A stretch of 64,000 nucleotides of DNA, from NCBI GenBank assembly GCA_964423445.1, contig CAYREQ010000003.1, positions 821-64,820 of the forward strand, read 5' to 3'. The notes beneath the pieces were generated by a model. It searched no databases and had not been told where the DNA came from. It saw only the letters and a program-made list of their open reading frames with translations. Both the position numbers and the translations under genes were made by a program. The stretch comes from an uncultured Candidatus Saccharibacteria bacterium. GTDB lineage: Bacteria > Patescibacteriota > Minisyncoccia > Phycocordibacterales > UBA9973. Of the stretch, positions 1-64,000 are shown in pieces; the stretch's first letter is position 1, and every line of letters starts with the position of its first letter.

Positions 1-432
1 TCACTCCTTTCTATCTTTGCTATTATTTTTTGTGTACCAGACAAATTTTTTATTAGTTCTCTACATTCCAAAATATCTTTAACTGAAGACACAAAAGATA
101 CTGCTATATATTCCAAATCTTGCTCTACGGCAAATTTTATATACTCTTTATCTGCTTCAGTGATGGCTCTGACTGAGCTATGATCAAAGGTATGACCAGA
201 TTCTTTTTGTATTCTTGGACCAGGTAAATCAGCAATGATGGGAATTTCTCTATTGTGTACTTTTGATAATTTTCTTATCAAATCTATAGTCCCCTTTTTT
301 AAAGTCAGATCTCCCCAAGAAAAATTAAGTCTAGCCACGTCTATATGCTTTTCTATCATCAAGCCAAGTGTTTCTTCTACTGAAGATATAGGCCCTATGG
401 TCGCTATTATTTGTGTCTTGGAATTTTCCATA
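1..432 (-). CDS. pyk: pyruvate kinase, N-terminal part (gene continues beyond window start)
   Basis: Reverse-strand translation from the ATG at 430-432 gives MENSKTQIIATIGPISS...ARLNFSWG...IIADLPGPRIQ. This matches the canonical pyruvate kinase N-terminus (KIIATIGP, ARLNFSHG, GPxIR motifs). Not in the ORF track because it runs off the window. Confidence 0.7.
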
Positions 433-435
433 AAT

Positions 436-1053
436 TTATTTTGTCTGTCTTATCTCTTTATTTATTATATGCCCATTGTCATCAATGTCATAAATCAAAA
501 TTGCGTTAAAAGGTATTTCCAAGTCAGCCACATCTTCATCCGAAATACTTTCTATATATTTCACCAAAGCTCGCAGAGAATTTCCGTGAGCCACTATGAG
601 CACATCTTTACCTTCTTGTACTTTTGGTACAATTTCTTTTAAATAAAATGGCAATACTCTGTCATACACCATCTGCAATGTCTCTCCATTTGGTATCGCA
701 TAATTCCAGCCTCGGCGTAATTTTTTAAATTCTTCTTCACCTAGGAGCTTTTCCATATCAAATTTATTCTTGCCGGTATAGTCTCCATAATCGCGTTCAT
801 TTAAGGCAGAATTATGTTCGGTAGGGACTGCAGTTTTTTTACATACATCAAGAATACAATTCAGTGTCTCTATTGTGCGCACAGCTTTTGAAGCAAAAGC
901 GCAATCTATATTTACATCTTTGATGAGTAGTCCGACAGCATCGGAATCTTTTACTCCCTTATCGGTGAGGTGCACATCTTTTATCCCTGTCCATTTACCG
1001 AGCTTATTCCATTCTGACTCTTGGTGTCTGGCTATGATCAATTTACCTTTCAT
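436..1053 (-). CDS. gpmA: 2,3-bisphosphoglycerate-dependent phosphoglycerate mutase (histidine phosphatase family)
   Basis: Has the RHQESEWN motif (RHGESEWN-like catalytic His), about 205 aa, and sits immediately upstream of pyk. Confidence 0.75.
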   Translation of the reverse strand: MKGKLIIARHQESEWNKLGKWTGIKDVHLTDKGVKDSDAVGLLIKDVNIDCAFASKAVRTIETLNCILDVCKKTAVPTEHNSALNERDYGDYTGKNKFDMEKLLGEEEFKKLRRGWNYAIPNGETLQMVYDRVLPFYLKEIVPKVQEGKDVLIVAHGNSLRALVKYIESISDEDVADLEIPFNAILIYDIDDNGHIINKEIRQTK

Positions 1054-1055
1054 AT

Positions 1056-2030
1056 CTATTTAGTGATTATATTTTTTAATTCTTTACCTTCAAAGAAATC
1101 TATGATATTTTGTGCAGCTACTGTAGCCATAGCTTCACGTGCATCCAGATTTGCCGATGCTATATGTGGAGTAAGGACTGTATTTTCTAACTCGAGTAAG
1201 CCAGCAGAAATATTTGGCTCAAATTCAAACACGTCTAGTGCTGCTCCAGCAATAACTTTTTCTTTTAATATTTTTTCTAGAGCCACTTCATCTACCACAG
1301 GACCACGAGAAGTATTTATCAAATAAGCTGTAGGTTTCATTAGTCGTAAAGTCTTTTCATTTATCAAGTGATGTGTTGATGGCAAAAGTGGCACATGTAG
1401 ACTCACAAAATCTGCTTGCGGTAATAATTCTTCTAAAGAATTACAAAATACTACGCCGAGCTCGTCCTCCAATTTTTTATTTCTATTTATATCTGTGTAG
1501 ATTATTTTAAAGCCTAAACCTTTGCAGAGCTCGGCCACTTTTTCTCCTATCCTTCCGTCTCCCACTAGCCCCACTACTTTCCCAGAAATATTTGTACCTA
1601 AAAAACCCATCGGCTCCCAGCCTGCGTATTTTCCATGTCTCACAAATCTATCTGCTTCTACTATTCTATTTGATAAAGCTAAAATCATACCTATGGCATG
1701 CTCAGCTACAGCGAGAGAAGACAAATCAGTCGGTGCATTGGTGACGGTCACTCCCTTGGTCTTTGCTTCTTCTATATCAATGTTGTCATAGCCAGAAGCA
1801 AAATTTGAAAATATTTTTACACTAGGTGCCACCTCAAAAACACTTTTATCAATCTTGTCCGTCAGTAGTGTGATTACTCCATCGTATGGTTTTTGTTTTA
1901 ATAAATTTATTATCTCATCTGTACTCAATATCTTATCTCCTTTATTTACATCTACACTATAGCCATGCTCTTCTAATAGAGAGACGGCTATCTTTGGTAT
2001 TTCTCTCGTAATTAAAATGTTTTTTGTCAT
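1056..2030 (-). CDS. D-isomer-specific 2-hydroxyacid dehydrogenase (glyoxylate/hydroxypyruvate reductase or PGDH-like)
   Basis: Has a GLVGDGRIGEKVAE NAD-binding Rossmann motif and the catalytic-domain arrangement typical of the D-2-hydroxyacid dehydrogenase family. Confidence 0.7.
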   Translation of the reverse strand: MTKNILITREIPKIAVSLLEEHGYSVDVNKGDKILSTDEIINLLKQKPYDGVITLLTDKIDKSVFEVAPSVKIFSNFASGYDNIDIEEAKTKGVTVTNAPTDLSSLAVAEHAIGMILALSNRIVEADRFVRHGKYAGWEPMGFLGTNISGKVVGLVGDGRIGEKVAELCKGLGFKIIYTDINRNKKLEDELGVVFCNSLEELLPQADFVSLHVPLLPSTHHLINEKTLRLMKPTAYLINTSRGPVVDEVALEKILKEKVIAGAALDVFEFEPNISAGLLELENTVLTPHIASANLDAREAMATVAAQNIIDFFEGKELKNIITK

Positions 2031-2111
2031 ATTTACATATTAACACTTATAGCTAAATTATAAAAACCAACCTTTTAAGCTGGTTTTTATAATTTTATAT
2101 ATATAAATTTA

Positions 2112-2297
2112 TTACATTAATGGCTTTGCATCAGCCTCAGACATAAACTTAAACATGTTTCCTCCGCACTTAGTACAAGTACCTTTTGCAGAGTATCTTC
2201 CCTTTTCGTTTTTTGTAACTACTGGGTTAGACATGACCTGCATTGTAGGCTTATTATTTTCCCTACATTTCATACACAAAGCTTTTAATTCTGCCAT
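2112..2297 (-). CDS. small zinc-ribbon protein (two CxxC pairs)
   Basis: 61 aa with CMKC...CTKCGG motifs and no other recognisable domain. Confidence 0.4.
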   Translation of the reverse strand: MAELKALCMKCRENNKPTMQVMSNPVVTKNEKGRYSAKGTCTKCGGNMFKFMSEADAKPLM

Positions 2298-2361
2298 AGA
2301 TTTTATAATTAACTATTAATATAACTTAAGTATAACACAAAAGTATAGTAATATAGTAAAT

Positions 2362-3003
2362 ATGTCAACAAAGCTAATATATTTCGTCAGACACGGTGAG
2401 ACCATTTTAAATGCCCAAAATATCAGGCAAGGAGCTGAAGGCGGGCTCACCGAGCTCGGGAAAACTCAAGCATTGGAGACTGCAAAAAGGTTTCCAAAAC
2501 ACAAAGGACACCCCGAAGTCATCATAACGAGCCCATACGAGCGTACCCGTGAGACAGCAGAAATAATAGCCAAAGAGCTAGGTATGAAAATAGAGTATTG
2601 TGATCTACTGGTAGAGCGTAGAAACCCATCAGAGATAATCGGCAAATGGGGTGAAGATCCAGAGGTAAAAAAAATTGTGGACCAGATGGACAAGAGCTTC
2701 CACGAAGACAATTTGCGAATTTCTGACGAAGAAAACTTTGTAGATTTAAAAGCTCGTGCCAAAAAATTATTGAAATATATCAAAAGAAGACGAGAACATA
2801 GAATAATCATGATTACCCATGGAATATTTTTGAAAATGGTAGTGTCATATATGATAGAGGGCGAAAAACTCACTGCTAGTGAATACAATAAATTGAGTGT
2901 CTACAACCCAGTAAACAATGCGAGTATGGCTATAGTCTCTTACACTGGACACTGGTTTAAAAAAGATGAGTGGAAAATACTAGTCTGGAACGACTTGGAC
3001 TAA
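2362..3003 (+). CDS. histidine phosphatase family protein (phosphoglycerate mutase-like)
   Basis: Has the RHGET motif near the N-terminus and is about 213 aa. Confidence 0.6.
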   Translation: MSTKLIYFVRHGETILNAQNIRQGAEGGLTELGKTQALETAKRFPKHKGHPEVIITSPYERTRETAEIIAKELGMKIEYCDLLVERRNPSEIIGKWGEDPEVKKIVDQMDKSFHEDNLRISDEENFVDLKARAKKLLKYIKRRREHRIIMITHGIFLKMVVSYMIEGEKLTASEYNKLSVYNPVNNASMAIVSYTGHWFKKDEWKILVWNDLD

Positions 3004-3719
3004 ATACCTGCGACTCCAAAAAGTTTTCCTATTCCAAAAGTTACCACCATAGCTAAAATTCCACCCAAGACTACTCGAAGGGTAGCTTTTCTCTTACTAG
3101 CTCCACCGACATATGCAGAGAGCGTGCCTGTGATTACAAGTGCAAAAAATACTGAGATAAATGTAGCGGTGATTTGCATAGATGCGGGAGCTACAAGTAT
3201 AGCGATGATAGGTATGATAGCTCCACAGAAAAATGCGAGAGCAGATGCATAAGCTGCGTGAAATGGATTTGTCAGGTCATTTGGATTTATATTTAATTCT
3301 GCGTCCACGTGTGCTGCAAAAGCATCTTTATCTGTGAGCTCACGAGCTACTACTTCGGCTGTTGTGCGAGAAAGGCCTTTACCTTGATAAATTACAGTCA
3401 GCTCTTCGAGCTCTTGCTCTGGCATATTTTCTATTTCCCAAAGTTCTTTTTTAAGTAAAGCTTTTTCTGTATCTCGTTGACTACTGACAGATACATATTC
3501 GCCGACAGCCATAGACAAAGCTCCAGCCACGAGTGCTGCTACACCCGCAGTCAATATAAAACTTTTATCATGAGATGCTCCAGCCACGCCCACGATGACA
3601 GCTGCCACCGATACAATACCATCATTGGCTCCGAGCACAGCAGCTCGGAGCCAATTTAGTTTGGAGTTTGTAGAAAAACTATTTAATTCTAAGTGTAAAA
3701 GCGGGTCACGAGAAGTCAT
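3000..3719 (-). CDS. VIT1/CCC1 family iron/manganese transporter
   Basis: Has LRAAVLGANDGIVSVAAVIVG and multiple TM helices characteristic of the VIT/CCC1 (DUF125) family. Confidence 0.65.
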   Translation of the reverse strand: MTSRDPLLHLELNSFSTNSKLNWLRAAVLGANDGIVSVAAVIVGVAGASHDKSFILTAGVAALVAGALSMAVGEYVSVSSQRDTEKALLKKELWEIENMPEQELEELTVIYQGKGLSRTTAEVVARELTDKDAFAAHVDAELNINPNDLTNPFHAAYASALAFFCGAIIPIIAILVAPASMQITATFISVFFALVITGTLSAYVGGASKRKATLRVVLGGILAMVVTFGIGKLFGVAGI

Positions 3720-3748
3720 GACTACATTATACCATTTTTTACCTCAAA

Positions 3749-4162
3749 TTACGCTGAGAGTATAAAGGCAGCCACCATCACAGCCACGAAAGCAAAGCCA
3801 GACATTATAAAGATTTGTTTTAGCCAATATTTCCTTTTAGTGTTTGCCCAGATTACAGCACCTACTTGTGTAGGCACTACAAAGCCAATCCAAATCCAAA
3901 AACCAACGTGATAAATACTAAATTCAGGCATATATGGTGCTAGGCCTGCTAGAGACACTGTCATAAAAAATGTCAGGAATAATTGCAGAGCATAAAAAGG
4001 CATCATTTCCTTTTGCATTTTCTTTAACTCTTCTTTTGATAAATGTGTGCATTCCATTATCTGCATCCATGTCTTACCGAAAAGAATCGGTGAATACCAG
4101 ATAGCTCCTAATACAAACTGCACTATACTAGCTATAAAAACCAATTTATAATTTATATCCAT
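3749..4162 (-). CDS. DUF1761-like membrane protein
   Basis: Hydrophobic 137-aa protein with a WYSPILFGKTWM segment resembling DUF1761. Confidence 0.4.
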   Translation of the reverse strand: MDINYKLVFIASIVQFVLGAIWYSPILFGKTWMQIMECTHLSKEELKKMQKEMMPFYALQLFLTFFMTVSLAGLAPYMPEFSIYHVGFWIWIGFVVPTQVGAVIWANTKRKYWLKQIFIMSGFAFVAVMVAAFILSA

Positions 4163-4204
4163 ATGTTTATTTTGTTACTTTTAATATACTAAAATAATAT
4201 CACT

Positions 4205-4726
4205 TTAGTTTATTTCAGCACAAGCCACATCTGTGAGTTGTAAATTGTATAGAATTTTACTTTGATCTTTGTATACGTAGACACCATCTCCCCTGTCTAC
4301 CATCTCCCCAAATCCGATACTAGCTGTGCCTTCACCAAATATAAATTTCAATTGCTCTTTTGTATTCATGCCCTCAGCTAGTGTGTCCCATGTGGCATCC
4401 ACTGTTCGTGCCATCATCACTTTATCTACTGCACTGACTGTACCTTCAAATTTTCCTATTTTTTTATCTTTCTCTGCTGGCAAGAGATTCAACTCTCCTA
4501 ACACTTTCCCCTCTTTATTGTCTATGAGCATTTTGAGTGTAAATTTATCAAAGAAACCCTGCTCATTTGTTTTTCCTTTTTGCATAAAGCAAAGCTCTAC
4601 GGGTTTTACCTCTTCTACTACTGGTGGAGTTACGACGACAGGAGAAGACATCTTTTTATTGTTTATTAAAAAGAAAGCTCCTATTACTAGTAATACCGCA
4701 AACACTACGATTAGTATTTTTTTCAT
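4205..4726 (-). CDS. membrane-anchored/secreted hypothetical protein
   Basis: N-terminal signal-anchor (MKKILIVVFAVLLVIGAFFL) and no recognisable catalytic motif. Confidence 0.4.
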   Translation of the reverse strand: MKKILIVVFAVLLVIGAFFLINNKKMSSPVVVTPPVVEEVKPVELCFMQKGKTNEQGFFDKFTLKMLIDNKEGKVLGELNLLPAEKDKKIGKFEGTVSAVDKVMMARTVDATWDTLAEGMNTKEQLKFIFGEGTASIGFGEMVDRGDGVYVYKDQSKILYNLQLTDVACAEIN

Positions 4727-4743
4727 GTATTTATTATATCACT

Positions 4744-5130
4744 CTATCTATATAGATGTGCTGTTCGTTTTAATTCAGCTCGGATGATTTTATGATTTGG
4801 CACTGTTTGTGCGACCAAATTCCAAAAATTTACTGAGTGGTTGAATTCTTTTAGATGGCAGAGCTCGTGCACGATAATATAATCCGCAATATGTGGAGGT
4901 AAAAACAATACTTTATAATTGAAATTCAAATTGCCCTGTTTGGAGCAGCTACCCCACCGAGATTTGGTATTTCGTATAGATACCCTACCCACCCGAAAAC
5001 CATATTGAGTATTAAGTGTAGCTATTTTTGTATGTACCAAAGCTCTAGCCTCTTCTTTATATTTTTTATAGTCCCACCTAGTGTATTTCTTTTTACCTAG
5101 AAAATTTAAAATCTGATTTACAATCATCAA
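4744..5130 (-). CDS. DUF45/YgjP-like zinc metallopeptidase (HExxH), paralog A
   Basis: Has the HELCHLKEFNH motif. It is about 80 percent identical to the 11218..11601 product and shares an identical >40-nt nucleotide core (aaatggcagagctcgtgcacgataatataatccgcaatatgtgg). Confidence 0.6.
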   Translation of the reverse strand: MMIVNQILNFLGKKKYTRWDYKKYKEEARALVHTKIATLNTQYGFRVGRVSIRNTKSRWGSCSKQGNLNFNYKVLFLPPHIADYIIVHELCHLKEFNHSVNFWNLVAQTVPNHKIIRAELKRTAHLYR

Positions 5131-5193
5131 AGAATTTTAGCACAAATGACTGAAAGTTAATTTGTGTTGTATCTACTTTTATTAAAAACTGCT

Positions 5194-5742
5194 TTAATCC
5201 AAGATATCCCACAGATGTAGAGTCAGAGCGGTGCGCTCGCCTTTGTGTGGTTCGGCCAATTTCAGCATGATTTTTTCTGTAGGTAGATTTTTCAATTTAA
5301 AAGCTTTTTGAAAACCTTTTCTAGTGCCTAGATCACCCACGGGCAATACATCCGGCCTATTCAATGCAAATATTAAAAACATGTCGGCTGTCCAAGGACC
5401 GATGCCTTTCACGGCGAGTAAGTGTTCTTTGACCTCGGCATCTGTCATCTTGTGAAAATTTTTATGATTGATAGTTTTATCCAAAAATTTCTCTGACAAA
5501 TCTTTGAGGTAGCCAGACTTTTGTGGAGATATGCCAGCAGATTTTAATTGTGCAATATTAAATTTTAAAAAAGCTTCAGGCGTCGGCTTTTTCTTTCCAA
5601 AGAGCGCTATAAATTTTGCATAGATAGCATTGCCTGCTTTAGTAGAAATCTGCTGATATATCATCGCTCGCGCCAAAGACAAAAAAGCATTCTTTGTCGG
5701 TGTAATCTTCCGTAATTTCTTTTTATTTATTTTGAGTTTCAT
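5194..5742 (-). CDS. HhH-GPD DNA glycosylase (AlkA-like 3-methyladenine DNA glycosylase II family)
   Basis: Has the VKGIGPWTADMFL helix-hairpin-helix Gly/Pro motif followed by a catalytic Asp region. Confidence 0.65.
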   Translation of the reverse strand: MKLKINKKKLRKITPTKNAFLSLARAMIYQQISTKAGNAIYAKFIALFGKKKPTPEAFLKFNIAQLKSAGISPQKSGYLKDLSEKFLDKTINHKNFHKMTDAEVKEHLLAVKGIGPWTADMFLIFALNRPDVLPVGDLGTRKGFQKAFKLKNLPTEKIMLKLAEPHKGERTALTLHLWDILD

Positions 5743-5766
5743 ATATATAATAAATATAAGTGATCT

Positions 5767-6108
5767 CTAACGGGACATAATTTCTATAGAAAAATTAAAT
5801 TCTTCGCCGTCGTAAAGATTTTCTTCAAAACGAACTTCTTTTTTTAGTGGTAAGACATATGTATTTGATCTCTTGTCTGGAAATATAGAAGTCTGCCACT
5901 CTGTCTTTTTTACTTTCGCTTTCACATACACAGCTCCCCACCCTCGGCGAAGATTCCCCTTTTGCATTTCCTTTATCTTTTCTGAAATTTTCTCTGGCAA
6001 ATAAGCAAACCTCCAAGCTCCTTTATCGTCCCCTTTTGCCCGAACGCCATTTTGCCAAACAATAACTTTGCTTTTAAATTTGAAGATGGTTTTAGATTTT
6101 TTTTGCAT
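5767..6108 (-). CDS. DUF1905 domain protein
   Basis: Segments WRFAYLPEKISEKI...RGWGAVYVKAKV...WQTSIFPDKRSNTYVLPLKKEVR match the DUF1905 signature. Start/stop spacing indicates translational coupling to the upstream ORF. Confidence 0.5.
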   Translation of the reverse strand: MQKKSKTIFKFKSKVIVWQNGVRAKGDDKGAWRFAYLPEKISEKIKEMQKGNLRRGWGAVYVKAKVKKTEWQTSIFPDKRSNTYVLPLKKEVRFEENLYDGEEFNFSIEIMSR

Positions 6109-6110
6109 AT

Positions 6111-6515
6111 CTATTTTAATATATAAATCGAAAGTATGTTTTTTAGATTAACGCTCAAAATTGGAAAAGAATACGCACCAGCAACTTTCCATGAGTGAGA
6201 ATTTTTAATTGTTGGAAGAATTTTTTTTAACACCTTGTCATGAGGGTATAAATACCAATTATCATTTTGCTTATCCTGAAAACAAATATATAGGTCTTTT
6301 TTAAGATATTTTCTTTCAAAAGTTGCTCTTCCTTTTAATTGAACTCGCAAAAATTCTTTACCATTAAAATTTAAAGCAATAAAATCTGCTCCCATCCAGT
6401 CATCAGAAAGCTTAATGGTTGTGTATCCGTAATCAGCAAAGATAGCCGTTACCTTTTGGAAATTATAAATCTCTTTCTGTCTTGCGTTAAGTTTGTTATA
6501 TGAGATTTTTTTCAT
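6111..6515 (-). CDS. hypothetical protein with possible PD-(D/E)xK-like motif
   Basis: 134 aa. The ADFIALNF...EFLRVQLKG segment resembles a D...(E/Q)xK nuclease motif. It overlaps the upstream 571-aa ORF by 4 nt. Confidence 0.35.
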   Translation of the reverse strand: MKKISYNKLNARQKEIYNFQKVTAIFADYGYTTIKLSDDWMGADFIALNFNGKEFLRVQLKGRATFERKYLKKDLYICFQDKQNDNWYLYPHDKVLKKILPTIKNSHSWKVAGAYSFPILSVNLKNILSIYILK

Positions 6516-8227
6516 TTTTTAACATAGTATGTTTTTTCTAGTTTTACATTTCCTTCTTTATATTGAAAAATATCTAGGTCTCCACCGATCCATACCTTCC
6601 ATTTTTTCATATCTGGAGATATTGTAACAAAAAAATTTATTTTCTCTATAGGTAAACCTTTTAAATTACTTTTTTCGCCTGGAATCCAGAAACTAACACT
6701 TAATAATATTGGTAAATTATTATTCTCTGGTGAAGTTTTTTCTACTAATTTACTCAGGGCATTTTTAAAATCATTATCTAAGCTATAAGCTTGTAGCTTA
6801 TCTATGTCTGCAGATACTTTTCTTTGGTTGTATGCACCCTTACTCTCGGTTAAATCAAGATATTTATTCGGGTAAAAAGCTACGACATCAATATATTTTC
6901 TCTGTTGACTTCTTCCTGTGCCTGCTTGAGGTAGGATCGCACGATCACCCTGAGCACCTGGGTAACTTATAGATATTATTTTAAAACCATTTTTTTTCAA
7001 AACTTGATGAGATACAATGTAAGTTACATCATCCTCTTCTATAAAATTTCTTTCTGCTATTTTTGTTGCACTTAAATTACCTTTTTTGTTTAAAAAATCG
7101 AAGTTAATTTTCCAGCTCAAAATAATTCTATCATTACCTTTTTTATCTTGTATGATAAATTTTTCAGAATTACAAAATATTGCAAATAATTGCTTATTAA
7201 GCGTGTTAAAATTTTCTAGAACAAACCCTGTGATGTCTATATAATTCGAAATAAGTTTAGATGATTTTAGGTATTTATTATCCTCCAAGTATTGATTGAA
7301 ATTCCCAATCTTGTCTAGGTTTGTTCCTTTTATAAAAGCCTTCAAAAAATCATAATTACTCTTTAATTTATTTAATTTAAAAACTTTATCTCCAGTGGAG
7401 GGGAAAATTATTTTCGATATTATTTTTTTATTGTATCTATATTTATAATACCAAATCATTCCTCGCTCGGGGTCCATGCCGTGCCCCATACGATTAAATT
7501 TAAAATAAAGAGATTTTTCTTCATTTATCCATTTCAGCCTTGAGCTATTGAATTTTTCACTATTATCTTCTAACTCAATCTTGGATATTTTTTCTATCCA
7601 ATATTTCAAATTTAAATCTTTCTTTAATATAGGTAAAACATTCCTAGCTAAACTTTCTTTTTTTATTTTTTCAAAATTATCTTCAGTATATTTTATTGTT
7701 TTAGTTAATAGTGATGAAAATTCTTTTATATTAGGTGGACAGGAAAAATATTCTTTATCTCTCTTTACATAATTTGAAGATTCAAGAGGCCACTCAAGGT
7801 GAAATGAAGGTACCCCGAATTTTTTATAAATAAGAGCATAGGGCTCAATTATATTAAAATTTGTATTTCCTCCATGCTTACTATTTGAAAGCTTTAAGGG
7901 TGAAATCTTTATGTAAAAACACTCGCCTGCAACAGCGCCAATATAACCATCGAACCTTTGAAGTTCATGGTCTTCTGTTATTACTGCTTCTGAAAACTCA
8001 ATTACAAATAAGGGTATCTCTTCTTCGTCTTTTACAAATGAAATTAGAATGTCTGGATTTTTAAATTTTAAAATTTTTGAAACCCTTGAACCTTCAATAT
8101 ATCCAACACTCTTTGATAAATACACTAATTTAATGTGGAGGTGTGGAAAAGTCTTACTTATTATTGGGCGAACATAGTGATTGGCTTGTTCGTATGATTC
8201 ATAATATATCCTGATTTCTTGATTCAT
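6512..8227 (-). CDS. candidate Type II(S) restriction endonuclease
   Basis: 571-aa Lys/Asn-rich protein immediately downstream of two DNA MTases. It has no Walker A motif. The C-terminal segment IDVVAFYPNKYLDLTESK fits a PD-x(n)-ExK nuclease motif. Confidence 0.45.
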   Translation of the reverse strand: MNQEIRIYYESYEQANHYVRPIISKTFPHLHIKLVYLSKSVGYIEGSRVSKILKFKNPDILISFVKDEEEIPLFVIEFSEAVITEDHELQRFDGYIGAVAGECFYIKISPLKLSNSKHGGNTNFNIIEPYALIYKKFGVPSFHLEWPLESSNYVKRDKEYFSCPPNIKEFSSLLTKTIKYTEDNFEKIKKESLARNVLPILKKDLNLKYWIEKISKIELEDNSEKFNSSRLKWINEEKSLYFKFNRMGHGMDPERGMIWYYKYRYNKKIISKIIFPSTGDKVFKLNKLKSNYDFLKAFIKGTNLDKIGNFNQYLEDNKYLKSSKLISNYIDITGFVLENFNTLNKQLFAIFCNSEKFIIQDKKGNDRIILSWKINFDFLNKKGNLSATKIAERNFIEEDDVTYIVSHQVLKKNGFKIISISYPGAQGDRAILPQAGTGRSQQRKYIDVVAFYPNKYLDLTESKGAYNQRKVSADIDKLQAYSLDNDFKNALSKLVEKTSPENNNLPILLSVSFWIPGEKSNLKGLPIEKINFFVTISPDMKKWKVWIGGDLDIFQYKEGNVKLEKTYYVKK

Positions 8228-8231
8228 GACA

Positions 8232-9353
8232 TTATTTTTCTAAAAATATTAAATGCTCTTCTTTTTTAATAAGTGATGAAAAACTTGGATTAAACATCCT
8301 AGAATGCTTCGACATTGGCGCACTGGCTATGTCCATAAATTTTAGACCAACTTCTTTTGAAATTTTTTTCATAATTTTATTCATTTTAATTAGCTTTTTA
8401 TCTATAACTGAATCTCCAATAATTATAAAAATTTTTCCGCCCTTTTTTATTATTCTCTTTATTTCTATTAAACACTTTTTTATGTCTTGTTCCCATTTTT
8501 GTGGATCTTCTTTCAAAGAAGAAAACTCGTGCCTTGATCCTATCTCGTTTAATTGTGCATATTTCACATCCATGTCTAGCCAATGTTTTCTGTGTTTATG
8601 GTAAAGATAATAATCATAGGTATTAGCATATGGGGGAGAAGTGATTATTAAATCAACCGAGTTTTTATTTAGCTTACTTAGATCTCTACTGTCTGCTTGA
8701 AAAACCTTTAGTTTAACCTTTGAATCTTTGGTTTTTTGAAAAAAATCTAAGTAAATACTTTTTATTTCTATTGATTTTTGAATAAAAATTCTAATTGTTT
8801 CTAGATCTTTTATATCCTTATTTATTGCAACATATCTAGTATTACTGTCTTGATTTGAAACTCTAACTAAAATTGAAGAAAAAATTATAAAAAATAAATC
8901 TTTTAATTCTTGTTCTTTCAATTTTAAAATCTCTAACTTTATAAAAGACAGCTCTTTAATTACATTACCTTGAAACCAGTGATCTATATTTTCATAATGA
9001 AAATTTTTAATATTTTTTGACTTTTTATATTTAATTGGCAATTCCTCGCAAAATCTATCTATTTTATTTAACAAATTTGGCGACAAGGGCTTTGCTTTAA
9101 CTTGTGATAAAAGACAAGAAAGAGGATTTATATCACTACCAAAAGAAGAGTGCCCCAGAAGAGTTGCTTCTAGTAAAGTGGTGCCAGACCCGACAAACGG
9201 GTCAAAAACTATATCTCCCTTTTTACCGAATTTTTGAATTATTTTCCTAGGAATAAATGCTGGAAACTTACAAGGAAACGCATGAAAATTATGTAGAGAA
9301 TGATTTCCTTCTTTTTTTGTATTATTAAATATATCTTTTAATTCTTTACTCAT
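8232..9353 (-). CDS. DNA methyltransferase (N4-cytosine/N6-adenine, SPPY motif)
   Basis: Has an AdoMet motif I (DIVFDPFVGSGTT) and a catalytic motif IV (ITSPPYANTYDY). Its start overlaps the stop of the upstream MTase. Confidence 0.7.
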   Translation of the reverse strand: MSKELKDIFNNTKKEGNHSLHNFHAFPCKFPAFIPRKIIQKFGKKGDIVFDPFVGSGTTLLEATLLGHSSFGSDINPLSCLLSQVKAKPLSPNLLNKIDRFCEELPIKYKKSKNIKNFHYENIDHWFQGNVIKELSFIKLEILKLKEQELKDLFFIIFSSILVRVSNQDSNTRYVAINKDIKDLETIRIFIQKSIEIKSIYLDFFQKTKDSKVKLKVFQADSRDLSKLNKNSVDLIITSPPYANTYDYYLYHKHRKHWLDMDVKYAQLNEIGSRHEFSSLKEDPQKWEQDIKKCLIEIKRIIKKGGKIFIIIGDSVIDKKLIKMNKIMKKISKEVGLKFMDIASAPMSKHSRMFNPSFSSLIKKEEHLIFLEK

Positions 9354-10225
9354 TACAAAGGCTTTCTAAAAACTACAATAAAAGAACAATTCTGGTTGCT
9401 GTAAAAAACACTTGGGTAACCTAGAAGCACTAAACTTCTCTGGGCATTTTGATTCCATACAATCAAATCTTGATAAAGCCATCCTGCTTCTTTACCTACA
9501 TTTGCCAAATCAGAATGAAAATCAATATATGGAATCTTGTTTTTTGTGTCTCTATAATCTTTTACTACCCACACGCTATACCCACCCTTTTTTGTTATTA
9601 TTAAATTGTCTTCTAGAATTGATTTAATTTCCTTAAGAAAACTTCTGTAATCCAGATTGCCAAAATCCTCTAACTTTTTACTATACTGTTTAACGGTTGA
9701 GTTATTAGCATATTTAATAAGTGAAGTTTTGTGGGTATTTTTTCTATCCTTTAAAGATCTTTGAATAAAGTTAGCGTATGGAGGAGAAGTAAAAGTGAGC
9801 TGCACTGAATCTTTTTTTAAATATTTTTTCATATTACGACAATCATCATTGTAGATTTTATGAAAAATTTTATTTTTCAATTGACTAAAAAGATTTTTCT
9901 TTTCTTTATTTAAGACACTTTTAGCAATTTCATAAAATCTTTCATTTAATTCTATTCCTACTCCTGATCGCTTTTGCATACAAGCACTAGTAACCGTTGT
10001 TCCAACACCAACAAAAGGATCAAAAATTAAATCCCCTTCTTTTGAATACATTTTTATTACTCTGTCTGCAAGTGCAATTGGATAAGTTGCTCCATGTTCT
10101 CGGTGGTAAGACTCTCTTTGAGAGCTTACATCATCCCAAACATTCCTACTCAATAAAGTCCATTCTCTAGGACTTAAACCATTAAAAGATCGTTCTTGTT
10201 TTTTATTTATATCTTTTTTATTCAT
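9353..10225 (-). CDS. DNA methyltransferase (N4-cytosine/N6-adenine, SPPY motif)
   Basis: Has HGATYPIALADRVI...LIFDPFVGVGTT (motif I region) and FTSPPYANF (motif IV). Confidence 0.7.
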   Translation of the reverse strand: MNKKDINKKQERSFNGLSPREWTLLSRNVWDDVSSQRESYHREHGATYPIALADRVIKMYSKEGDLIFDPFVGVGTTVTSACMQKRSGVGIELNERFYEIAKSVLNKEKKNLFSQLKNKIFHKIYNDDCRNMKKYLKKDSVQLTFTSPPYANFIQRSLKDRKNTHKTSLIKYANNSTVKQYSKKLEDFGNLDYRSFLKEIKSILEDNLIITKKGGYSVWVVKDYRDTKNKIPYIDFHSDLANVGKEAGWLYQDLIVWNQNAQRSLVLLGYPSVFYSNQNCSFIVVFRKPL

Positions 10226-10315
10226 AATTTTATATAGAAAATATCAGGCTAAAAACTTCAAAAAGTATAGCATTTTAATGCCAATATTTAAAGCATTATA
10301 TTTATATGATTGTTC

Positions 10316-10531
10316 CTACACTAACTTTTTGAGTTCGGCTTCGTATTTTTTCATGACTAGCATGCCGGCGTCGGTCTGGCTCATGCCAGACTTTACCTTT
10401 TCTTGCACTTCTTCAGCAATCTTTTTGAAAAGCTCTGGATTTTTCTCCATCATAGCCACAAACATATCTATCTGTGCCTCCGGCACACCTTTGGCCTTCA
10501 GCATCTTTTTAAGTAAAAAATTTTGAAACAT
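10316..10531 (-). CDS. small helical hypothetical protein
   Basis: 71 aa, charged, predicted alpha-helical, with no known motif. Confidence 0.3.
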   Translation of the reverse strand: MFQNFLLKKMLKAKGVPEAQIDMFVAMMEKNPELFKKIAEEVQEKVKSGMSQTDAGMLVMKKYEAELKKLV

Positions 10532-10605
10532 AGTCCAATGATTATATCACCCCAAACAATTCTCCACAAATCCACCCCAAAGCTACTTTACTCAGCTAAA
10601 GTACT

Positions 10606-11163
10606 TTAGTTGAATAAAGTAGCTTTGTATTTTGAAAATAAAATCTTGCCCCAGACGAGTAGCAAGAGCACATAGTTTGTAATCATGAACCATTGATTGC
10701 TCCACTGGATACCATATGCAAATTTGTAATCAGATAAAGGGAAGAGAAATGGTGTCGGGAAAAATGCTATCACATGCGTCGGAATATCTATGAGTATGTG
10801 CAGAGCCCAACCAAAGAGCTCATAGCGAGGACGCTTGAAAATAACCCACACCACCAAAAACACAAAAGCCCATATCACGAGCGAGTGGCTGTAATTGTAT
10901 AGATTGAGCGCGAGATCAAAACCATTTTGATATTCTCCTTCCACCATCGCTGGCTTTCCAAAGAAAGAAGCTCCACCTGTGCCGGACAAAACATAATAGA
11001 AACGAAGTATAAAAGGAATAGTAAAAGCAAATAAATCTGGAAACACTCCCCAAAATCCTGTCCACATTGGATTAATGTGAAATTTATTATTTTCTTTTTC
11101 AGCTAAAGCATTTGCTCCCCTAGCGCCAGCATTTGCCCAAAGTGTATGTGCGAGTATATCCAT
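10606..11163 (-). CDS. membrane protein, possible DUF457-type membrane-bound metal-dependent hydrolase
   Basis: MDILAHTLWA N-terminus and multiple TM helices; assignment by resemblance only. Confidence 0.35.
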   Translation of the reverse strand: MDILAHTLWANAGARGANALAEKENNKFHINPMWTGFWGVFPDLFAFTIPFILRFYYVLSGTGGASFFGKPAMVEGEYQNGFDLALNLYNYSHSLVIWAFVFLVVWVIFKRPRYELFGWALHILIDIPTHVIAFFPTPFLFPLSDYKFAYGIQWSNQWFMITNYVLLLLVWGKILFSKYKATLFN

Positions 11164-11217
11164 TTATTTTTATATTATTATTTATAAATTTTTTTCGTAG
11201 ATTACATTATAACCTTT

Positions 11218-11601
11218 TTAGCGATACAAGTGTGCTGTACGCCTTAGCTCAGCTCGAATATTTTTATGGTCTGGCACGACCCTAGCCACCAAATTCCAGA
11301 AATTTACCGAATGATTAAATTCTTTCAAATGGCAGAGCTCGTGCACGATAATATAATCCGCAATATGTGGTGGTAAAAATAAAACTTTATAATTAAAATT
11401 CAAATTGCCACTCTTTGAACAGCTACCCCAGCGAGATTTTGTGTCTCGGATAGATACCCTGCCCACAGAAAAACCATAATATTTATTTAGCTCATGTATC
11501 TTTTGGTGTACCAAAGCTCGGGCATTTTCTTTTTCTCTTTTATAGTCCCACCTAGTATATTTTTTCCGGGTGAATAATTTTAAAATTGAATTCGCTCGCA
11601 T
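11218..11601 (-). CDS. DUF45/YgjP-like zinc metallopeptidase (HExxH), paralog B
   Basis: Has HELCHLKEFNH and is near-identical to the 4744..5130 product. Confidence 0.6.
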   Translation of the reverse strand: MRANSILKLFTRKKYTRWDYKREKENARALVHQKIHELNKYYGFSVGRVSIRDTKSRWGSCSKSGNLNFNYKVLFLPPHIADYIIVHELCHLKEFNHSVNFWNLVARVVPDHKNIRAELRRTAHLYR

Positions 11602-11638
11602 AGGAGAATCTTAACATACAAACAAATACAAGTGAGAA

Positions 11639-11671
11639 ACCGCCTGTGGGACGCGGAGTCCCACAGGCGGT
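11639..11671 (-). terminator. GC-rich intrinsic terminator hairpin
   Basis: ccgcctgtgggac-gcgga-gtcccacaggcgg is a 13-bp perfect stem, followed on the minus strand by GUUUCUCACUUGUAUUUGUUUG. It lies immediately after the stop of 11671..12048. Confidence 0.6.
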
Positions 11672-12048
11672 CATGATGATACTCGATAATTAGGGGTTAT
11701 CATTACGGTCCCCCTTTCATCTTCAAGGCCGGCGATTTGACGACAGATAAGCTTGTTCGTCTTCCAAAGATGAGCCCATTTTTCGGTAAACTTCTTATGA
11801 AGCTCCTGTTTATAGCTATCTTTGAAAATTGCCCAATGATTCTCATCTTTGGGGGTTAGTGTGTACCGGATGACTTCCATGTGTTTTTCGTCGAAGCTTT
11901 CTAGGTCGACAAGCTTTTTGTATCCGACGAAAAAACAATTGGTTTCTTGGAGTGCGGAAAGATATTCTTTTTCTACCCACTCCTGAAAAGGGGCACTATC
12001 ACCAGAAGCGACAGCAAACGTTAAGGCAAATATAAATGTACCGTTCAT
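11671..12048 (-). CDS. secreted hypothetical protein
   Basis: Has an N-terminal signal peptide (MNGTFIFALTFAVASG) and no known domain. Confidence 0.4.
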   Translation of the reverse strand: MNGTFIFALTFAVASGDSAPFQEWVEKEYLSALQETNCFFVGYKKLVDLESFDEKHMEVIRYTLTPKDENHWAIFKDSYKQELHKKFTEKWAHLWKTNKLICRQIAGLEDERGTVMITPNYRVSS

Positions 12049-12176
12049 AACATCTCCTCGTGACCTTGGTCACATATTTAAAAAAATAGGAACTAAAACT
12101 ATCTTCGTTATACCACATAAACACAAAAAAGCTACTTTAGTATACTAAAGTAGGTCTGTGAAAATATATATAAAAA

Positions 12177-12398
12177 TTAATCTTCTACCACCACCAACTT
12201 GCTCGGGTGGTGATGCCCGTTTACTATACGGACTTTTTTTACCGAGACTTTAAAATGCTCGGCTACTAGCTCTACTACCCTAGTATTTGCCCTATTCATC
12301 TCAGCTTTTTCTTTTACGGAAATTTCAAAATGATCCGTGGATTTTTCTTTCCAAATTTCTTTTTTCGCTCCTGCGGTGACTTTGACATGAATATACAT
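12177..12398 (-). CDS. DUF167 (YggU-like) protein
   Basis: HVKVTAGAKKEIW...ISVKEKAEMNRANTRVVELVAEHFKV pattern typical of DUF167/UPF0235. Confidence 0.5.
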   Translation of the reverse strand: MYIHVKVTAGAKKEIWKEKSTDHFEISVKEKAEMNRANTRVVELVAEHFKVSVKKVRIVNGHHHPSKLVVVED

Positions 12399-12400
12399 CT

Positions 12401-12889
12401 CTATTTTAGATAACTATCAAAATAAATAGCATGGCAAGTATAACCACCTGGATTTTTTTGTAAATAATCCTGATGATAATCCTCGGCTAAATAAAATTTT
12501 CCTAGTGGCTCGAGTGTAGTCACTACAGGATTAGGCCAGCGTCCAGATTTATTTACTATATCTATAAAATTTTCTGCCTCAGCCTTTTCTTCTTCATTTC
12601 CATAGAAAATAGCCGAGCGATAAGATGTGCCTATATCATTTCCCTGCCTATTTAGAGTAGTCGGATTGTGAATTTGAAAAAAGAAATCTAGCAACTTTTT
12701 ATAAGAAGTTTTTTCATCGTCATATTCTATCTCCACTGCTTCAGCGTGGCCTTCGTGATTTTGATAAGTCGGGTTTTCTACACTGCCCCCTGTATAGCCG
12801 ACTTTTGTATCTATTACACCTTCTTGTTTACGGATAAGCTCCTCCAAACCCCAAAAACATCCCCCAGCCAATACTATTTTTTTAGTCAT
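12401..12889 (-). CDS. msrA: peptide methionine sulfoxide reductase MsrA
   Basis: Has the GCFWG active-site motif and HQDYL near the C-terminus. Confidence 0.8.
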
Positions 12890-12915
12890 ATAATGATTAT
12901 ATCTTAATTAATAAT

Positions 12916-13980
12916 TTACTTTTTTTCACATTCTTTTTTCAAAGCCTCCATATCAGCCGAAGTAAGAGTCATATTTTCACTTTGATTTAATTCATACATT
13001 ATAGCTTTTGGATCAGACACATGCTCCAAGCCTAGTGAATGCCCGAGCTCATGAGCCAGCACTCGTACCAATTTTGTCCTATCACTAAATTCATATATAT
13101 CTATCTCGCTTTTAAGCCCATCACTCACATATAATCCTTCTTCAAAAGTTTCTCCGCGGGAGACATTTACAGTATTGTATTTATCTACTGATAAATTTAG
13201 AGTATTGATGAGACGATTCAAGACTACGACGAGAGCATTTATCTCATCAGCTTTTTCATTTAAATTATTTTGTAAAACTTTTATTTGATTTGATTCTTTG
13301 TCCAAGGAGGATTGAGTAGCTACTAATTTTTCATATTCTCCTTCGGGTGCTCCTCCCCTCTTGTTCCAATAGTCTACATCTCGCTCGTAGGCACTTTGTT
13401 TTTGATTAAAAGATTCTACTTTTCTATTAAAACTTATCTTTTCTTGCTCATACTCAGACTCGAGAGAGTCTAATTTTATTTTGAGTGATTCATATGAAGC
13501 TCTGGTATTTTCTACGGCAATTCCTAGATTTGAAAGTTTTTTTGTGGCTTGCTGTCTGTAGTCATAGACTAGATTGATCTTCAAAGTATCGGTAGCGGTA
13601 TCAAATTCTTTATATTCAAATAATTCTTTGCCATATGGTTTTTCCCAGATTTTCTCAGCCTCAGCGAGAGCACTCAAAAAATATTCTTGTGAGATTCCAA
13701 ATTTGTTATCAAAATTACCAATATTGTATGGTATCGGCTCTACGCAAGGATTCAAGCTAGAGCTCAAATGTAAAAATTTTCTTATTTGATCTATTTGTGG
13801 CCGAAATTGTCTATTTAATTCAAAACGAAAATGAAAAGCTACAGCAAAAATACCCACTATCAATATTGTCTGCAAAAGCTTTTTCATATTTTCTATTATA
13901 CTAGATAAAATGAGAAAATCCGCCACCACGAATCTCCTCGTTGGTTGCGGATTGTATTTTTTATCATTGCTGGTGGGCAA
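12916..13980 (-). CDS. membrane-anchored zinc metalloprotease (matrixin/M10-like) with coiled-coil region
   Basis: Has HELGHSLGLEH (HExxHxxGxxH) with a downstream Met-turn (AIMY), plus an N-terminal TM helix and long heptad-like segments. Confidence 0.6.
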   Translation of the reverse strand: MPTSNDKKYNPQPTRRFVVADFLILSSIIENMKKLLQTILIVGIFAVAFHFRFELNRQFRPQIDQIRKFLHLSSSLNPCVEPIPYNIGNFDNKFGISQEYFLSALAEAEKIWEKPYGKELFEYKEFDTATDTLKINLVYDYRQQATKKLSNLGIAVENTRASYESLKIKLDSLESEYEQEKISFNRKVESFNQKQSAYERDVDYWNKRGGAPEGEYEKLVATQSSLDKESNQIKVLQNNLNEKADEINALVVVLNRLINTLNLSVDKYNTVNVSRGETFEEGLYVSDGLKSEIDIYEFSDRTKLVRVLAHELGHSLGLEHVSDPKAIMYELNQSENMTLTSADMEALKKECEKK

Positions 13981-13988
13981 TGATTGTT

Positions 13989-14177
13989 TTATTTTGATTT
14001 TTTTTCTTTTCCTACCTCCTTTTCAGCGTAGTAGATGATCTCAATGAGCGTCCCTTCCACGACGTGAGGTGGGTTGCTTATTTTGAAATCATCAGGTGCT
14101 ATGTCACCCTCATTTAGAAAAGCCACAAGAGCGTCATTGTTCGCGAATGACGCTGTAAACCATTTTTTCATGAACAT
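13989..14177 (-). CDS. small hypothetical protein
   Basis: 62 aa with no motif. Confidence 0.3.
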   Translation of the reverse strand: MFMKKWFTASFANNDALVAFLNEGDIAPDDFKISNPPHVVEGTLIEIIYYAEKEVGKEKKSK

Positions 14178-14244
14178 ATGTTCAAAATCCCTCCGTGTTG
14201 TTTATAACACAATTTTAGAAAAAATCAAGATATTATAGAAAATT

Positions 14245-15228
14245 TTATTTTTGAGTGAGAGTGTATCTATCCAAGATAGCTTCAAACATAAGTGGAGCTA
14301 CGATAGTGGCGTCGGACTCTATCACAAACATAGGGGTCTCTGCGGTGAGCTTGTCCCAAGTAATTTTTTCATTTGGTGTAGCTCCTGAGTATGAACCATA
14401 AGAAGTAGTGGAGTCTGAAATCTGGCAGAAATATCCCCAAGGGCGGACTTCTTTTTTCAAATCATATTTTATAGATGGCACTACGCAGATTGGAAAATCT
14501 CCTGAAATTCCTCCACCAATTTGGAAAAATCCGAGCCCTGGACCGTCTTTTGCGAGCTCTTGGTATGAATCATAAAGTGACATCATATATTCTACCCCTG
14601 TCTTCATGACTGTAGGGCTCACTTCCCCTGCCTTACAATAACCAGCGAAAATATTTCCTAGTGTAGAGTCTTCCCAACCTGGGACGACTATTGGTAAATT
14701 TTTCTTTGCAGCTTCGAGTAGCCAGCAGTGCTCTGGGTTTCCTTCGTATTTACCTTTTAATTCATCAGATAAAAGTATCTGGTAAAAATATTCGTGTGGA
14801 AAATAACGCTCACCTTTTTCTTGTGCTTCACGCCACTTTTTTAAAATGATTGGCTCTACTACACGAAAAGCTTCTTCTTCGGGTATAGATGTATCTGTGA
14901 CTCGTCTCTCACCGCGCTCGAGTATCGCCACATCATCTTCTTTTGTAAAATATCTGTAGTCTGGGTAATCTTTGTAGCTATTGTGCGCTACTAATCTAAA
15001 TACTGATTCCTCCAAGTTTGCACCGGTGCAAGAAATGGCATGAATCTTGTTTTCTTTTATCATGGCAGCCAACGTCACACCCATTTGTGCCGAACTCATA
15101 GCTCCACCCATGGCTAGCATCATCTTGCCTCCATCGTCTAGGTGTTTTTTAAAAGCGATAGTAGCATCCTTCATCGCTCGAGAATTAAAATTATGGAATA
15201 AAGTTTTAAATAAATCTAATATATTCAT
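14245..15228 (-). CDS. deoxyhypusine synthase family protein (DHS/homospermidine synthase-like)
   Basis: ISCTGANLEE and QIGGGISGDFP segments resemble the DHS VTTAGGVEED and GGG nucleotide-binding regions; about 327 aa. Confidence 0.5.
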   Translation of the reverse strand: MNILDLFKTLFHNFNSRAMKDATIAFKKHLDDGGKMMLAMGGAMSSAQMGVTLAAMIKENKIHAISCTGANLEESVFRLVAHNSYKDYPDYRYFTKEDDVAILERGERRVTDTSIPEEEAFRVVEPIILKKWREAQEKGERYFPHEYFYQILLSDELKGKYEGNPEHCWLLEAAKKNLPIVVPGWEDSTLGNIFAGYCKAGEVSPTVMKTGVEYMMSLYDSYQELAKDGPGLGFFQIGGGISGDFPICVVPSIKYDLKKEVRPWGYFCQISDSTTSYGSYSGATPNEKITWDKLTAETPMFVIESDATIVAPLMFEAILDRYTLTQK

Positions 15229-15500
15229 ATGTACAGTATATAATAAGTCCCCTAAAAATAGAAGCGGGCAATCGACAAATGTCGATTGCCCAGGGGTAGG
15301 ATTGGTATTGCGGTAGTTGGCAGAGGGGCTGTGTGCGAAGAGATATAAAATCTCCTCAAAAATGTTGGAATCCTAGAATGAACTAAGACCTATATTTATT
15401 ATATTCCTTTTAAAACATAGGCAATACCCTAAACTGTGCATAACTTTTATATATTAAGGCTATTTGCCTTTTAATGCTAAATATGCAATAATGGGTCTAT

Positions 15501-15743
15501 ATGAATCTAGTAGTGAACATTCTGCCATACGCGCAGATTATCCTTTCAGTAATATTGGTAACAGCTATAATGCTCCAGCAATCTGGTGCAGGTTTGGGTG
15601 GTGCTCTAGGAAGTGGCGATACTGGCAGTTTTCATCATACTCGCCGAGGTTTTGAAAAGTTTCTTTTTTACTTGTCTATAATTTGTGGAATTCTTTTTGC
15701 TCTATTTGCTTTTTTGTCTATCGTACTCAAAGCAAATATCTAA
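15501..15743 (+). CDS. secG: preprotein translocase subunit SecG
   Basis: Two TM helices flanking the Gly-rich loop LQQSGAGLGGALGSG, typical of SecG. Confidence 0.6.
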   Translation: MNLVVNILPYAQIILSVILVTAIMLQQSGAGLGGALGSGDTGSFHHTRRGFEKFLFYLSIICGILFALFAFLSIVLKANI

Positions 15744-15769
15744 AACTCTCCATAAAAAATTAATCTTCT

Positions 15770-17575
15770 ATGTCAAAGCTCTATAATCTTATACGTGGCT
15801 TAAAAATTATTCAAAAATTGCCTTCAAAAAAAGAAATAAATTCTGCTTTTTTTTCTTTTTCTAAAAAAGAGCGAGTGGTCTTTTCTGTGCTTTTTTTGAC
15901 CTTGATAGTGAGCACACTATTAATATTGAATACTATAAATAGGCATTTCATGGTGACTGTACCAATGTACGGTGGATCTATCTCTGAAGGTATCTTGGGT
16001 ACTCCCCGCTTTATAAATCCAGTATTAGCTATTTCTGATGCAGACCAAGATATGGTGGCACTCATATATTCTGGACTAATGCGAAAAGCTCCAGACGGAA
16101 GCTTGATACCTGATTTGGCAGAAAAATATGAAATTTCAAAAGATGGTCTTACTTATACTTTTACACTAAAAGAAAATATAACTTTTCATGACAATAAGCC
16201 TGTGACAGTAGATGACATAATCTTTACCATAGAGACAGCCAAGGACTCTATTCTGAAAAGCCCACAAAAGGCAAACTGGGACGGAGTCACTGTGACAAAA
16301 ATAGATGAAAAGACTATAGAATTTAAATTGAGACAACCCTTCTCATCATTTTTAGAAAATACGACAATAGGTATAATGCCAGCACATCTATGGAGAGACA
16401 CTCCAGTAGAACTAAATACTATAAACACAGAACCTATAGGCTCTGGGCCCTATATGGTAAATAGCGTCGGTAAGCAATCTTCTGGTTTGATAGATGGCTA
16501 TGAATTAAAAGCTTTTAAAAATTTTACACTAGGAAAACCGTACATTCAAAATTTGAGTTTACATTTTTATTCAAATGAAGATGCCCTCATTACTGCTGTA
16601 GAAAATAATGAAATAGACCAAGTAGGATCTATCACTCCATCTAATGCAGAGGTATTGAAAGAAAAAGGATATAGAATAGAATCAGCTGTCTTACCTAGGG
16701 TGTTTGGACTTTTCTTTAACCAAAATGAAAACCAGCTTTTTGTAAATAAGACAATAATCAATGCGATAAACCAAGCAATAGATAAAGACAGAATAATCAA
16801 TGAAGTCCTTGCAGGATATGGAGTAGCTATAGATGATCCTATACCACCAAATATGGTGCAGTATCAAAAATTAAATAGTAGCAATAATACTTCACGTGAA
16901 GAAACAATACAGAAAATACAAGCCAGTCTGACAAAAGATGGCTGGACAAAAAATGCCGAAGGATTTTTTGAGAAAACTTCACAAGAAAAAAAGACTACAA
17001 AAAATTCTAAAGGAAAGACTGTGACCACTGTCGGCAAAAAGACTACAAATGTTTTAGAATTTTCAATATCTACTGGTGATGCTCCGGAGCTAAACAAAGC
17101 AGCTCTTTTAATAAAACAGGACTTAGCAGAAATAGGCATAAAGGTTGATGTGCAAACTTTTGAAGTAAATAGTCTAAACAATGATGTAATACGTCCACGC
17201 AAATATGACGCTTTACTTTTTGGAGAAATTATAAACAAAGAATCTGATCTATATGCTTTCTGGCATTCTTCTCAGAGACGTGACCCAGGGTTAAACGTAG
17301 CTATGTATACAAATGCAACTGTAGACAAAGTACTGGAAGACGCTTTTGTGACCATAGATAGAGAAGCTAGAATCAAAAAATATGTTCAATTTGAAAATGA
17401 GATAAAGAAAGACATGCCTGCGGTTTTTCTTTACACTCCCAATTTTATATACTTAGTGTCACCAGATTTGATGGGATTGTCTATGGACCATATCACCTTC
17501 CCTTCTAATAGATTTTTAAATGTATATTCTTGGTATACAGAAAAATATAATGTTTGGAGAATATTTGCAAAATAA
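15770..17575 (+). CDS. ABC transporter substrate-binding protein, family 5 (peptide/nickel-type), membrane-anchored
   Basis: Length and overall conservation pattern of SBP_bac_5, with an N-terminal TM anchor. No cognate permease is adjacent. Confidence 0.6.
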   Translation: MSKLYNLIRGLKIIQKLPSKKEINSAFFSFSKKERVVFSVLFLTLIVSTLLILNTINRHFMVTVPMYGGSISEGILGTPRFINPVLAISDADQDMVALIYSGLMRKAPDGSLIPDLAEKYEISKDGLTYTFTLKENITFHDNKPVTVDDIIFTIETAKDSILKSPQKANWDGVTVTKIDEKTIEFKLRQPFSSFLENTTIGIMPAHLWRDTPVELNTINTEPIGSGPYMVNSVGKQSSGLIDGYELKAFKNFTLGKPYIQNLSLHFYSNEDALITAVENNEIDQVGSITPSNAEVLKEKGYRIESAVLPRVFGLFFNQNENQLFVNKTIINAINQAIDKDRIINEVLAGYGVAIDDPIPPNMVQYQKLNSSNNTSREETIQKIQASLTKDGWTKNAEGFFEKTSQEKKTTKNSKGKTVTTVGKKTTNVLEFSISTGDAPELNKAALLIKQDLAEIGIKVDVQTFEVNSLNNDVIRPRKYDALLFGEIINKESDLYAFWHSSQRRDPGLNVAMYTNATVDKVLEDAFVTIDREARIKKYVQFENEIKKDMPAVFLYTPNFIYLVSPDLMGLSMDHITFPSNRFLNVYSWYTEKYNVWRIFAK

Positions 17576-17632
17576 TAAATTTTACTAAACACATAGTCTT
17601 TGACTAAAATTAAAAATAACGAAAAATAAATT

Positions 17633-19576
17633 ATGAAAAAAACAAGATTACCCTTCAGTTCTTTGAGTATTGAAGAAGATAAAAAACCAAAAACACATGC
17701 TCACACAAATGAAAATCATTTAGGAACAGGAGAGCACAAGCATCCTGCACACTCAAGTGCACAAAAAACTAAATCAAAAGAAAAGAGTAGATCATCTAAG
17801 AGCTCTACTTATCAATACTCCAAAGGTGGACGTGGTGGAGGCCGTCAACCTCAAAGTCAGCACAAAAAACCAATTGAAGGAAAAATCCCACCACCAGTAG
17901 ATGGAAACATCCGAGTCATACCACTCGGTGGAGTAGAAGAAGTAGGAAGAAATATGATATTGATTGAATCCGAAAACGATATCATCGTACTCGATGTAGG
18001 ATTTCACTTTATAGATGAAGAAGAAGCTATGGGTGCAGATTTTACTCTGCCAAACTTTAAATATTTAGAAGAAAGAAAAGAAAAAATTCGTGCTGTGGCT
18101 ATCACTCACGGACACTTGGACCACATAGGTGGTATACCTTTTATCATGGACCGTATTGGCAACCCACCAATATATGCCCAGAACCTGACAATTCTAATGA
18201 TAAAAAAGAGACAAGAAGAATTTGTCGGCAAACCACCACTCACATTACACGTAGTGGATGAAAGTACAAAAATAAAATTCAACGAGCTTTCTCTCGGCTT
18301 CTTCCCTGTATATCACTCTATCCCTGATTCAATGGGAGTAAAAGTAGGTACACCATATGGAAATATCATAGTCTCTGGAGATATGAAATTAGAGCATGAC
18401 GGTGGTAAGCCAACTCCAAAAGAAGAAAAAAAGTGGACAGGTCTCGGAAAAGAAAATACTTTGATGCTTGTGGCTGACTCTACAAATGCCGAAGTCCCTG
18501 GATATTCAATATCTGAAAAAGAAGTTCAAAAAAATATTGAAGAAATAATCAGGACTACAGATGGCAGACTAATCATCGGAACTTTTGCTTCTCAGTTTGA
18601 CCGTATGATAAAAATTGTTGAGATTTGTGAAAAATATAACAAAAAAATAGTCGTCGAAGGACGAAGTATGAAAAACAATGTAGACATAGCAAAATTGGCA
18701 GAATTAATGAAGCCAAAATCTGACACATTTATCCAAGCCCAAGATATAGACAATTATCCACCAAACCGCATCGTAGTCATAGCTACAGGTGCACAAGGAG
18801 AAGAATTCGCAGCACTTATGCGAATGGCTACAAACAAACACAAATATATCCGACTAAATGCCAAAGACACTGTGATGTTTTCTTCATCTGTAATTCCAGG
18901 AAACGAAGTCAACATTCAAAAATTGAAAGATCATCTATATAGACATGATTTGAAATTAATCCATTATGGTATAGCAGAAATTCACTCTGGCGGACACGCT
19001 AGACAAGAAGACCTAGTCTGGATAAACAAGGCTGTAAATCCAAAATTCTTTATGCCTGGGTATGGAAACCACTCAATGCTGCGAATACATGCTCAGATAA
19101 TTCATGATAGAAACAATTTTCCAAAAGAAAATATAGTAGTACCAGACAATGGAACTATAGTAGAAATAGTAGATAAAGGAAACAAAATCACAGTACGAAA
19201 AGAAAAAGCACCAGCAAGTATGATGGTAGTGGATGGACTGTCTATTGGAAATGTCCAAGAAGTGGTGATGCGCGACCGCTCGATGCTGGCCCAAGATGGT
19301 ATGTTTGTCATCATTGCCCTACTTGATCAAAAAACTGGAAAATTGAAAAAATCTCCAGACCTTATATCTCGTGGATTCGTATATCTAAAAGAAAATCAGG
19401 AGCTTTTGCGTTCTGTCCGAATTGTCATCAAGAAATTAGTAGAAAATTCTACTTCTCGAACTACTCCAGCAAATTTTGACTTACTCAAAGCAGAATTGGG
19501 AGAAAATGTCTCAAAATTCTTATACCAAAAAACAGAAAAAAGACCATTGGTTATCCCTGTGATATTAAGCGTATAA
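17633..19576 (+). CDS. rnj: ribonuclease J (metallo-beta-lactamase/beta-CASP) with Lys/Gly-rich N-terminal extension
   Basis: Has the AITHGHLDHIGG metal-binding motif and beta-CASP C-terminal domain. Confidence 0.8.
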   Translation: MKKTRLPFSSLSIEEDKKPKTHAHTNENHLGTGEHKHPAHSSAQKTKSKEKSRSSKSSTYQYSKGGRGGGRQPQSQHKKPIEGKIPPPVDGNIRVIPLGGVEEVGRNMILIESENDIIVLDVGFHFIDEEEAMGADFTLPNFKYLEERKEKIRAVAITHGHLDHIGGIPFIMDRIGNPPIYAQNLTILMIKKRQEEFVGKPPLTLHVVDESTKIKFNELSLGFFPVYHSIPDSMGVKVGTPYGNIIVSGDMKLEHDGGKPTPKEEKKWTGLGKENTLMLVADSTNAEVPGYSISEKEVQKNIEEIIRTTDGRLIIGTFASQFDRMIKIVEICEKYNKKIVVEGRSMKNNVDIAKLAELMKPKSDTFIQAQDIDNYPPNRIVVIATGAQGEEFAALMRMATNKHKYIRLNAKDTVMFSSSVIPGNEVNIQKLKDHLYRHDLKLIHYGIAEIHSGGHARQEDLVWINKAVNPKFFMPGYGNHSMLRIHAQIIHDRNNFPKENIVVPDNGTIVEIVDKGNKITVRKEKAPASMMVVDGLSIGNVQEVVMRDRSMLAQDGMFVIIALLDQKTGKLKKSPDLISRGFVYLKENQELLRSVRIVIKKLVENSTSRTTPANFDLLKAELGENVSKFLYQKTEKRPLVIPVILSV

Positions 19577-19592
19577 ATAGTAAAATAAATAG

Positions 19593-20744
19593 ATGCAACA
19601 AACTAGAAAAATAATATATTTCGCCGGTTTTCTTTTTTCTCTTTCTCTGGCATTGATGATATATACAAACTCTAGCTTCCTATCTTCTTTTATGAACAAG
19701 GAGCTAGTGGGGCTGACTTTTGCTCTGGGTTCAATCTTTTCAATATTGGCCCTCATAATAGCACCAAATATATTTAGGAAAATAGGTGGACATAAATTTT
19801 TACTTCTAGTAATAGCCCTAGATGCACTATCCATACTATTGTGCACCTTAACAGATCATCCGTGGGTAGTGTCTATCGCATTTATATTTGGTTTTGCATT
19901 AAACACCTTGATAGTCTTTTCTCTGGATGAGCTTTTAAAGATATTTTCAAAAGATTCTGCCATAGGTAGTGTACGAGGTGCGTACCTAGCTATCTGCCAT
20001 ATAGCTTTTATACTGTCTCAATTGATATCTGGTACAATCTTGGAGTATTTTTCTTTTAAAGAGATTTACGGTGTAGCTTTTTTTGTAATGGTTTTATTTT
20101 TTATTTTTGCCTTTTTCGCTCTCAGGGAAACTCCTGACCCAAAATATGATGATTTGAAAGTTTTGCAATATTTGAAAAAGTTTTTCACAAATAAAAACTT
20201 ATTTCGGGCATATGGTATAAATTTTTTACTTCAATTCTTTTACTGCTGGATGGTGATATACACACCAATTTACTTATATAATTACGTACATTTTTCTTGG
20301 GAAGAAATAGGTATTATTTTTTCTGTCATGTTACTACCTTTTATCTTGGTCCCCTTCCATGTCGGCAGATATGGAGACAAGGTGGGCGAAAGACTGATGC
20401 TGATGTCTGGTTTTACCATTATTGCACTTGCTACAATTTCAATATTCTTTATAAACGATCACAAAGTCTGGCTATGGGCTTTGATATTATTTGCTACCAG
20501 AGTCGGAGCTGCCACTATCGAAGTCATGAGTGATGCTTATTTCTTTAAACATATAAAACCTGAAAATGAAGAATATGTAGGTATTTTTCGTAGCATTACA
20601 CCGTTATCCTATATAATTGGTCCTGTCGCTGCTTCAGCATTTTTCCTATTTTTACCTCAGTTTAATTTTATCTATGTAATACTAGGCACTATAATGCTAT
20701 TTGGAATTTATCTTTCTTCTACTATAGACAGAAAAGATATTTAG
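19593..20744 (+). CDS. MFS transporter
   Basis: About 12 TM helices and 383 aa, with an MFS-like GRYGDK loop. Confidence 0.6.
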   Translation: MQQTRKIIYFAGFLFSLSLALMIYTNSSFLSSFMNKELVGLTFALGSIFSILALIIAPNIFRKIGGHKFLLLVIALDALSILLCTLTDHPWVVSIAFIFGFALNTLIVFSLDELLKIFSKDSAIGSVRGAYLAICHIAFILSQLISGTILEYFSFKEIYGVAFFVMVLFFIFAFFALRETPDPKYDDLKVLQYLKKFFTNKNLFRAYGINFLLQFFYCWMVIYTPIYLYNYVHFSWEEIGIIFSVMLLPFILVPFHVGRYGDKVGERLMLMSGFTIIALATISIFFINDHKVWLWALILFATRVGAATIEVMSDAYFFKHIKPENEEYVGIFRSITPLSYIIGPVAASAFFLFLPQFNFIYVILGTIMLFGIYLSSTIDRKDI

Positions 20745-21190
20745 TTTTTCTTAAGTAAACTATTTTTATAAATTTTTTCTTTATAAGGTTTTAAGCGGAC
20801 TATTTTTACCAATAGTCCACGTTCTTTCAAATCCTTCTTGAGATTTTTTACATAAGCTTTTTGATCATAACCAAGAGCAATAATATCTGGTCGCTCTTTT
20901 AGGATATGCGGTATATGATTTTCTACGCCCGAGAGTACTACCCTATCGGCTAAAATACATTCTTTGAGTAGGCCCATCCTTTCTTTTTCATTTAATTTTG
21001 GATATTGTCCTTTTATTCTAAAAACATTTTTGTCGCGAGCTATTGATACCACTAGAAAAGAATTTTTTGCTAATCTTCGGGCTTGTTTAAACAAATTTAA
21101 ATGCCCCTCATGTAGACCGTCAAAGGTGCCAAAAACCATTATTTTATGCTTTTTTTCTATATTATTCTTTTCCACAATGTGTTTTGACAT
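20741..21190 (-). CDS. nucleotidyltransferase (archaeal RibL-like FAD synthetase / cytidylyltransferase family)
   Basis: Has the GTFDGLHEGH (HxGH) motif; the 149-aa architecture resembles RibL/TagD-type nucleotidyltransferases. Confidence 0.55.
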   Translation of the reverse strand: MSKHIVEKNNIEKKHKIMVFGTFDGLHEGHLNLFKQARRLAKNSFLVVSIARDKNVFRIKGQYPKLNEKERMGLLKECILADRVVLSGVENHIPHILKERPDIIALGYDQKAYVKNLKKDLKERGLLVKIVRLKPYKEKIYKNSLLKKN

Positions 21191-21235
21191 AACTTGAAGT
21201 AAGTATATACTAAGTAGGTTCCTTTTAAAAATTAA

Positions 21236-21415
21236 AGATTTGATTGGGGAAACTGGTTAGAATCCAGTACAGTGCCGCTACGGTATGTCCCGATTTGCTA
21301 AATGGCGAATCGAGGAACAAGTCCGAATACCAATCATTTTGTTATTTTATTAGTCCCGAGCAGGAAACCTTCTTTTTAAAAGAAGCTTCAATTCTGCACG
21401 AGCAGAATTTTTTTA
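21236..21415 (+). ncRNA. cobalamin (B12) riboswitch with terminator expression platform
   Basis: GGGGAAACTGGTTAGAATCCAGTACAGTGCCGCTACGGT matches the conserved GGGAA..GGTnnnAATCC....CnGnnCCGCnACnGT core (B12-box-like GCCGCTACGG). It is followed by the ttctgcacgagcagaa hairpin and a T7 run directly before the ATG at 21419. Confidence 0.6.
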
Positions 21416-21418
21416 TTT

Positions 21419-21907
21419 ATGCCCAAAAAACAAAAAATTACAACGATACTGACTGTCATAGCAATTATATTATTTTTGGCTGGTTCTTATTCTTTCTTAT
21501 CAAAAAAAACTGTAAATAATATATCTTCAATAATAGGAGAAACAATAGAAACTGAGAAAGAAAATCCTGAAAAACTAATAAACAATGATAGTAAAAATTT
21601 AGTAACCCAAAAAACTACTCAGGCTTACCTAGAAATAGAAAATGTGCGATACACGAGTAACATCGCACAAAATACCAGTGTCTACGACTTTATGAATAAA
21701 ATGAGAGTTGAGAAAAAAATAAACTTTAAAGACAAGACTTATACTGGCATGGGTAAATTTATCTATGAGATAAATGACGTAAAAAATATCGGAAGTAAAA
21801 ATTGGATTTATTATGTAAATGGCGAAAAAGCACAGGTGGGAGTTTCAGATTATAAAATAAATCCGAGCGATGTCGTGTCTTGGAAATTTGAAGATAATAT
21901 AAATTAA
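21419..21907 (+). CDS. DUF4430 domain protein (transcobalamin-like beta-domain, putative B12-binding), membrane-anchored
   Basis: The C-terminal NWIYYVNGEKAQVGVSDYKINPSDVVSWKFED matches the DUF4430 signature, and an N-terminal TM helix is present. It lies directly downstream of the B12 riboswitch. Confidence 0.55.
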   Translation: MPKKQKITTILTVIAIILFLAGSYSFLSKKTVNNISSIIGETIETEKENPEKLINNDSKNLVTQKTTQAYLEIENVRYTSNIAQNTSVYDFMNKMRVEKKINFKDKTYTGMGKFIYEINDVKNIGSKNWIYYVNGEKAQVGVSDYKINPSDVVSWKFEDNIN

Positions 21908-21922
21908 AAGTTAATTAAACAT

Positions 21923-23689
21923 ATGAAAAAAATAATAGAAATCTTTTTTGTTTTGACAATATTACTAAGTGCGACAGATTACACTTTTGCTACAGCTCCG
22001 AGTGCAACACTGACCATACGAGACAGTGGTAATATAATATTTACAGGCAATGTATCTATAGGAGAAGACAGCAACGTACTCTCCCTTTTAAATAATGCTG
22101 ATACAGAAAGCGATGATTTTGAAATTTCTAATATCCAAGAATTTTCTTTTGGGAAATATCTAAAATGTATAACTTATATAAATGGTGAGAGGTGTGATGA
22201 CTGGCAATATGTAGTAAATAATACTTCACCATTTTCTAGCATAGACCAGACTACTTTATCTGGCGGAGAAAATGTCTATGTATATTTTGGACCTCAAAAT
22301 AAAATAATTCTAGGCTCAAGTTCTATCACTACAAATGATGCAGTGACCCTGACAGCCCAAAACTATGATTATGAAAACGATACTTGGGTAGCTAGGACGA
22401 GTGGAACAGTGGGCCTCACTCAGCCAAACCCCTCAGACCCATGGAATCCGACTGAAGTATTGACAGCCCCTCTCGATGGCATAGGTCAAGCTACATTCAC
22501 CAAAGTCCCTGTCGGATCTTATAATGTCGGTATCAAAGAAGACTACTATTTCCCTACTGAGCCACTCACCGTGACAGCTTATGTACCATCAAATACCAGT
22601 GGTGGTGGAAGCAACATAGCAAATACTACAGGATTAGTCCTCGGAGCGACTACTAAAATACAATTTGATGTTGATAAAGCTTTCAAATTCTTGGCTTCAC
22701 AACAAAAAGAAAATGGTTCATGGGGAGACGAAATGTACACAGATTGGGCGAGCTTGGCATTACCAACAAGCAAACAAATGGAGCAAGTTATAAAATTAAT
22801 CAAATACCAAAGTGGCATTAAAACATCTGGTGTTTTACTGACTGATTATGAGAGGCATGCTATGGCCCTCTTGGCTCTCGGACTAAATCCATATAATACA
22901 AATGATGAAAATTACATAAAAAAAATCACAGATACTTTTGATGGAAAACAATTTGGAAGTATTGATGAAGATAATGATGACATCTTTGCACTTTTAGTCT
23001 TACAAAATGCTGGTTTTAAAAATGACGAAAAAATGATACTAGATAGTGTAGATTTTGTACTAAGTAGACAAAAAGAAAATGGTTCATGGGATGAAAGTAT
23101 AGATATGACTGGGGCAAGTATCCAAGCTCTTAAACTTTTCGATGAAAATGAAAAAGTGAAAACAGCTCTAGAAAAAGCAAAAGAATTTTTGAAGAAAAAT
23201 CAAAAGACAGATGGAGGTTTTGGAAATGTATCTTCTACTTCTTGGGCTATGGGAGGAATAGTAGCATTGAAAGAAAAAATAGAAGATTGGAAAAAAGAAG
23301 ATTTTGAAAATGAAGGTGTATTTTATAACCCTTTTGATTATCTAGCAAAAAACCAAGACATAGATGGAGGAATAAAAAATTCTATCAAAGAAGAAGAGTC
23401 TAGCTTGAAAAATAAAATCTGGGAGACAGCTTATGCTACAGTGGCAATGTCTGGTAAGACTTGGGGTGAAATAATGCAGAAATTTGAAAAACCAAAAGAT
23501 TTTACTATAGCCTCAAACTTCTCTGATAACACAGTAAAAATAGGTGCGACAGTGGCTCCTAAAAAAGTAAAACCAAAGACAGAGGCACCTGTTATACCTG
23601 TCTTAAACATTACAAATACAGAAAATACCCCTCAAATTCAGACAGAAAACAAAAATTGGTTTATGAAATTTATAAACTTTATTTTTTAA
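21923..23689 (+). CDS. secreted DUF4430-like domain fused to alpha/alpha-toroid (prenyltransferase/squalene-cyclase-like) repeat domain
   Basis: Has a signal peptide. The N-terminal region WQYVVNN...SGGENVYVYFG is DUF4430-like. Repeated QKENGSWGDE / QKENGSWDES / QKTDGGFGN / NQDIDGGI motifs are typical of alpha/alpha-toroid repeats. Confidence 0.5.
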   Translation: MKKIIEIFFVLTILLSATDYTFATAPSATLTIRDSGNIIFTGNVSIGEDSNVLSLLNNADTESDDFEISNIQEFSFGKYLKCITYINGERCDDWQYVVNNTSPFSSIDQTTLSGGENVYVYFGPQNKIILGSSSITTNDAVTLTAQNYDYENDTWVARTSGTVGLTQPNPSDPWNPTEVLTAPLDGIGQATFTKVPVGSYNVGIKEDYYFPTEPLTVTAYVPSNTSGGGSNIANTTGLVLGATTKIQFDVDKAFKFLASQQKENGSWGDEMYTDWASLALPTSKQMEQVIKLIKYQSGIKTSGVLLTDYERHAMALLALGLNPYNTNDENYIKKITDTFDGKQFGSIDEDNDDIFALLVLQNAGFKNDEKMILDSVDFVLSRQKENGSWDESIDMTGASIQALKLFDENEKVKTALEKAKEFLKKNQKTDGGFGNVSSTSWAMGGIVALKEKIEDWKKEDFENEGVFYNPFDYLAKNQDIDGGIKNSIKEEESSLKNKIWETAYATVAMSGKTWGEIMQKFEKPKDFTIASNFSDNTVKIGATVAPKKVKPKTEAPVIPVLNITNTENTPQIQTENKNWFMKFINFIF

Positions 23690-24293
23690 ACTCTACAATT
23701 TTACCAGCAGATATTTCTACTTTGTCAGCTTTGCGAAGGTGTTTGATATAAGATTTTGGGACAATATCAAAATATTTTACCTTGTCCAATGCACTGTCTA
23801 TGAGCCAGAGATCTTCACCTGATATAGCCCAATCCCCTTTTATACTATTTAAATTTAAAAACCCAGAATATTTTCGTAATGTTTTTTCTCCTGTATCTAA
23901 AAAATATTCATGAAAATAAGACATGACTAACTCACGGATATTTTTATATATAGGTTCACGATAGCGAAGCACTGCGTGATTTGTCTTTGAGAGTGCCCCC
24001 CATAGACCTCGCACTTTAAATGGAGTTACCACGTGGTCAAAATCCCCCTTCTTGGCTTTTAGACAAAGAAGATATGGTGTAAAACCATGCATAGATAAAA
24101 TATAAGCACCCAATATTGCCCCCTCCATGCAGTGAGCATTATTTTCACGGATTACACGTAATGGAGATTTTATAGTATCTACTTTATTCTTTTCAAAATT
24201 AAATGGTATAGAATTTAAAAAATCTTGCACCCGAGATGGTGTGTTTAATTTTTTAATTAGTGCCTTTTCAGCTTTTGTAAAGGCTAACATCAA
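23679..24293 (-). CDS. hypothetical protein, possible transglutaminase-like Cys-His fold
   Basis: The NAHCMEGAILGAYIL segment resembles a transglutaminase-like catalytic Cys loop; a weak inference. Confidence 0.3.
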   Translation of the reverse strand: MMLAFTKAEKALIKKLNTPSRVQDFLNSIPFNFEKNKVDTIKSPLRVIRENNAHCMEGAILGAYILSMHGFTPYLLCLKAKKGDFDHVVTPFKVRGLWGALSKTNHAVLRYREPIYKNIRELVMSYFHEYFLDTGEKTLRKYSGFLNLNSIKGDWAISGEDLWLIDSALDKVKYFDIVPKSYIKHLRKADKVEISAGKIVEFKK

Positions 24294-24298
24294 TATTT

Positions 24299-24976
24299 TT
24301 AGTCTAACTTAATACTTTTTATTATTACAGGATCTACTGGTCTATCACCTGGCAAAGTTTTTACAGAAGCGATCTTGTCTACTACTTCTATCCCAGAGAC
24401 TACTTTACCGAAAATTGTGTATGCTGGAGGTAATGGATAATCTACATGCATAATAAAGAATTGACTACCGTTTGTATTTGGGCCTGAGTTTGCCATAGCT
24501 AATACACCCTTCTTGTAGCCTATCTTTGTGTATAAATCAGACTTTGGGTCTATCTCATCAGCAAACTTGTATCCTGGACCTCCTGTGCCCCACATAGATG
24601 CCTTTGATTCGTCCTTGGTAAGTGGGTCACCAGCTTGTATCATAAAATCTTTGATAACTCGGTGAAACTTGATTCCATCATAAAACTTCTCATTTGCTAG
24701 TTTTTTGAAATTCTCTACAGTCTTTGGAGCGTCTTTTTCAAAAAACTCAATTTTAATATCACCCATATTTGTACTTAGTGTAGCCATTGTCGTTTTTTTG
24801 TTTATATCTTTTGTATCTACTTCTTCAACAGGAACATTTTGTACTTGCTCCTCTGGTGTCGTCTCTACAAGAGAATTATCATTAATAATATTTTCAGTTT
24901 TATTTCCTTTTGCAAAAAACCATATTCCCAAACCAAGTATAACTAAAACAACTAAAATGCTTATGTATTTATTCAT
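24299..24976 (-). CDS. peptidyl-prolyl cis-trans isomerase, cyclophilin-type, membrane-anchored
   Basis: Has FHRVIKDFMIQAGDP and ANSGPNTNGSQFFI cyclophilin motifs, plus an N-terminal TM helix. Confidence 0.8.
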   Translation of the reverse strand: MNKYISILVVLVILGLGIWFFAKGNKTENIINDNSLVETTPEEQVQNVPVEEVDTKDINKKTTMATLSTNMGDIKIEFFEKDAPKTVENFKKLANEKFYDGIKFHRVIKDFMIQAGDPLTKDESKASMWGTGGPGYKFADEIDPKSDLYTKIGYKKGVLAMANSGPNTNGSQFFIMHVDYPLPPAYTIFGKVVSGIEVVDKIASVKTLPGDRPVDPVIIKSIKLD

Positions 24977-24981
24977 ATTTT

Positions 24982-25530
24982 TTAATCTACTTTCTTGTAA
25001 AAATGTGCGACTAAAATTATCGTGATTAGAGCAAAGAATGCAGTAAGAGCTAGCATTGGTATGGATATATATCCACCAAATTCAGAAATGTATTGTTTAT
25101 AACAAGAAACTCCAGAAGCGTCGCAAGGAAGATTTGAAGCATCTACTGCAAAATAATACATGAGATTTTGATATACAGAAATAACAAAACCTACTAATAA
25201 CATAGGTAGTGTATATTTTATTATCTTCCTATCTTTAACCCAAGCAGCCATACCCGTGATAAATGCTATTGGAATAAGAAATGCTCTCTGGAACCAGCAA
25301 AGGTAGCAAGGCAAGAATCCTACTATCTCAGAATAAACGAGAGAAAAAGCTACAGCTGAAAAAGATATTACAAAGCTTAGCTCTAGGAAATGCTTATCAA
25401 TAAAATCCAAGTATGTGTTTTTCTTTGGTCCAAAGAAAAGAAGCCCAAGTGCTATCAAAGATAATATCTGCGTCAAGATAGCCCCTGCTCCTAAAAAAAG
25501 ATTTAAATAATGTACGGTTTCAAAATTCAT
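24982..25530 (-). CDS. disulfide bond formation protein B (DsbB/BdbC family)
   Basis: Four TM helices with a CYLC pair in the first periplasmic loop and a second Cys pair (PCDASGVSC). Confidence 0.6.
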   Translation of the reverse strand: MNFETVHYLNLFLGAGAILTQILSLIALGLLFFGPKKNTYLDFIDKHFLELSFVISFSAVAFSLVYSEIVGFLPCYLCWFQRAFLIPIAFITGMAAWVKDRKIIKYTLPMLLVGFVISVYQNLMYYFAVDASNLPCDASGVSCYKQYISEFGGYISIPMLALTAFFALITIILVAHFYKKVD

Positions 25531-25540
25531 AATTTTATAA

Positions 25541-25933
25541 TTATTGTGGTAATACGCAACTAGTCTTTTCTGCTAATTGTTCGAGTGGAATTTCACCATT
25601 TAATCTCTCGCCATTTAAGAATTCCCAAGTCGGATAGCTCTTTACTCCTTTGTCTATACAGATTTGTGTCTGACCATTTCCATCTACAGTGGAACATTCT
25701 ACGTAAGGTAATAATTTTGCAGAAGAACCAAACATCTTCTTTTGAGCTTGGCAGTGTGGGCACCAGAAAGCACCATAAAATACAGCACCTTTATCTTTTA
25801 GACATGTGGCAAATTCATCATATTTGCCTGGTGTGGTAGAAGCCTGACCTCCCCCACGTATTAATACAGTAAAAATTGTGCCCAAAATTAAAACACCTAT
25901 AACTATTAAAAATATTTTTGCATTGTTGTTCAT
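25541..25933 (-). CDS. membrane-anchored thioredoxin-fold thiol-disulfide oxidoreductase (DsbA/BdbD-like)
   Basis: Has a WCPHC active site and an N-terminal TM anchor, adjacent to the DsbB-like gene. Confidence 0.6.
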   Translation of the reverse strand: MNNNAKIFLIVIGVLILGTIFTVLIRGGGQASTTPGKYDEFATCLKDKGAVFYGAFWCPHCQAQKKMFGSSAKLLPYVECSTVDGNGQTQICIDKGVKSYPTWEFLNGERLNGEIPLEQLAEKTSCVLPQ

Positions 25934-25940
25934 AATGTTG

Positions 25941-26324
25941 TTATTGTAACATATTTATAATCTTTGGTAAAAAGATGAAAAAAGCCACTATTATAGACAA
26001 TATTACAGCTATCAGTACAGCTCCAGCAGCTACATCTTTTGTATCTCTCGCATATGGATGAAATTCGGGAGAAGTGAGATTTATGTCTATTTCTAAAGCT
26101 GTATTTATAGCCTCGGTGATAAATACCATGCCTATAGCAAAAATAATAAATAGCCATTCAATTTTTGAAATACAAAGAATATAGCCGAGGTAAACAGCAA
26201 GAATACTAAAAAATATTTGTAGCCATGCATTGTGAGTGGTCTTGAATAAAATACCTAATCCTCTCCACGCATGGGTCGAGCTTTTTATGCGATCTCTAAT
26301 TGAAAATTTATTTTTAGAATTCAT
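25941..26324 (-). CDS. dgkA: diacylglycerol kinase (DgkA family)
   Basis: Three TM helices with the EAINTALE...ARDTKDVAAGAV motifs of prokaryotic DgkA. Confidence 0.6.
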   Translation of the reverse strand: MNSKNKFSIRDRIKSSTHAWRGLGILFKTTHNAWLQIFFSILAVYLGYILCISKIEWLFIIFAIGMVFITEAINTALEIDINLTSPEFHPYARDTKDVAAGAVLIAVILSIIVAFFIFLPKIINMLQ

Positions 26325-26343
26325 GTATTACAAAAAGTTTTAA

Positions 26344-26586
26344 TTACCTCCATTTTGGCTGTGAGTCATCCTCTTTGAAAACTTCTTTCTGCCACTTATA
26401 AAAAGCTTGTTCTTCTTCTGTGAGATCAGAAGTTTTTATCCCCTGACTTAATAAATTAGAAATTCTTGAAGCAAGTAATTGTCTATCACCTGCAGTATAA
26501 TCACCAATAAAATCCCACCTTTTTTCTTGTTTTGGTAATGGTTCAAAATTAAGATTATTTTGTCCTGGTTGTTCAAATTTTGGCAT
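26344..26586 (-). CDS. hypothetical protein
   Basis: 80-aa charged protein with no motif. Confidence 0.3.
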   Translation of the reverse strand: MPKFEQPGQNNLNFEPLPKQEKRWDFIGDYTAGDRQLLASRISNLLSQGIKTSDLTEEEQAFYKWQKEVFKEDDSQPKWR

Positions 26587-26634
26587 ATTTATAGTATAAC
26601 ACCAGAAAAAATGAAAGCTACTTTGCTGTCTATC

Positions 26635-27816
26635 TTACTGATATTGAATATAGCTAGGTTTTGGGCTTAAATTTAAAAGCTCTTTTGGGGTCAGCATAGT
26701 TGTACTAGGTGGCCAAAGATCATTTTTATAGAATAATTTAAATCCAGTAAATTGGACAGGTTCTGGATAAATAAAGTTTTTATATGTTCCAATTTTTTTT
26801 GCTCCACCTCCCCATCCATCCATATGCATTATTATTTGTACTTCAGGCAAGGGTTTTATCTGTTTGTAATTTGTCACCATCTTGCCAGTATAACGATGAA
26901 CGATGAGAACTTTTGGTGGTAAATTATTTTCTTGTACAAGTTTTGCTAGATAGTTTGCTGTAAAATTTATGTCCGTAGCATCGAGCGTACCCACGACTTT
27001 ACCTGGTCGTATACCACTTTTCATAGAAAATTCTGGGTCGACACCGAGGTGAACATTTGGTAATTTTAAATATTTTTCAAAATATGGGACTTCTGCTTGT
27101 AAATTTGAAAAACCTACTTGAATATCCAAGAAGACAATCGCATTTATTTTATCAGCCATTTTAATCACTTTATCTATTTCAGTATCAGGCATACGAGCTC
27201 TGTATTTACCATCTTTACCAGCACTTCCTTGTGCCACTACTGCAATATAGTGAAGAGCAGGAATCACTGGAGTATTTGGGTCGGCTTCTTCCCAGCGTTT
27301 TACTTCCTTATCTAACCTTTGAAACATCTCTGCCTCTTCATATTGACCCAAGACTCCCATTTTTGTGGAGTATAAATTTCCATAATAAGCTACGATACGA
27401 TTGAAGGGTAATATTGCTCCATCATTTGGATAAGGAGCTTTTGCTGGCCAGAGAGTCGGTGGATTTGGTTTTGGCTCTACGGTCACAGTAGTCTCTACTC
27501 CAGTTTTTGGGTCTTTGACTATTTTTGTAGTTGGACCTTTAGGCTCGGGATTATTTGCCAATTCAAGCATTTTTTTATCGTAGGCTATTTTGTCTAGGGG
27601 TTCTATCTCTACTACATTATCTAGCTCAGTCCCCTTTACTAGGCCTTTTGGTTTTTCTTTTTGTGCCACCTTGTCACCAGAATATGAAATTGCATTGATG
27701 AAAAAATCTGGGAAAGTATAAAATGTCACTACTAGCAATAAAAAAAATACAACAAAAAAACCAAAGTGACTGGTGATATATATTTTCTTCAGGCCATTTA
27801 TTATATTTTTTTTCAT
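26635..27816 (-). CDS. membrane-anchored hypothetical protein with extracytoplasmic domain
   Basis: N-terminal TM anchor and a 350-aa C-terminal domain; a glycoside-hydrolase-like fold is possible but not supported by motifs. Confidence 0.3.
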   Translation of the reverse strand: MKKNIINGLKKIYITSHFGFFVVFFLLLVVTFYTFPDFFINAISYSGDKVAQKEKPKGLVKGTELDNVVEIEPLDKIAYDKKMLELANNPEPKGPTTKIVKDPKTGVETTVTVEPKPNPPTLWPAKAPYPNDGAILPFNRIVAYYGNLYSTKMGVLGQYEEAEMFQRLDKEVKRWEEADPNTPVIPALHYIAVVAQGSAGKDGKYRARMPDTEIDKVIKMADKINAIVFLDIQVGFSNLQAEVPYFEKYLKLPNVHLGVDPEFSMKSGIRPGKVVGTLDATDINFTANYLAKLVQENNLPPKVLIVHRYTGKMVTNYKQIKPLPEVQIIMHMDGWGGGAKKIGTYKNFIYPEPVQFTGFKLFYKNDLWPPSTTMLTPKELLNLSPKPSYIQYQ

Positions 27817-27822
27817 TCTTTT

Positions 27823-29010
27823 CTACAGATTTTTTGCTCTATCACCAAACTTTAGACTATATTGTTTGTTTTGATATTTTCTAACAATAACATAATTCAT
27901 GAGCCAAGTCATACCGAATAAAATCAAGAAATAAATAAGCCCTGAAAAACTAATGCTCGGTAGCTTGCTGGCAGACAAATAGCCCAATACTCCAGAAATT
28001 ACTCCGATACTTGTGATAGTCTGCAAGGATTTCAAATTGTTGCTGGTGCTCTGGTTTTTTATTTCTACCATGTTTGCAATAGCAGAAGACAAGTAATCTG
28101 AAGTCATCTTCCAAATTTCTTTTATGTATGTGAGGGTGTCTGTAAGAGTTTCAAATTTATATTCAAAAAGCATTATCAAGTCTTTATCAATATTTAAATT
28201 TTTAGCTATAGATGAACGCGTGCTCACATAAGCACCCATTTGGTTTATTCTATTACTTATCAAGCTAATTGTCTTTTGGTAAGTATCCAATTTTCCGCGT
28301 AGATTTTCCACGTCTTTTCCTTGTATTACTTTAGCTTCTTTGATATTTGATATTTCTTCCCAAATTGTACGATGAATATCTAAATACTTTTCCAATTGAT
28401 CTTTGAATTCTCGGAAAAATATCTGCATGCCTATAAGGTCTACCAATGATTTTGTAGAATCTATGGAGGCAGATATAAAAATATATTTTGAAGTTTTATA
28501 TACGGTCAAAGCGTCGCTGGATATTTTTGAATAAACTTCACCAAAAGTTTCTGTGTCAATTTTAAAATTACTGTTTTTACTCTCTCTAAAGCTGATGACT
28601 ACAGGGTGTACAGTCTTTATATTTGCTAATTTTTTAGGAGTCGGTGCCCCGCGTGAAAATATATACGATAAAGCTGGCCGTAATTTATTTTGATAATAAT
28701 CTTCTAGAATTTGATGAGTCTTGTCTATGTCTTCTTTATTGTTTGTGATTATTTCCAAAGTATACAATCCGTCTTCGTAATATCTAATCTCAATACCAGA
28801 ATCAGTCACAGCTCTTACATACTCAAAATAACCTGGCTCTCTAGAGACATGTTTCAACTTTAAAGCTTTGTGGAGCTTTTTTAATTTCTCTTTAGATAGA
28901 TGTAAATGTGAATCACCGTCACTAAATAAAAAATGTACTTCACTCAAATGAAGAGTGGTTCGCTGATACCATCCACCATAAGTGACTCGGAGTTGTCCTT
29001 CTTTCAACAT
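27823..29010 (-). CDS. hypothetical protein with C-terminal two-TM hairpin (distant CorA-like topology)
   Basis: Large soluble N-domain and two C-terminal TM helices with an LFGMTWLMNY loop loosely reminiscent of the CorA GMN region; weak. Confidence 0.3.
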   Translation of the reverse strand: MLKEGQLRVTYGGWYQRTTLHLSEVHFLFSDGDSHLHLSKEKLKKLHKALKLKHVSREPGYFEYVRAVTDSGIEIRYYEDGLYTLEIITNNKEDIDKTHQILEDYYQNKLRPALSYIFSRGAPTPKKLANIKTVHPVVISFRESKNSNFKIDTETFGEVYSKISSDALTVYKTSKYIFISASIDSTKSLVDLIGMQIFFREFKDQLEKYLDIHRTIWEEISNIKEAKVIQGKDVENLRGKLDTYQKTISLISNRINQMGAYVSTRSSIAKNLNIDKDLIMLFEYKFETLTDTLTYIKEIWKMTSDYLSSAIANMVEIKNQSTSNNLKSLQTITSIGVISGVLGYLSASKLPSISFSGLIYFLILFGMTWLMNYVIVRKYQNKQYSLKFGDRAKNL

Positions 29011-29040
29011 ATTTATATTGTAACAAAAAATAGTGAAATT

Positions 29041-30783
29041 TTAAACTCTCTCACCTATTTGCTGTCTCCACATAGCAGAATATAGTCCTTGTTTTTTGAG
29101 TAGTTCGTCGTGTGAGCCTGATTCTATGATTGAACCTTTTTCAAGTACATATATAGTATCTGCATGCATAATAGTAGAAAGTCTATGGGCTATGAGTATC
29201 GTAATTCTAGAGCCGATAGTAGACACATCTCTTATAGTCTTAGTGATTTCTTCTTCGGTCAGAGAGTCGAGCGCACTCGTAGCTTCGTCAAAAATTAAAA
29301 TATTTGGCAAGCGGAGCAACGCCCGAGCGATAGATAGACGCTGGCGTTCTCCCCCAGAGACTTTTACTCCACCCTCACCTATCAAAGTATCAAGTCCTTT
29401 GCCTCCACGAGAAAGTAAATTTTGGCATTGAGCATCATCTAATGCTTTTAAACATTCTTCGTCTGTAGCGTCAGGTTTTACGAAAATCAAATTTTCACGA
29501 ATAGTTCCCGCAAAAAGCTGAGTATCTTGGGTAACAAAGCCTATCTGCCTCCTTAAATCTTCTTTGTTCATAGATTCAAAAGCTGTGTCATTGTAATGTA
29601 TTTCACCTTTTGTCGGCAAATATAGACCTACGAGCAACTTGACCAAAGACGTCTTACCAGAGCCAGATGGACCTACGAAAGCAACTGTTTTCCCTTGTGA
29701 GACATCATAAGAAATATCGGAGAGTGCTTCTTCGTTTCCAGATTTATATTTAAAGGATACATTTTTGAAAGATAATTTTTTTATAACTCCAATATCTTTT
29801 GGATTTTGGACAGTAGCTTCTTTGGGTGTCTCAATAAGTTTCTGAAAATTAGTGAGCGATGCTTCGGCTTCCCTATATATACCTATTACATTGCCTAATT
29901 CTTGGAGAGGATTAAAAATAAAGAACGAATACACAAACAAAGAGAAGAATTCACCAAAAGTAATAACATGGGTAAATATCAAATACAATAAAAAGAAGAG
30001 CAAGCTAGTACGAACAAAGTTTATGACTGTACCTTGTATAAAAGATAACGAACGCAAATAACGAAGTTTTTTTAATTCTAAATTTAATATTTTTTCAGTC
30101 GTAGTATTTAATCTACCTATTTCTTGATTGGCGAGGCCGAGTGATTTTACTAATTCAATATTACGCAATGATTCGGTAGTAGAACCAGCCAAAGCTGTAG
30201 TCTCAGATACGATGACCATCTGAATATTTTTAATTTTCTTTGAAAGAATCATGCTCATACCAGCGATAATCGGAATAGTACCAAAAAGTACAAGGGCTAT
30301 GACCCAATAAATACTGGTAGCGTATATAGCTACAAAAATAAATCCTATCAAAGACACGAAAAGTACATTTACGACAGATGCTATCAATCTCTCTGTGTCT
30401 CCCCTCACTTTCTGTAATTTACCCAGAGTCTCTCCACTTCGCTCATCTTCAAAGACACTATATGGCAAAGACAAAGCGTGAGATACACCATCTCTATATA
30501 AATCTGCACCTACTCTCTGACTGATGCCGTTTAAAAAATAATCTTGAAAATTTTTCGCAGTACGAGAAATAAAAGCTGTGCCGACTATAGCAAGGAGTAA
30601 TAATCCGACACCATAAAAAAACTCTGTCTTAGTGTACAAATCAGGCTTCATGGCATACGTATCTATGACATGTTTAAAAATATATGGGTCTAGTAAAGAA
30701 AAAATTTGATTGATACTAGCCAACACCAAAGTCAAAACACAAAGCTTCCAGTATTTTTTTAAATAACGGTAAAAAATTTTCAT
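29041..30783 (-). CDS. ABC transporter, fused permease/ATP-binding exporter (MsbA-like)
   Basis: Six-TM N-terminal domain, then Walker A GPSGSGKTS, signature LSGGERQR and Walker B ILIFDEATSALD. Confidence 0.8.
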   Translation of the reverse strand: MKIFYRYLKKYWKLCVLTLVLASINQIFSLLDPYIFKHVIDTYAMKPDLYTKTEFFYGVGLLLLAIVGTAFISRTAKNFQDYFLNGISQRVGADLYRDGVSHALSLPYSVFEDERSGETLGKLQKVRGDTERLIASVVNVLFVSLIGFIFVAIYATSIYWVIALVLFGTIPIIAGMSMILSKKIKNIQMVIVSETTALAGSTTESLRNIELVKSLGLANQEIGRLNTTTEKILNLELKKLRYLRSLSFIQGTVINFVRTSLLFFLLYLIFTHVITFGEFFSLFVYSFFIFNPLQELGNVIGIYREAEASLTNFQKLIETPKEATVQNPKDIGVIKKLSFKNVSFKYKSGNEEALSDISYDVSQGKTVAFVGPSGSGKTSLVKLLVGLYLPTKGEIHYNDTAFESMNKEDLRRQIGFVTQDTQLFAGTIRENLIFVKPDATDEECLKALDDAQCQNLLSRGGKGLDTLIGEGGVKVSGGERQRLSIARALLRLPNILIFDEATSALDSLTEEEITKTIRDVSTIGSRITILIAHRLSTIMHADTIYVLEKGSIIESGSHDELLKKQGLYSAMWRQQIGERV

Positions 30784-30801
30784 GATTCAGTTTTTAGAAA
30801 A

Positions 30802-30969
30802 TTATTTAGCTGAATGCTCTTTGCTAAATTTAACTCCAATATAATAGGGCCAAATTATCAAAGCGAGGACTCCTTTCCAGAAAGAAAGGTGTAGGTAGCC
30901 TATAGAGAAAAGCCAGCCTATTGCCCAAAGTGTGCCAAATACATCTTGATTTATAATTATTGGTTTCAT
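30802..30969 (-). CDS. small membrane protein (55 aa), paralog 1
   Basis: Not in the ORF track (under 60 aa). It translates to MKPIIINQDVFGTLWAIGWLFSIGYLHLSFWKGVLALIIWPYYIGVKFSKEHSAK and shares the WLF(S/T)IG(Y/F)L.L(S/T)FWKGVLAL..WPY motif with the 32950..33111 product. Confidence 0.4.
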   Translation of the reverse strand: MKPIIINQDVFGTLWAIGWLFSIGYLHLSFWKGVLALIIWPYYIGVKFSKEHSAK

Positions 30970-30978
30970 ATATATATT

Positions 30979-31863
30979 CTACTTTATTTTTGCTATTTTT
31001 TCAACAACAGAATCTTTGATATCTTCCAAGAAAAGCTGTAAGTGTGGGAAAGCTATTTCTATATCTGCCTCGTCTAGTGCATGTTTTACTTCTTCGGTTA
31101 CTGCAAAGTGTATCCTCCTCTCGATAGACGCATCCCCTATCCAGACACGAACTTGAAGCTTTACGCTAGAATCTGCTAGCTCATCTGCGACTACGTCGGG
31201 GGCTGGATTTTTCAAGACACCATCTATCTTTGAAACTTTTGCGAGTATCGCTTCTCTCGCTTTTTCTATGGATTCTTTGTATGCAATACCTACAGAGACC
31301 ACTATTCTCGTGTCTCCATTTGTAGTGTGGTCTACCAATATATCATTTATTATTTTCTGGTTTGGTATGACTACATAAGTATTATCTTGAGTTCTAATTC
31401 TAGTACTTCGTATTGTAATCTCTTCTACGCGACCATACTCATTTTGATATGTGAGATAATCTCCTACTCGGAAAGGCTTGTCTATAAAAATCAAAAAGCC
31501 GGCTATGACATTTGATAAAGCGTCTTGGGATGCAAAACCTATGGCTATACCGACGACTCCGACTCCAGCCAAAGCTGAAGATACATTGAAGCCGAGCTGT
31601 TTGGCTATGGTCACTATCGCGAGGACCCCTAGAATGACTCTAAGTATTACGTCTATGATATTTATCAGAGCTTTTTCAACACGGAATTTTCTGAGGATAA
31701 AATTGAACGGAATAGAAATTATGAAATATAAAATCGTAAAAGAAATCAATACCAAGAAAGACCCAAAAATATTTGGCAACATTTCTATGATCTTTGCTTT
31801 TAAAACCATAGGCTCTAAATTAAAGAAAAATTTTGACATATTTTTATTGTAGCAATTTTGCAC
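30979..31863 (-). CDS. small-conductance mechanosensitive channel (MscS family)
   Basis: N-terminal TM helices followed by a conserved MscS beta-domain (FRVGDYLT...GRVEEITIRSTRIRT). Confidence 0.75.
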   Translation of the reverse strand: MQNCYNKNMSKFFFNLEPMVLKAKIIEMLPNIFGSFLVLISFTILYFIISIPFNFILRKFRVEKALINIIDVILRVILGVLAIVTIAKQLGFNVSSALAGVGVVGIAIGFASQDALSNVIAGFLIFIDKPFRVGDYLTYQNEYGRVEEITIRSTRIRTQDNTYVVIPNQKIINDILVDHTTNGDTRIVVSVGIAYKESIEKAREAILAKVSKIDGVLKNPAPDVVADELADSSVKLQVRVWIGDASIERRIHFAVTEEVKHALDEADIEIAFPHLQLFLEDIKDSVVEKIAKIK

Positions 31864-31874
31864 TAAATCTCAAA

Positions 31875-32456
31875 TTATTTTGACCTAGCGTTCTTTAAAG
31901 CATTACTCCACCATAAAAGCTGAGTAATCATACTCTTAGCCTTTTCAGTATACTTTGCAAAAAGTTCTGCTGGTGTACCTTGGCCAAACAATACTGGGAA
32001 ATATAATTCACCATTTATATTTATAGATTCTCGTATTGGAGACATTTGTAATTCTATAGCATTGAGGCGTAACTGCTCTACAGCCCGTGCACCACCTACA
32101 GTACCGTAACTCACAAAAGCCACTGGCTTGTTGTTCCATTCTTGGTATACCCAATCAAGAGCATTTTTTAATACTGCTGTAGTACCACGATTGTATTCTG
32201 GGGTGACTATCACATAAGCATCTGCTTCAGCTATCTTTGTAGTAAAACGAGCCACGGCTTCATTTTTATATGGTTCTGTCTTGTATGATGGACTGACTGC
32301 CTCATTGAAAAATGGCATCTCGTAATCTCGTAAGTCTAATACTTCTACTGTTACATCTGTCTCTTTCTTTAATTCTTCAGCTATCCAAGCTCCGGCTTTA
32401 TCACCAAAGCGACCCTCTCTAGTACTACCTATTATTACTTTTATATTGTGTGACAT
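31875..32456 (-). CDS. NAD(P)H-dependent FMN reductase (ChrR/YieF-like flavodoxin fold)
   Basis: The KVIIGSTREGRFGDKAGAWI N-terminus is typical of the NADPH-FMN reductase family. Confidence 0.65.
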   Translation of the reverse strand: MSHNIKVIIGSTREGRFGDKAGAWIAEELKKETDVTVEVLDLRDYEMPFFNEAVSPSYKTEPYKNEAVARFTTKIAEADAYVIVTPEYNRGTTAVLKNALDWVYQEWNNKPVAFVSYGTVGGARAVEQLRLNAIELQMSPIRESININGELYFPVLFGQGTPAELFAKYTEKAKSMITQLLWWSNALKNARSK

Positions 32457-32477
32457 AATTTTTTTTAAATATTAATT

Positions 32478-32780
32478 TTATAATTTATTTTTTTTAATTT
32501 CGTTTGGGCAAATTTGTTCAGAGAGACGTTTTAGGAGCCCTACTGTGTGCTCGGTATTTAGTGTGTATAATACTTCTTGGCCACGCTTTTCATCATTTAC
32601 TAAACCTGTCTCTTTTAATACTCGAAGATGCTGGGAAACCAAAGGCTGAGAGAGCTTTGTCTTTTTTACAAGCTCATTTACTGTTTTCGGACCAGAAAAC
32701 AGAGCTTCAATAATATGATATCGGGAGGTATTACCTATACCCTTCCCGAATTTTTCCATGTCATCGCATAAACTTCCCAT
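32478..32780 (-). CDS. ArsR/SmtB family transcriptional regulator
   Basis: Winged HTH: YHIIEALFSGPKTVNELVKKTKLSQPLVSQHLRVLKETGLV. Confidence 0.65.
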   Translation of the reverse strand: MGSLCDDMEKFGKGIGNTSRYHIIEALFSGPKTVNELVKKTKLSQPLVSQHLRVLKETGLVNDEKRGQEVLYTLNTEHTVGLLKRLSEQICPNEIKKNKL

Positions 32781-32949
32781 ATAAATATATTAGCATATGC
32801 TTATATGATATGCAAATAAAAAAAGCTTCTATTTATTTTCGTAAGAAATTATCATCTCGGTCAGGCTGGGTAACCAATATTTTTGAGTGACTAGTAACCC
32901 AAGACCGATGATTATCAATATAAATAAAAATATTCTAATGGCTTTCATA

Positions 32950-33111
32950 TTAACCAATGATAGAAAATGCCAAGCCTAAAAAGTATGGCCAGACGAATAA
33001 TGCGAGTACACCTTTCCAGAAAGTAAGCTTTAAAAATCCTATAGTAAAAAGCCACGCCATAATCCAGACACCTCCTGTAAACAAATTGTTTTCTATTTTA
33101 ATTTTTTGCAT
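32950..33111 (-). CDS. small membrane protein (53 aa), paralog 2
   Basis: Not in the ORF track. It translates to MQKIKIENNLFTGGVWIMAWLFTIGFLKLTFWKGVLALFVWPYFLGLAFSIIG, paralogous to the 30802..30969 product. Confidence 0.4.
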   Translation of the reverse strand: MQKIKIENNLFTGGVWIMAWLFTIGFLKLTFWKGVLALFVWPYFLGLAFSIIG

Positions 33112-33132
33112 ATATTAATTATATCAAATATA

Positions 33133-33435
33133 TTATTCCTTTTCCTCTCCCCACTGCCATCTAGGCTTTTCACCTTTTTTATAACAGATATAAATCAGTG
33201 CCACAGAATAAGCGATGAGTCTCGGTGCAAAAACAATGAGCGTATCACTAGCGGAGTGCTGTGTAGCATCAATCATCTTAAAACTATATACCAAGACTAA
33301 TACATAGATTAAAATCACTACCCAGCCCTGCCATTTTACTGGTGTCCAGCCCCAGCCATACAACTTTCTCTTAAACCAATATCCTTTTGGATTGTTGGTA
33401 AAATATTTATGCCATTTTTCAAAAAGTTCTTTCAT
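33133..33435 (-). CDS. small Trp-rich membrane protein
   Basis: Has YGWGWTPVKWQGW, then a TM helix, then a second hydrophobic segment; no known family assigned. Confidence 0.3.
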   Translation of the reverse strand: MKELFEKWHKYFTNNPKGYWFKRKLYGWGWTPVKWQGWVVILIYVLVLVYSFKMIDATQHSASDTLIVFAPRLIAYSVALIYICYKKGEKPRWQWGEEKE

Positions 33436-33438
33436 TTT

Positions 33439-33954
33439 TTAAAGATTTATACCTAGTAAGTTTAAAAGAATTGGAGCCAATGGGTCTGCACTCAATCCAT
33501 ATACCATTACTCCCCCTAATATTCCGGTGACAGAGATAGCTAAAAATCCATAGACTGCTAAAACTTTTGAAAAAGTATTGTTTGTAAATATTTTTTCAAG
33601 CTTAGCTGAAATACTCGTGATGATTCCAATTTTTAATTTTGGAATAAAACTTATATTCAAAATAGAAAGTAATTCACCTAGAAAAAGTGTTCCGTAAGTA
33701 AATGTAGACATTGATGCAAATAATGAGTGCATCTCTACGAGGTCATGATTTGGTTTTACCAAATGCTCTGCTGTCTCCCCTGTAGCTAGTGCTGCAAATG
33801 CTCCAAATATACCAGCGGTCAAAAGTACTTGCTCTATCTGCCTCCATGAAATACTTGGAAACCATTTTTTAAATGGCACGACTTTGATAAAAGAATATAG
33901 TAAAAGTAATGCTATAGGAAAATGCACAAAAACAGGATGAAAATTGTATGTCAT
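33439..33954 (-). CDS. DUF2231-like membrane protein
   Basis: HPVFVHFPIALLL N-terminus and four TM helices. Confidence 0.4.
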   Translation of the reverse strand: MTYNFHPVFVHFPIALLLLYSFIKVVPFKKWFPSISWRQIEQVLLTAGIFGAFAALATGETAEHLVKPNHDLVEMHSLFASMSTFTYGTLFLGELLSILNISFIPKLKIGIITSISAKLEKIFTNNTFSKVLAVYGFLAISVTGILGGVMVYGLSADPLAPILLNLLGINL

Positions 33955-33989
33955 ATATTAAGTATACTACTCTCGCATATCTAGGACAA

Positions 33990-34466
33990 TTAACCCCTAA
34001 TAGCTGATTCTATGGTAGCTATATCGATTTTTTTCATAGTCATCATAGCGTCGAAAGCTCTTTTAGATTCTTCTCCTCCTTTTCCCAAAGCTTGAGTGAG
34101 GGCGCGAGGTGTAATCTGCCATGATACTCCCCATTTATCTTTGCACCATCCACACTCGCTCTCTTTACCACCATTTCCGACTATGGCATTCCAATAGCGG
34201 TCTGTCTCTTCTTGGTCTTCTGTAGTAATTTGAAAAGAGAATGCTTCACTTTGTTTAAACATCGGACCACCATTTAATCCCATGCAAGGAATTCCATAGA
34301 CAGTAAATTCTACAGTGAGCACATCACCCTTTTTCCCATCTGGAAAATCACTAGGTGCATGAAAAACATTTCTCACCTCACTGTCAGGAAAAGTTTCTGC
34401 ATAAAACTTTGCGGCATCCTCTGCCCCTTTTTCAAACCAAAGACATATTGTATTTTTGTGTATCAT
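33990..34466 (-). CDS. VOC family protein (PhnB-like / 3-demethylubiquinone-9 3-methyltransferase domain)
   Basis: The CGWCKDKWGVSWQI C-terminal motif is characteristic of PhnB-like VOC proteins. Confidence 0.6.
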   Translation of the reverse strand: MIHKNTICLWFEKGAEDAAKFYAETFPDSEVRNVFHAPSDFPDGKKGDVLTVEFTVYGIPCMGLNGGPMFKQSEAFSFQITTEDQEETDRYWNAIVGNGGKESECGWCKDKWGVSWQITPRALTQALGKGGEESKRAFDAMMTMKKIDIATIESAIRG

Positions 34467-34508
34467 GTTTCTATTATATCAAAAGTATGTTATTTTAAGA
34501 AGGTAAAT

Positions 34509-34579
34509 TGGGAGATCGTCTAATGGTAGGACAACAGGTTCTGGTCCTGTTTATCTAGGTTCGAGTCCTAGTCTCCCAG
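34509..34579 (+). tRNA. tRNA-Gln (anticodon CTG)
   Basis: Cloverleaf: acceptor TGGGAGA/TCTCCCA, D-arm GTCT..GGAC, anticodon stem ACAGG/CCTGT with loop TTCTGGT, T-arm CTAGG-TTCGAGT-CCTAG, discriminator G. No CCA is encoded. Confidence 0.8.
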
Positions 34580-34625
34580 CATTATAAAATGCTATAATCT
34601 AGCTATTAAAAATAGCAATAAACAT

Positions 34626-35147
34626 ATGTCAAAAAATTTAATTTCAGTGCTTATATTGGGTGTGGTTCTAGTAGGAGGTTACTTTATAATTAAAAACGGT
34701 AAGAGGCCAGATACTGCTCCAGCTGTATACAATGAGATGAATAATGGAGAAGAAATAGCAAATAGTGCAGGTAAAAAGATGGCTTTTAGTGAATTCCTAA
34801 AGACAAATACTTCTTCATATAAATGTGATGTAAAGCAAGCTATGAGTGACTTTGAAAACAGTGGCACAGTATATGTAGACGGCCAAAAAGTCAGAGGAGA
34901 TTTTAGTACTATCGCTGAAGGTAAGACTATGACTACTTCCCTAATCGTGAGAGACGACACTTCATATATGTGGTCAAATGGAGAAAATGGTCTACCAGAG
35001 ATTGGTTTTAAAGCAAAAGTAAATAGTGAAAACAATCTAGAAGGATGGAGAGAAAGTATCGGAGATTATGATTGTGAACTTTGGACAGTGGATGAAGCGA
35101 TGTTTGCTGTACCTACAAATATCACTTTCCAAGAAGTGGGAGCGTAA
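34626..35147 (+). CDS. secreted/membrane-anchored hypothetical protein
   Basis: N-terminal TM/signal anchor and no motif. Confidence 0.35.
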   Translation: MSKNLISVLILGVVLVGGYFIIKNGKRPDTAPAVYNEMNNGEEIANSAGKKMAFSEFLKTNTSSYKCDVKQAMSDFENSGTVYVDGQKVRGDFSTIAEGKTMTTSLIVRDDTSYMWSNGENGLPEIGFKAKVNSENNLEGWRESIGDYDCELWTVDEAMFAVPTNITFQEVGA

Positions 35148-35153
35148 ATAAAA

Positions 35154-35900
35154 ATGAAAAGTAATAAAAATTATATCTACATAGCTCTATTTATTTTCTT
35201 AGTTATCATAGGATTGTATTTCAAGTATCAAAAGAGTGACACTACCCTCCCAATAGAAAATCCGAGCGGAGAATTGCCAAATGATAAAGCCTCAGTCACT
35301 ATAACTACAAAAGAAATAAAGGAGGCAAACTTTACCGGTAAAGTCTCAGTCGTCTCGGGTGATAATATCTTGGCAAAAAAAGCACAGTCTTATATAGACG
35401 AGGCTGTAAAGACATTTAAGGAACAAGCAGACAAAGACGTGCCAGATATCAGAAGAGAGTTTGGCGTAGATACTCCGTCTTCTCAATATGAGATAATCAT
35501 AGAAGCAAAATACATAACTAGTGAAAAGACAGAATCAGTGGCAATGCTCACCTACGAATACACTGGTGGAGCTCATGGAAATAATTCTTACAATGTCATC
35601 ACTGCATCAAAGACAAGTGGAGAGATTTTGGCTTTGAATAGTATGATAAAGACAGACAAGCAAAAATCTTTTACTGATTTTGTAAAAAAAGAATTATACG
35701 CTTGGCGACCATTTGATAGCACAGACACAGTAGTATTCACCGAAGAAGTAAGTGCTCTAAATTTTGATTCTTTCAAAAATTGGTCACTAGCCAATGAAAA
35801 TTTAATTTTATACTTTAGCCAATACGACATAGGCCCCGGAGTCTTGGGTCCTGTCGCCTACCCTATACCACTCGAAAAGGTAAAAGACATGCTGAAATAG
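35154..35900 (+). CDS. DUF3298/DUF4163 domain protein (RsiV/PdaC-like extracytoplasmic domain)
   Basis: Has an N-terminal anchor and the EYTGGAHGN hallmark of DUF3298. Confidence 0.55.
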   Translation: MKSNKNYIYIALFIFLVIIGLYFKYQKSDTTLPIENPSGELPNDKASVTITTKEIKEANFTGKVSVVSGDNILAKKAQSYIDEAVKTFKEQADKDVPDIRREFGVDTPSSQYEIIIEAKYITSEKTESVAMLTYEYTGGAHGNNSYNVITASKTSGEILALNSMIKTDKQKSFTDFVKKELYAWRPFDSTDTVVFTEEVSALNFDSFKNWSLANENLILYFSQYDIGPGVLGPVAYPIPLEKVKDMLK

Positions 35901-35903
35901 AAA

Positions 35904-35937
35904 TAAAAAAACCGCCAAATGTTTGGCGGTTTTTTTA
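35904..35937. terminator. bidirectional intrinsic terminator
   Basis: aaaaaaa-accgccaaa-tgtt-tggcggt-ttttttt lies between convergent genes (35900 end of the plus-strand gene, 35944 end of pyrG). Confidence 0.7.
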
Positions 35938-35943
35938 TTGTTT

Positions 35944-37590
35944 TTATTTTTTACCCTTACAAGCTTTTATGAAAGCTGAGAAGAGAGGGTGTGGGTTTAG
36001 TGGATGAGCTAAAAATTCAGGATGAAATTGTGTACCTACGAAAAATGGATGCTCTTTTTTAGGTAATTCTGCTATCTCCATCAATGTGCCATCTGGTGAA
36101 CGTCCTGAGAACACTAGACCTTTGGCTTCTAACTCTTCTACAAATGAAGGATTTACTTCGTAGCGGTGTCTGTGTCTCTCTATGACTTCGTCTTTACCAT
36201 AGCTAGCTTGTGCTATTGTTCCCTTCTTTAGTATGGCTTTATATTCTCCCAAACGCATAGATCCTCCATAAGCATTGTTTTTGATTATTTCTTTCTGAGA
36301 TTCCATGATATCTATGACTATATTTTTTGATTTTGGATTTACTTCTCTTGTGTTTGCATCTTTGAGACCGAGGACATTTCGTGCATACTCTATCACCATC
36401 ATCTGCATACCATAACAAAGTCCCAAGTATGGAATTTTATTTTTACGAGCAAATTCCACAGCCATAAGCTTGCCTTCTACTCCCCTCGTGCCAAATCCTC
36501 CTGGTACGATAATACCGTCATATTTTTTCAATTCTTTTAATTTCGCAGGATTTTTTTCAAAATCCACAGAGCTCAGCCAAGATATGATAGGCTTTTTATT
36601 TTGCATGTAAGAAGAGTATTTTATAGCCTCAATCACAGACAAATATGAATCAGACAATATAAAATCTCCGGTCTCAAAATATTTACCAATCATAGCAATA
36701 CTGACTGTATCTTTATCATTGTGTGCTTGTTTTGCAAAATTCTTCCAAGCACTCCATGCTTTATCATCAGGCTTCTTGCAAGACACACCCATGAGTTCAC
36801 AAAGCTTGTCGGACAATTTTTCTTTTTCAAAATTTAGTGGTATGTCATAGATACTATCCACGTCTGGTGCAGAAATTATACGGTCAGGTGGCACACTACA
36901 AAACATTGAAATTTTTTCTTTTCTTTTTTCATCTAATTTCACATCACTGCGAGCGATGATGAAATCAGCCTGCACACCAGAATTGTTTAATAGTCTGGCT
37001 GCATGCTGAGTAGGCTTTGTCTTCATCTCTCCTATCTTTGATGGTGTAGGTAGATAAGACACCATTATGAAAAATACATCTTTGGGTGCAGTAGTCTTCA
37101 TCATTCGAGCAGCTTCAAGGAAAAGAATATTTTCATATTCACCTGCTGTGCCACCGACTTCTATGATTACTACATCCGCATCTGCTACGACGCCTGCTTT
37201 TTTAATTCTATTTATGACTTCAAAAGGTATATCAGGGACGACTTGCACACACTTGCCTTCGTATTCTAGATTTCTCTCTTTTTCTATGACTGTCTTGTAG
37301 ACTCGGCCTGTAGTCATGTAATTGCCCCGAGTTAGCTTTAAATCAAGGAATCGCTCGTAGTTACCCATGTCTTGGTCTGTCTCATCTCCATCAGCTAGGA
37401 CAAAGACTTCACCATGCTCCACCGGGTTCATAGTACCAGCATCTACGTTTATGTATGGATCGATTTTTATAGCTGTAACATTTAGTCCGCGGTTCTTTAA
37501 AATAAGTCCTAGAGAGGAGGCGGTAATCCCTTTCCCTACTCCGGAAATTACACCACCCACTACAAAGATATATTTAGTTTCTTTTTTCAT
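35944..37590 (-). CDS. pyrG: CTP synthase
   Basis: N-terminal synthetase domain (IFVVGGVISGVGKG) and C-terminal glutamine amidotransferase domain (GLCYGMQ, catalytic Cys). Confidence 0.9.
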   Translation of the reverse strand: MKKETKYIFVVGGVISGVGKGITASSLGLILKNRGLNVTAIKIDPYINVDAGTMNPVEHGEVFVLADGDETDQDMGNYERFLDLKLTRGNYMTTGRVYKTVIEKERNLEYEGKCVQVVPDIPFEVINRIKKAGVVADADVVIIEVGGTAGEYENILFLEAARMMKTTAPKDVFFIMVSYLPTPSKIGEMKTKPTQHAARLLNNSGVQADFIIARSDVKLDEKRKEKISMFCSVPPDRIISAPDVDSIYDIPLNFEKEKLSDKLCELMGVSCKKPDDKAWSAWKNFAKQAHNDKDTVSIAMIGKYFETGDFILSDSYLSVIEAIKYSSYMQNKKPIISWLSSVDFEKNPAKLKELKKYDGIIVPGGFGTRGVEGKLMAVEFARKNKIPYLGLCYGMQMMVIEYARNVLGLKDANTREVNPKSKNIVIDIMESQKEIIKNNAYGGSMRLGEYKAILKKGTIAQASYGKDEVIERHRHRYEVNPSFVEELEAKGLVFSGRSPDGTLMEIAELPKKEHPFFVGTQFHPEFLAHPLNPHPLFSAFIKACKGKK

Positions 37591-37601
37591 GTTACTGACT
37601 T

Positions 37602-38519
37602 TTATTTGTTTAAATATTTCCTGACTGCAAGCACAGATGAAATCATACCCAAAAATACGCCAAACAGCAAATTCATTATAAATATCTGGAAAATATTTGA
37701 AACATAGTAATCATATATATTAAAACCAAAGAAATTTGTCATTTTAGCTCCTAGCCAAAATGTGACCGGCCAGAATATGACCAAGGTAATTATGGTAGCT
37801 ATAATACCGTAAATAACACCTTCCACCATAAATGGTCCACGAACATAAGTCTTTGAAGCACCCACCAAACGCATCACCCCTATCTCATCTTTTGAGATAA
37901 ATATTGCGAGTCTAATAGTGTTGAAAGTGATAATTATAGAAATGATGACCAAAATGAGCGTGATGAGAAAACCTAGTCTTTGAGCTCCAGAGATAATCGC
38001 ATTTAGTCTATCTATTACTACTTTGTTTTGGTGGTAATTTATCTTATCTACTATAGTATTTGAACCAGAGACTAGTGTATTGTCAGATTTTAGGAAATCA
38101 GCTATACCTTCATATTGCGAAATGTCTTTGGCTTTGATATTCAAATATGCACCTAGTGGGTTTGTGCCTATCTCATCCAATGCAGCGATGGTAGGATAAT
38201 CATTTTCATGTCGAGCACGGAAAAGCTCTAAGGCTTCTTTGGCGCTAGTATATGTGACATCAGCGACTTCGGGTAATTGAGAGATAGAATCTTTTAGAGA
38301 TAAAATCTTTTCTTCAGATGCTCCGACGGTGAAATATATGGTGATATCTACTTTGTCTTTGATATTATTTAAAGAAAAATAAAGTACTGACTGAAGTAAA
38401 ATTATAAAAGTTATAAAAGACAGAGTGACAGTGACCACTAAAACAGCGGCGAAAGAGACCAAAGTATTTCTAGTAAAATTTACCCAACCTGCTTTTATAA
38501 TTCTTTTAAATTCTATCAT
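37602..38519 (-). CDS. ftsX: cell division ABC transporter permease FtsX
   Basis: Four-TM FtsX topology with a large first extracytoplasmic loop, immediately downstream of ftsE. Confidence 0.75.
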   Translation of the reverse strand: MIEFKRIIKAGWVNFTRNTLVSFAAVLVVTVTLSFITFIILLQSVLYFSLNNIKDKVDITIYFTVGASEEKILSLKDSISQLPEVADVTYTSAKEALELFRARHENDYPTIAALDEIGTNPLGAYLNIKAKDISQYEGIADFLKSDNTLVSGSNTIVDKINYHQNKVVIDRLNAIISGAQRLGFLITLILVIISIIITFNTIRLAIFISKDEIGVMRLVGASKTYVRGPFMVEGVIYGIIATIITLVIFWPVTFWLGAKMTNFFGFNIYDYYVSNIFQIFIMNLLFGVFLGMISSVLAVRKYLNK

Positions 38520-38543
38520 TGTTTTATTTGTAAACTTTAAATA

Positions 38544-39218
38544 CTAATTGGCTTTTTTATGTTTTGTGTCTTTTACTACTTTTCCTTTTTCCATAGTGAC
38601 TACTCTCTTGTTTACTGCATCTATCACTCCTTTGTCATGAGTAGTCAAAATCACAGTAGTACCTAGGTCATTTATTTTTTTCAAAATTTGAATTATTTCA
38701 TGAGTATTTTGAGAATCCAAATTTCCAGTAGGCTCGTCTGCTATCAAAAGCTCGGGCTGGTTTATGATGGCTCTCGCTATAGCTACTCTCTGCTGTTCAC
38801 CCACTGAGAGCTGGTGTGGAAAATGCATCATTTTATCTGACATATTTACGAGCTCTAAGACGTTTGGAATATCACTTTGTATTTCTTCATCAGTCTTGCC
38901 TAATGCTTCCATAGAAAAAGCGATATTTTCGTACGCGGTCTTGTTTGGTAGTAATTTAAAATCTTGAAAAACTACGCCGATACGTTGACGAAGCTTTGTG
39001 AGGTCTTTATTTTTTAATTTATGGACATCTATAGACTCAAAAAATACAGTCCCGTCTGTAGGATTTTCATCAACTAAAATCATTTTTGTCAGTGTGCTCT
39101 TTCCAGCTCCTGAATGACCGATAATTGATACAAACTCTCCGGCTGTAATTGTTAAAGTGACATCGTCCAATGCCACTCCTTCTTTGTAAACTTTTGAAAC
39201 ATTGTTGAAGTAAATCAC
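38544..39218 (-). CDS. ftsE: cell division ATP-binding protein FtsE
   Basis: Walker A GHSGAGKST, signature LSVGEQQR and Walker B LLIADEPTGNLD, paired with ftsX. Confidence 0.8.
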   Translation of the reverse strand: MIYFNNVSKVYKEGVALDDVTLTITAGEFVSIIGHSGAGKSTLTKMILVDENPTDGTVFFESIDVHKLKNKDLTKLRQRIGVVFQDFKLLPNKTAYENIAFSMEALGKTDEEIQSDIPNVLELVNMSDKMMHFPHQLSVGEQQRVAIARAIINQPELLIADEPTGNLDSQNTHEIIQILKKINDLGTTVILTTHDKGVIDAVNKRVVTMEKGKVVKDTKHKKAN

Positions 39219-39230
39219 CTATCTATAATA

Positions 39231-40115
39231 TCATATATTTTTCTCCCCTTCAATAAAAATGTCTATCTCGCCATCTAAAACTATATCGACATTTGAGGTT
39301 TCCACTCCCGTCCTGTGATCTTTGACCATTTTATATGGATGTAATACATATGATCTTATCTGACTACCCCATTCTATCTCGGTATTCTTCATTTTCATGC
39401 TCTCTTCTATGCTTTTTTTGTCTTTCTCAGCTTGTTTAAAGATTTTAGCGCGTAAAATAGCCATAGCTTGGTCTCTGTTTTTTTCTTGGGAGCGCTCGGT
39501 AGATGCTGACACGGAAATACCTGTAGGAATATGGACTATACGAACTGCTGTCTCTCTCTTGTTTACATTTTGCCCTCCTGGGCCACTGCTCTTACTAAAT
39601 TCTATCTTCAAATCACTCTCGGGTATCATCACGTCTTTTTCTTCTAATTTTGAAAACTTTGGTAAAACCTCTACGAGTGAAAAAGAAGTGTGGCGAAGCT
39701 TTTTTGCATTAAATGGAGAGATACGGACGAGCCTATGCACCCCAGATTCATTTTTTAAATTCCCATAAGCATTCTTGCCTACGACTTCTATGGTGATATT
39801 CCTGTAGCCACCATGGTCATTTTTGTGGTCATGAATTAAAAATACTTCAAAATTCATCCTCTTTGCATATTTTTCATACATAGAGAAAAGCATTGCCGAA
39901 AAATCTTCAGCGTCATCCCCTCCTGCTCCAGAGATTACTGTCAATATTGCATTACCTTTATCATATTTTCCTACACCAGATAATTTATCTTTGAGTTCGG
40001 CTATTTGTTTTAAAACATTTTGTGCTTTATTTTTATCATTCCAAAAATCTGGACTTTGCATTTCCATCTCTAGCTCATCTATTTTTTTTTGTATTTCATT
40101 TTTATCTTCAGCCAT
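39231..40115 (-). CDS. prfB: peptide chain release factor 2 (short N-terminal domain form)
   Basis: Has an SPF tripeptide motif (RISPFNAKK) and a GGQ motif (SGPGGQNVNK). It starts directly after a tRNA gene, so no programmed frameshift segment is present. Confidence 0.8.
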   Translation of the reverse strand: MAEDKNEIQKKIDELEMEMQSPDFWNDKNKAQNVLKQIAELKDKLSGVGKYDKGNAILTVISGAGGDDAEDFSAMLFSMYEKYAKRMNFEVFLIHDHKNDHGGYRNITIEVVGKNAYGNLKNESGVHRLVRISPFNAKKLRHTSFSLVEVLPKFSKLEEKDVMIPESDLKIEFSKSSGPGGQNVNKRETAVRIVHIPTGISVSASTERSQEKNRDQAMAILRAKIFKQAEKDKKSIEESMKMKNTEIEWGSQIRSYVLHPYKMVKDHRTGVETSNVDIVLDGEIDIFIEGEKNI

Positions 40116-40131
40116 ATATTTATTATACTAG

Positions 40132-40202
40132 AGCCGAAGATGGGAATCGAACCCATGTTTCTACTTTACGAAAGTAAAGTTCTGCCACTGAACTACTTCG
40201 GC
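40132..40202 (-). tRNA. tRNA-Thr (anticodon CGT)
   Basis: Reverse complement folds as GCCGAAG-TA-GTTC..GAAC-T-TTACT-TTCGTAA-AGTAG-AAAC-ATGGG-TTCGATT-CCCAT-CTTCGGC-T. Confidence 0.8.
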
Positions 40203-40209
40203 TTTATCG

Positions 40210-40284
40210 TGGAGCCGTTGGTGGGAATTGGACCCACGCTCTCCATATTACCAATATGGTGCTTTACCACTAAGCTACAACGGC
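40210..40284 (-). tRNA. tRNA-Thr (anticodon GGT), CCA encoded
   Basis: Reverse complement is GCCGTTG-TA-GCTT..AAGC, anticodon arm CCATA-TTGGTAA-TATGG, T-arm GTGGG-TCCAATT-CCCAC, then CAACGGC-T-CCA. Confidence 0.8.
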
Positions 40285-40397
40285 GTACTTAAAACATAGT
40301 AGTGTATTTACCCTTATTTTGCAAAAATAAAAACACTAGAATTATTCTAGTGTTTTTCTGCGCGACTTAGAAGACTGTATTAAAATTATATTTATTA

Positions 40398-40766
40398 CTA
40401 TTTTTTAAAATAACTTTCATTACCTAAAAACGTAACTTGAAATCCATTTACTAATGCCACCATATGGGAATGTTTTGACTGGGACGGACCACAATAATGA
40501 ACTAAACTATCAATATTTATTTCAGCCAGCCTCTTTATAAATTCTTTTATATCTTTTTTGTCCCCTACTACGTCTATATCATGCTCTGTATAACCTCTAT
40601 TCTTTAAACCACCAACAATAAAAAGATTGAGTCCAGATAAATGTGGTTCAATTTGATCAAGTGTAATTTTTTTATATTTCTTTCCAAGGAGGTTGGTCAA
40701 CCCGTGACCAAAGACTCTTGAACCAAAATAACATAACTTACACGAATAAGAATTACTATTTGACAT
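40398..40766 (-). CDS. hypothetical protein (start trimmed to internal ATG to avoid tRNA-Asp)
   Basis: The ORF-track start at 40796 would overlap tRNA-Asp. The internal ATG at 40766 (MSNSNSY...) is more plausible. A weak nucleotidyltransferase-like hG[GS]...DIDVV pattern is present. Confidence 0.3.
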   Translation of the reverse strand: MSNSNSYSCKLCYFGSRVFGHGLTNLLGKKYKKITLDQIEPHLSGLNLFIVGGLKNRGYTEHDIDVVGDKKDIKEFIKRLAEINIDSLVHYCGPSQSKHSHMVALVNGFQVTFLGNESYFKK

Positions 40767-40769
40767 CTG

Positions 40770-40844
40770 CGCGATCGACCGGACTTGAACCGGCAACCTC
40801 TTCCGTGACAGGGAAGCGCTCTAACCAAATTGAGCTACGACCGC
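40770..40844 (-). tRNA. tRNA-Asp (anticodon GTC)
   Basis: Reverse complement is GCGGTCG-TA-GCTC-AATTTGGTTA-GAGC-G-CTTCC-CTGTCAC-GGAAG-AGGTT-GCCGG-TTCAAGT-CCGGT-CGATCGC-G. Confidence 0.8.
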
Positions 40845-40890
40845 ATAAAGACTATTATACATAAAAACGCCTAATTTCAAAGCATTTTTG

Positions 40891-40964
40891 TGTCGGCGGG
40901 AGGAATCGAACCTCCGACCTTGGGCTTATGAGTCCCACGCTCTAACCGTCTGAGCTACGCCGAC
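40891..40964 (-). tRNA. tRNA-Met (anticodon CAT; elongator Met or lysidine-modified Ile2, not initiator)
   Basis: Reverse complement is GTCGGCG-TA-GCTC-AGACGGTTA-GAGC-G-TGGGA-CTCATAA-GCCCA-AGGTC-GGAGG-TTCGATT-CCTCC-CGCCGAC-A. The paired G1-C72 argues against an initiator tRNA. Confidence 0.7.
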
Positions 40965-41041
40965 ATATAACAATAAAAGTTATTTTAATTCTTTTACTAT
41001 AACAGTTTTTCGTAAAAATTCAAATATTCTGTTATTATTCA

Positions 41042-43207
41042 ATGGTGAATCTATCTGACAAAATTGAAGAAAAATTCCGCCTAGATACAAACCAGAAAAA
41101 GGCTCTGTCAAAACTAAAGCTCTTTTCGGTGGCTGATTTGCTTTTCCACTTCCCTGTCCGCTATAGCGACATCAGCACTGTGATGAATATAGCTGATTTG
41201 TCTGTGGGTGATATGGCAACAATATATGGCAAAATATCTAAACTAAAAACCAAAAAAGCTTTTAGGACAAATATTCCTATGGCGGAGGGAGAAATAGAAG
41301 ACTTGTCTGGAAAAATAAAAATTACTTGGTTTCACCAAGCTTACCTAGCCAAGATGGTAAAAGATAATACCAATGTAAAATTGACCGGCAAAGTGACCCA
41401 AAGTAAAAATGGTATTTATCTAGCAAACCCAGAGGTTGAAAAAGTGCCTTATATGCCGATAGATTCACACGACACTTTATTTTCCAAAGACGAGATAGAA
41501 AATGTCGGTTTTTCTTATCCAATATATGTAGAGACCCGTGGTATTACTAGCAAATGGTTTTACCATGCAATTGAAAAAATATTAAAAGAACATACTTTAG
41601 ACGATATCCCTGATTACATACCAAGTGATATATTAAAAAAATACCACTTGCCTACCCTAAAGACTGCACTCATCTGGATTCATAAACCAAAGAATAAAAA
41701 AGACGCCGAGTCTGCAAGAAAAAGATTTGCTTTTGAAGAAGTATTTTCTATTCAGCTAGAACGCCAAAGAGATAAATTTGAATATAGAAAAAATAAATCT
41801 TTCCAAATAAAACCAGACGAAAAAGATATAAAAGAATTTTTGGGTAGATTTCCTTTTGAGCCGACGAAGTCACAAAAAAAATCTATCAAAACCATACTAG
41901 ATGATATGGGAAAAAACTTTCCAATGTCTCGCCTGCTCGAAGGAGATGTAGGCTCTGGTAAGACAGCTGTCGCAGCCACGGCAGCTTATGTGGCTGTGAG
42001 ACAAAGACCAAATGGCCAAAACTTTGGTAATCTAAATGTCGCCTATATGGCACCGACAGAGATACTGGCCACTCAACACTTTGAATCTTTTATCCAATAT
42101 TTTAAACATTTACCAATACAGATAGGCCTGATTACTGGATCTGGTTGTAGAAAATTCCCATCAAAATTAAATCCGGATGGATGGACTACAATATCTCGAG
42201 CTCAATTATTGAAATGGGTAGCCAATGGAGAAATTCCTATATTGATAGGAACGCATGCGCTAATACAAAAAAGTGTGAAGTTTAAAAACTTGGCATTAGT
42301 AGTGATAGACGAACAGCATAGATTTGGTACAGCTCAAAGGCGAAATCTTGTTCGCAAAGACAACATCGCTCCTCACCTACTGTCTATGACGGCGACACCT
42401 ATCCCCCGCACACTAGCCCTCACCATTTATGGCGATCTAGATTTATCACTCTTAGAAGAAATGCCACTCGGACGTAAACCTATAATCACAGAAATAATTA
42501 CTCCAAATAAACGCGAAGAAACTTATGAGGAAATAAGACATGAGCTTGAAAATGGCAGACAATTATATGTCATCTGTCCGAGAATTTTTGAGCCTGACCC
42601 TGAAAAAGAAATGGCCTTAAATGTAAAATCTGCAACAGAAGAAGCCAAAAGATTAAAGAAAGAAGTATTTAAAGAATATGAAATCGGAGTCTTGCACAGC
42701 AAGATGACTAAAGAAAAAAAAGAAGAAGTGATGGCGGAGTTTACTGATAATAAAATCCAGATATTGTGTGCGACATCTGTGGTGGAAGTGGGTGTAAATG
42801 TACCCAATGCAACAATCATAATCATAGAAGGTGCAGAGAGATTTGGACTAGCACAACTACACCAGCTCCGAGGACGAGTAATCCGAAGTTCACACCAAGC
42901 TTACTGCTATATATTTGCTGAAGCAAAAAGTGAAAAGACTATAGCGAGATTGAAGGCTCTTAAGACTGCAAAGAATGGTTTTGAATTAGCCGAATTAGAC
43001 TTGTCTCTGCGTGGAGCTGGAGAGCTAGGAGGCACAAAGCAATGGGGCATCACTGACCTCGGCATGGAAGCTATAAAGAATATAAAAATGGTAGAAGCTG
43101 CGCGCACCGAAGCGATAAGATTGATAGAAGAAGATCCGGAGTTAAAAAAATACCCTTTGCTAAAACAAAAAGTTCACCAAAAAGCCGGCGAATTTCATTT
43201 TGAGTAA
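41042..43207 (+). CDS. recG: ATP-dependent DNA helicase RecG
   Basis: Has an N-terminal wedge/OB region and an SF2 helicase core with Walker A GDVGSGKT, DEQHRFG (DExH) and QLRGRVIR (motif VI). Confidence 0.85.
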   Translation: MVNLSDKIEEKFRLDTNQKKALSKLKLFSVADLLFHFPVRYSDISTVMNIADLSVGDMATIYGKISKLKTKKAFRTNIPMAEGEIEDLSGKIKITWFHQAYLAKMVKDNTNVKLTGKVTQSKNGIYLANPEVEKVPYMPIDSHDTLFSKDEIENVGFSYPIYVETRGITSKWFYHAIEKILKEHTLDDIPDYIPSDILKKYHLPTLKTALIWIHKPKNKKDAESARKRFAFEEVFSIQLERQRDKFEYRKNKSFQIKPDEKDIKEFLGRFPFEPTKSQKKSIKTILDDMGKNFPMSRLLEGDVGSGKTAVAATAAYVAVRQRPNGQNFGNLNVAYMAPTEILATQHFESFIQYFKHLPIQIGLITGSGCRKFPSKLNPDGWTTISRAQLLKWVANGEIPILIGTHALIQKSVKFKNLALVVIDEQHRFGTAQRRNLVRKDNIAPHLLSMTATPIPRTLALTIYGDLDLSLLEEMPLGRKPIITEIITPNKREETYEEIRHELENGRQLYVICPRIFEPDPEKEMALNVKSATEEAKRLKKEVFKEYEIGVLHSKMTKEKKEEVMAEFTDNKIQILCATSVVEVGVNVPNATIIIIEGAERFGLAQLHQLRGRVIRSSHQAYCYIFAEAKSEKTIARLKALKTAKNGFELAELDLSLRGAGELGGTKQWGITDLGMEAIKNIKMVEAARTEAIRLIEEDPELKKYPLLKQKVHQKAGEFHFE

Positions 43208-43219
43208 TTTACTTATTGT

Positions 43220-43786
43220 TTATTTATAGTCTGGAATGATTTCTTCGTGGCCACCGACTCTACTAGAGATACGAGCAAGTGCGTAGAGTAAGCTAGATAG
43301 TCTATTTAAATATTGCAAAGTGTTAGGTAAAACTTCTGTTTTTCCTTCTTCTTTTACTGCCACCACTCTCCTCTCAGCTCGGCGTGCGAGTGTACGAGCA
43401 AAATCAAACATACCACCGAGCTCTGTCGCACCAGAAATGAAAAAACTATTTATTTTAGGCAAAACTCTCTCTATGCTATCTGTTATACTTTCAATCTTTT
43501 TTATTTTATCGTCTGTGATATTTTTATCAGCACCAGCTACCTGTGCTTGAATGATAAAAAGATTTTGCTGAACTTCTAAGACCACGTCTGCATATTGCAT
43601 ACGATGATTTTCGGGGTCGTCACGTTCAAAGCCCTGAGCTGCGGCCTTGGCACGAACAAAACCCAAAAAAGAATTCACTTCATCTAGTGTGCCGAGTGCT
43701 TCAGCTACGAGAGAGCTCTTTGATACTCTCTGGTCGCAACCAAATGTCTTTGTGGTGCCGTCATCTCCTTTTCTTGTATACAACAT
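43220..43786 (-). CDS. ATP:cob(I)alamin adenosyltransferase, PduO-type
   Basis: Starting at the internal Met, the product is MLYTRKGDDGTTKTFGCDQRVSKSSLVAEALGTLDEVNSFLG. This matches the PduO/MMAB N-terminal signature (IYTKTGDKGETSL...EAYGTxDELN). The ORF-track start at 43819 would overlap the nrdJ stop. Confidence 0.75.
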   Translation of the reverse strand: MLYTRKGDDGTTKTFGCDQRVSKSSLVAEALGTLDEVNSFLGFVRAKAAAQGFERDDPENHRMQYADVVLEVQQNLFIIQAQVAGADKNITDDKIKKIESITDSIERVLPKINSFFISGATELGGMFDFARTLARRAERRVVAVKEEGKTEVLPNTLQYLNRLSSLLYALARISSRVGGHEEIIPDYK

Positions 43787-43791
43787 AATTT

Positions 43792-46098
43792 TTATATTTC
43801 GCAGACGCCAGAGACACAAGCAAATTCTTTTGCACCTACTGTATTGTCTACACTTTCGTATTGAGAAAGTTTTGAGAAATCAATTTTACCTATAGCTTTT
43901 GAACGCTTTTCGTATTCTTCTTTTGTTATCTCTTCATATGGAGCGAGCTGATATACGTGTTCAGAGCGAGGAAGAAATGATAGTCCACCAATCCAATCCC
44001 AGTTTTCATAAACAAAGTTTCCTACTGCTATCCATTCATCTGGTCCTACATATATAGTCGCTGAAGGATTGTGTTCTACAAAGTGTTCTTTTAGTCTCTT
44101 CCACTCTTTCATCAATTCTAGGGCTGATACTTCATCTTTGAATATTGCACCCTTTGGAGCTTTTACTGGGAACTCTAGGACAAAAGTAGTAGCTGTAGAT
44201 TCTGCTTGTCCTACTTCTGGAAGACAAGGCACTCCTTGATCGCGAGCCATTTGCAATAGTGTATCTGTGTGTGAAATACGAACTCGGCGAATAAAGTATG
44301 GGGCATACCATGGGTGCATACCTGAACCCACACCTAGGAGCTGTCCAGAATTTCCATGAGGCTTTACACAAGTAATAGCAGTAGATTGATTGATACCAAA
44401 ACGCTTTGCATATTTTTTATTTACTTCTACAGAAGCAGCTTTTAGCATATCCAATACTTTATCTTCACGAATGATTGGATTGTCATAATATCCTGTGAGT
44501 GATACTCCGAGCAATCTCTCAGCATCACAATTTTCTTTCCACTTCTTTGAAAGGTAACCAAAATTTGTAAGAGTAGATTGATATGTTCCGAGCAATGTAG
44601 CTAATTCTATTTTTCTCTTTAGACTTTCCTTTGTGTCGTTTGGGCGGATAACGATACTAGTCAAATTACAAAATTGTTTTGATCGTAGATAAATTTCTCC
44701 ACAAGGATTTAATCCTATTTGTCTCTCATCTTTTATCGCTTCCCATCTACGTGCTGGGACTTGTTTCTCTAGTCCTGCTCGGTTGAAAATTCCACGCTCT
44801 CCTGATTTTGATTTTACCAATGCTGTCCATTCATCTAGGAATTCTTCTGCTCCTGGCTTTGCATTGTATACTGCAGAATTGTTTGCCATCGCACGTTGAC
44901 CTTCGGTCAAATAAAATTGTCCTTTCTTTGCATCTCGCATTTCTGTATCTTCAAGCTCTGATAGAGAGATAAGTGCACTGCGTCGTACTCCCCCAGCTAC
45001 AACTATCAAACCAATCTGACAGATAAGATCGTGCATATCTATGTTTGAAAGTCGGCGTCCTTGTTTAGATAAAATTTTTCTCTTAGCAAACTCCATCAAA
45101 TCCATAAGTGGTTGTGGGCCTGAAGCTTTTCCTCCTGCTGTCTCTAGGCGTGCTCCTGCTGGACGAATCATGCTGTAATCAAACTTCATATCTTTTCCAT
45201 CAAACCAAGCATCCAGTCCTTTTACAAAAGCATCTGCCCAACCTTCCTTACTATCTATTACTACATGAGTAGGCACTGTACCTTTTGTCTGCTTTTTTAT
45301 TTGTGGAAACTTTTGAACATTTTCCCACTCCACAGCAAAGCCAAGACCAGCTCCACACATAGATACATACATTATTTCTCCTAGGTCTTGAGTACATGTA
45401 GGTGCTATATATGAACAATTGTAAGCCCAGACATTAGACTGACGACAAGCTTTGCCTGCAGACCATAAAAGTCTCATAGAAGGGCAAATATCTTGATTTA
45501 AGATAGCTTCTCGTACTTCAGAGTACTCTTTGGCTGTGAGTTTATCTCCTAGGTTTTCCTTCATATAATCCATGTATCGGTTTATGGTCTCTATCCATGT
45601 CTCACGGCGACCAAGCTCAGGAATCCATCTAGAATAAAATTGATAGAAAATATATTCTGAGTAAGGACTAGAAAAATATTTACTAGATTCTTCTACAGCT
45701 AGACGCACAGCCTCTGGCACTGGACCAAATTCTGCTCGTAGTTCTGATCTTTTGTTTCGGTAAAGAATATATTTCTTTGCTGTATCAGTAAAACCAGTCT
45801 TCATCAATTCTTTTTCCACCAAGTCTTGGACTATTTCTACAGTAGGTAAGAATTTTGCTCCTTTATTTTTTTTCACCAATTCAGATTGCAAATCAAGAAG
45901 GCTGTAAAAAACACTCTTGGCTACTTTATATGCTTCATTTTCTCCACCTTCGTTTGTAACTTCAAAAGCTTTATTTACAGCGTCCGCTATTATATCCAAA
46001 TCAAAATTCATCACTTCCCCACTTCTCTTGCGTATTGATTTTATTTTCTTTAGTTCGTTCTTGGAAATTTTTTCTACTGCCTTTGTTTTTGTTTTCAT
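43792..46098 (-). CDS. nrdJ: ribonucleotide reductase, class II (adenosylcobalamin-dependent, NrdJ-like) with N-terminal ATP-cone
   Basis: Has an ATP-cone (KRSGEVMNFDLDII), a radical-loop NPCGEI motif (class II-like, versus NLCxEI in class I) and a C-terminal Cys pair CVSGVC. No nrdB is present, and a PduO-type adenosyltransferase sits immediately downstream. Confidence 0.65.
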   Translation of the reverse strand: MKTKTKAVEKISKNELKKIKSIRKRSGEVMNFDLDIIADAVNKAFEVTNEGGENEAYKVAKSVFYSLLDLQSELVKKNKGAKFLPTVEIVQDLVEKELMKTGFTDTAKKYILYRNKRSELRAEFGPVPEAVRLAVEESSKYFSSPYSEYIFYQFYSRWIPELGRRETWIETINRYMDYMKENLGDKLTAKEYSEVREAILNQDICPSMRLLWSAGKACRQSNVWAYNCSYIAPTCTQDLGEIMYVSMCGAGLGFAVEWENVQKFPQIKKQTKGTVPTHVVIDSKEGWADAFVKGLDAWFDGKDMKFDYSMIRPAGARLETAGGKASGPQPLMDLMEFAKRKILSKQGRRLSNIDMHDLICQIGLIVVAGGVRRSALISLSELEDTEMRDAKKGQFYLTEGQRAMANNSAVYNAKPGAEEFLDEWTALVKSKSGERGIFNRAGLEKQVPARRWEAIKDERQIGLNPCGEIYLRSKQFCNLTSIVIRPNDTKESLKRKIELATLLGTYQSTLTNFGYLSKKWKENCDAERLLGVSLTGYYDNPIIREDKVLDMLKAASVEVNKKYAKRFGINQSTAITCVKPHGNSGQLLGVGSGMHPWYAPYFIRRVRISHTDTLLQMARDQGVPCLPEVGQAESTATTFVLEFPVKAPKGAIFKDEVSALELMKEWKRLKEHFVEHNPSATIYVGPDEWIAVGNFVYENWDWIGGLSFLPRSEHVYQLAPYEEITKEEYEKRSKAIGKIDFSKLSQYESVDNTVGAKEFACVSGVCEI

Positions 46099-46102
46099 AT
46101 AT

Positions 46103-46654
46103 TTAAATTATTTTTGGGTTAAGATTTTTAATAAGTGAGGGTTCTTCTTTTCTTTTTCTTTTCTTAATTAAAAACTTATATATGGCGGGAGATAAGACCA
46201 TGGCAAAAGTAATGTTTCCTAAGAGATGTAAAATCGTAAACGGTATTTGTCCGACTAGTGTACTAGTGAATGATTGATTGAAAAATATCGGACCGACAGT
46301 AAGTCCAGTAGCTATATCAAAAAATAAAGTGCCGAACACAGCGAAACGTACAAAATTCCATACATTTGCTTCTCTTTTCTTAAAATATAGTGCAGAAAAT
46401 AATCCTAATACTCCGTAAGCTCCTAAAGTAAAGAATGTCTGGATACCAATTGTGTTTGTAAGTAAGTCATAAAGAAAAATGCTGAGAACAGCAAAAGAAA
46501 TACTCATAAACATTCCAAACTTTTTACTAAATGGCATCATTGTCGCCAAAATCGGTTCCACATTTGGAGCACGTAGTGGAATAAGTCGCACCAATAAACA
46601 CACAAAAAGGCCGACGAAATATTTGAAGTAATTATTTTTTAGCGTAGCTTCCAT
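46103..46654 (-). CDS. small polytopic membrane protein (about six TM), possible vitamin-transporter substrate-binding (S) component-like
   Basis: 183 aa and highly hydrophobic, immediately upstream of nrdJ in the same orientation. The ECF-S/BtuM-like assignment is an inference from size, topology and context only. Confidence 0.3.
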   Translation of the reverse strand: MEATLKNNYFKYFVGLFVCLLVRLIPLRAPNVEPILATMMPFSKKFGMFMSISFAVLSIFLYDLLTNTIGIQTFFTLGAYGVLGLFSALYFKKREANVWNFVRFAVFGTLFFDIATGLTVGPIFFNQSFTSTLVGQIPFTILHLLGNITFAMVLSPAIYKFLIKKRKRKEEPSLIKNLNPKII

Positions 46655-46803
46655 GGATAACTATTATACACGAAAGTTCGCCCAAAAAATGTGGATAACC
46701 CTCTTTTTTTAGAGAAATTTTACAGAACAAAACACAGAAAAATAGTTGTCAAAAAAAACGACGGTAAAGCCATATATAATCGTTTATTTTTTTATTGAAA
46801 TTG

Positions 46804-46877
46804 TCCGTCCTCTTGGATTCGAACCAAGGACCCCAGAGGTATAAGCTCTGTGCTCTAACCAACTGAGCTAAGGACGG
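46804..46877 (-). tRNA. tRNA-Ile (anticodon TAT)
   Basis: Reverse complement is CCGTCCT-TA-GCTC-AGTTGGTTA-GAGC-A-CAGAG-CTTATAC-CTCTG-GGGTC-CTTGG-TTCGAAT-CCAAG-AGGACGG-A. Anticodon loop positions 34-36 are TAT. Confidence 0.7.
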
Positions 46878-46950
46878 ATGTAAAGCATACGAATACGGGA
46901 AATAAGACAGATAATCAGGAATTTTTGGTTACTTATGTACTATATAAGAC

Positions 46951-48888
46951 CTAACCAACTATTTCAAGTTTTGGTTGTTCTTCTTTTTTCTTTAAAACAA
47001 TGCCGTGAGCTGTCAGTATCTTTTCATATTCTTCTTGTTCTAGTGTCTCTACCTCTACAAGTTTCATTGCGATAGCCTTAAATGCTTTTTTATTTTCATT
47101 TAATACACGCTCTGCTGTCTTTAATCCATCACTTACTATTCTTGAAACTTCAGCATCTACCTTTGTAGCAATATTTTCAGAATATTCTTTTTCTACCATC
47201 TCACCATATTGAGTTCTATTGTTTCCTCCTAGGGTGACAGGACCAATGACATCTGACATTCCCCATCTAGTCACCATAGAGCGAGCTAAATTTGTCGCTA
47301 CTTTCAAATCGCTAGAAGGTCCGGTAGTAATATCTCCAAACATCATTTGCTCGGCCGCATATCCACCTAGAGACATAGCAATGTCATCTATAAATTCTTT
47401 TTTGGATTGTAGTCTTCGCTCTTCTAGTGGAAGTTTTAATGTGTAACCTCCAGCAGTACCACGAGCGATGATAGAAACTTTGTGCACAGGATCAGCAAAA
47501 GGTAATACTGAAGCTACAAGTGCGTGCCCTGCTTCATGATAAGCAGTGATTTCTTTTTCTTTTTTAGAAAGCAAATGACTTTTTCTCTCTGGGCCAAGCA
47601 TGACTTTTTCAATTGCTCGAATCAAATCAAACTGAAAAACTTTTTTACGATTTTCTCTAGCAGCCAATATCGCACCTTCGTTCATGAGTGAATATAAATC
47701 TGCACCAGAAAATCCTGGGGTTCGCTCTGCAATCAATTTTAAATTTATATCTTCAGCGAGTGGTTTTTTCACTGCATGAATTTCAAGTATTGCTTCACGG
47801 TCAGAACGATCTGGTAAATCAAGCATGACCTTTCTATCAAAACGTCCTGGACGAATAAGTGCTGGGTCTAAAACATCTGGTCTATTTGTAGCGGCCATGA
47901 CTATGACTTTGTCATTTGGCTCAAAACCATCCATCTCCACCAATATCTGGTTTAATGTTTGTTCTCTTTCATCGTTTCCTCCTCCAAAACCACCTCCGCG
48001 AGTACGGCCTATAGCATCTATTTCATCTACAAATATGATAGCTGGAGCTGCTTTTTTAGCCATTTTAAACAAATCTCTTACGCGAGAAGCTCCGACACCT
48101 ACAAACATCTCTACGAATTCACTACCAGATAAATGGAAAAAAGGTACTGAAGCTTCCCCTGCTACAGCACGAGCGAGTAGTGTCTTTCCTGTGCCTGGAG
48201 AACCTGTCAGCATCACACCTTTTGGAATTCTAGCTCCAATGTCTAAAAACTTTTTTGGGCTCTTTAAAAAGTCTACTATTTCTTTCAATTCTTCTTTGGC
48301 TTCTTTACATCCAGCTACATCTTTAAAAGTGACTCGGCTATTTTTGTCATTTGGGTCTGTGATGCGAGCTTTAGATTGACCAAAAGTCATGGCTTGGACA
48401 CCAGCACCTTTCATTTGCCTAGAAATATACCAAAAGAAAATTACTATGAACAAAATCGGCAATAAGAAAGGAAGAATATTTAAAAGCCAGAAAGAAAATC
48501 CATTTTCATCTTTTATTTTTATTTGTGTTTGAGACAATGCTTCACCGGTGACACCATAATTGAAAAGCGTCTGTGACAATGAAGAACCTACCTCTTTTTT
48601 AGATTTCTTTACCTCGTCATTTGTATAAGTGATAGACAGTGTGTCTCCTTCTACTAAAATCTCTCTTACCTCTCCCACAGACACGCTATTTGCCAAATCA
48701 GAAATTGAAACTTCGGGAGTTTTTTTATTGTTTCCAGAAACTAATATATAAACAGCCGTAATCAGCATGAATACAAATACTGCACCCAAAATACTAGTAG
48801 ACAATTTTGTCTCTCTTTTTTTCTTGCCACCATTTTGACCAACTTTTTTCTTTAGAAAATTAAAATCCATTTCGTAATGATAGCACAA
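46951..48888 (-). CDS. ftsH: ATP-dependent zinc metalloprotease FtsH
   Basis: N-terminal TM helices, an AAA module (GSPGTGKT, Walker [10 protein letters not shown]) and HEAGHA zinc-binding motif. Confidence 0.9.
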
Positions 48889-48912
48889 AAAACACGAAAA
48901 GTGAAGATGTTT

Positions 48913-49416
48913 TTAATACGGATTTTCTCGTAATTTTAATTTGAAAGCAATAAAACAAGCAAACGGATGAAGGACAAAATTTATAAAAATACTAAGAATA
49001 AAAAAAGTAAATGAAATGTAGCCGAACAAAAGAAATACCACACCTGTGAGTATCATATAATCTCCATGATCTACGACAGGAAGAAATTCTCCATCTTTTT
49101 TGTGCATCCTTCTTTTTATAATACTTCCTAGTGTGTGCCCTATATATACTAAGATTGGAATACTAGCCCACACAAAACTCTCTGTGATAAAAAATAAAAA
49201 TATACTAAAAGTAAAAGAAAGTATAATACCCACGACTGTAGTAGATTCCCCTACCAGTCTATCTTTACCGTATTTTAGACCACCATCTATGGGTTTATCA
49301 AAATTTTTTGTTTTTGGAAAATATCTTTTAATAACATACAAAAAATTTAAAAGAATATTTGATACCCAAACAATAAAAAAATATATTAAAAAATTATTAA
49401 TAGTTTGAGCTATCAT
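48913..49416 (-). CDS. polytopic membrane protein, possible CTP-dependent cytidylyltransferase (CdsA/CarS-like, DUF46)
   Basis: The SIIKRRMHKKDGEFLPVVDHGDY segment loosely resembles the CdsA/CarS C-terminal catalytic motif. Confidence 0.3.
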   Translation of the reverse strand: MIAQTINNFLIYFFIVWVSNILLNFLYVIKRYFPKTKNFDKPIDGGLKYGKDRLVGESTTVVGIILSFTFSIFLFFITESFVWASIPILVYIGHTLGSIIKRRMHKKDGEFLPVVDHGDYMILTGVVFLLFGYISFTFFILSIFINFVLHPFACFIAFKLKLRENPY

Positions 49417-50752
49417 AAAAAGAAGGGTTTAATAAAATATAATTATAAATATTATTTTTCTTTAATTCACCATCTAATACAGATAGTGGCTCTGGAATAC
49501 AATTGTTTATAAAAATATTTAAATCTGTATGCCAATTTTTACCAATTAAAGTTGAATTGCCATTATTTATAACTATGTATTTTGAAGTAGTAGATATCTT
49601 ACTTAAAAGTGGCTTGTCTAAGACAAGAGTGGCTGACACTTTCTCAAAAGGTGCTCGCTCCATACATGTCACACCTGGTACAGTGACCGGCATATAAGTG
49701 ATATTTTTTTCTAACTTTTTAGACACATCAGCAATCGTCCCTGTTTCTTTTATATTTAATATTTCTACCTCCCTATTTTCTTTGTTGTAAACAAAAACCC
49801 TCTCGCCTTCATGTAATACAATATTTGAATAGTTATATATGTCACGGTCACGTACACCTGAAACCCAAAAACTTATTGAAAAAAGTAGGACAAGTGGAAT
49901 AAAAAACTGTAAACGAATTTTTTTCTCTATGCCATAGAGCAATATGGTGTAGAGCAATAACAATACAGACACATAAGCCACGACAAGACCATTGCCATAC
50001 ATAAATGAATCTATATATATACTGAGTGCGACGAGGCTGATTCCGATAAAAGCTAAAAAATAATAAAAATTAATATTTAATTTTCCTTTATTTTGTAAAA
50101 CAAAAAGAATAATGAAAATTATACTGAGATAAAAAGCTTGATTGAATACTCCCCCATCTATGGCTGTCTTAATTAAAGAAAAAGAAATAATGGCATAACC
50201 AATGATTAGAAAAAATTTTTGTCTATTATTTTTATCTTCAGTAAATTTTTTAAAATTTGAAACAAAGTATATTATCGTCTGTAATAATACAGCTACTAAA
50301 AGTATAGCCCCAAATAAAAATACATAGCTTGGGAAAAATCCTATATAAGCACCGCCGGCATCCATCGTCATCAATTGTGTTTTACCAAAAAAAGAAAACA
50401 CTTGCCCAAGAATGCCTTTGGCTATATGTGTATGATATATGACAGAGCTAGAAATTTCTCCATTTTTACCTGTAATGAAAAAATCTGTCAGTGAAAAATT
50501 ATTTATTAGTGTATATGATATCTGGAGTATAAACCCATAAATATAAAGACACAGTATTCCGATAGTAAAATATATCCATTTAAAATTTCTAAAATTATTA
50601 TTTCTAAATAAAAAATAAAGTATTGTTAGCAAGCAAAGATATAAAAGAAAAAGCAAAGCTTTCACTTCGCTTCTACCTCCAGCAAATATATTTACAAAAG
50701 AATATATTGTTTGGAATATCATTATATTAAAATGAGCCAGCCCCAAAACCAA
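49397..50752 (-). CDS. large polytopic membrane protein with C-terminal extracytoplasmic domain (function unknown)
   Basis: About ten TM helices followed by a roughly 150-aa soluble C-terminal domain, immediately downstream of a type IV pilin gene. The start may be at the internal Met at 50722. Confidence 0.35.
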   Translation of the reverse strand: MVLGLAHFNIMIFQTIYSFVNIFAGGRSEVKALLFLLYLCLLTILYFLFRNNNFRNFKWIYFTIGILCLYIYGFILQISYTLINNFSLTDFFITGKNGEISSSVIYHTHIAKGILGQVFSFFGKTQLMTMDAGGAYIGFFPSYVFLFGAILLVAVLLQTIIYFVSNFKKFTEDKNNRQKFFLIIGYAIISFSLIKTAIDGGVFNQAFYLSIIFIILFVLQNKGKLNINFYYFLAFIGISLVALSIYIDSFMYGNGLVVAYVSVLLLLYTILLYGIEKKIRLQFFIPLVLLFSISFWVSGVRDRDIYNYSNIVLHEGERVFVYNKENREVEILNIKETGTIADVSKKLEKNITYMPVTVPGVTCMERAPFEKVSATLVLDKPLLSKISTTSKYIVINNGNSTLIGKNWHTDLNIFINNCIPEPLSVLDGELKKNNIYNYILLNPSFYDSSNY

Positions 50753-51248
50753 AACTCTGAGCCTTTGACTCTAAGTTTTGAGCAAAAATTGCATATGCCC
50801 CAGATCCTAATCCACCAACACCAAAAGACGTACCAGGTGCATTGTATCTATAAGTAAAAAATCCTTTAGAACGATTATTTGCTATTTGTTTGTTAAAACA
50901 AGATATACCACACGGATCTACTGGAAGCTCGGATATGTGGTCGGACAAATCACTCTCTAGGTCTGCCCAAGAAAAAGGAGAAGACCCCATATCATTGGCA
51001 AAGCATCCGGTATCAAAAGCTTCTGGGTCAGAACATGCGGCATTGCCAAAATCAGGTGCGTGCCCGTAATCATAAATATATAATTCTATGGCATTGCGAA
51101 TTTCTTCTATGTCGCGCATCCTTTTAGCATCACGTCCCCTTTCTCTGGCTGAACTTAGAGCCACCATGACTACAGTAGCCAAGAGCCCTATTATCGCAAC
51201 CACAACTAGTAGCTCTATTAAAGTAAAACCTTTTTTATGTGAAGCCAT
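50727..51248 (-). CDS. type IV pilin / pseudopilin (prepilin N-terminal methylation domain)
   Basis: KKGFTLIELLVVVAIIGLLA class III signal and hydrophobic helix. Confidence 0.7.
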   Translation of the reverse strand: MASHKKGFTLIELLVVVAIIGLLATVVMVALSSARERGRDAKRMRDIEEIRNAIELYIYDYGHAPDFGNAACSDPEAFDTGCFANDMGSSPFSWADLESDLSDHISELPVDPCGISCFNKQIANNRSKGFFTYRYNAPGTSFGVGGLGSGAYAIFAQNLESKAQSFGFGAGSF

Positions 51249-51305
51249 ATCTAGATATTATAAATCTATATAATATTATATTCAACTATATGATAAGATT
51301 AATCT

Positions 51306-51752
51306 ATGGCTAATTATGCAGAAAACCGAAAAGCTAGGTTCAACTACGAAATCTTGGAAAAATACGAGGCTGGTATTGAGCTACTTGGTACAGAAGTAAA
51401 GTCTGTACGAGGTGGACAAATGTCTCTAGAGGGAGCTTTTGTACTCGTGCGTGGTGGTGAAGTATTTTTAATCAATGCAAATATACCACCTTATCAAATA
51501 AAAAATGCTCCAAAAGATTATGATCCCCTACGAAACAGAAAACTTCTCTTAACTAAAAAAGAAATTGCTGAACTTGCGACCAGTGAAAAGAATAAGAGTT
51601 TGACAATTGTCCCAATTTCAGTGTATAATAAAGGTAGAAAAATCAAAGTAAACATTGCTCTGGTAAAGGGTAAGAAAAAATTTGATAAACGCGAGACTCT
51701 AAAAAAACGCGACACTGATAGAGAGCTTCGCAGAGAATACAAAGGAAGTTGA
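51306..51752 (+). CDS. smpB: SsrA-binding protein SmpB
   Basis: NRKARFNYEILEKYEAGIELLGTEVKS is the canonical SmpB N-terminus. Confidence 0.85.
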   Translation: MANYAENRKARFNYEILEKYEAGIELLGTEVKSVRGGQMSLEGAFVLVRGGEVFLINANIPPYQIKNAPKDYDPLRNRKLLLTKKEIAELATSEKNKSLTIVPISVYNKGRKIKVNIALVKGKKKFDKRETLKKRDTDRELRREYKGS

Positions 51753-51869
51753 GTGTAGAGAGCAGAACACACACGGACAAGGCTTTCATATTTATATGAT
51801 GGAGGGTGAAACAAACCTGTGGGATGCGTGTGGTGATGTGTTCTGCTCTGTGCATTGAAATTTTAATAT

Positions 51870-52266
51870 GGGGATGCAAGGCATAGACAGTAGGCCTATT
51901 TGTATTGATGCATACCGAGTATGTACGTAATCTCGTAAAAATTCGTACAAATGTTAATTGCAAAATTGACTTCTAAAGTAAAAGCTTCAGCTTCTCCATA
52001 CTTCGGTATGAAGGACTTTGCTTTTGCTCCAGCTTTCGCGTAAGCCAAGCTGGTGTCTATCTTATAGACTTCCGATATATAAGAATAGGCAAAATATTAT
52101 CGGGATAAGGCGTTATCCGCTCGAATATACGCACTAAAACACAGAGCTAGATTAAGGGATATTTGGCGCACTTAAGAATTCTTTAATTTAAACAAAAAAG
52201 TGTGCTAAGTATGTAGATTTCAATATAATAACCTTCTGCACGGGGATTCAATTTCCCCCATCTCCA
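51870..52266 (+). ncRNA. ssrA: tmRNA (SsrA)
   Basis: The 5' GGGGATG pairs with the 3' CATCTCC-A (discriminator). The T-arm is GGGGA-TTCAATT-TCCCC. The internal reading frame GCA AAA TTG ... GCT TTT GCT CCA GCT TTC GCG TAA (tag ending ...FAFAPAFA*) is preceded by a CTCGTAAAAATTCGTACAAATG context resembling E. coli PK1. It lies directly downstream of smpB. Confidence 0.65.
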
Positions 52267-52362
52267 CAGATTTCATAAAAAACCTCTTTTGGTTGACTTT
52301 TAAACCTAAATAAGCTATATTTTAACTAGTTTCAGGTACTTAGCCTGCTACATTTATACCAA

Positions 52363-52869
52363 TTGCGTGAAAGAATAAACAACCAAATAAGGGCTCGTGA
52401 ACTTCGGGTTTTAGATAATGAAAACAAAAATCTAGGAGTTTTGAGTATTAAGGATGCTCTAGAAATGGCGCAAAATATGGGTTTAGACCTTATCGAAATA
52501 GGTCCTACGTCCAATCCCCCGATCGCAAAGATAATGGATTTTGGTAAGTATAAATATGAAGCAAGTAAGAAACAGAAGAAACAGAAAGCAAGTGCAAAAA
52601 ATACAGAAACAAAGTTAGTCCAAGTAAAAATAGGTACGGGAGACCATGACCTAGAGTTAAAAGCTAAAAATGTTTCAAAGTGGCTAAAAGAAGGACATAG
52701 AATAAAAATTGAACTTTTCTTGGCAGGCCGTGCAAAATATATGGATGAAAAATTCCTAAAAGAACGTTTAGATAGAATATTACATTTAATAACTGAGGAT
52801 TATAAAGTATCAGATCCATATAGAAAGGGTCCAAAAGGTTTAACCACAATAATAGAAAAAGCAAAATAA
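52363..52869 (+). CDS. infC: translation initiation factor IF-3
   Basis: RINNQIRARELRVL...LDLIEIGPTSNPPIAKIMDFGKYKYE matches IF-3. The reading frame starts at a TTG with no in-frame ATG, consistent with the atypical infC start codon. Confidence 0.8.
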   Translation: MRERINNQIRARELRVLDNENKNLGVLSIKDALEMAQNMGLDLIEIGPTSNPPIAKIMDFGKYKYEASKKQKKQKASAKNTETKLVQVKIGTGDHDLELKAKNVSKWLKEGHRIKIELFLAGRAKYMDEKFLKERLDRILHLITEDYKVSDPYRKGPKGLTTIIEKAK

Positions 52870-52873
52870 ATTT

Positions 52874-53068
52874 ATGAAGGGAATGAAAACAAATAAATCA
52901 TATAGCAAGAGACTAAAGCTTACAAAAAAAGGTAAAGTAATTGCTCGTAAGCCTGGTTTCAACCATTTCAATGCAAAGCAATCACGAACTTCACAGCTCG
53001 GTGGTCGCAAGAGACAAAATTTTGTAATTAAAAATAAACCAAAGAGTCACCTACTACCATTTAGTTAG
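52874..53068 (+). CDS. rpmI: 50S ribosomal protein L35
   Basis: Basic 64-aa protein with KSYSKRLKLTKKGKVIARKPGFNH, in the infC-rpmI-rplT arrangement. Confidence 0.65.
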   Translation: MKGMKTNKSYSKRLKLTKKGKVIARKPGFNHFNAKQSRTSQLGGRKRQNFVIKNKPKSHLLPFS

Positions 53069-53086
53069 TCGGTAAATAAAAAATAT

Positions 53087-53431
53087 ATGACAAGAGTAAA
53101 AAAGGGAGTACACGCATTAAAAAGAAGAAGAAGCGTCTTGAAGCAGACCAAAGGTATGCGTCATGGTCGCTCTACAAAAGAACGACAAGCAAAAGAAGCT
53201 CTGCTTCATGCTGGTAATTATTCTTTTGCTCACCGAAAAGACAAGAAGTCTCACAACAGAAAGCTTTGGAATATAAAGATAAACGCTGGTAGCCGTGAAC
53301 TTGGTATGTCTTATTCAAAGTTGATGGGTGCATTAAAGGTAAAAAATATAATGCTAGACCGAAAGATACTTTCTGACTTTGCAGAAAATCATCCAAATAC
53401 TTTCGCTAAGGTTCTAGAAGCCGTAAAATAA
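53087..53431 (+). CDS. rplT: 50S ribosomal protein L20
   Basis: MTRVKKGVHALKRRR...RKLWNIKINAGSRELGMSYSKLMGALK matches L20. Confidence 0.85.
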   Translation: MTRVKKGVHALKRRRSVLKQTKGMRHGRSTKERQAKEALLHAGNYSFAHRKDKKSHNRKLWNIKINAGSRELGMSYSKLMGALKVKNIMLDRKILSDFAENHPNTFAKVLEAVK

Positions 53432-53436
53432 ATAAA

Positions 53437-53467
53437 TAAAAAAATCCCCGTTAAGGGGATTTTTTTA
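53437..53467. terminator. bidirectional intrinsic terminator
   Basis: aaaaaaa-atcccc-gttaa-ggggat-ttttttt lies between rplT (+) and the convergent gene ending at 53469. Confidence 0.7.
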
Positions 53468-53468
53468 T

Positions 53469-54083
53469 TTATTTATTTGGTGGAACAATTTTATATTCAG
53501 CTATCTTGTCTTTTTTTACGAGGGCTATAATTTCTTCTATCATCTTCTTGGGGTCAGTCCCTTTGACTATTTTATCATTTGGCCTATTCCCTTTTGCCAA
53601 AATATCTTCTAATTCAGCTCCCATTTCCCAAGGGCCTTCATATATACCTATAGGCTTACCATCTTCAAAAGCTACAGTAAACTCATGTATAGTGCCTATA
53701 CGTCCACAACCACAGATAACAGCATCAGAAGAACGTGTAAGCAACAAATCTCTTCCTGGGTAGCCAAATCCTGTGTATACTATCAAATCCATATAATCGA
53801 GTGGGAGTTTATATGTTTCCACATGTTCTTTCTCGGATGATGCTGGAGACATACCTATAGAAATACCGCCTGCTTCTTTGGCTCCCATAGCAGCCCAAAG
53901 TGGAAAGCCAGTAGTAGCTCCAGTCACAAGCACTGCACCTTGTCTTGCAATCTCTCGGCCGAGCTCTTTTGCTTTTTCGAGTGCATCTACTCCGCAGTGA
54001 CCTGTCTCAGCTGCTCCTGAAACACAAATTTTTATTTGATTGTGTCCGTGTTTGTTTAAAGAATCCAATGTTTTTATATCCAT
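53469..54083 (-). CDS. Rossmann-fold nucleotide-binding protein (LOG/TIGR00725-like)
   Basis: N-terminal ICVSGAAETG and ICGCGRIGTIHEF (PGGxGT-like) segments resemble the LOG/SLOG family. Confidence 0.4.
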   Translation of the reverse strand: MDIKTLDSLNKHGHNQIKICVSGAAETGHCGVDALEKAKELGREIARQGAVLVTGATTGFPLWAAMGAKEAGGISIGMSPASSEKEHVETYKLPLDYMDLIVYTGFGYPGRDLLLTRSSDAVICGCGRIGTIHEFTVAFEDGKPIGIYEGPWEMGAELEDILAKGNRPNDKIVKGTDPKKMIEEIIALVKKDKIAEYKIVPPNK

Positions 54084-54162
54084 ATTTTGATTATATCAAT
54101 GAAACAAACATAATGCAAAATTTGTAAATTTTGCATTATGTTTTTAAAAATAAATTATTTTT

Positions 54163-55527
54163 TTAGCAAACTAGATCTACACTAGTTCCCTGTTCTGGAG
54201 CGTATGCATCTATGGCTAGATTGTCTCGCAATTTTTGAACTAAGAACATTGATGACTTTGGTTCACCCATGACTACAAAAACTTTTTTTACTGAATTTTG
54301 CATATCGGAGACAAAGTTTAAAAGTCCGTCTGAGTCTTTATGTCCTGAGTATCCATTTATGGTTACTATGTGAGCTCTAACTACTACATCTTCTCCTGAG
54401 ATTCGTACTGTCTTTACTCCTTCTTGAATCAAACGCCCAGGGCTGCCGACAGCCTGATAGCCAGCCAAAAGCAATGTATTGTTTGGGTCTGGTAAATAAT
54501 GCCTCTCATGGTGTACTACTCTACCACCCGTAGACATACCACTACCAGCAATAACAATTTTAGGGTTTGGAACATTCCCTATCATTCTGGATTCTTCAGA
54601 TTTTAAAGTGCTGTGAAGCCCCGGGAAATCAAACAGATATTTATCATGGGACATCGCCTTTTGAGCTGCTTCGTTGAAGTAGTCTTTGTATTGTTTAAAG
54701 ACATCAGTCAAACGGATAGCTAATGGGGAATCTAAAAATATAGGCATGACTGGTATTCTGTTTCCTTCTACTAAAGCATTTAATTCAAATAAAAGCTCTT
54801 GGGATCTTTCGAGGGAAAATGTAGGTATTATTAGTGTACCTTTCCTTTTATAATTGTCTTCTATGGTTTCTTCTAAAAACTTTCGGCGCTCATCTCGTGA
54901 TTCATGATTTCTATCTCCATAAACACTCTCCATGATTACATAGTCTACATCAGTCACTTTTTCTGTATCGGGCAATATTGGTGAAGGACTATTACCCAAA
55001 TCTCCTGTAAATAAAATCTTTTTACCATTATAAGTAAACATGATCATCGCAGAGCCCAAAATATGGCCAGCGTTTAACATGGAGACTTCTACGTTTGGAG
55101 TCACATTTATTTTTTCATGGTAATCAAAACCTTCCCAGAGAGACATGGCTAGTCTCAAATTTTCAACTGTATAAATTTTATCTAGTCCAAGTTCTGTATT
55201 TTTAGACAAGATACCAGTGGTGTCTTCTAGCATCGGAGAAGACAAGGCTTTGGTGGGCTTGGTGGAATAAATTTTTCCACGGAAACCTTCACTAATTAAT
55301 TTTGGTATTCTGCCTACATGGTCTACGTGTGAATGAGTGACAAAAAGAATATCAATTTCTTTGGGGTTGTATGGGAATACTTCCCAATTTATATCATCTG
55401 CCAATTTTAAACCTTGAGTAAGACCACAATCTACTAATATTTTTTTACCATCAATTTCTAAAAGAAAATTAGCCCCTGTGACTGAGCCCGTACCTCCATA
55501 AAATGTTACTTTTGCTTTTTTATCCAT
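54163..55527 (-). CDS. MBL-fold beta-CASP ribonuclease/hydrolase
   Basis: Has VTHSHVDHVGRIP (HxHxDH) and a beta-CASP-like C-terminal region. Confidence 0.7.
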   Translation of the reverse strand: MDKKAKVTFYGGTGSVTGANFLLEIDGKKILVDCGLTQGLKLADDINWEVFPYNPKEIDILFVTHSHVDHVGRIPKLISEGFRGKIYSTKPTKALSSPMLEDTTGILSKNTELGLDKIYTVENLRLAMSLWEGFDYHEKINVTPNVEVSMLNAGHILGSAMIMFTYNGKKILFTGDLGNSPSPILPDTEKVTDVDYVIMESVYGDRNHESRDERRKFLEETIEDNYKRKGTLIIPTFSLERSQELLFELNALVEGNRIPVMPIFLDSPLAIRLTDVFKQYKDYFNEAAQKAMSHDKYLFDFPGLHSTLKSEESRMIGNVPNPKIVIAGSGMSTGGRVVHHERHYLPDPNNTLLLAGYQAVGSPGRLIQEGVKTVRISGEDVVVRAHIVTINGYSGHKDSDGLLNFVSDMQNSVKKVFVVMGEPKSSMFLVQKLRDNLAIDAYAPEQGTSVDLVC

Positions 55528-55529
55528 TG

Positions 55530-55949
55530 TTATAATTGTACCTTATTTTCTAAACTAGGCATAATATTTTTTAAATAATATAAAATAGCGACCAATCCCC
55601 CAGATAAATCAAAGAATATATCAGAAACAGAGTCTAATCTATTGGCAACAAACAAATTTTTAACAAAATAGCTGTTTGCAGAGAATTCAAACACCTCCCA
55701 AGAGATTCCTATAAGAAAAACACCCAGCATAATTTTTAAAATAGAGCCTGAAACCTTACCATTTAGTAGATTTTTATAAGATAAAATTAAAATGAGAAAA
55801 AGGCCAGACCAAAACCCACCTAAAAAGTGCATAGGCATATCAAAATACCAAATAGAGTAATACCAATAGAATTTTGTAGCTAAAATCTGTGCAGAGAAAA
55901 GTAAAATAATAAGTGCAATTAAGATTTTTACAAGCTTTCTGGTGTTCAT
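55530..55949 (-). CDS. VanZ-like membrane protein
   Basis: Four TM helices with conserved D/H/G positions (FDMPMHFLGGFW...SDIFFDLSGG). The ATG at 55949 is preferred over the TTG at 55964. Confidence 0.4.
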   Translation of the reverse strand: MNTRKLVKILIALIILLFSAQILATKFYWYYSIWYFDMPMHFLGGFWSGLFLILILSYKNLLNGKVSGSILKIMLGVFLIGISWEVFEFSANSYFVKNLFVANRLDSVSDIFFDLSGGLVAILYYLKNIMPSLENKVQL

Positions 55950-55974
55950 TTTGATATTATACAATATTAAAAAA

Positions 55975-56138
55975 GAAAAAACCCGGGACTATACAAAGTC
56001 TCGGGGTGCTTCTTAGGACTATCTCAGATATATTACCATAGCTTTTAAGCTAAGTGGGTGCCAGACGTTTATAACCAAGGCTATAAATGATCGAGGCTCC
56101 CAAAAATTGTTGTCTAGGTAATAACCGGAAATAACCCT
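55975..56138 (-). ncRNA. candidate small RNA or 5' leader with intrinsic terminator (unclassified)
   Basis: On the minus strand, a sigma70-like promoter (TTGCAG, 16-nt spacer, TATACT; plus-strand complement at 56145-56172) precedes a roughly 165-nt relatively GC-rich non-coding segment. It ends in the hairpin ccgagac-tttgtata-gtcccgg followed by a U-run. No ORF longer than a few codons is present. Confidence 0.3.
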
Positions 56139-56214
56139 ACTAAAAGTATACTCTCTACAAATTTTTCTGCAAGAAAATTTTTAAAAAAACACGAATTAAA
56201 AAGAAAAACAAGTT

Positions 56215-56250
56215 TGACAAAAAAACAAAAGCTCCCTTTTATGGGAGCTT
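56215..56250 (-). terminator. intrinsic terminator downstream of ndk
   Basis: agctccc-ttttat-gggagct hairpin followed on the minus strand by a UUUUGUUUUU tract. Confidence 0.65.
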
Positions 56251-56262
56251 TTGTTAAATTAA

Positions 56263-56778
56263 TTATTTTCTAGTCTGAGTAAACTTTTCGTGAACGTTTT
56301 CGTAGTCAAAAAGTTCATTTTCAGCAAACCAATGTGCTATTTCTAGTTTTGCTTCAGCGCTATCTCCAGAAGCATGCAAGATGTTTGGTAGACCTATTCC
56401 TTGCTCATCTGCATGAGCAAAACTCATATGAGAATAATCACCTCTGATTGTACCTGGTTGTGCACTTTTTGATTCTGTAGGACCTACCATTTTACGAACG
56501 ACAGCCACTGCATCTATACCTTCTAATACGATAGCTATGACAGGTGCACCTTGCATCATTTCTACTGTAGTATCAAATATCTTTTGACCATGACGAGTTA
56601 TCATAGTACCTATACCTTCGTAGTGCTGATGAAAAAATTCAGTATTTGGTTGTAGCATCTTTGTGCCGACAATCTTTAGACCGACTTTTTCAAATCTTGA
56701 TAATATTTCACCTACTATGCCACGGCTGACAGAGTCAGGCTTGAAAACTATTAGTGTTCTTTCTTGTTGTTTTTTCAT
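56263..56778 (-). CDS. ndk: nucleoside diphosphate kinase
   Basis: Has LIVFKPDSV, GTIRGDY and NILHASGDSAEAKLEIAHWF motifs (catalytic His region NxxHxSD). Confidence 0.8.
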   Translation of the reverse strand: MKKQQERTLIVFKPDSVSRGIVGEILSRFEKVGLKIVGTKMLQPNTEFFHQHYEGIGTMITRHGQKIFDTTVEMMQGAPVIAIVLEGIDAVAVVRKMVGPTESKSAQPGTIRGDYSHMSFAHADEQGIGLPNILHASGDSAEAKLEIAHWFAENELFDYENVHEKFTQTRK

Positions 56779-56817
56779 ATGTAGCTATATTAACAGAAAA
56801 AACCACCCTTGTAAAAT

Positions 56818-57399
56818 CTACTTTTTTACCATTCCTTCAAAAGTTATTGAGGAATATTCCCTAACATTAAATCCATAAATCTTATAGACACTCCCTGCTG
56901 TGCCTATGACACCAGCTTCGGGGTCGAGCCCGAGCTCTTTCGCTCCGATTTTTACTTTTTCATACGATGTTGATTCTATTTCCAAGTAAGTAGGAATAAA
57001 AGGCCAAAAATCTATATCAAAAACTACATCTCCTTTTGTGTAACGTATTCTTTTATTTTTCTCTACTTTATCTTCTATAAGACCCATGGCTTTCATCATC
57101 TGACAAGTTCTTTCGTAATTATCTACTATTATTTCTATTTCATTCATACCGATGTTTTTCATTTCACCATCTTCTGTTTTTTCTTTTATACTTTTTTTAA
57201 ATGTTAATGTGGTCTCTTGGCCGTCTGTTCTTACTCTCATCCATCCATCTCTGCCGCCTACATGATTTTCAGTAAAATAAAAAATGGTGCGAGTATAATC
57301 ATACTCCCCTGTTTTAGTCGCCCCTATTTCTAATAGTTTCTTTTCTAAACTAGGTACATCAACTTCTAAAAATTTTATTTCAAATTCTTCGTTGTTCAT
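56818..57399 (-). CDS. CYTH domain protein (class IV adenylyl cyclase / triphosphatase family)
   Basis: Has an N-terminal EFEIKFLEV (ExExK) motif and the beta-barrel pattern of CYTH. Confidence 0.6.
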   Translation of the reverse strand: MNNEEFEIKFLEVDVPSLEKKLLEIGATKTGEYDYTRTIFYFTENHVGGRDGWMRVRTDGQETTLTFKKSIKEKTEDGEMKNIGMNEIEIIVDNYERTCQMMKAMGLIEDKVEKNKRIRYTKGDVVFDIDFWPFIPTYLEIESTSYEKVKIGAKELGLDPEAGVIGTAGSVYKIYGFNVREYSSITFEGMVKK

Positions 57400-60170
57400 T
57401 AATCCATCGTCTGATATCTGCTCATAATCTCGGCTTCCACTTCAGCTCTATCACGACCAAATTTTATATAAGATAGCTCTTTTAGACTATCTACTATGTC
57501 AGGATTCCCGCGCTCTGGAGCTATGGTCTTTATATTAAATGGTTTTGTGGGCTGACCTTTTACCAGCATACTCATGTAGGCATTGTAATTGTCTAGCTTG
57601 GTTATATCTTTGGCTGTAAATTGAGGTTTGAATTTTGGCTCAAGAAATGTGGCATCCTCTGTACCAACTCGAAAGACAGCCATAGAACCTACGTTTCCAA
57701 ATACAGAATTTTTTATTTTTTCATCCAATTGTTTTATATACTGGTGAGCTATGTTCAATGAGAGTCTATATTTACGGGCTTCAGATAATATAGAAGATAT
57801 AGAGTCTGTGGTGACATTTTGGAATTCATCTATATATAGATAAAAATCATTCATTGGTTTACCAAACATATCTACGCGAGAAAGTGCAGCCATCTGAATT
57901 TTTCCTACCAAAACCAAACCAATAAGGTTCGCATTTATATCACCGAGGCGACCCTTTGATAGATTTACTAAAAGTATCTTCTTTTCATCCATTATCTTTC
58001 TAAAATTGAAAACAGAATTTTGCTGAAGCACCACTGGACGCATGATATCGTTACTAATAAAGTTATCAAACTTTGAGGAAATATACGGCACAAAGTTTGC
58101 GAGACTCTGATCCCCTGTCGTCTGCTCTGCGTTTATCCAAAATTGTTTTATAATTGGATTTTTACAACGAGCTAACTTCATGTCACGAAATTCTTTGTCT
58201 CCTAAAACTCTAGTAATTTCTAGAAGGGTTGAACCAGATTCTGGGTCTTCCATCACAAGAAAAGCACTATTTCTAAAATATTGTTCGAACATCGCACCTC
58301 CTCCTATCTTCATATCAAAAAGTTTATTGAAAATACCCATTAGTTCATTTACTACAAAAGTTTTCTGTTCTGGGTATTTTGGATCATACTCGAGCATGTT
58401 TAATCCCATTGGACGAGATGTGTAAGCTGGGTCAAAATAAATCACATCATCTATTCGCTCTTTTGGTATACGAGAAAGTATGGTCTGTATGTCTGTGCCA
58501 TGAGGGTCTATATAACAACAGCCATCTCCATTTTTTATATCTTGAGTTATCATGTTCAGCATGATATTTGTCTTACCTGTTCCAGTCTGACCGATGACAT
58601 AAAAATGCCTCATTCTATCTTCACGTGCCATCTTTATTTCTGTGTCTTTGCCTCGGTAACTATTTATACCGAGAGTAATACCATCATGGCCTATCTCTAT
58701 AGGTGCTGGGGCTATACCAGCCTTAGCTTCTTTTAATTGTGGCTGGCTACCTATGCCGACTGGAAAATGAAATACCGAAGCAAGCTCTTTTAAATTCATC
58801 GGTAATATTTTTTCAGGAGAAAAAGAGCGGAAAGAATAATCATGGAAAAGTTTCTTCAAATCATGACCATGCATTTCTTCAAATACAAAAGAATTACTAG
58901 CTGCTTCGGAAAACTGATTAAAAGAAGACTCTATTTCTTTTAAAATGGCCTGGGCTCGCTCACGTGTCTCCCCTGAAGCTATCACTCGGATATTTGCTTT
59001 CATGATACTGCTCTTTATTTTATTGCCTATTTTTTCTACAGCACCTTCGTCTACAGAGCGCCTGCCTCGCATGTATTTATCTTTGTTTTTTACTTCAGGG
59101 TCTCTAGTTTTTTCACCAAATATCAAATGCTTGGCTACTTTTTTAAAGCCTTTACTCCATTTATAAAAATTATCAGATGCATTTTTTACAGAATAACCGT
59201 CTTTGACATCATCAAGAATTTTATGAAACTCTGTTATAAATTTGTCTCCAGCTGGAGCGACCACGAGTTGTATCGCTGCACCTTCGCCTTCTGTCTGAAG
59301 TTTTGAGAATACATTTAGTATTGTATTCATTGGATCATGGTCTATGTGATCATAAGTCTTTATAGGTAAGACTCCACGCTCGGTAAAAGATGCATATGCT
59401 CCAGCCGAACCACCGTCTGGGTTGAAAATATTATAATCATCTGTCACTTCGTGAACTTTTGCATGGTGATAAAAAGCCAAGACTTGTTTTTCAAAAAGTG
59501 TTATATGTTTGTTTGGCACGCCGGCATACACCACGACTTGATCTGTTTGGTTGCTAAGTGCAATCTCTAAAGTAAAATAAATTTCATCTCTATTAAATCT
59601 GTCAGTGGCTATGGACTGCATACCAGCATAAAATTGCTCCATAGCACCTATAAATTCTTTAAAGCCTTTTGATTTGTCAGCTTCATCAGTAGGAGGTGGC
59701 AGAGTAATCTCAAACAAAGTCATATTTAGAGATTTATAAAGTGGTGTGCCCTCTTTAAAATCACTTACAAATTGTCCTGTTTTTAAATATTGAACAAGCA
59801 GTCTATGAAAATCATCATCTATGTGCGGACTATTCATTCCTTCCACTACTTCAAGTGCATTTTTTATACCTCTAGTTATCACGATTCCCAGGAGCTCTTC
59901 CATTATTACATCGTGTGATTCTGGTTTGAGTGCTAAGACAATATTTTCTTTTTCACTTTTTTCAATTCTATTACTAGGATGAACAGCATTTTCTATCGGA
60001 ATATTTCTATAAGCTCCTACTACTTCTTTGGCTGCATCATCTCCTGCATGTTCAAAGTGGCCGGTCTCAATCAAGTCTGCTTCTCTTTTTGCCACATGCG
60101 CACGCAAATAATTTAGCTCCTCTTCTGGAGACTTAAATTTTGGCATTTCCTTGAAAAAGGATGGTTCCAT
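57399..60170 (-). CDS. VirB4/TraC/T4CP-superfamily ATPase with large N-terminal domain of unknown function
   Basis: Has Walker A HFYVIGQTGTGKT and a distant Walker B FYLYIDEFQN, followed by ARKYRLSLNIAHQYIKQL, a pattern typical of type IV secretion/conjugation ATPases. The roughly 520-aa N-terminal region has no recognisable motif. Confidence 0.5.
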   Translation of the reverse strand: MEPSFFKEMPKFKSPEEELNYLRAHVAKREADLIETGHFEHAGDDAAKEVVGAYRNIPIENAVHPSNRIEKSEKENIVLALKPESHDVIMEELLGIVITRGIKNALEVVEGMNSPHIDDDFHRLLVQYLKTGQFVSDFKEGTPLYKSLNMTLFEITLPPPTDEADKSKGFKEFIGAMEQFYAGMQSIATDRFNRDEIYFTLEIALSNQTDQVVVYAGVPNKHITLFEKQVLAFYHHAKVHEVTDDYNIFNPDGGSAGAYASFTERGVLPIKTYDHIDHDPMNTILNVFSKLQTEGEGAAIQLVVAPAGDKFITEFHKILDDVKDGYSVKNASDNFYKWSKGFKKVAKHLIFGEKTRDPEVKNKDKYMRGRRSVDEGAVEKIGNKIKSSIMKANIRVIASGETRERAQAILKEIESSFNQFSEAASNSFVFEEMHGHDLKKLFHDYSFRSFSPEKILPMNLKELASVFHFPVGIGSQPQLKEAKAGIAPAPIEIGHDGITLGINSYRGKDTEIKMAREDRMRHFYVIGQTGTGKTNIMLNMITQDIKNGDGCCYIDPHGTDIQTILSRIPKERIDDVIYFDPAYTSRPMGLNMLEYDPKYPEQKTFVVNELMGIFNKLFDMKIGGGAMFEQYFRNSAFLVMEDPESGSTLLEITRVLGDKEFRDMKLARCKNPIIKQFWINAEQTTGDQSLANFVPYISSKFDNFISNDIMRPVVLQQNSVFNFRKIMDEKKILLVNLSKGRLGDINANLIGLVLVGKIQMAALSRVDMFGKPMNDFYLYIDEFQNVTTDSISSILSEARKYRLSLNIAHQYIKQLDEKIKNSVFGNVGSMAVFRVGTEDATFLEPKFKPQFTAKDITKLDNYNAYMSMLVKGQPTKPFNIKTIAPERGNPDIVDSLKELSYIKFGRDRAEVEAEIMSRYQTMD

Positions 60171-60202
60171 TAATATAAGTATACAACAAAAATAAAATTT
60201 TC

Positions 60203-60979
60203 TTAAATTTTTGTCAGGATTTCTGGGTCACCGTCAGTGATGAGAATAGTGTGTTCAAAATGTGCGCTTCTTTTTCCATCATCTGTGTGAAAAGTGTAGC
60301 CATCATTTTGTAGTGATACATGTTTTGTACCATTATTTAGCATCGGCTCTATGGCCAAGACCATGCCTGGTACAAGCTTTGCACCCATGCCGACTTTACC
60401 GAAATTTGGCACAAATGGATCTTCGTGAATCTTTACACCTACTCCATGCCCAGCCAAGACTTCTACAATGCCATACTTACTGCCTTTCTTTCCCTTCACA
60501 AAACTTTCTATAGCGTGGCCTATGTCCCCTGTTCTATTTCCCGCTCGTGCAGAATCTATACCCACCATGAGCGCACGCTCTGTGGTATCTAAAAGTTTTT
60601 TATCTCCATTACTTATTTCTCCGACAGGCACAGTGATTGCCATGTCTGTAAAAAGCCCTTTATGTTTTATTACTAAATCTATAGAAACAATATCTCCTTC
60701 TTTTAAAATTCTTTTTATATTTGGTATACCATGGACAACTTCATTATTTACAGAGACACAAAGCGTAGCTGGAAAAGGAATACTCGCTCCTTCTGGTTGA
60801 TAATTTAAAAGAGCTGGCTCATCACCCATATCACGGATTAGTTTTTCAGCATATTTATCCAAATCTTTTGTAGAAACTCCAGGTGCTACCATATCTCGTA
60901 CTTTATAAAGCACGGTAGCCAAACGTTTACCACATTCTCGTAGTATTTCTATTTGTTCTGGTGTTTTTATTATTATCAT
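60203..60979 (-). CDS. map: type I methionine aminopeptidase
   Basis: Metal ligands in the conserved context (D..D, HGIP, HxxE, AIEPM) and the 258-aa type Ia length. Confidence 0.85.
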   Translation of the reverse strand: MIIIKTPEQIEILRECGKRLATVLYKVRDMVAPGVSTKDLDKYAEKLIRDMGDEPALLNYQPEGASIPFPATLCVSVNNEVVHGIPNIKRILKEGDIVSIDLVIKHKGLFTDMAITVPVGEISNGDKKLLDTTERALMVGIDSARAGNRTGDIGHAIESFVKGKKGSKYGIVEVLAGHGVGVKIHEDPFVPNFGKVGMGAKLVPGMVLAIEPMLNNGTKHVSLQNDGYTFHTDDGKRSAHFEHTILITDGDPEILTKI

Positions 60980-60980
60980 A

Positions 60981-61667
60981 TTAAGAGATTATCGTACCAG
61001 CAAACTTTTCACCATTTAAGCATTTTGCCAAATTATCTATCGGCTTGCCGTTCATAATCACAACTTCTATCCCTGCCTCCTCTGCATCTTTAGATGCAAT
61101 AGGATCAAATGGGGAATTTAGTCTTGCTGTCCATTCACTTGGGATAATTTTTCTATACTCATCCCATGAAAGTGATTCTAGTTTTTTAGCATTTGGATTT
61201 GTTCTTGGGTCAGAATCGTATACGTAATCGGTATTTGATAAATTAATTATTTTTTTTGCACCAAGATTTTTTGCCGCTTCTACTGCGTCCCAGTCTGTAC
61301 TTTTACCAGGTTCGTGAGCCGCGCCAATTACTATAGGTTTTTCAAAAACAAAAGGCATAGCTAAATTATCAATTACCTTGTCATGGCTATACCCTGTAAA
61401 AGAAACTCGCAATAGTTGAGCATTTAATCTAAGCGCAGCAATTCCAATCCAATCCAAATCATCATTTGATGGATTTTCTGTGAGCTCTTTCGCTGCCATA
61501 TTATAACGAGTATTTACTTTTCCACCACCAGTTATGATTACAAACTTTTTACCATTTGCGACTTGTGACAAAATTAATTTTTTAAAATCTTTTAAAAAAT
61601 CTATATCTAACTCATTTGGAATAATAAGTGAGCCTCCCAGTGAAATTATGATTGTTTCTTCGTTCAT
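60981..61667 (-). CDS. pyrH: amino acid kinase family protein, archaeal-type UMP kinase-like
   Basis: IIISLGGSLI N-terminal P-loop-like motif of the carbamate/UMP kinase fold; the roughly 228-aa length resembles archaeal PyrH. Confidence 0.5.
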   Translation of the reverse strand: MNEETIIISLGGSLIIPNELDIDFLKDFKKLILSQVANGKKFVIITGGGKVNTRYNMAAKELTENPSNDDLDWIGIAALRLNAQLLRVSFTGYSHDKVIDNLAMPFVFEKPIVIGAAHEPGKSTDWDAVEAAKNLGAKKIINLSNTDYVYDSDPRTNPNAKKLESLSWDEYRKIIPSEWTARLNSPFDPIASKDAEEAGIEVVIMNGKPIDNLAKCLNGEKFAGTIIS

Positions 61668-61668
61668 A

Positions 61669-62262
61669 TTAATTAAAATTAAGCGCCTTTATAATATCTT
61701 TATGAACGTCTTCCACTGATTGTTCACCATTTATTGTATATATAGTATAACCAGCCTTATCTTTAAAATAATTCATCGCTGGTACTACGTTGTTTACATA
61801 TTCATCGAATCTTTTCTTGAGTCCTTCTGGGGTGTCGTCTGTCCTACCTCGAAGCAAATTTCTCTTCATGGCTTCAGCTTCACTCAATTCAATGTAGATT
61901 ATTTTTACATCTTCTCTTTTATAAAAAGATATTTTTTCTTCAAAAAACTTTGCTTGAAATACTGTCCTTGGATAACCGTCAAAAATTACATGCTTTTCAC
62001 CTGTGATCTCTATCTCCATAGCATTTGAGACAAGCTTGTTTGTCTCTTCGTCCGGCATTAATTTTCCAGAATTTAAAATATCTTGGACTCTCTTTGTATC
62101 TTCATTTGTATCTGTAGAATTAGCAATCTTTCGAAAAATTTCCCCTGTACCTATATAGACGCAACTACCCCCTTCTTTTTTAAGAAAGTCTTGCAATAGA
62201 GCTACCTGTGTCCCCTTGCCTGAGCCTACTATTCCAAAAAATACGAAAGTTTGCATTTGCAT
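61669..62262 (-). CDS. adk: adenylate kinase
   Basis: Has FFGIVGSGKGTQ (P-loop) and FDGYPRT motifs. Confidence 0.85.
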   Translation of the reverse strand: MQMQTFVFFGIVGSGKGTQVALLQDFLKKEGGSCVYIGTGEIFRKIANSTDTNEDTKRVQDILNSGKLMPDEETNKLVSNAMEIEITGEKHVIFDGYPRTVFQAKFFEEKISFYKREDVKIIYIELSEAEAMKRNLLRGRTDDTPEGLKKRFDEYVNNVVPAMNYFKDKAGYTIYTINGEQSVEDVHKDIIKALNFN

Positions 62263-62320
62263 ATAGTAACAATAACGAATTTATGCTTAAAAATCAACCT
62301 TATGCTATAATCCAAACAAC

Positions 62321-62890
62321 ATGGAAAAGAAACAAATTATAACAATATGTGGGGGGCTCGGTAGTGGTAAATCTAGCACAGCAAAAATGGTGGCAGAGCA
62401 ATTGGGCTTTGAACACTTTTCTTCTGGTGATTTCTTTAGACAAGTAGGGCTAGAACTCGGACTATCTATAAATGAACTAAATAAAAGAGCAGAGACAGAC
62501 ACAAAAATAGATGAGATGACAGATGAAAAACTCCGAGGCATGCGAAATAGTACAAAAGTAGTCATAGACTCTCGCACTGCTTTTCACTGGATACCAGAAT
62601 CTTTTAAAGTATATTTAGACCTACCGGTAGAAATAGCTAAAGACAGAGTCTTAAACAGCTTGAAAGAAAACAAGCTCCGACAACAAAGCGAAAATTCTAC
62701 GACCATAGAAGAAGTCTACGGGAAAATGATAGAAAGATTTGATAGTGAGCAAAAGAGATATTGGGATTTATATAAGATAAACAATAAAGATATGTCTCAG
62801 TATGACTTAATAGTAGACACAAATAAAAACAACCTGCGTGAGGTTGTTAATATCATAGTTTCAAACTATAAAAAGTGGATAGAAAATTAG
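62321..62890 (+). CDS. cmk: cytidylate kinase family protein (archaeal-type (d)CMP kinase-like)
   Basis: IITICGGLGSGKSSTAK P-loop and roughly 189-aa NMP-kinase fold. Confidence 0.55.
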   Translation: MEKKQIITICGGLGSGKSSTAKMVAEQLGFEHFSSGDFFRQVGLELGLSINELNKRAETDTKIDEMTDEKLRGMRNSTKVVIDSRTAFHWIPESFKVYLDLPVEIAKDRVLNSLKENKLRQQSENSTTIEEVYGKMIERFDSEQKRYWDLYKINNKDMSQYDLIVDTNKNNLREVVNIIVSNYKKWIEN

Positions 62891-64000
62891 TATTCTCTCA
62901 TAGACACTTGCGCGTCTACTTTTTTCATTAGATCTAGAACTACAGAGACTACGATGAGGACAGAAGTACCTCCTATCGCTAGAGAAGAAATACCTGTGAT
63001 GTGTTGCATGATTATAGGTAATACAGCTATAAAGCCCAAGAATACTGCTCCAAGTAGCGTGATGCGAGTAAGCACGTGTGAGATGTAATTTGAAGTAGAA
63101 ACTCCTGGACGGACACCTGGAATAAATGCACCGTTTTTCTGAAGATTTGTAGAAAGAGCTTCAGGGTCAAATGTCACTGCAGTGTAGAAGTAAGTAAATA
63201 GGAATACCAATACAAAGTATAGTACTGCATAAAGCACAGTAGTGTTATTAAACTTCAACAAAAATGCAGAAACTTTTAAAACAATAGGGTGGCTCAATTT
63301 AGACAAGACAGTACCAATCATTTGTGGGAAAGATAATATAGCCAAACCGAAGATTATTGGAATAACTCCTGCTTGGTTTACACGTAGTGGAAGATATGTA
63401 GAGCCTCCACCATACATCTTCATACCACGGACACGTTTTGCATAAGTGACAGGTATAGGGCGTTCAGCTTCAGTGACGAGCACGATAGCTGCTATGATTA
63501 TAAGACCAGCCACCAAGAAACCAATGTAAAGTGGAGCTTGTGATGCATCAAAAGTAAATAGAAGCTGACTGACTTTTGCAGGAAGAGCAGACACGATACC
63601 AGCAAAGATTATAAGTGATACACCATTACCGATACCAAATTCTGATACTAGCTCACCTAGCCACATAAGTAATACTGAACCAGCTATGACGATAAATAGG
63701 TTCACAATTCTATCAAAACTTGTAAGATCTACTAAGATACCTTGATTCTCTAATATAGATAAAAGTGCAAAGCCTTGAATACCTGCAAGTGGAATAGTAA
63801 GAAGTCTAGAGTATTGAGTAAATCTCTTTCGTCCTGCCTCCCCTTCCTCGTGGTAAATTCTCTTTAAAGCAGGGACCATGATAGTGAGAAGTTGCATGAT
63901 GATTGAACCAGTAATGTATGGACCAACACCGAGCATGATTATAGATAAATTAGTTAGCCCTCCTCCAGAGAATATGTTTAATATCCCTAGAAATTGATTG
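62887..64000 (-). CDS. secY: preprotein translocase subunit SecY (5' end beyond window)
   Basis: The frame stays open to the window edge. Translation ...FSGGGLTNLSIIMLGVGPYITGSIIMQLLT matches the conserved SecY TM2 region. The ORF-track Met at 63936 is internal. Confidence 0.85.
   Translation of the reverse strand, partial: NQFLGILNIFSGGGLTNLSIIMLGVGPYITGSIIMQLLTIMVPALKRIYHEEGEAGRKRFTQYSRLLTIPLAGIQGFALLSILENQGILVDLTSFDRIVNLFIVIAGSVLLMWLGELVSEFGIGNGVSLIIFAGIVSALPAKVSQLLFTFDASQAPLYIGFLVAGLIIIAAIVLVTEAERPIPVTYAKRVRGMKMYGGGSTYLPLRVNQAGVIPIIFGLAILSFPQMIGTVLSKLSHPIVLKVSAFLLKFNNTTVLYAVLYFVLVFLFTYFYTAVTFDPEALSTNLQKNGAFIPGVRPGVSTSNYISHVLTRITLLGAVFLGFIAVLPIIMQHITGISSLAIGGTSVLIVVSVVLDLMKKVDAQVSMREY

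Follow-up and report, generated by a model that had tools for sequence, protein, structure and literature searches.

The window (the whole 64-kb stretch of DNA that was analysed) contains two genes for short metallopeptidases of the YgjP-like, or DUF45, family, which we call copy A and copy B. Both are read from the minus strand, and between them lie a restriction-modification (R-M) operon, a DNA glycosylase, a DUF1905 protein and a membrane protein. The initial annotation had given the same inventory, and Pfam and PADLOC matches agree with it. The features of the interval, in window coordinates, are as follows.

4744..5130, minus strand: DUF45 copy A, a minimal HExxH metallopeptidase of 127/128 aa, YgjP-like
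4855..4896, minus strand: 42-nt identical stretch in copy A, covering PPHIADYIIVHELCH and the HExxH region
5194..5742, minus strand: HhH-GPD DNA glycosylase (PF00730, E 1.5e-16; GC 0.379), resident
5767..6108, minus strand: DUF1905 protein (PF08922; normal GC), resident
6111..6515, minus strand: small PD-(D/E)XK nuclease of 134 aa, with a fold like that of Hjc and I-Ssp6803I
6130..10315, minus strand: low-GC island of about 4.2 kb, comprising the R-M cassette and the small nuclease gene
6512..8227, minus strand: Type II restriction endonuclease homolog of 571 aa (PADLOC REase_II PDLC03439, E 4e-42)
8232..9353, minus strand: DNA methyltransferase of 373 aa, N6/N4 type (PF01555; PADLOC MTase_II, E 1e-54)
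9353..10225, minus strand: DNA methyltransferase of 290 aa, N6/N4 type, first gene of the cassette (PF01555; PADLOC MTase_II, E 3.5e-43)
10316..10531, minus strand: conserved small protein of 71 aa, resident, travelling with YdjM
10578..10627, no strand: terminator-like palindrome (25+25 nt) overlapping the YdjM stop codon
10606..11163, minus strand: YdjM-like membrane protein (PF04307, 26.1 bits against a cutoff of 29; GC 0.396)
11218..11601, minus strand: DUF45 copy B, a diverged paralog of copy A with an intact reading frame
11329..11370, minus strand: 42-nt identical stretch in copy B, the longest exact run common to both copies

Both DUF45 proteins match PF01863 at E 2e-36 and 7.5e-36 (126.4 and 124.5 bits, against a gathering cutoff of 26 bits). 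They share with the YgjP-like family (PF01863, COG1451; 'M48 family metallopeptidase' at NCBI) the HExxH motif, a strong Pfam match and the annotation given to their relatives, but their match to the profile is limited to its C-terminal half, and they lie outside any Type I operon. Copy A covers profile positions 106–206 of 207, and the N-terminal half of the full-length domain is missing from this protein of 127 aa. Both copies have the motif HELCH, which does not vary among relatives, and in the window proteins it forms part of HELCHLKEFNH, an HExxH with a downstream Glu. The minigluzincins proabylysin (4jiu) and projannalysin (4jix) are of similar size (105–127 aa) and represent a soluble, minimal HExxH scaffold; their sequence similarity to copy A is weak (phmmer E 2.4e-4 and 0.012).

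Copies A and B are the sole high-identity paralog pair in the window. Their proteins are 81% identical (BLASTP E 4e-79), close to the figure of about 80% first given, and their DNA is 76% identical across 384 nt. The estimated dS is 1.41 with a dN/dS of 0.10, while the reference dS between copy A and its ortholog in a related contig (L169) is 1.18. Copy B is intact and under purifying selection, and the two are old, diverged paralogs, each independently maintained; we call them old because of the 76% DNA identity and a dS of about 1.4. When the copies were aligned together with their flanks to define repeat boundaries, similarity stopped at the coding sequence and the flanks did not align, nor did we find a 5'/3' mosaic between the two genes. 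An identical core of more than 40 nt had also been reported; 42 nt are indeed shared exactly, but the 44-mer quoted is exact in copy B only, with one mismatch in copy A. A permutation test gave p = 0.07 for these 14 identical codons in a row, so the run is not significant; it is no longer than codon conservation allows, and it is nearly identical in the orthologs of L169 and L172.

The copies differ in how widely they are represented. Copy A has many orthologs in related genomes (P0121–P0135, 80–88% identity). Copy B has one close relative among the matches listed, P0137/L172, with 95% protein identity; L172, a second population, also retains the flanks of copy B at 94.8% DNA identity. In the tree, copy B and P0137 group with 100% bootstrap and branch outside the clade formed by copy A and more than 15 orthologs, a basal position that could be a long-branch effect. 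By protein identity (81%), copy A is nearer to copy B than is any other lineage, which fits a local duplication and is mildly at odds with the basal position in the tree.

Base composition divides the interval in a different place. The island at 6130–10315 has a GC content of 0.284, compared with 0.357 in the rest of the window, and 488 windows of equal size elsewhere all have higher values (minimum 0.325). Low GC is restricted to four genes at 6111–10225 (GC 0.27–0.30; z -1.8 to -2.8), and the A/T- and Lys/Asn-rich character ascribed to the genes of the interval applies to these four; the HhH-GPD, DUF1905, YdjM and both DUF45 genes are normal or above average in GC and GC3. The other 1.9 kb of supposed cargo has a GC content of 0.367, the figure for the rest of the window being 0.357. 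A compositional island is therefore present, as proposed, but it measures about 4.2 kb rather than about 6 kb and stops approximately 1 kb inside each DUF45 copy. Its borders are the points at which homology with a related contig, L173, is lost: at position 10316, where the 71-aa gene stops, and a short way upstream of the DUF1905 start codon, where homology resumes (~6110–6130). The upstream junction of DUF1905 is abutted by different low-GC islands in different genomes. The island is horizontally acquired, and it is the only clearly imported DNA between the two copies.

Within the island, two methyltransferase genes (both PF01555) with an adjacent endonuclease gene identify a Type II R-M system. 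The endonuclease gene begins 4 nt past the stop codon of the 373-aa methylase. Its product matches the PADLOC REase_II model only, with no sequence match in Pfam, NCBIfam or PDB, and its 325 homologs, from CPR bacteria, archaea and Bacteroidetes, all lack a name. The cassette resembles two-methylase Type IIS/IIA systems of the AlwI, MlyI and BspD6I type in having two methylases and an endonuclease of about 570 aa, co-oriented and tightly packed; it differs in that its endonuclease is recognised by that single model. By analogy with characterised systems, one methylase would guard one strand of an asymmetric site and the other its complement, and incoming DNA lacking the modification would be cleaved by the endonuclease.

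The 134-aa ORF overlaps the end of the endonuclease gene by 4 nt. It has the restriction-endonuclease-like fold and the conserved Asp ... (Asp/Glu/Gln)-x-Lys of the PD-(D/E)XK superfamily, and 13–16% sequence identity with the archaeal Holliday junction resolvase Hjc and the homing endonuclease I-Ssp6803I, from which it differs in having Gln for the usual acidic residue before x-Lys. An extra small nuclease recalls the heterodimeric Type IIS enzymes, which have a small second subunit. However, the gene is missing from the other occurrences of the cassette (L165–L168), and for this reason its product is probably not an obligatory subunit.

In those occurrences (L165/L166, L167 and L168) the order methylase-methylase-endonuclease is kept, with 61–82% protein identity overall and 77–82% for the 290-aa methylase. 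Their flanks are unrelated, and we found no DUF45, HhH-GPD, DUF1905 or YdjM gene nearby. In all three contexts the GC content of the cassette is below that of the flanking DNA (0.28 vs 0.37, 0.31 vs 0.375 and 0.33 vs 0.39), and low GC in unrelated contexts is what is expected of selfish R-M cassettes. The cassette is a self-contained, ordinary Type II unit that moves without DUF45.

Comparison with relatives shows what the locus contains apart from this unit. M10 peptidase and DUF167 genes upstream and DUF1761 and VIT1 genes downstream anchor the region. L173 has the same anchors, one DUF45 in the sequence available, and the DUF1905, YdjM and 71-aa genes in another order. L169 has the arrangement HhH-GPD, a 188-aa gene, DUF45 and then VIT1, its neighbouring genes being 89–97% identical to those of the window, with the 90%-identical HhH-GPD gene upstream of its single DUF45; that count refers to the sequence available, as the contig is short on its upstream side and ends before the place where a B-like copy would lie. 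The HhH-GPD, DUF1905, YdjM and 71-aa genes are resident and not cargo, because they stay beside a single DUF45 in L169 and L173; relatives with one DUF45 and an empty site, which the initial annotation had led us to look for, were not what these two contigs showed. DUF1905 orthologs (70–79% identity) adjoin DUF45 in L003/L086 as well as in L173. YdjM is widely conserved in Patescibacteria (1549 homologs at E < 1e-10). The 71-aa protein matched no family; its gene is 79% identical in L173, where it again comes straight after YdjM and is followed by a Dam-type methylase gene. A related copy of the palindrome at the end of YdjM occurs at 12113–12152.

We consider it likely that the DUF45 genes are an old paralog pair, produced by segmental duplication or rearrangement, that the R-M cassette was inserted separately, and that the pair neither bounds nor mobilises it. 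Three other explanations deserve comparison.

The best placed of these, to which we give a small but appreciable chance, is that horizontal transfer from a related, unsampled lineage of Patescibacteria brought in copy B, either by itself or accompanied by YdjM and the 71-aa gene. Homology-facilitated illegitimate recombination could then be the route, in place of local duplication, and the one-sided junction inside the DUF45 gene of L169 is compatible with this mechanism. The rarity of the B lineage, resembled among the matches listed by P0137/L172 only, and its branching outside the clade of copy A and its orthologs are as this explanation would have it. Yet copy B, YdjM and the 71-aa gene are host-like in GC and GC3, none of the sampled lineages is closer to copy B than copy A is, and the last two genes need not be imports, since L173 has them between the same anchors.

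Far less probable is the proposal of the initial annotation, which reads the 6.5-kb segment as a defence cassette, mobile or variable, that moves in and out by homologous recombination between the DUF45 direct repeats. Two repeats in the same orientation, each about 380 nt long and sharing an exact 42-nt core, do bracket a segment with an R-M system inside it, as in integrative elements and other genomic islands between direct repeats, and L169 retains 65 nt of a DUF45 3' end behind a two-gene insert. Other features set the segment apart from such islands. The repeats are old (76% identical, dS 1.4), confined to coding sequence and free of the mosaic that crossing over would leave; no integrase, recombinase or transposase family was matched by the eight long ORFs between the copies, by the ORF of 71 aa or by those flanking genes that were scanned. 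The foreign composition is that of the inner 4.2 kb and falls short of the repeats, the supposed cargo is kept in one-repeat relatives, a chimeric B/A protein is absent among the best 40 of 5815 homologs, and the R-M trio moves without DUF45. Recombination between the repeats is thus largely refuted; what survives of the proposal is a horizontally acquired R-M system in a variable region, which the DUF45 pair does not delimit or set in motion.

The arrangement of the two copies is not an assembly artefact, such as the fusion of two strains or species through a common k-mer: De Bruijn contigs from short reads (L082, L083 and L084) end exactly 30 nt (k-1) into the 42-nt stretch, where the graph is ambiguous, and L001 bears a 108-nt tail of foreign composition, but the independently assembled Logan contig L082 runs at 100% identity from the 3' end of copy B through YdjM, the R-M genes and HhH-GPD to the 5' end of copy A, both outer flanks match anchor genes on single contigs in L173, and a 24% difference in DNA is far beyond that of strain variants.

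For the old paralog pair with a separate insertion, the most economical origin would be a tandem duplication of a block containing both DUF1905, an intervening gene and DUF45, and YdjM with the 71-aa gene, after which one copy of each gene save DUF45 would have been lost. Duplication and loss would account for the swapped order of the two blocks relative to L173. The short spacers between the genes retain no pseudogenes from lost copies, and an intermediate arrangement was not found in any relative. The R-M island has the 71-aa gene on one side and DUF1905, also resident, on the other.

As to the DUF45 family itself, defence-island surveys generally link it to Type I systems, and the initial annotation had invoked its recurrence in R-M loci. 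For the short subfamily this association is weak. HsdR-like genes make up three of 118 upstream neighbours of short DUF45 genes in relatives and do not appear among the downstream neighbour families listed; the other neighbours are very diverse, with no fixed partner, and there is no Type I R-M gene (hsdR/M/S) in the interval between the window copies. At each of about 160 other Patescibacteria loci that we examined, short DUF45 occurs once, counted over the available flanks, which extend to at most 10 kb on either side. A looser association of DUF45 with R-M genes, as a hotspot, may nevertheless hold, because an AlwI-type R-M system lies directly upstream of the DUF45 ortholog in L170/L171, an R-M or methylase gene adjoins it in L024, and Dam lies about 2 kb downstream of it in L173. 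In L169, the 65-nt remnant that follows the insert shows that DUF45 has acted as a recombination junction at least once. The region around the DUF45 pair is rearrangement-prone and variable between related genomes.

The initial annotation described two HExxH genes on the same strand, about 80 percent alike, enclosing a defence island. The two genes are indeed paralogs (81% protein identity, E 4e-79) and the sole close paralog pair within the 64-kb window, and the gene content listed between them is real, as judged from open reading frame, Pfam and PADLOC matches. Both belong to the YgjP-like DUF45 family, although their Pfam match is limited to the C-terminal half of the PF01863 profile; they are called copy A and copy B below. 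The minus strand carries every gene from 3000 to 15228, and the features of the interval, in order of transcription, are as follows.

Genes of the interval
11218-11601, minus: DUF45 copy B (Pfam YgjP-like PF01863, E 7.5e-36; HELCH)
10606-11163, minus: YdjM-like membrane protein, the first between the copies in the transcription direction
10316-10531, minus: 71-aa ORF, 3' of YdjM in transcription order
9353-10225, minus: PF01555 DNA methylase (Pfam)
8232-9353, minus: PF01555 DNA methylase (Pfam)
6512-8227, minus: 571-aa protein (PADLOC REase_II model PDLC03439, E 4e-42)
6111-6515, minus: 134-aa ORF, between the 571-aa gene and DUF1905
5767-6108, minus: DUF1905 protein, between the 134-aa ORF and HhH-GPD
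5194-5742, minus: HhH-GPD glycosylase, the last gene before copy A in transcription order
4744-5130, minus: DUF45 copy A (Pfam YgjP-like PF01863, E 2e-36; HELCH)

Two related palindromic hairpins with the core AAAGCTACTTTA ... TAAAGTAGCTTT sit at the 3' ends of the YdjM and DUF167 genes (10578-10627 and 12113-12152), the only two sites in the window, and look like terminators.

The DUF45 copies are old paralogs; they do not mark the ends of a mobile element, nor are they a practical substrate for recombination. At the DNA level A and B are 76% identical over 384 nt (281 nt at 82% by repeat search), and alignment of the copies with their flanks showed that similarity ends with the coding sequence. 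By the Nei-Gojobori method they differ by a dS of 1.41 and a dN of 0.143 (dN/dS 0.10), and we therefore regard both as intact, old and under purifying selection; by the same method dS is 1.18 between copy A and its ortholog in the close relative L169, and 0.24 between copy B and its sole close relative, at locus L172. An identical core of more than 40 nt had been attributed to the pair, and an exact match of 42 nt does exist (4855-4896 and 11329-11370), although the 44-mer originally quoted mismatches copy A once. With 67% of the synonymous-capable codons identical between A and B, the 14 consecutive identical codons that cover the HExxH region are not a significantly long run (permutation p = 0.07), and the stretch is near-identical in the L169 and L172 orthologs too; the core is thus a matter of conservation, and gene conversion was rejected as unnecessary on the same two grounds. 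Segment-wise identity of A and B to L002, L169, L172, L173 and L170 revealed no swap pattern of the crossover kind (host 5' with donor 3', or the reverse); no empty-site allele was found, nor any chimeric B/A protein among the best 40 of 5815 homologs.

The arrangement from B to A is not an assembly artefact. The Logan contig L082 equals the window at 100% identity from inside B through to inside A and, together with L083 and L084, breaks off after exactly 30 nt (k-1) of the shared 42-mer, which is expected behaviour for de Bruijn unitigs. An ENA contig, L001, follows the window for 1345 nt and diverges at window 10490, inside the 71-aa gene, continuing as a tail of 108 nt (L001:1346-1453). 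That this contig is a variant without the restriction-modification cassette is less likely, since the tail has a much higher GC (roughly 50% by eye) and contig coverage is about 2x; the tail is probably a chimeric contig end or, with less likelihood, a strain variant at the island edge.

The proposal of a defence cassette in a variable region survives in so far as a horizontally acquired module is present, but this module is a restriction-modification cassette of 4.2 kb that has separate borders, and the DUF45 genes are not its ends. GC content is 0.284 across 6130-10315, compared with 0.367 for the remaining 1.9 kb between the DUF45 copies and 0.357 for the rest of the window, and lies below all 488 same-size windows elsewhere (minimum 0.325). 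Per-gene values of GC, GC3 and Lys+Asn+Ile content deviate in four genes alone, those at 6111-10225, with GC of 0.27-0.30 and z of -1.8 to -2.8; the A/T- and Lys/Asn-rich character once ascribed to the whole interval holds for these four, but not for HhH-GPD, DUF1905, YdjM and both DUF45 genes, which are average or above average. Homology to the close relative L173 ends precisely with the stop codon of the 71-aa gene (10316) and returns a little upstream of where DUF1905 starts (about 6110-6130), limits that coincide with the GC borders of the island.

The same order of methylase (290 aa), methylase (373 aa) and endonuclease (571 aa) recurs at 61-82% protein identity in three independent contexts (L165/L166, L167 and L168), where in each case cassette GC is below that of the flanks, the cassette stands between unrelated housekeeping genes, and no DUF45, HhH-GPD, DUF1905 or YdjM was found nearby. 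The cassette thus travels independently. To judge by such systems in general, a pair of methylases alongside a single large endonuclease would point to an asymmetric (Type IIS/IIA) recognition site. The endonuclease has 325 homologs, all without names, in CPR bacteria, archaea and Bacteroidetes; neither it nor the 134-aa ORF drew a useful match in sequence searches of PDB, Pfam and NCBIfam, and the accompanying plasmid search returned as its sole match a 29%-identical hypothetical protein of Helicobacter. The 134-aa ORF (6111-6515) has a confidently predicted Hjc / I-Ssp6803I-like PD-(D/E)XK fold. It belongs to a small-protein family with 718 representatives, lacking any Pfam or NCBIfam match, to which an Hjc-like fold can now be assigned; ankyrin repeats or an Nmad3 domain are fused to some of its members. 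Further low-GC genes (GC 0.27-0.31) lie at 48913-50752, 55530-55964 and 20741-21907, and include a CarS-like membrane protein, a DUF4430 protein, a cytidylyltransferase-like protein, and 451-aa and 144-aa ORFs with no family match.

The window belongs to a Patescibacteria genome, with Candidatus Nomurabacteria and Paceibacteria MAGs as best matches. More than 5800 homologs of the short DUF45 score E below 1e-20. Each of about 160 independent loci has one DUF45 within the available flanks (up to 10 kb per side). A Pfam tally of 118 upstream and 139 downstream neighbours gave about 130 families on either side and no dominant partner; it included HamA (2/139 downstream), superoxide dismutase (5) and cupredoxin (4). 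Type I HsdR domains occurred in 3/118 upstream neighbours, and the Type I restriction-modification association earlier invoked for DUF45 is weak for this short subfamily. In the literature searched, nothing relevant linked DUF45, COG1451 or YgjP to restriction-modification or defence. Among solved structures, proabylysin and projannalysin, both minigluzincins, come nearest (E 2.4e-4 and 0.012, a weak sequence match).

Orthologs of copy A are numerous, at 80-88% identity; an exact-protein record was found for neither of its start codons. Copy B is matched at 95% by protein P0137 of locus L172 alone, its next nearest relative being copy A itself. A neighbour-joining tree unites B and P0137 with 100% bootstrap, outside the clade of A and the homologs P0121 and P0122. 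L172, which stems from assembly GCA_009612855.1, matches the window at 94.8% across all of its 504 nt, with the flanks among them, and the junction of B and YdjM is therefore stable in a second population.

Gene order in the window and in two close relatives with one DUF45 in the sequence available
Window: M10 - MsrA - DUF167 - DUF4286 - B - YdjM - 71aa - [restriction-modification island] - DUF1905 - HhH-GPD - A - lipoprotein gene - DUF1761 - VIT1 - His_Phos
L169: S49 peptidase - HhH-GPD - 188aa - DUF45 - SOUL - DUF2177 - rhodanese - VIT1 - His_Phos - ...
L173: M10 peptidase - DUF167 - [low-GC: 794aa, Zeta toxin, two small ORFs] - DUF1905 - GIY-YIG - DUF45 (single) - TspO - 169aa - DUF1761 - YdjM - 71aa - Dam methylase - DUF1761 - VIT1 - DUF5679 - His_Phos - ...

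The outer anchor genes are common to the window and its relatives. The source of L169 is assembly GCA_020049755.1; its DUF45 is 88% identical to A, the neighbours of this gene are 89-97% identical to those of the window, and HhH-GPD upstream and VIT1 downstream of A are conserved in synteny. Genes between the copies that had been taken as cargo are residents, found also beside the single DUF45 of L169 and L173. The blocks [DUF1905 - x - DUF45] and [YdjM - 71aa] stand in opposite order in the window and in L173; tandem duplication of both, followed by loss of one copy of every gene except DUF45, would produce exactly the gene order of the window, and we infer this to be the most economical account of the pair. 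The chief alternative is that copy B was acquired horizontally from a lineage not yet sampled. With regard to duplication, the two DUF1761 genes that flank YdjM-71aa-Dam in L173 (7106-7522 and 9201-9617), one 30% and the other 66% identical to the single DUF1761 of the window, are a further sign of segmental duplication in the region. A conserved '71aa - DUF1905' block was rejected, the upstream 71-aa gene of L173 not being homologous to that of the window.

It is conceivable, though we think it improbable, that short DUF45 and the adjacent DUF1905 junction are recurrent recombination anchors or hotspots for cassette swaps in Nomurabacteria-like Patescibacteria, with restriction-modification systems, toxin genes and small metabolic genes as candidate cassettes. 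Hints in this direction are the duplication of DUF45 in the window, a remnant of the DUF45 3' end that lies behind two inserted genes in L169, the ortholog in L170/L171 with its AlwI-type restriction-modification system directly upstream, and the different low-GC islands of the window and L173 at the same junction upstream of DUF1905, which may itself be an insertion hotspot.

The L169 remnant (3467-3531; compare window 4717-4780) is 65 nt long, comprises 12 codons plus stop (AEPKRKAHLYK*), retains the original downstream intergenic DNA and lies 1.2 kb downstream of the intact DUF45, behind the inserted SOUL-DUF2177 pair. Identity between A and the L169 DUF45 is 0.91, falling to 0.64 past nt 340, and with the remnant this is the signature of insertion into the DUF45 3' end that brought a replacement gene end. 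A tblastn search for DUF45 remnants in 170 loci, each queried with its own protein, gave only noise-level matches, though remnants as short as about 12 codons would escape this method. In L173 the low-GC block (1559-5096; GC 0.30-0.33 against 0.39 for the locus) encodes the 794-aa protein, a Zeta-toxin/AAA_33 protein and two small ORFs, and adjoins, just upstream of DUF1905, the same junction that is occupied in the window by the island (6130-10315). The Type IIS-like system of L170 (6092-9909) and L171 (3461-7278), a 662-aa D12-class methylase with a 602-aa RE_AlwI endonuclease, stands immediately upstream of a single DUF45 that is 83% identical to A.

Overall, this interval is an ordinary feature that matters little beyond annotation. 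Direct gene repeats around a defence system are insufficient for calling a mobile cassette, a call that requires agreement of repeat age, composition borders and comparison with relatives. Type II restriction-modification, as predicted here, is a first functional label for the methylase-methylase-endonuclease cassette family, which is widespread in CPR bacteria and archaea and still named 'hypothetical'. Were the hotspot to prove true, it would offer a handle on defence-gene exchange in genomes with few mobile-element genes in the region.

Follow-up and report, generated by a model that had tools for sequence, protein, structure and literature searches.

A putative BsmI-class Type IIS restriction-modification island, probably acquired, upstream of resident DUF1905 and glycosylase genes in a Paceibacterota genome

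Six co-oriented genes and a low-GC island

Six open reading frames follow one another on the minus strand of the window (the whole 64,000-nt stretch of DNA analysed here), and we read their coordinates and all five junctions from the sequence. In order of reading they are M1 (9353–10225) and M2 (8232–9353), amino-DNA methyltransferases of 290 and 373 aa; R (6512–8227), a predicted BsmI-like Type IIS restriction endonuclease of 571 aa with two putative catalytic sites; p134 (6111–6515), a small PD-(D/E)XK-fold (Hjc-like) protein of 134 aa; a 113-aa DUF1905 protein (5767–6108); and a 182-aa AlkA-like HhH-GPD DNA glycosylase (5194–5742). M1 and M2 overlap by 1 nt (TAATG), M2 and R are separated by 4 nt (TAA-tgtc-ATG), R and p134 overlap by 4 nt (ATGA), and gaps of 2 nt (TAG-at-ATG) and 24 nt precede the DUF1905 and glycosylase genes, respectively. 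These reads agree with a preliminary description of the locus, which had reported six minus-strand genes with overlapping or near-abutting ends, a nucleotide shared by the two methyltransferase genes, a 4-nt overlap between R and the 134-aa frame, and the 2-nt and 24-nt gaps.

The window is ~91% coding with a median same-strand gap of 19 nt, and 17 of its 55 same-strand neighbour pairs overlap or lie no more than 5 nt apart. Because short gaps are the norm in the window, tight spacing is weak evidence of coupling here. A site scan scored no terminator-like site on the minus strand from M1 to the end of the glycosylase gene, so co-transcription is plausible. A consensus scan picked out a promoter-like site (TTTAAA-17-TATACT with a TG; 10264–10292, minus strand) in the 90-nt spacer that precedes M1; the DNA there is AT-rich and the fit to the consensus weak.

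Base composition divides the six genes into two groups. M1, M2, R and p134 have a GC content of 0.27–0.30 (GC3 0.20–0.25), and flanking genes have 0.35–0.42 (GC3 0.26–0.42). The DUF1905 and glycosylase genes are at 0.36–0.38 (GC3 0.33–0.38), with individual values of 0.363, which is host-like, and 0.379. The four low-GC genes occupy an island of ~4.2 kb (6109–10315) at a variable site, and the promoter-like site falls within its upstream edge. The conserved flank upstream of it (10316–11163, minus strand) holds a YdjM-like membrane protein gene (10606–11163) and a 71-aa ORF (10316–10531).

Comparison with a close relative, locus L096, also marks out the island. Upstream, the flank matches L096 at ~88% nucleotide identity up to 10316 (76–82% translated identity to L096 positions 1261–2106 by tblastx). 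Homology ends with the stop codon that closes the 71-aa ORF (10316) and restarts at the ATG of DUF1905 (6108), the GC break and the synteny break both lying between p134 and DUF1905. L096 keeps the order of YdjM, DUF1905 and glycosylase and has an MmeI-type enzyme at the position of the island. Its full order is YdjM, a small ORF, a variable stretch (DUF167, NYN, the MmeI-type enzyme, DUF1508 and YgjP) and then DUF1905-glycosylase-DUF1761...VIT1-His_Phos. The island looks recently acquired.

The methyltransferases and the predicted endonuclease

As the preliminary description had proposed, M1 and M2 are SPPY DNA methyltransferases. Both contain the Pfam N6_N4_Mtase domain (PF01555; 7.6e-26 for M1 and 6.1e-25 for M2), both match the PADLOC MTase_II model (3.5e-43 for M1; 1e-54 and full length for M2), and TSPPYAN is present in each. 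In M1, motif I (FDPFVGVGTT) precedes motif IV (TSPPY). In M2, motif I is found at about residue 50 and TSPPY at about residue 239, and the long insert separating them is presumably the target-recognition region. Since both proteins carry SPPY, they are probably N4-cytosine enzymes, a base specificity suggested by sequence. We infer that the two enzymes protect opposite strands of an asymmetric site.

The order M1-M2-R (10225–6512) is kept at all 12 other loci that have an R homologue (R identity 33–67%; CPR, Bacteroidota, viral-binned and unassigned metagenome contigs). M1 is the first gene of the triad at every one of these loci (54–82% identity) and M2 the second. Two separate methyltransferases are thus co-inherited with one endonuclease, the Type IIS layout named in the preliminary description, and the identification of the nuclease given below fits it. 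We conclude that M1-M2-R is a conserved, conventional three-gene Type IIS restriction-modification module.

R was assigned by structure prediction. The AF2 model (pLDDT 90.8) matched four BsmI entries in Foldseek with E-values of 3e-14 to 2e-12; the next match was at 0.03, making BsmI the sole significant structural match, and the modelled protein has a three-domain fold like that of BsmI. BsmI/Mva1269I (GAATGC 1/-1), BsrI and BtsCI are Type IIS endonucleases that work as monomers and contain two different catalytic sites (PMC11889245, PMC1950550), and counterparts of both sites can be recognised in R. The N-terminal site, P58-D59-X17-E77-X12-Q90-R91, has the spacing of the BsmI motif (90-PD-X17-E-X12-QR-123) and conforms to the non-canonical motif of the class, (P/A/F)D-X13-18-E-X12-QR; D59, E77, Q90 and R91 are invariant among 32 homologues. 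The C-terminal site, I446-D447-X13-E461-S-K463, matches the canonical PD-Xn-E-x-K site with I replacing P, so that it begins I-D whereas the BsmI-class motif begins P-D. D447 and E461 do not vary, and at least 90% of sequences have K463.

At the sequence level the relationship is not detectable. Identity to BsmI in structural alignments is 11–14% with no HMM match, and R is ~100 residues shorter than BsmI (676 aa). Neither phmmer nor hmmsearch with a 32-sequence profile, both run against PDB sequences with BsmI included, gave a match, so homology to characterised two-site Type IIS members was not detected. Pfam and NCBIfam gave no match; a REBASE-derived PADLOC REase_II model (PDLC03439) matched residues 3–264 (4e-42). 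Because sequence searches do not find BsmI, class membership rests on the predicted structure and the motif spacing. On that footing, R is predicted to belong with the two-site Type IIS endonucleases BsmI, Mva1269I and BsrI and to share their domain plan, Cb~TRD~Ct. The putative Type IIS endonuclease of the preliminary description is thereby supported.

By analogy with BsmI, R would act as a monomer. Its N-terminal PD-X17-E-X12-QR site, whose counterpart in BsmI nicks the bottom strand first, would act before the C-terminal D-X13-E-x-K site, which would serve the top strand, with a central region responsible for recognition. R should then cut both strands within the site or 1–2 nt from it, free of any partner; with two catalytic sites of its own, R does not require another nuclease subunit. 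More than 300 members of the R family (~570–600 aa) were detected. The family is found chiefly in CPR bacteria, Bacteroidota and archaea, and its members, unlike BsmI, are labelled hypothetical. Such hypothetical proteins of 570–600 aa from these groups can now be read as putative two-site BsmI-class Type IIS endonucleases accompanied by two methyltransferases. Engineered strand-specific nickases derive from enzymes of the BsmI class, which gives new specificities a practical value.

The p134 family

p134, the last gene of the island, encodes a protein with the alpha-beta-beta-beta-alpha-beta core of the PD-(D/E)XK superfamily and D...(D/E)xK-type residues (E15, D44, Q59-x-K61). The D..QxK motif suspected in the preliminary description is genuine, as D44, Q59 and K61 are invariant across the family. 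The closest folds are the archaeal Holliday-junction resolvase Hjc and the PD-(D/E)XK homing endonuclease I-Ssp6803I. p134 differs from both: identity is 13–15% with no Pfam Hjc match, the acidic position of (D/E)xK is Q, the family has additional invariant DDW and HD motifs, and it occurs as a solitary gene in bacteria of many phyla. Neither Pfam nor NCBIfam matched p134, and single-sequence and profile searches of PDB chains returned nothing useful for it. For Pfam DUF4365, p134 had no match and 16 of 38 relatives matched only weakly (best E 0.0031), short of the gathering threshold.

The family comprises at least 462 genome loci in more than 12 phyla, and its ~50% identity between phyla is an unusual degree of conservation. 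A search of phages gave no match to p134, and all nine plasmid matches are annotated as hypothetical. p134 is absent from all 12 other R loci, and none of R, DUF1905 or glycosylase was found at 85 other p134 loci (80 genome contigs and five P0124/P0125 look-ups). Neighbouring genes are mostly unrelated housekeeping genes or unknowns; of those immediately beside p134 homologues, ~10–15% encode Type IIG/ISP enzymes, methyltransferases or other defence proteins. In three Rhodobacterales genomes an MmeI-like gene, p134, a helicase gene and a 397-aa gene form a conserved block. No R-M system is annotated in the ~2–6 kb flanking the two nearest relatives inspected (84% and 71% identity).

Several candidate relationships were rejected. 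Clustering of 565 neighbour proteins yielded no universal partner gene, only lineage-restricted synteny (Nitrospira, Rhodobacterales). p134 is not a paralogue of the C-terminal domain of R (hhalign probability 0.2%), nor are the downstream ORFs at loci L004 and L006 relatives of p134 (BLASTP E ≥1).

We read p134 as a stand-alone PD-(D/E)XK (Hjc-like) nuclease-fold protein whose widespread family moves among varied contexts, frequently variable or defence regions. Since it shares the low GC of the R-M genes and overlaps the stop codon of R at ATGA, it probably came in together with them, and a local functional tie is conceivable. On a further reading, which we consider doubtful, members of the family tend to adjoin the 3' end of restriction or defence genes, namely Type IIG MmeI-like, Type ISP and, here, Type IIS, and p134 would be a generic add-on nuclease of restriction systems or else a selfish gene, akin to a homing endonuclease, that moves along with variable defence regions or targets them. 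The family is a candidate for experimental work.

Resident repair-type genes and the origin of the arrangement

The DUF1905 and HhH-GPD identities given in the preliminary description stand, both proteins scoring above threshold: 64.2 bits for PF08922 (cut-off 24; 1.2e-17) and 61.1 bits for PF00730 (cut-off 26.2; 1.5e-16). The DUF1905 protein is 86% identical to its L096 orthologue, whose gene comes after YgjP and shares 4 nt with the glycosylase gene. In the glycosylase, a helix-hairpin-helix (GIGPWT) precedes a conserved Asp (PVGDLG). It shares the HhH-GPD domain, the hairpin and the following Asp with AlkA and the DNA-3-methyladenine glycosylase 2 family but, at only 182 aa, is without the N-terminal domain of AlkA, and it scored far below the cut-offs of the NCBIfam equivalogs (AlkA, Ogg, MagIII-like). 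Its orthologues form more than 100 clusters at 65–90% identity, named DNA-3-methyladenine glycosylase 2 family and assigned to Pacebacteria/Paceibacterota. Both genes are thus resident Paceibacterota genes, the glycosylase being lineage-conserved and of base-excision-repair type.

Four Paceibacterota glycosylase loci at orthologous positions were inspected. Three have R-M genes within ~4 kb upstream (the window; L096, MmeI-like; L102, Type ISP), and the fourth, L094, has no R-M system within 7 kb. Between the R-M genes and the glycosylase gene lie p134 and DUF1905 (window), DUF1508, YgjP and DUF1905 (L096), or zeta toxin, YjdM and DUF1801 (L102). The preliminary description had held that the adjacency would be coincidental if homologues of p134, DUF1905 and the glycosylase were never found beside methyltransferase or endonuclease genes elsewhere. 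None of the three genes occurs at the 12 other R loci, and none of R, DUF1905 and the glycosylase at the 85 other p134 loci. The glycosylase, however, does lie near R-M genes, which are found within ~4 kb upstream of it in two of three related genomes, so its neighbourhood is not random. As the neighbouring R-M types are unrelated, an integration hot spot fits better than a functional link, and the position just before the AlkA-like gene would seem to be such a hot spot for R-M/defence genes in Paceibacterota.

We consider it likely that the locus consists of a ~4.2-kb horizontally acquired island, the Type IIS M1-M2-R genes with p134 as a passenger, directly upstream of the resident DUF1905/glycosylase pair of a Paceibacterota (CPR) genome. 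The preliminary description had instead suggested a six-gene R-M variant, with p134 and DUF1905 as accessories or controllers and the glycosylase repairing off-target alkylation by the methyltransferases. In its favour, the six genes share one orientation, their junctions overlap or nearly abut, and no minus-strand terminator-like site was scored from M1 to the end of the glycosylase gene; but spacing of this kind is normal in the window and the neighbourhood survey largely refutes the idea. None of the three extra genes accompanies the triad at the 12 other R loci, none of R, DUF1905 and the glycosylase is present at the 80 other p134 genome loci, and L096 has the DUF1905-glycosylase pair without M1-M2-R. 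The GC and synteny breaks, which separate p134 from DUF1905, also argue against it. A six-gene variant is thus extremely unlikely, no new kind of restriction system is revealed, and the gains are modest. It is very unlikely, too, that the glycosylase is functionally tied to R-M in this lineage, for instance through excision of aberrantly methylated bases, with the neighbourhood maintained by selection. R-M genes do lie nearby at three of the four loci, but these positions are orthologous, so the loci are not independent samples; the three systems are unrelated in type, the intervening genes differ, L094 has none, the glycosylase is a conserved lineage gene, and it is missing from the 12 other R-family triads.

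The role of p134 was weighed in the same way. In BsrDI, BtsI and BspD6I, the large subunit nicks one strand and the small subunit cuts the other. Heterodimeric relatives of R's class exist with the small-subunit gene beside the large one (PMC1950550), and a small nuclease-fold protein encoded directly after R superficially recalls the small-subunit gene of BsrDI/BtsI and BspD6I/BstNBI. R also has the same pair of catalytic sites as BsrDI/BtsI. However, those enzymes have two subunits, whereas the second site is here fused into R; because its conserved C-terminal D-X13-E-x-K domain is intact, R would be the fused monomeric form. The large subunit of a heterodimer would be without that second site and would be accompanied by a conserved small-subunit gene, and p134 occurs in none of the 12 homologous systems. 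p134 moreover has Q for the E of ExK (D...QxK, compared with PD...ExK in the heterodimeric enzymes) and is unrelated to R, as the hhalign result indicates. That p134 is a small catalytic subunit, the second nuclease subunit of the preliminary description, is scarcely credible. A general accessory of restriction systems, acting as a nuclease on nicked or cleaved DNA or as a modification-dependent back-up and translationally coupled to R here, would account for the ATGA overlap, the shared low GC, the PD-(D/E)XK fold with its invariant D...QxK, the R-M/defence genes among ~10–15% of immediate neighbours and the Rhodobacterales MmeI-like block. We nevertheless judge it quite unlikely: neighbours are mostly unrelated, partner families recur in narrow lineages only, the 12 other R-type systems do without p134, its two closest inspected relatives have no annotated R-M genes nearby, and R already contains both catalytic sites.

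Under the preferred reading, an acquired island beside resident genes, the island (about 6109–10315) would have inserted at the variable site with p134 as a passenger that has no subunit role. The apparent six-gene operon would then have arisen because the island inserted beside two resident repair-type genes, and DUF1905 and the glycosylase would probably be read through from the island transcript only because of where it landed. The idea that two YgjP-like copies are direct repeats recently left by a mobile element was rejected: their similarity (~80% identity) is confined to the coding core, and they are old paralogues rather than scars of an insertion.

The M1-M2-R module and its predicted endonuclease

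Six ORFs lie close together on the minus strand. The methyltransferase genes M1 (9353-10225) and M2 (8232-9353), both matching PF01555 in Pfam, are followed by R (6512-8227) and p134 (6111-6515), neither of which matched a family in Pfam or NCBIfam, and then by DUF1905 (5767-6108; Pfam PF08922) and the AlkA-like glycosylase gene (5194-5742; Pfam PF00730, HhH-GPD). Read from the sequence, M1 and M2 overlap by 1 nt (TAATG), M2 and R are separated by 4 nt (TAA-tgtc-ATG), R and p134 overlap by 4 nt (ATGA), and gaps of 2 nt (TAG-at-ATG) and 24 nt precede DUF1905 and the glycosylase gene, confirming the coordinates and spacing in the preliminary description. The window is ~91% coding; same-strand gaps have a median of 19 nt, and 17 of the 55 are 5 nt or shorter. 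Tight spacing is therefore the rule here, and tells little about function.

A protein search of R571 found hundreds of homologues, none of which carries a name; they come from CPR bacteria, Bacteroidota and archaea. Neighbourhoods were surveyed at 12 other R loci (L002-L006, L092, L093 and L097-L101; R identity 33-67%). Homologues of M1 and M2 precede R in the same order at all 12, which makes M1-M2-R a conserved and mobile module of three genes. In some relatives, M1 begins with an HTH domain or follows a small MarR-like ORF; window M1 has neither. Both M1 and M2 contain TSPPY. In motif IV of amino-methyltransferases, TSPPY points to N4-cytosine over N6-adenine methylation, suggesting that both are N4-cytosine enzymes.

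Two loci carry altered genes. On the IMG/VR contig L093 (4998-6359), the R homologue is shortened to 453 aa, with no C-terminal ExK domain and a hydrophobic tail at its end, and adjoins a second methyltransferase gene that is oppositely oriented; this is either gene decay or a one-site (nicking) form that occurs naturally. M1 of this contig is extended at its N-terminus by an HTH, a trait shared with L098 and L099. Of the relatives on long contigs, the closest (L002:4017-5997) has an intact R (571 aa), a short M1 (237 aa) and an M2 broken into two ORFs (144 and 154 aa). As the contig has ~1x coverage, sequencing errors may account for this rather than a methylase-less endonuclease.

The PADLOC REase_II model PDLC03439 matches R residues 3-264 (4e-42). 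An AlphaFold2 model of R built with 32 homologues (pLDDT 90.8, pTM 0.91) gave four significant Foldseek matches, all of them BsmI entries (E 3e-14 to 2e-12; next E 0.03). [quoted passage not shown] BsmI is a monomer with two catalytic sites and a central domain between them: the N-terminal site (90-PD-X17-E-X12-QR-123) cuts the bottom strand first, and the C-terminal site (527-PD-X17-E-X-K-548) cuts the top strand (PMC11889245). The class comprising BsmI/Mva1269I, BsrI, BtsI and BsrDI was defined by (P/A/F)D-X13-18-E-X12-QR plus PD-Xn-EXK, with a Cb~TRD~Ct architecture that is fused in one chain or split between a large and a small subunit (Xu et al. 2007; PMC1950550).

We conclude that R571 is probably a fused, presumably monomeric, two-site Type IIS endonuclease of the BsmI/Mva1269I/BsrI/BtsI/BsrDI class. 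This assignment rests on predicted fold and on motif identity and spacing because BsmI was not found at the sequence level by phmmer or the R family profile. The closest known enzymes, BsmI/Mva1269I, BsrI and BtsCI, share its catalytic architecture and predicted fold, but R571 differs from them in sequence and is ~100 residues shorter. The layout with two methyltransferases is also that of the related BsrDI and BtsI, whose systems, cloned by Xu et al., carry two methyltransferase genes each (PMC1950550). Thus, the proposal that two methyltransferases and one nuclease form a Type IIS layout is upheld by the recurrence of the triad and by the fold and motifs of R.

In the proposed mechanism, M1 and M2 would methylate an asymmetric site, with one enzyme acting on each strand. 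Monomeric R would bind unmethylated sites through its central region; its N-terminal PD...E...QR site would make the first nick, after which the C-terminal D...ExK site would cut the opposite strand. By analogy with BsmI, cleavage may fall within the site or 1-2 nt from it (PMC11889245).

Island boundaries and the glycosylase locus

M1, M2, R and p134 have a GC content of 0.27-0.30 (GC3 0.20-0.25); DUF1905 and the glycosylase gene, at 0.36-0.38 (GC3 0.33-0.38), resemble the flanking genes. Orthologues of the glycosylase form more than 100 clusters at 65-90% identity, and those that are named are DNA-3-methyladenine glycosylase 2 family proteins of Pacebacteria, Paceibacterota or Nomurabacteria. 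The gene is thus a resident of the lineage, and its relatives place the source organism among the Paceibacterota (CPR).

In the related Paceibacterota contig L096 (glycosylase 88% and DUF1905 86% identical to the window), an M10 peptidase, a 133-aa ORF, YdjM and a small ORF are followed by a variable segment (DUF167, NYN, an 897-aa MmeI-type enzyme, DUF1508 and YgjP), then by DUF1905-glycosylase (4-nt overlap), DUF1761 ... VIT1 and His_Phos. Nucleotide homology with the window stops at the small-ORF stop codon (window 10316) and restarts at the DUF1905 start codon (6108). The variable segment of the window is therefore exactly M1-M2-R-p134, coinciding with the low-GC block. A DUF167/YggU gene lies outside this segment in the window (12177-12398), and its L096 homologue (73% identity) lies inside (2125-2370), showing local rearrangement between the two genomes.

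The six genes had been proposed as a possible restriction-modification (R-M) variant, with repair as a possible role for the glycosylase. This reading is not supported: GC content and synteny both break between p134 and DUF1905, the triad alone is conserved, and no glycosylase accompanies any of the 12 other triads. In the relatives, a small gene for a domain of unknown function immediately precedes the AlkA-like gene: DUF1905 with a 4-nt overlap in L096 (6684-7549), and DUF1801 with a 4-nt gap in the related contig L102 (5631-6555). This hints at a recurrent small partner of the glycosylase, unconnected with restriction.

The glycosylase locus was compared in the window, L096, L102 and the related contig L094. 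A different R-M system lies upstream in three of the four: the BsmI-like Type IIS system in the window (6109-10315), an MmeI-like enzyme in L096 (2375-6121), and, in L102 (glycosylase 84%), a zeta toxin and Type ISP enzyme ~2 kb upstream of DUF1801 (interval 719-5299). No R-M system was found within 7 kb in L094 (glycosylase 86%). This interval looks like a defence-integration hot spot in Paceibacterota. A functional link between glycosylase and R-M systems is a rival reading of low probability, because the loci vary in R-M type and in the genes that lie between, and the glycosylase gene is missing from the 12 other triads.

A consensus scan, which is weak evidence in AT-rich DNA, placed a promoter-like site upstream of M1 (10292-10264, minus strand) and scored no minus-strand terminator-like site from M1 to the end of the glycosylase gene. 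An island transcript reading through into DUF1905 and the glycosylase gene is plausible; such read-through would be a result of insertion, not evidence for common function. The scan missed a terminator-like, GC-rich hairpin with a perfect 14-bp stem at ~11639-11673 (minus strand; ACCGCCTGTGGGAC-tccgc-GTCCCACAGGCGGT), after a 125-aa ORF and before copy B of the YgjP-like gene.

Distribution of p134

The p134 family is large and conserved to a striking degree, with ~50% identity between phyla. It comprises 357 clusters in a protein search, with at least 462 tblastn-confirmed loci in species-representative genomes of more than a dozen phyla, including one archaeon. Nine plasmids carry homologues; phage records gave none. 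At 80 genome loci, the 6 kb around p134 never include R571, DUF1905 or the glycosylase, and an M1-like gene is present at one of them; the closest relatives, which are 84% and 71% identical, adjoin no R-M system. Neighbour clustering gave only lineage-restricted synteny, and Type IIG (MmeI-like), Type ISP, methyltransferase or other defence proteins make up ~10-15% of the immediate neighbours. p134 is thus an independent, promiscuous small nuclease-fold gene, often in variable or defence regions, and its association with this R-M type is not conserved. The suggested role as a second nuclease subunit is unnecessary since R571 already has two catalytic sites, and profile-profile comparison found no relation between the proteins. 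What remains new here is the p134 family, which is uncharacterised, together with the apparent hot spot ahead of the AlkA-like gene.

In three Rhodobacterales genomes (L053, L067 and L083; ~3240-9640 in each), p134 lies within a conserved block of four genes with abutting stop and start codons: an MmeI-like gene (919-922 aa), p134, a 683-689 aa gene and a gene for a 397-aa protein. The 683-689 aa gene is the probable source of ResIII/DEAD helicase matches among downstream neighbours of p134, and the block may be an undescribed composite defence locus.

Other features of the window

A second low-GC stretch (48500-50500, ~0.30) carries no R-M signature. It encodes a 451-aa protein without a Pfam family, adjoining a pilin-like N_methyl protein (173 aa) and a CarS-like protein. 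The whole block lies between two paralogous short YgjP-like genes (PF01863, HExxH; 4744-5130 and 11218-11601, both minus; 128 and 127 aa). Their ~80% nucleotide identity is confined to the coding core, and both align with just the C-terminal half of the Pfam model. In L096 there is one copy, and an independent short-read assembly of the locus (L001, 6492 bp) ends inside one copy and ~55 bp short of the other.

Follow-up and report, generated by a model that had tools for sequence, protein, structure and literature searches.

The locus

Two short genes, here called A and B, are encoded on the minus strand of the window (the whole stretch of 64,000 nucleotides that was analysed). Between them lies a block of three genes, arsR, a gene for an FMN reductase and mscS, which is outside the family to which A and B belong. 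The features of the region are the following:

30802..30969, minus strand: copy A, an A-type member of the family, 55 aa (ORF and subtype HMM scores)
30970..31004, minus strand: candidate dedicated promoter of A (consensus scan, 10/12 matches)
30979..32780, minus strand: the intervening arsR-FMN reductase-mscS block as a whole
30979..31863, minus strand: mscS (Pfam MscS)
31875..32456, minus strand: FMN reductase (Pfam FMN_red)
32478..32780, minus strand: arsR (Pfam ArsR-type HTH_5)
32787..32806, no strand: palindrome ATATTAGCATATGCTTATAT, a candidate ArsR operator (inverted repeat I12)
32829..32957, minus strand: hydrophobic ORF of 39-42 aa (ORF list)
32950..33111, minus strand: copy B, a B-type member of the family, 53 aa (ORF, homologs and AlphaFold2 hairpin)
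33112..33126, minus strand: candidate extended -10 box of B (read from the sequence)

The coordinates and translations that a preliminary description gave for the two short ORFs are exact, and ORF calls and Pfam matches agree with its account of two genes in the same orientation on either side of mscS, FMN reductase and arsR. It also called the genes unannotated; in fact, the exact sequences of A and B are already present as gene calls in NCBI and Logan records (a 72,290-bp contig). A search of all ORFs of at least 35 aa with the family HMM identified A and B as the only copies in the window (92.3 and 92.2 bits, respectively; E about 4e-27).

Both genes encode a two-helix hairpin. The protein of copy A (MKPIIINQD...WAIGWLFSIGYLHLSFWKGVLALIIWPYYIG-VKFSKEHSAK) has a charged C-terminal tail, and that of copy B (MQKIKIENN...WIMAWLFTIGFLKLTFWKGVLALFVWPYFLG-LAFSIIG) has a hydrophobic C-terminal end. 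BLASTP aligns the two with 27/50 identities (54%) and 78% positives (E=2e-19), so their likeness is far beyond chance. The divergence between them is large at the nucleotide level (dN 0.46, dS saturated). Similarity of the DNA is confined to 80 nt at 73% identity, all of it within the coding cores, and a repeat scan of the region found no repeats flanking these cores.

A widespread family of hairpin proteins

Searches with B returned 345 homologous matches, and clustering at 50% identity resolved 402 homolog clusters. The family was traced to at least 246 species-representative genomes and, in metagenomes, to at least 556 stretches. Homologs of about 50-60 aa are encoded in Patescibacteria, Acidobacteriota, Gemmatimonadota, Elusimicrobia and other phyla, with 60-75% identity between phyla. 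All are stand-alone proteins (40-130 aa). Domain fusions in the longer members were ruled out, as the extra length is due to mis-called starts. Copies A and B belong to the family by both core motif and stand-alone size.

The reading frame is under strong purifying selection. Diversity at the first, second and third codon positions is 0.32, 0.17 and 0.60, and pN is lower than pS in 100% of homolog pairs (all 4,095). Comparison with the orthologs of L012 gave dN=0.067 and dS=0.59 for A (dN/dS 0.11), and dN=0.024 and dS=0.945 for B (dN/dS 0.025). Among close relatives we saw neither stop-interrupted or frame-shifted orthologs nor a dN/dS near 1. The alternative is that the two ORFs arose by chance, or form part of a non-coding repeat without a conserved frame. 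Both are indeed short, and an antisense ORF of equal length (32957..33118, plus strand) mirrors B. However, hundreds of homologs keep the frame, variation is dominated by third positions, and 72 of 91 homologs have closed antisense frames. Given this and the uniform excess of pS, the chance or repeat reading has next to no probability. The proposal of the preliminary description that the two genes represent a real, selected small membrane protein family, for which it foresaw a search for relatives with a conserved frame, is thus well founded: A and B are genuine genes of a widespread, uncurated bacterial family under strong selection.

The family is uncatalogued, being without a curated family, a structure or a name. 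No Pfam-A or NCBIfam family matches A or B at E<=1, and the precomputed Pfam domain field is empty ("-") for all 120 of the 120 homologs listed. Nothing significant was found in PHROGs (best E=0.16) or PADLOC (best match PDC-M48A, E=0.012). No relative with a solved structure was identified among PDB chains, and full-text searches of the literature gave no description of the hairpin family. The public names of family proteins are only "hypothetical".

Conserved core and predicted topology

The AlphaFold2 model of B is a hairpin with helices at residues 10-26 and 31-52 (pLDDT 81). This agrees with the shared two-helix core that the preliminary description had noted in A and B. The core of the family reads G13-x2-W16-x3-W20-L-F-T-I-G25-[FY]-L-x-L-x-F-W-K-G34-V-L-A37-x3-W41-P-Y-x2-G46. 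Among 424 distinct sequences, W41, P42, Y43 and G46 are conserved at 97-100%, and the block formed by residues 20-37 is nearly invariant. This contiguous block around the turn may be the functional surface of the protein.

The termini carry more lysine and arginine than the loop in both types (K+R counts of 4.1 versus 1.3 in A-type proteins, and 2.4 versus 1.1 in B-type proteins). From the positive-inside rule, A and B are predicted to insert with both ends in the cytoplasm (N-in/C-in), which would place the short loop with its aromatic FWK motif at the outer face of the membrane. The two-helix membrane protein suggested earlier has the hairpin model in its favor, and its orientation is predicted from the K+R bias.

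Stand-alone hairpins of about 50-60 aa with conserved Trp, Pro and Gly residues in helix 2 are also known from PLDc_N (PF13396) and DUF2892-type proteins. Their motif is P-x-G-x3-Y. The family described here differs in its WPY[YF]LG signature and in the absence of any Pfam-A match at the threshold given above. There is also a superficial likeness to the pore loop of K+ channels (T-[VI]-G-[YF]-G), in that T-I-G-[FY] follows a Trp-rich helix and precedes an aromatic-basic turn. In the family, however, the second Gly is replaced by Leu, an outer transmembrane helix is lacking, and TIGF lies inside helix 1. A K+ channel pore (Ion_trans_2) was rejected: there is no Pfam match, hhalign against a genuine Ion_trans_2 protein gave a probability of 0.3%, and the proteins have two helices only.

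Two ancient subtypes

A and B are representatives of two ancient subtypes that repeatedly occur together, often in tandem as direct neighbors. A-type proteins start with MxxIIIN, carry the motif IGY and have a charged tail (KF[SH]xE..K); B-type proteins start with MxKIKIE[NQ]H, carry the motif IGF and have a hydrophobic end. The difference between A-type and B-type HMM scores is +44.7 bits for copy A. The boundary is blurred in distant members of the family, where 52 sequences are ambiguous.

Loci with two copies always have one A-like and one B-like copy. The two are adjacent, in either order and with gaps of 1-14 nt, in L014, L018, L024, L037 and L061; a sixth adjacent pair, in L170, has a gap of 32 nt, and its typing is weak. 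L014 is from a partly syntenic relative that has pyrG (87.5% identity) and a second neighboring gene in common with the window, and in it B and A are 12 nt apart. Seven loci (L098, L102, L111, L112, L123, L159 and L166) encode an A-type protein with no other copy within 10 kb, and most loci carry only a B-type gene. Because lone A-type genes are frequent and most loci have B only, pairing is not obligatory.

Diverged pairs of small membrane paralogs, often encoded by adjacent genes, are familiar from the SMR transporters (EbrAB, YdgEF) and from Fluc/CrcB. Proteins of those pairs have four transmembrane helices and opposite K+R biases, and they form antiparallel dimers. A and B differ in having two helices and the same charge bias in both subtypes. 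An antiparallel heterodimer, or dual topology, was ruled out on this ground, as the termini are richer in K+R than the loop in both.

The intervening genes

The arsR-FMN reductase-mscS unit is present between B and A in this lineage only. All three genes are encoded in L012, and all are absent from L013 and L014, which points to a lineage-specific insertion or deletion. The palindrome at 32787..32806 is just upstream of arsR and overlaps a promoter-like sequence (TTGCAT-N17-TAATAT). This promoter/operator sequence is conserved in L012. The palindrome is a candidate ArsR operator and marks where a separate transcription unit, located between B and A, begins. The hydrophobic ORF at 32829..32957 lies in an insertion of about 107 nt that separates the stop codon of B from the arsR promoter and is absent from L012. 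It has no family matches in Pfam, NCBIfam, PHROGs or PADLOC and no gene call in the Logan records, and it is probably not a conserved gene.

The preliminary description regarded A and B as a flanking duplication and thus as a sign of a cassette. The reading is tempting, as paralogs in the same orientation bracket three genes that are missing from the related loci L013 and L014, and an acquired or mobile element carrying mscS, FMN reductase and arsR could give such an arrangement. The paralogs, however, diverged long ago, as the saturated dS indicates, and each has orthologs of its own subtype elsewhere. Their DNA similarity ends within the coding cores, without terminal repeats. Neither ORFs nor Pfam matches revealed a transposase or integrase nearby, and GC content is flat across the region (between 0.31 and 0.40). 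A and B are adjacent with no insert at the five other loci named above, and the family was not found on phages or on plasmids, where searches returned no matches. A mobile cassette bounded by a duplication is therefore largely refuted on border repeats, composition and mobility, and we consider it very unlikely. For the window, this corrects the cassette interpretation.

Candidate promoters

Upstream of A, a candidate promoter (TTGAAA-17 nt-TAGAAT) is followed after 6 nt by the ATG, and it is located inside the 3' end of mscS. Upstream of B, the candidate extended -10 box (TGATATAAT) is separated from the ATG by 6 nt (TAATAT) and falls within the 21-nt gap that follows the upstream gene. The B ortholog of L014 has an identical -10 arrangement. 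Across the family, 44 of 90 genes have a -10 box at a distance of 6-8 nt upstream of the ATG, versus 12-18% of control genes. This spacing suggests that family genes are expressed as leaderless transcripts, usually, it would seem, from a dedicated promoter. Promoter-like matches are no commoner in the region than in shuffled sequence (19 versus 22.7), and spacing of the leaderless type is also common among other genes of these genomes.

Genomic neighborhood and alternative functions

There is no conserved neighbor: in BLAST clustering, even the commonest neighbor family was present at no more than 6 of 83 loci, and an operon-like partner was lacking at 19 of 82. This leaves room for a partner encoded elsewhere. 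The most frequent Pfam families among 145 operon-like partners are PspC and Cupin_2, with five each. In the window, mscS and A are separated by 9 nt, and in P0015 the gap between mscL and the family homolog is 18 nt. Although these arrangements hint at a partnership with mechanosensitive channels, it was ruled out by the frequencies: of 154 loci, together about 1 Mb, two encode MscL near a family gene, and none outside this lineage encodes MscS.

Like KdpF, CydX, AcrZ and MgtS, the proteins could be small accessory subunits of a larger, conserved membrane protein or complex whose genes lie elsewhere in the genome. The four known proteins are likewise shorter than 60 aa and integral to the membrane, with constrained helix surfaces, and are often missed by length cut-offs. 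The extreme conservation of nearly all helix faces near the turn, together with the cross-phylum identity of 60-75%, fits tight packing against a conserved partner. KdpF, CydX, AcrZ and MgtS, however, have one transmembrane helix and occur in narrow lineages, and the gene of a known accessory microprotein is usually next to that of its partner. The family described here has two helices, extends over several phyla and has no conserved partner gene in its neighborhood. Its spread over phyla is patchy, with no obvious universal partner. On balance, an accessory role is somewhat unlikely.

A role in envelope or membrane stress, tied to PspC-domain proteins, mechanosensitive channels and stress genes, would make sense of some of the neighbors. 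Small PspC-domain proteins share the top rank among operon-like neighbors (5 of 145, plus one in L147), mscS adjoins A and mscL adjoins the P0015 homolog, and genes for HSP20, Usp, OsmC, MsrB, glutaredoxin and LemA/M48 are encoded nearby. Every one of these associations is rare, however, in raw counts (PspC about 4%, and the channel genes as given above), and we judge a stress function quite unlikely.

To a similarly small degree we credit a function in metal ion handling through the cytoplasmic N-terminal tail, with the gene of the window linked to the ArsR/SmtB-type sensor. Many members have the N-terminal motif I-[KR]-[IV]-E-[QN]-H (E in 78%, H in 67%), and 19% have at least two Cys or His in the 14 residues before helix 1, with strikingly rich tails such as HWHKHHHKHH, CSCGKHHHKRWHGGHGGC and RCGCRSICEC. 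Occasional neighbors are related to metals: ArsR-type proteins (in the window and in L006/L026), a CDF transporter (L006), VIT1 (L007), YbjQ_1 (L095) and a P-type ATPase (L025). The copies of the window, however, have no His at the motif (ENN in B and NQD in A), and the His/Cys-rich members adjoin genes for TspO, PspC, a K+-channel-type protein and a hydrolase, none of which is a metal gene. An ArsR homolog was identified near a family gene in only one of 154 other loci. As A apparently has its own candidate promoter, control by ArsR is not implied. The family does not fit an ArsR-regulated metal-resistance determinant, as consistent linkage is lacking and the copies of the window have lost the conserved His.

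Class II holins and pinholins resemble the family in form: they have about 55-70 aa, two transmembrane helices, an N-in/C-in topology, a charged C-terminal tail and sometimes a paralogous regulator. Small size, two predicted helices, the charged tail of A-type proteins and occurrence as gene pairs would all suit a holin/antiholin pair or a type I toxin, i.e., a lytic or toxic pore. The hairpin model and the K+R bias are compatible with the class II topology, which for A and B is a prediction. There is, however, no phage or prophage context. A search of 2.9 million viral contigs gave two matches and one of 50,697 phage genomes gave none, there is no PHROG match, and endolysin genes are not among the neighbors. 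Lysin-type Pfam families are not recurrent among operon-like neighbors (Peptidase_M23 in 2 of 145). Conservation across phyla is also unlike that of holins or type I toxins. No phage or prophage lysis cassette was thus identified, and lytic or toxic pore formers are a highly unlikely explanation.

Proposed role

The best explanation as a whole, and one that we consider likely, is that A and B belong to a real and ancient family of A/B hairpins that acts as an autonomous membrane unit, and that the genes between them are an independently promoted unit. The hairpin proteins would then not be accessory subunits of the products of neighboring genes. As an autonomous membrane-embedded unit, the family might form a small pore or a binding platform in the outer leaflet. 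Our best guess, made with low confidence, is a self-assembling membrane oligomer (A/B where both are present). We put the chance of self-assembly into small oligomers at rather less than even; in most genomes these would consist of B alone, and where the two subtypes coexist they would be A/B hetero-oligomers.

A fuller version of the model is a long shot. It supposes that an ancient, autonomous hairpin of 53 residues, expressed from leaderless mRNA, forms a minimal membrane pore or an outer-leaflet ligand-binding ring by self-assembly, either of B with itself (homo-oligomer) or of A with B (hetero-oligomer). The aromatic turn (W20-LFTIG-[FY]L-x-L-x-FWKG) would be the functional site, and the variable N-termini (E-x-H or His/Cys-rich) would tune gating or ion binding. 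If so, few conserved channel-like or receptor-like units of bacteria would be smaller than this one, which would be enriched in uncultivated lineages.

Patescibacteria have reduced genomes and seldom keep dispensable genes. Conservation at 60-75% identity across very distant phyla, dN/dS of about 0.03-0.1, two stable subtypes that tend to occur together and a preference for leaderless expression from an own promoter, in a family with no name, curated family or structure, point, in Patescibacteria above all, to an important and self-contained membrane function. Length cut-offs routinely exclude small membrane proteins from annotation, and as a class they are largely uncharacterised. The family definition provides annotators with a model, and the proteins lend themselves to assays of topology, oligomers and transport.

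An adjacent small protein

The preliminary description listed a third Trp-rich small protein next door (33133..33435). This gene is real, but it is not akin to A and B (hhalign probability 0.2%); the Trp-rich protein of 100 aa belongs to a separate large uncurated family.

Two small genes around a three-gene block

Both microprotein genes, A and B, were found as the preliminary description had them in coordinates, translation and shared orientation, with three genes between them (assigned with Pfam):

30802..30969, minus strand: A, 55 aa
30979..31863, minus strand: MscS channel
31875..32456, minus strand: NADPH-dependent FMN reductase
32478..32780, minus strand: ArsR-type HTH_5 regulator
32950..33111, minus strand: B, 53 aa

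The five genes form a tight array on one strand, which extends upstream to genes for a PhnB-like protein, a DUF2231 protein and a 100-aa Trp-rich protein, and downstream to an ABC transporter. A and B are 54% identical and 78% similar over 50 aligned residues (E=2e-19), and are the only family copies in the 64-kb window (family HMM, all ORFs of at least 35 aa). The description of both as unannotated holds relative to a 60-aa ORF cut-off, but gene calls for the two proteins already exist in NCBI and Logan records.

The Trp-rich small protein reported next to B (33133-33435, minus strand) is present and is a membrane protein, but is unrelated to A and B (hhalign probability 0.2% against the A/B family). 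It belongs to a separate large family that lacks a Pfam model (1,839 matches, mostly ~100 aa, from Patescibacteria), and homologs occur near A/B-family genes at three other loci (L023, L081, L098).

Also present is a 53-aa antisense ORF (32957..33118, plus strand) that is a near-exact mirror of B. Stops close the matching antisense frames in most homologs (72 of 91), which makes this ORF a side effect of the AT-rich gene on the sense strand. A hydrophobic ORF of 39-42 aa (32829-32957, minus strand; MKAIRIFLFILIIIGLGLLVTQKYWLPSLTEMIISYENK) begins 1 nt past the B stop. Because it falls within a ~107-nt insertion that is missing from the close relative L012, its conservation as a gene is improbable. 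Rfam matches elsewhere in the window are:

21199-21352, plus strand: cobalamin riboswitch
34509-34579 and 46804-46877: further tRNAs
40132-40964, minus strand: cluster of four tRNA genes
51870-52269, plus strand: tmRNA gene

A widespread and constrained family

A word-indexed search returned 345 homologs of B, nearly all 50-60 aa long and none with a Pfam domain. Exhaustive phmmer searching with A (E<=1e-3) matched 402 clusters at 50% identity, and pattern scans recovered at least 246 relatives in species-representative genomes, and metagenome contigs yielded at least 556. Overlong database entries contain the canonical Met internally, indicating mis-called upstream starts, and no fused domains were found in the longer entries.

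Among 91 codon-aligned genes, diversity at the three codon positions was 0.317/0.171/0.600, and pN was below pS in 100% of 4,095 pairs. Against the L012 orthologs, dN and dS are 0.024 and 0.945 for B and 0.067 and 0.59 for A. Homolog searching and selection analysis thus bear out the earlier suggestion of a real, selected small membrane protein family: there are hundreds of homologs with conserved frame, the third codon position is the most diverse and dN is low relative to dS. Judged by these substitution patterns, A and B are shown to be real genes under strong constraint. The family is widespread, has no curated model, structure or name, and is homologous to nothing tested; full-text literature searches brought up no description of it. 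Its kind is already familiar, that of the conserved bacterial small membrane protein without an assigned function.

Protein structure and the N-terminal region

AlphaFold2 modelling with a 61-sequence alignment shows the predicted product to be a hairpin membrane protein (helices 10-26 and 31-52, mean pLDDT 81). Across 424 distinct sequences, residues 20-37 (W-L-F-T-I-G-[FY]-L-x-L-x-F-W-K-G-V-L-A) form a near-invariant block around the turn, W41, P42, Y43 and G46 are 97-100% conserved, and positions 15, 17, 18, 38-40 and 47-48 are variable. W16, W20, F22 and G25 served as the filter anchor for these sequences and were already >=90% conserved in the unfiltered alignment. In both subtypes, K+R counts make the termini more positive than the loop, from which we predict an N-in/C-in topology. 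The charge bias gives no support to an antiparallel A/B heterodimer. The T-I-G-[FY] stretch is like that of a K+-channel filter, but the resemblance is superficial, as the profile match is weak (hhalign probability 0.3%).

The N-terminal motif is I-[KR]-[IV]-E-[QN]-H (E 78%, H 67%); the window copies have ENN (B) and NQD (A) at this position. In a minority of divergent members it is replaced by His-rich (P0170, P0189, P0192, P0194, P0238, P0258, P0266) or Cys-rich (P0180, P0203, P0219, L170:4744-4923) stretches, such as HWHKHHHKHHKGGYHGG, CSCGKHHHKRWHGGHGGC and RCGCRSICEC. These tails hint at metal binding. Together with the E-x-H motif, the ArsR genes in the window and at L006, and scattered CDF, VIT1, YbjQ and P-type ATPase neighbours, they are the case for metal handling. 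However, the His/Cys-rich members adjoin TspO, PspC, a K+-channel-type protein and a hydrolase rather than metal genes, and the window copies lack His. Synteny thus lends a metal role no support, and we consider metal handling improbable.

Two ancient subtypes and the origin of the arrangement

Each two-copy locus carries one A-type and one B-type gene, the pair at L170 being weakly typed (HMM score differences of -4.0 and +4.6 bits). A-type proteins begin with MxxIIIN, contain the motif IGY and carry a charged tail, KF[SH]xE..K; B-type proteins begin with MxKIKIE[NQ]H, contain the motif IGF and finish in a short hydrophobic stretch. Pairs at other loci are:

L014, L037 and L061: adjacent, B then A, gaps of 12, 9 and 4 nt
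L018 and L024: adjacent, A then B, gaps of 14 and 1 nt
L026: A-type and B-type separated by 4.5 kb

L026/L006 (JAMPXW010000002.1), where the A-type and B-type genes both occur, belongs to a MAG titled 'Burkholderiales bacterium'. The regions upstream of the two genes are AT-rich and, like the genes around them, resemble those of Patescibacteria loci, and the taxonomic label or contig binning may be wrong.

L012, a Saccharibacteria MAG whose B is 96% identical, has the same arrangement as the window. L014 and the window have pyrG (87.5% identity) and one other gene of the neighbourhood in common; in L014 B adjoins A, and the arsR, FMN-reductase and mscS genes are absent between them. The proposal of a cassette bounded by a duplication is contradicted by this synteny, by the old divergence of A and B (dN 0.46, dS saturated) and by their DNA similarity, which is confined to 80 nt at 73% within the coding cores, the flanks sharing nothing. 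GC is flat (0.31-0.40) over the block and its surroundings. A and B are thus shown to be two ancient subtypes that recur together, not a recent duplication.

A promoter-like site (TTGCAT-N17-TAATAT) lies directly upstream of arsR and overlaps a palindrome at 32787-32806 (ATATTAGCATATGCTTATAT, core AGCATATGCT). The palindrome is also conserved in L012 and is a candidate operator for autoregulation by ArsR. Most simply read, this lineage has a B-A pair that would otherwise be tandem, with a three-gene unit under its own promoter between the two genes. Since several lineages have tandem pairs, we prefer insertion of the unit to its deletion elsewhere.

Expression signals

Of the 90 family genes scanned (including L007-L091), 44 have a -10-like hexamer, often TATACT or TATAAT, whose end falls 6-8 nt ahead of the ATG. 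Any other distance accounts for at most five cases, and only eight of the 90 genes have a Shine-Dalgarno-like motif. The pattern is common to AT-rich Patescibacteria and GC-rich Acidobacteriota. Leaderless transcripts seem common in these genomes, because control genes of the same loci share the spacing peak (12% when the called start is used, 18% when, more generously, any start is allowed), and the spacing seems ~3-4-fold enriched in the A/B family. Pattern matching gave these candidates in the window:

30970-31004, minus strand: promoter of A, TTGAAA-17-TAGAAT-6 nt-ATG, inside the mscS end
33112-33126, minus strand: -10 element of B, TGATATAAT-6 nt-ATG

The first would let A be transcribed independently of ArsR. 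From these upstream sequences we infer that family genes are expressed leaderless, which agrees with the scarcity of operon partners.

Neighbours and possible function

When the 636 neighbours at 83 loci were clustered by BLAST, no neighbour family was conserved in more than six loci. Operon-like partners (same strand, gap <=120 nt, within two genes) numbered 145, with PspC and Cupin_2 the top Pfam domains (5 each), and were absent from 19 of 82 loci. By raw count, no operon-like neighbour is more frequent than small proteins with a PspC domain (~6 of ~150 loci, including L147:5169-5366 and five in alignment A3). Mechanosensitive channel genes lie close in the window (mscS-A gap 9 nt) and at P0015 (B-mscL gap 18 nt). 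Such a channel was rejected as a partner: within 5 kb, at 154 loci (~1 Mb in total), MscL occurs at only two and MscS at none outside the window's lineage.

The family probably acts autonomously rather than in service of a neighbouring gene, and the aromatic turn at the outer membrane face would be its functional surface. Tentatively, the hairpins would self-assemble into oligomers, of B alone or of A with B. Ranked next, and rather unlikely, is a role as accessory subunit in a complex whose genes lie elsewhere; an envelope-stress function is as doubtful as metal handling. The strong cross-phylum conservation, A/B pairing and leaderless bias make the family a good candidate for experimental follow-up.

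A holin or toxin is disfavoured by rarity in viral contigs (two matches in 2.9 million), absence from phage and plasmid collections, and the lack of a PHROG match. The sole viral-collection contigs with relatives are IMGVR_UViG_3300032132_000439 (L092; 55% identity) and IMGVR_UViG_3300010052_000188 (L093; 45%).
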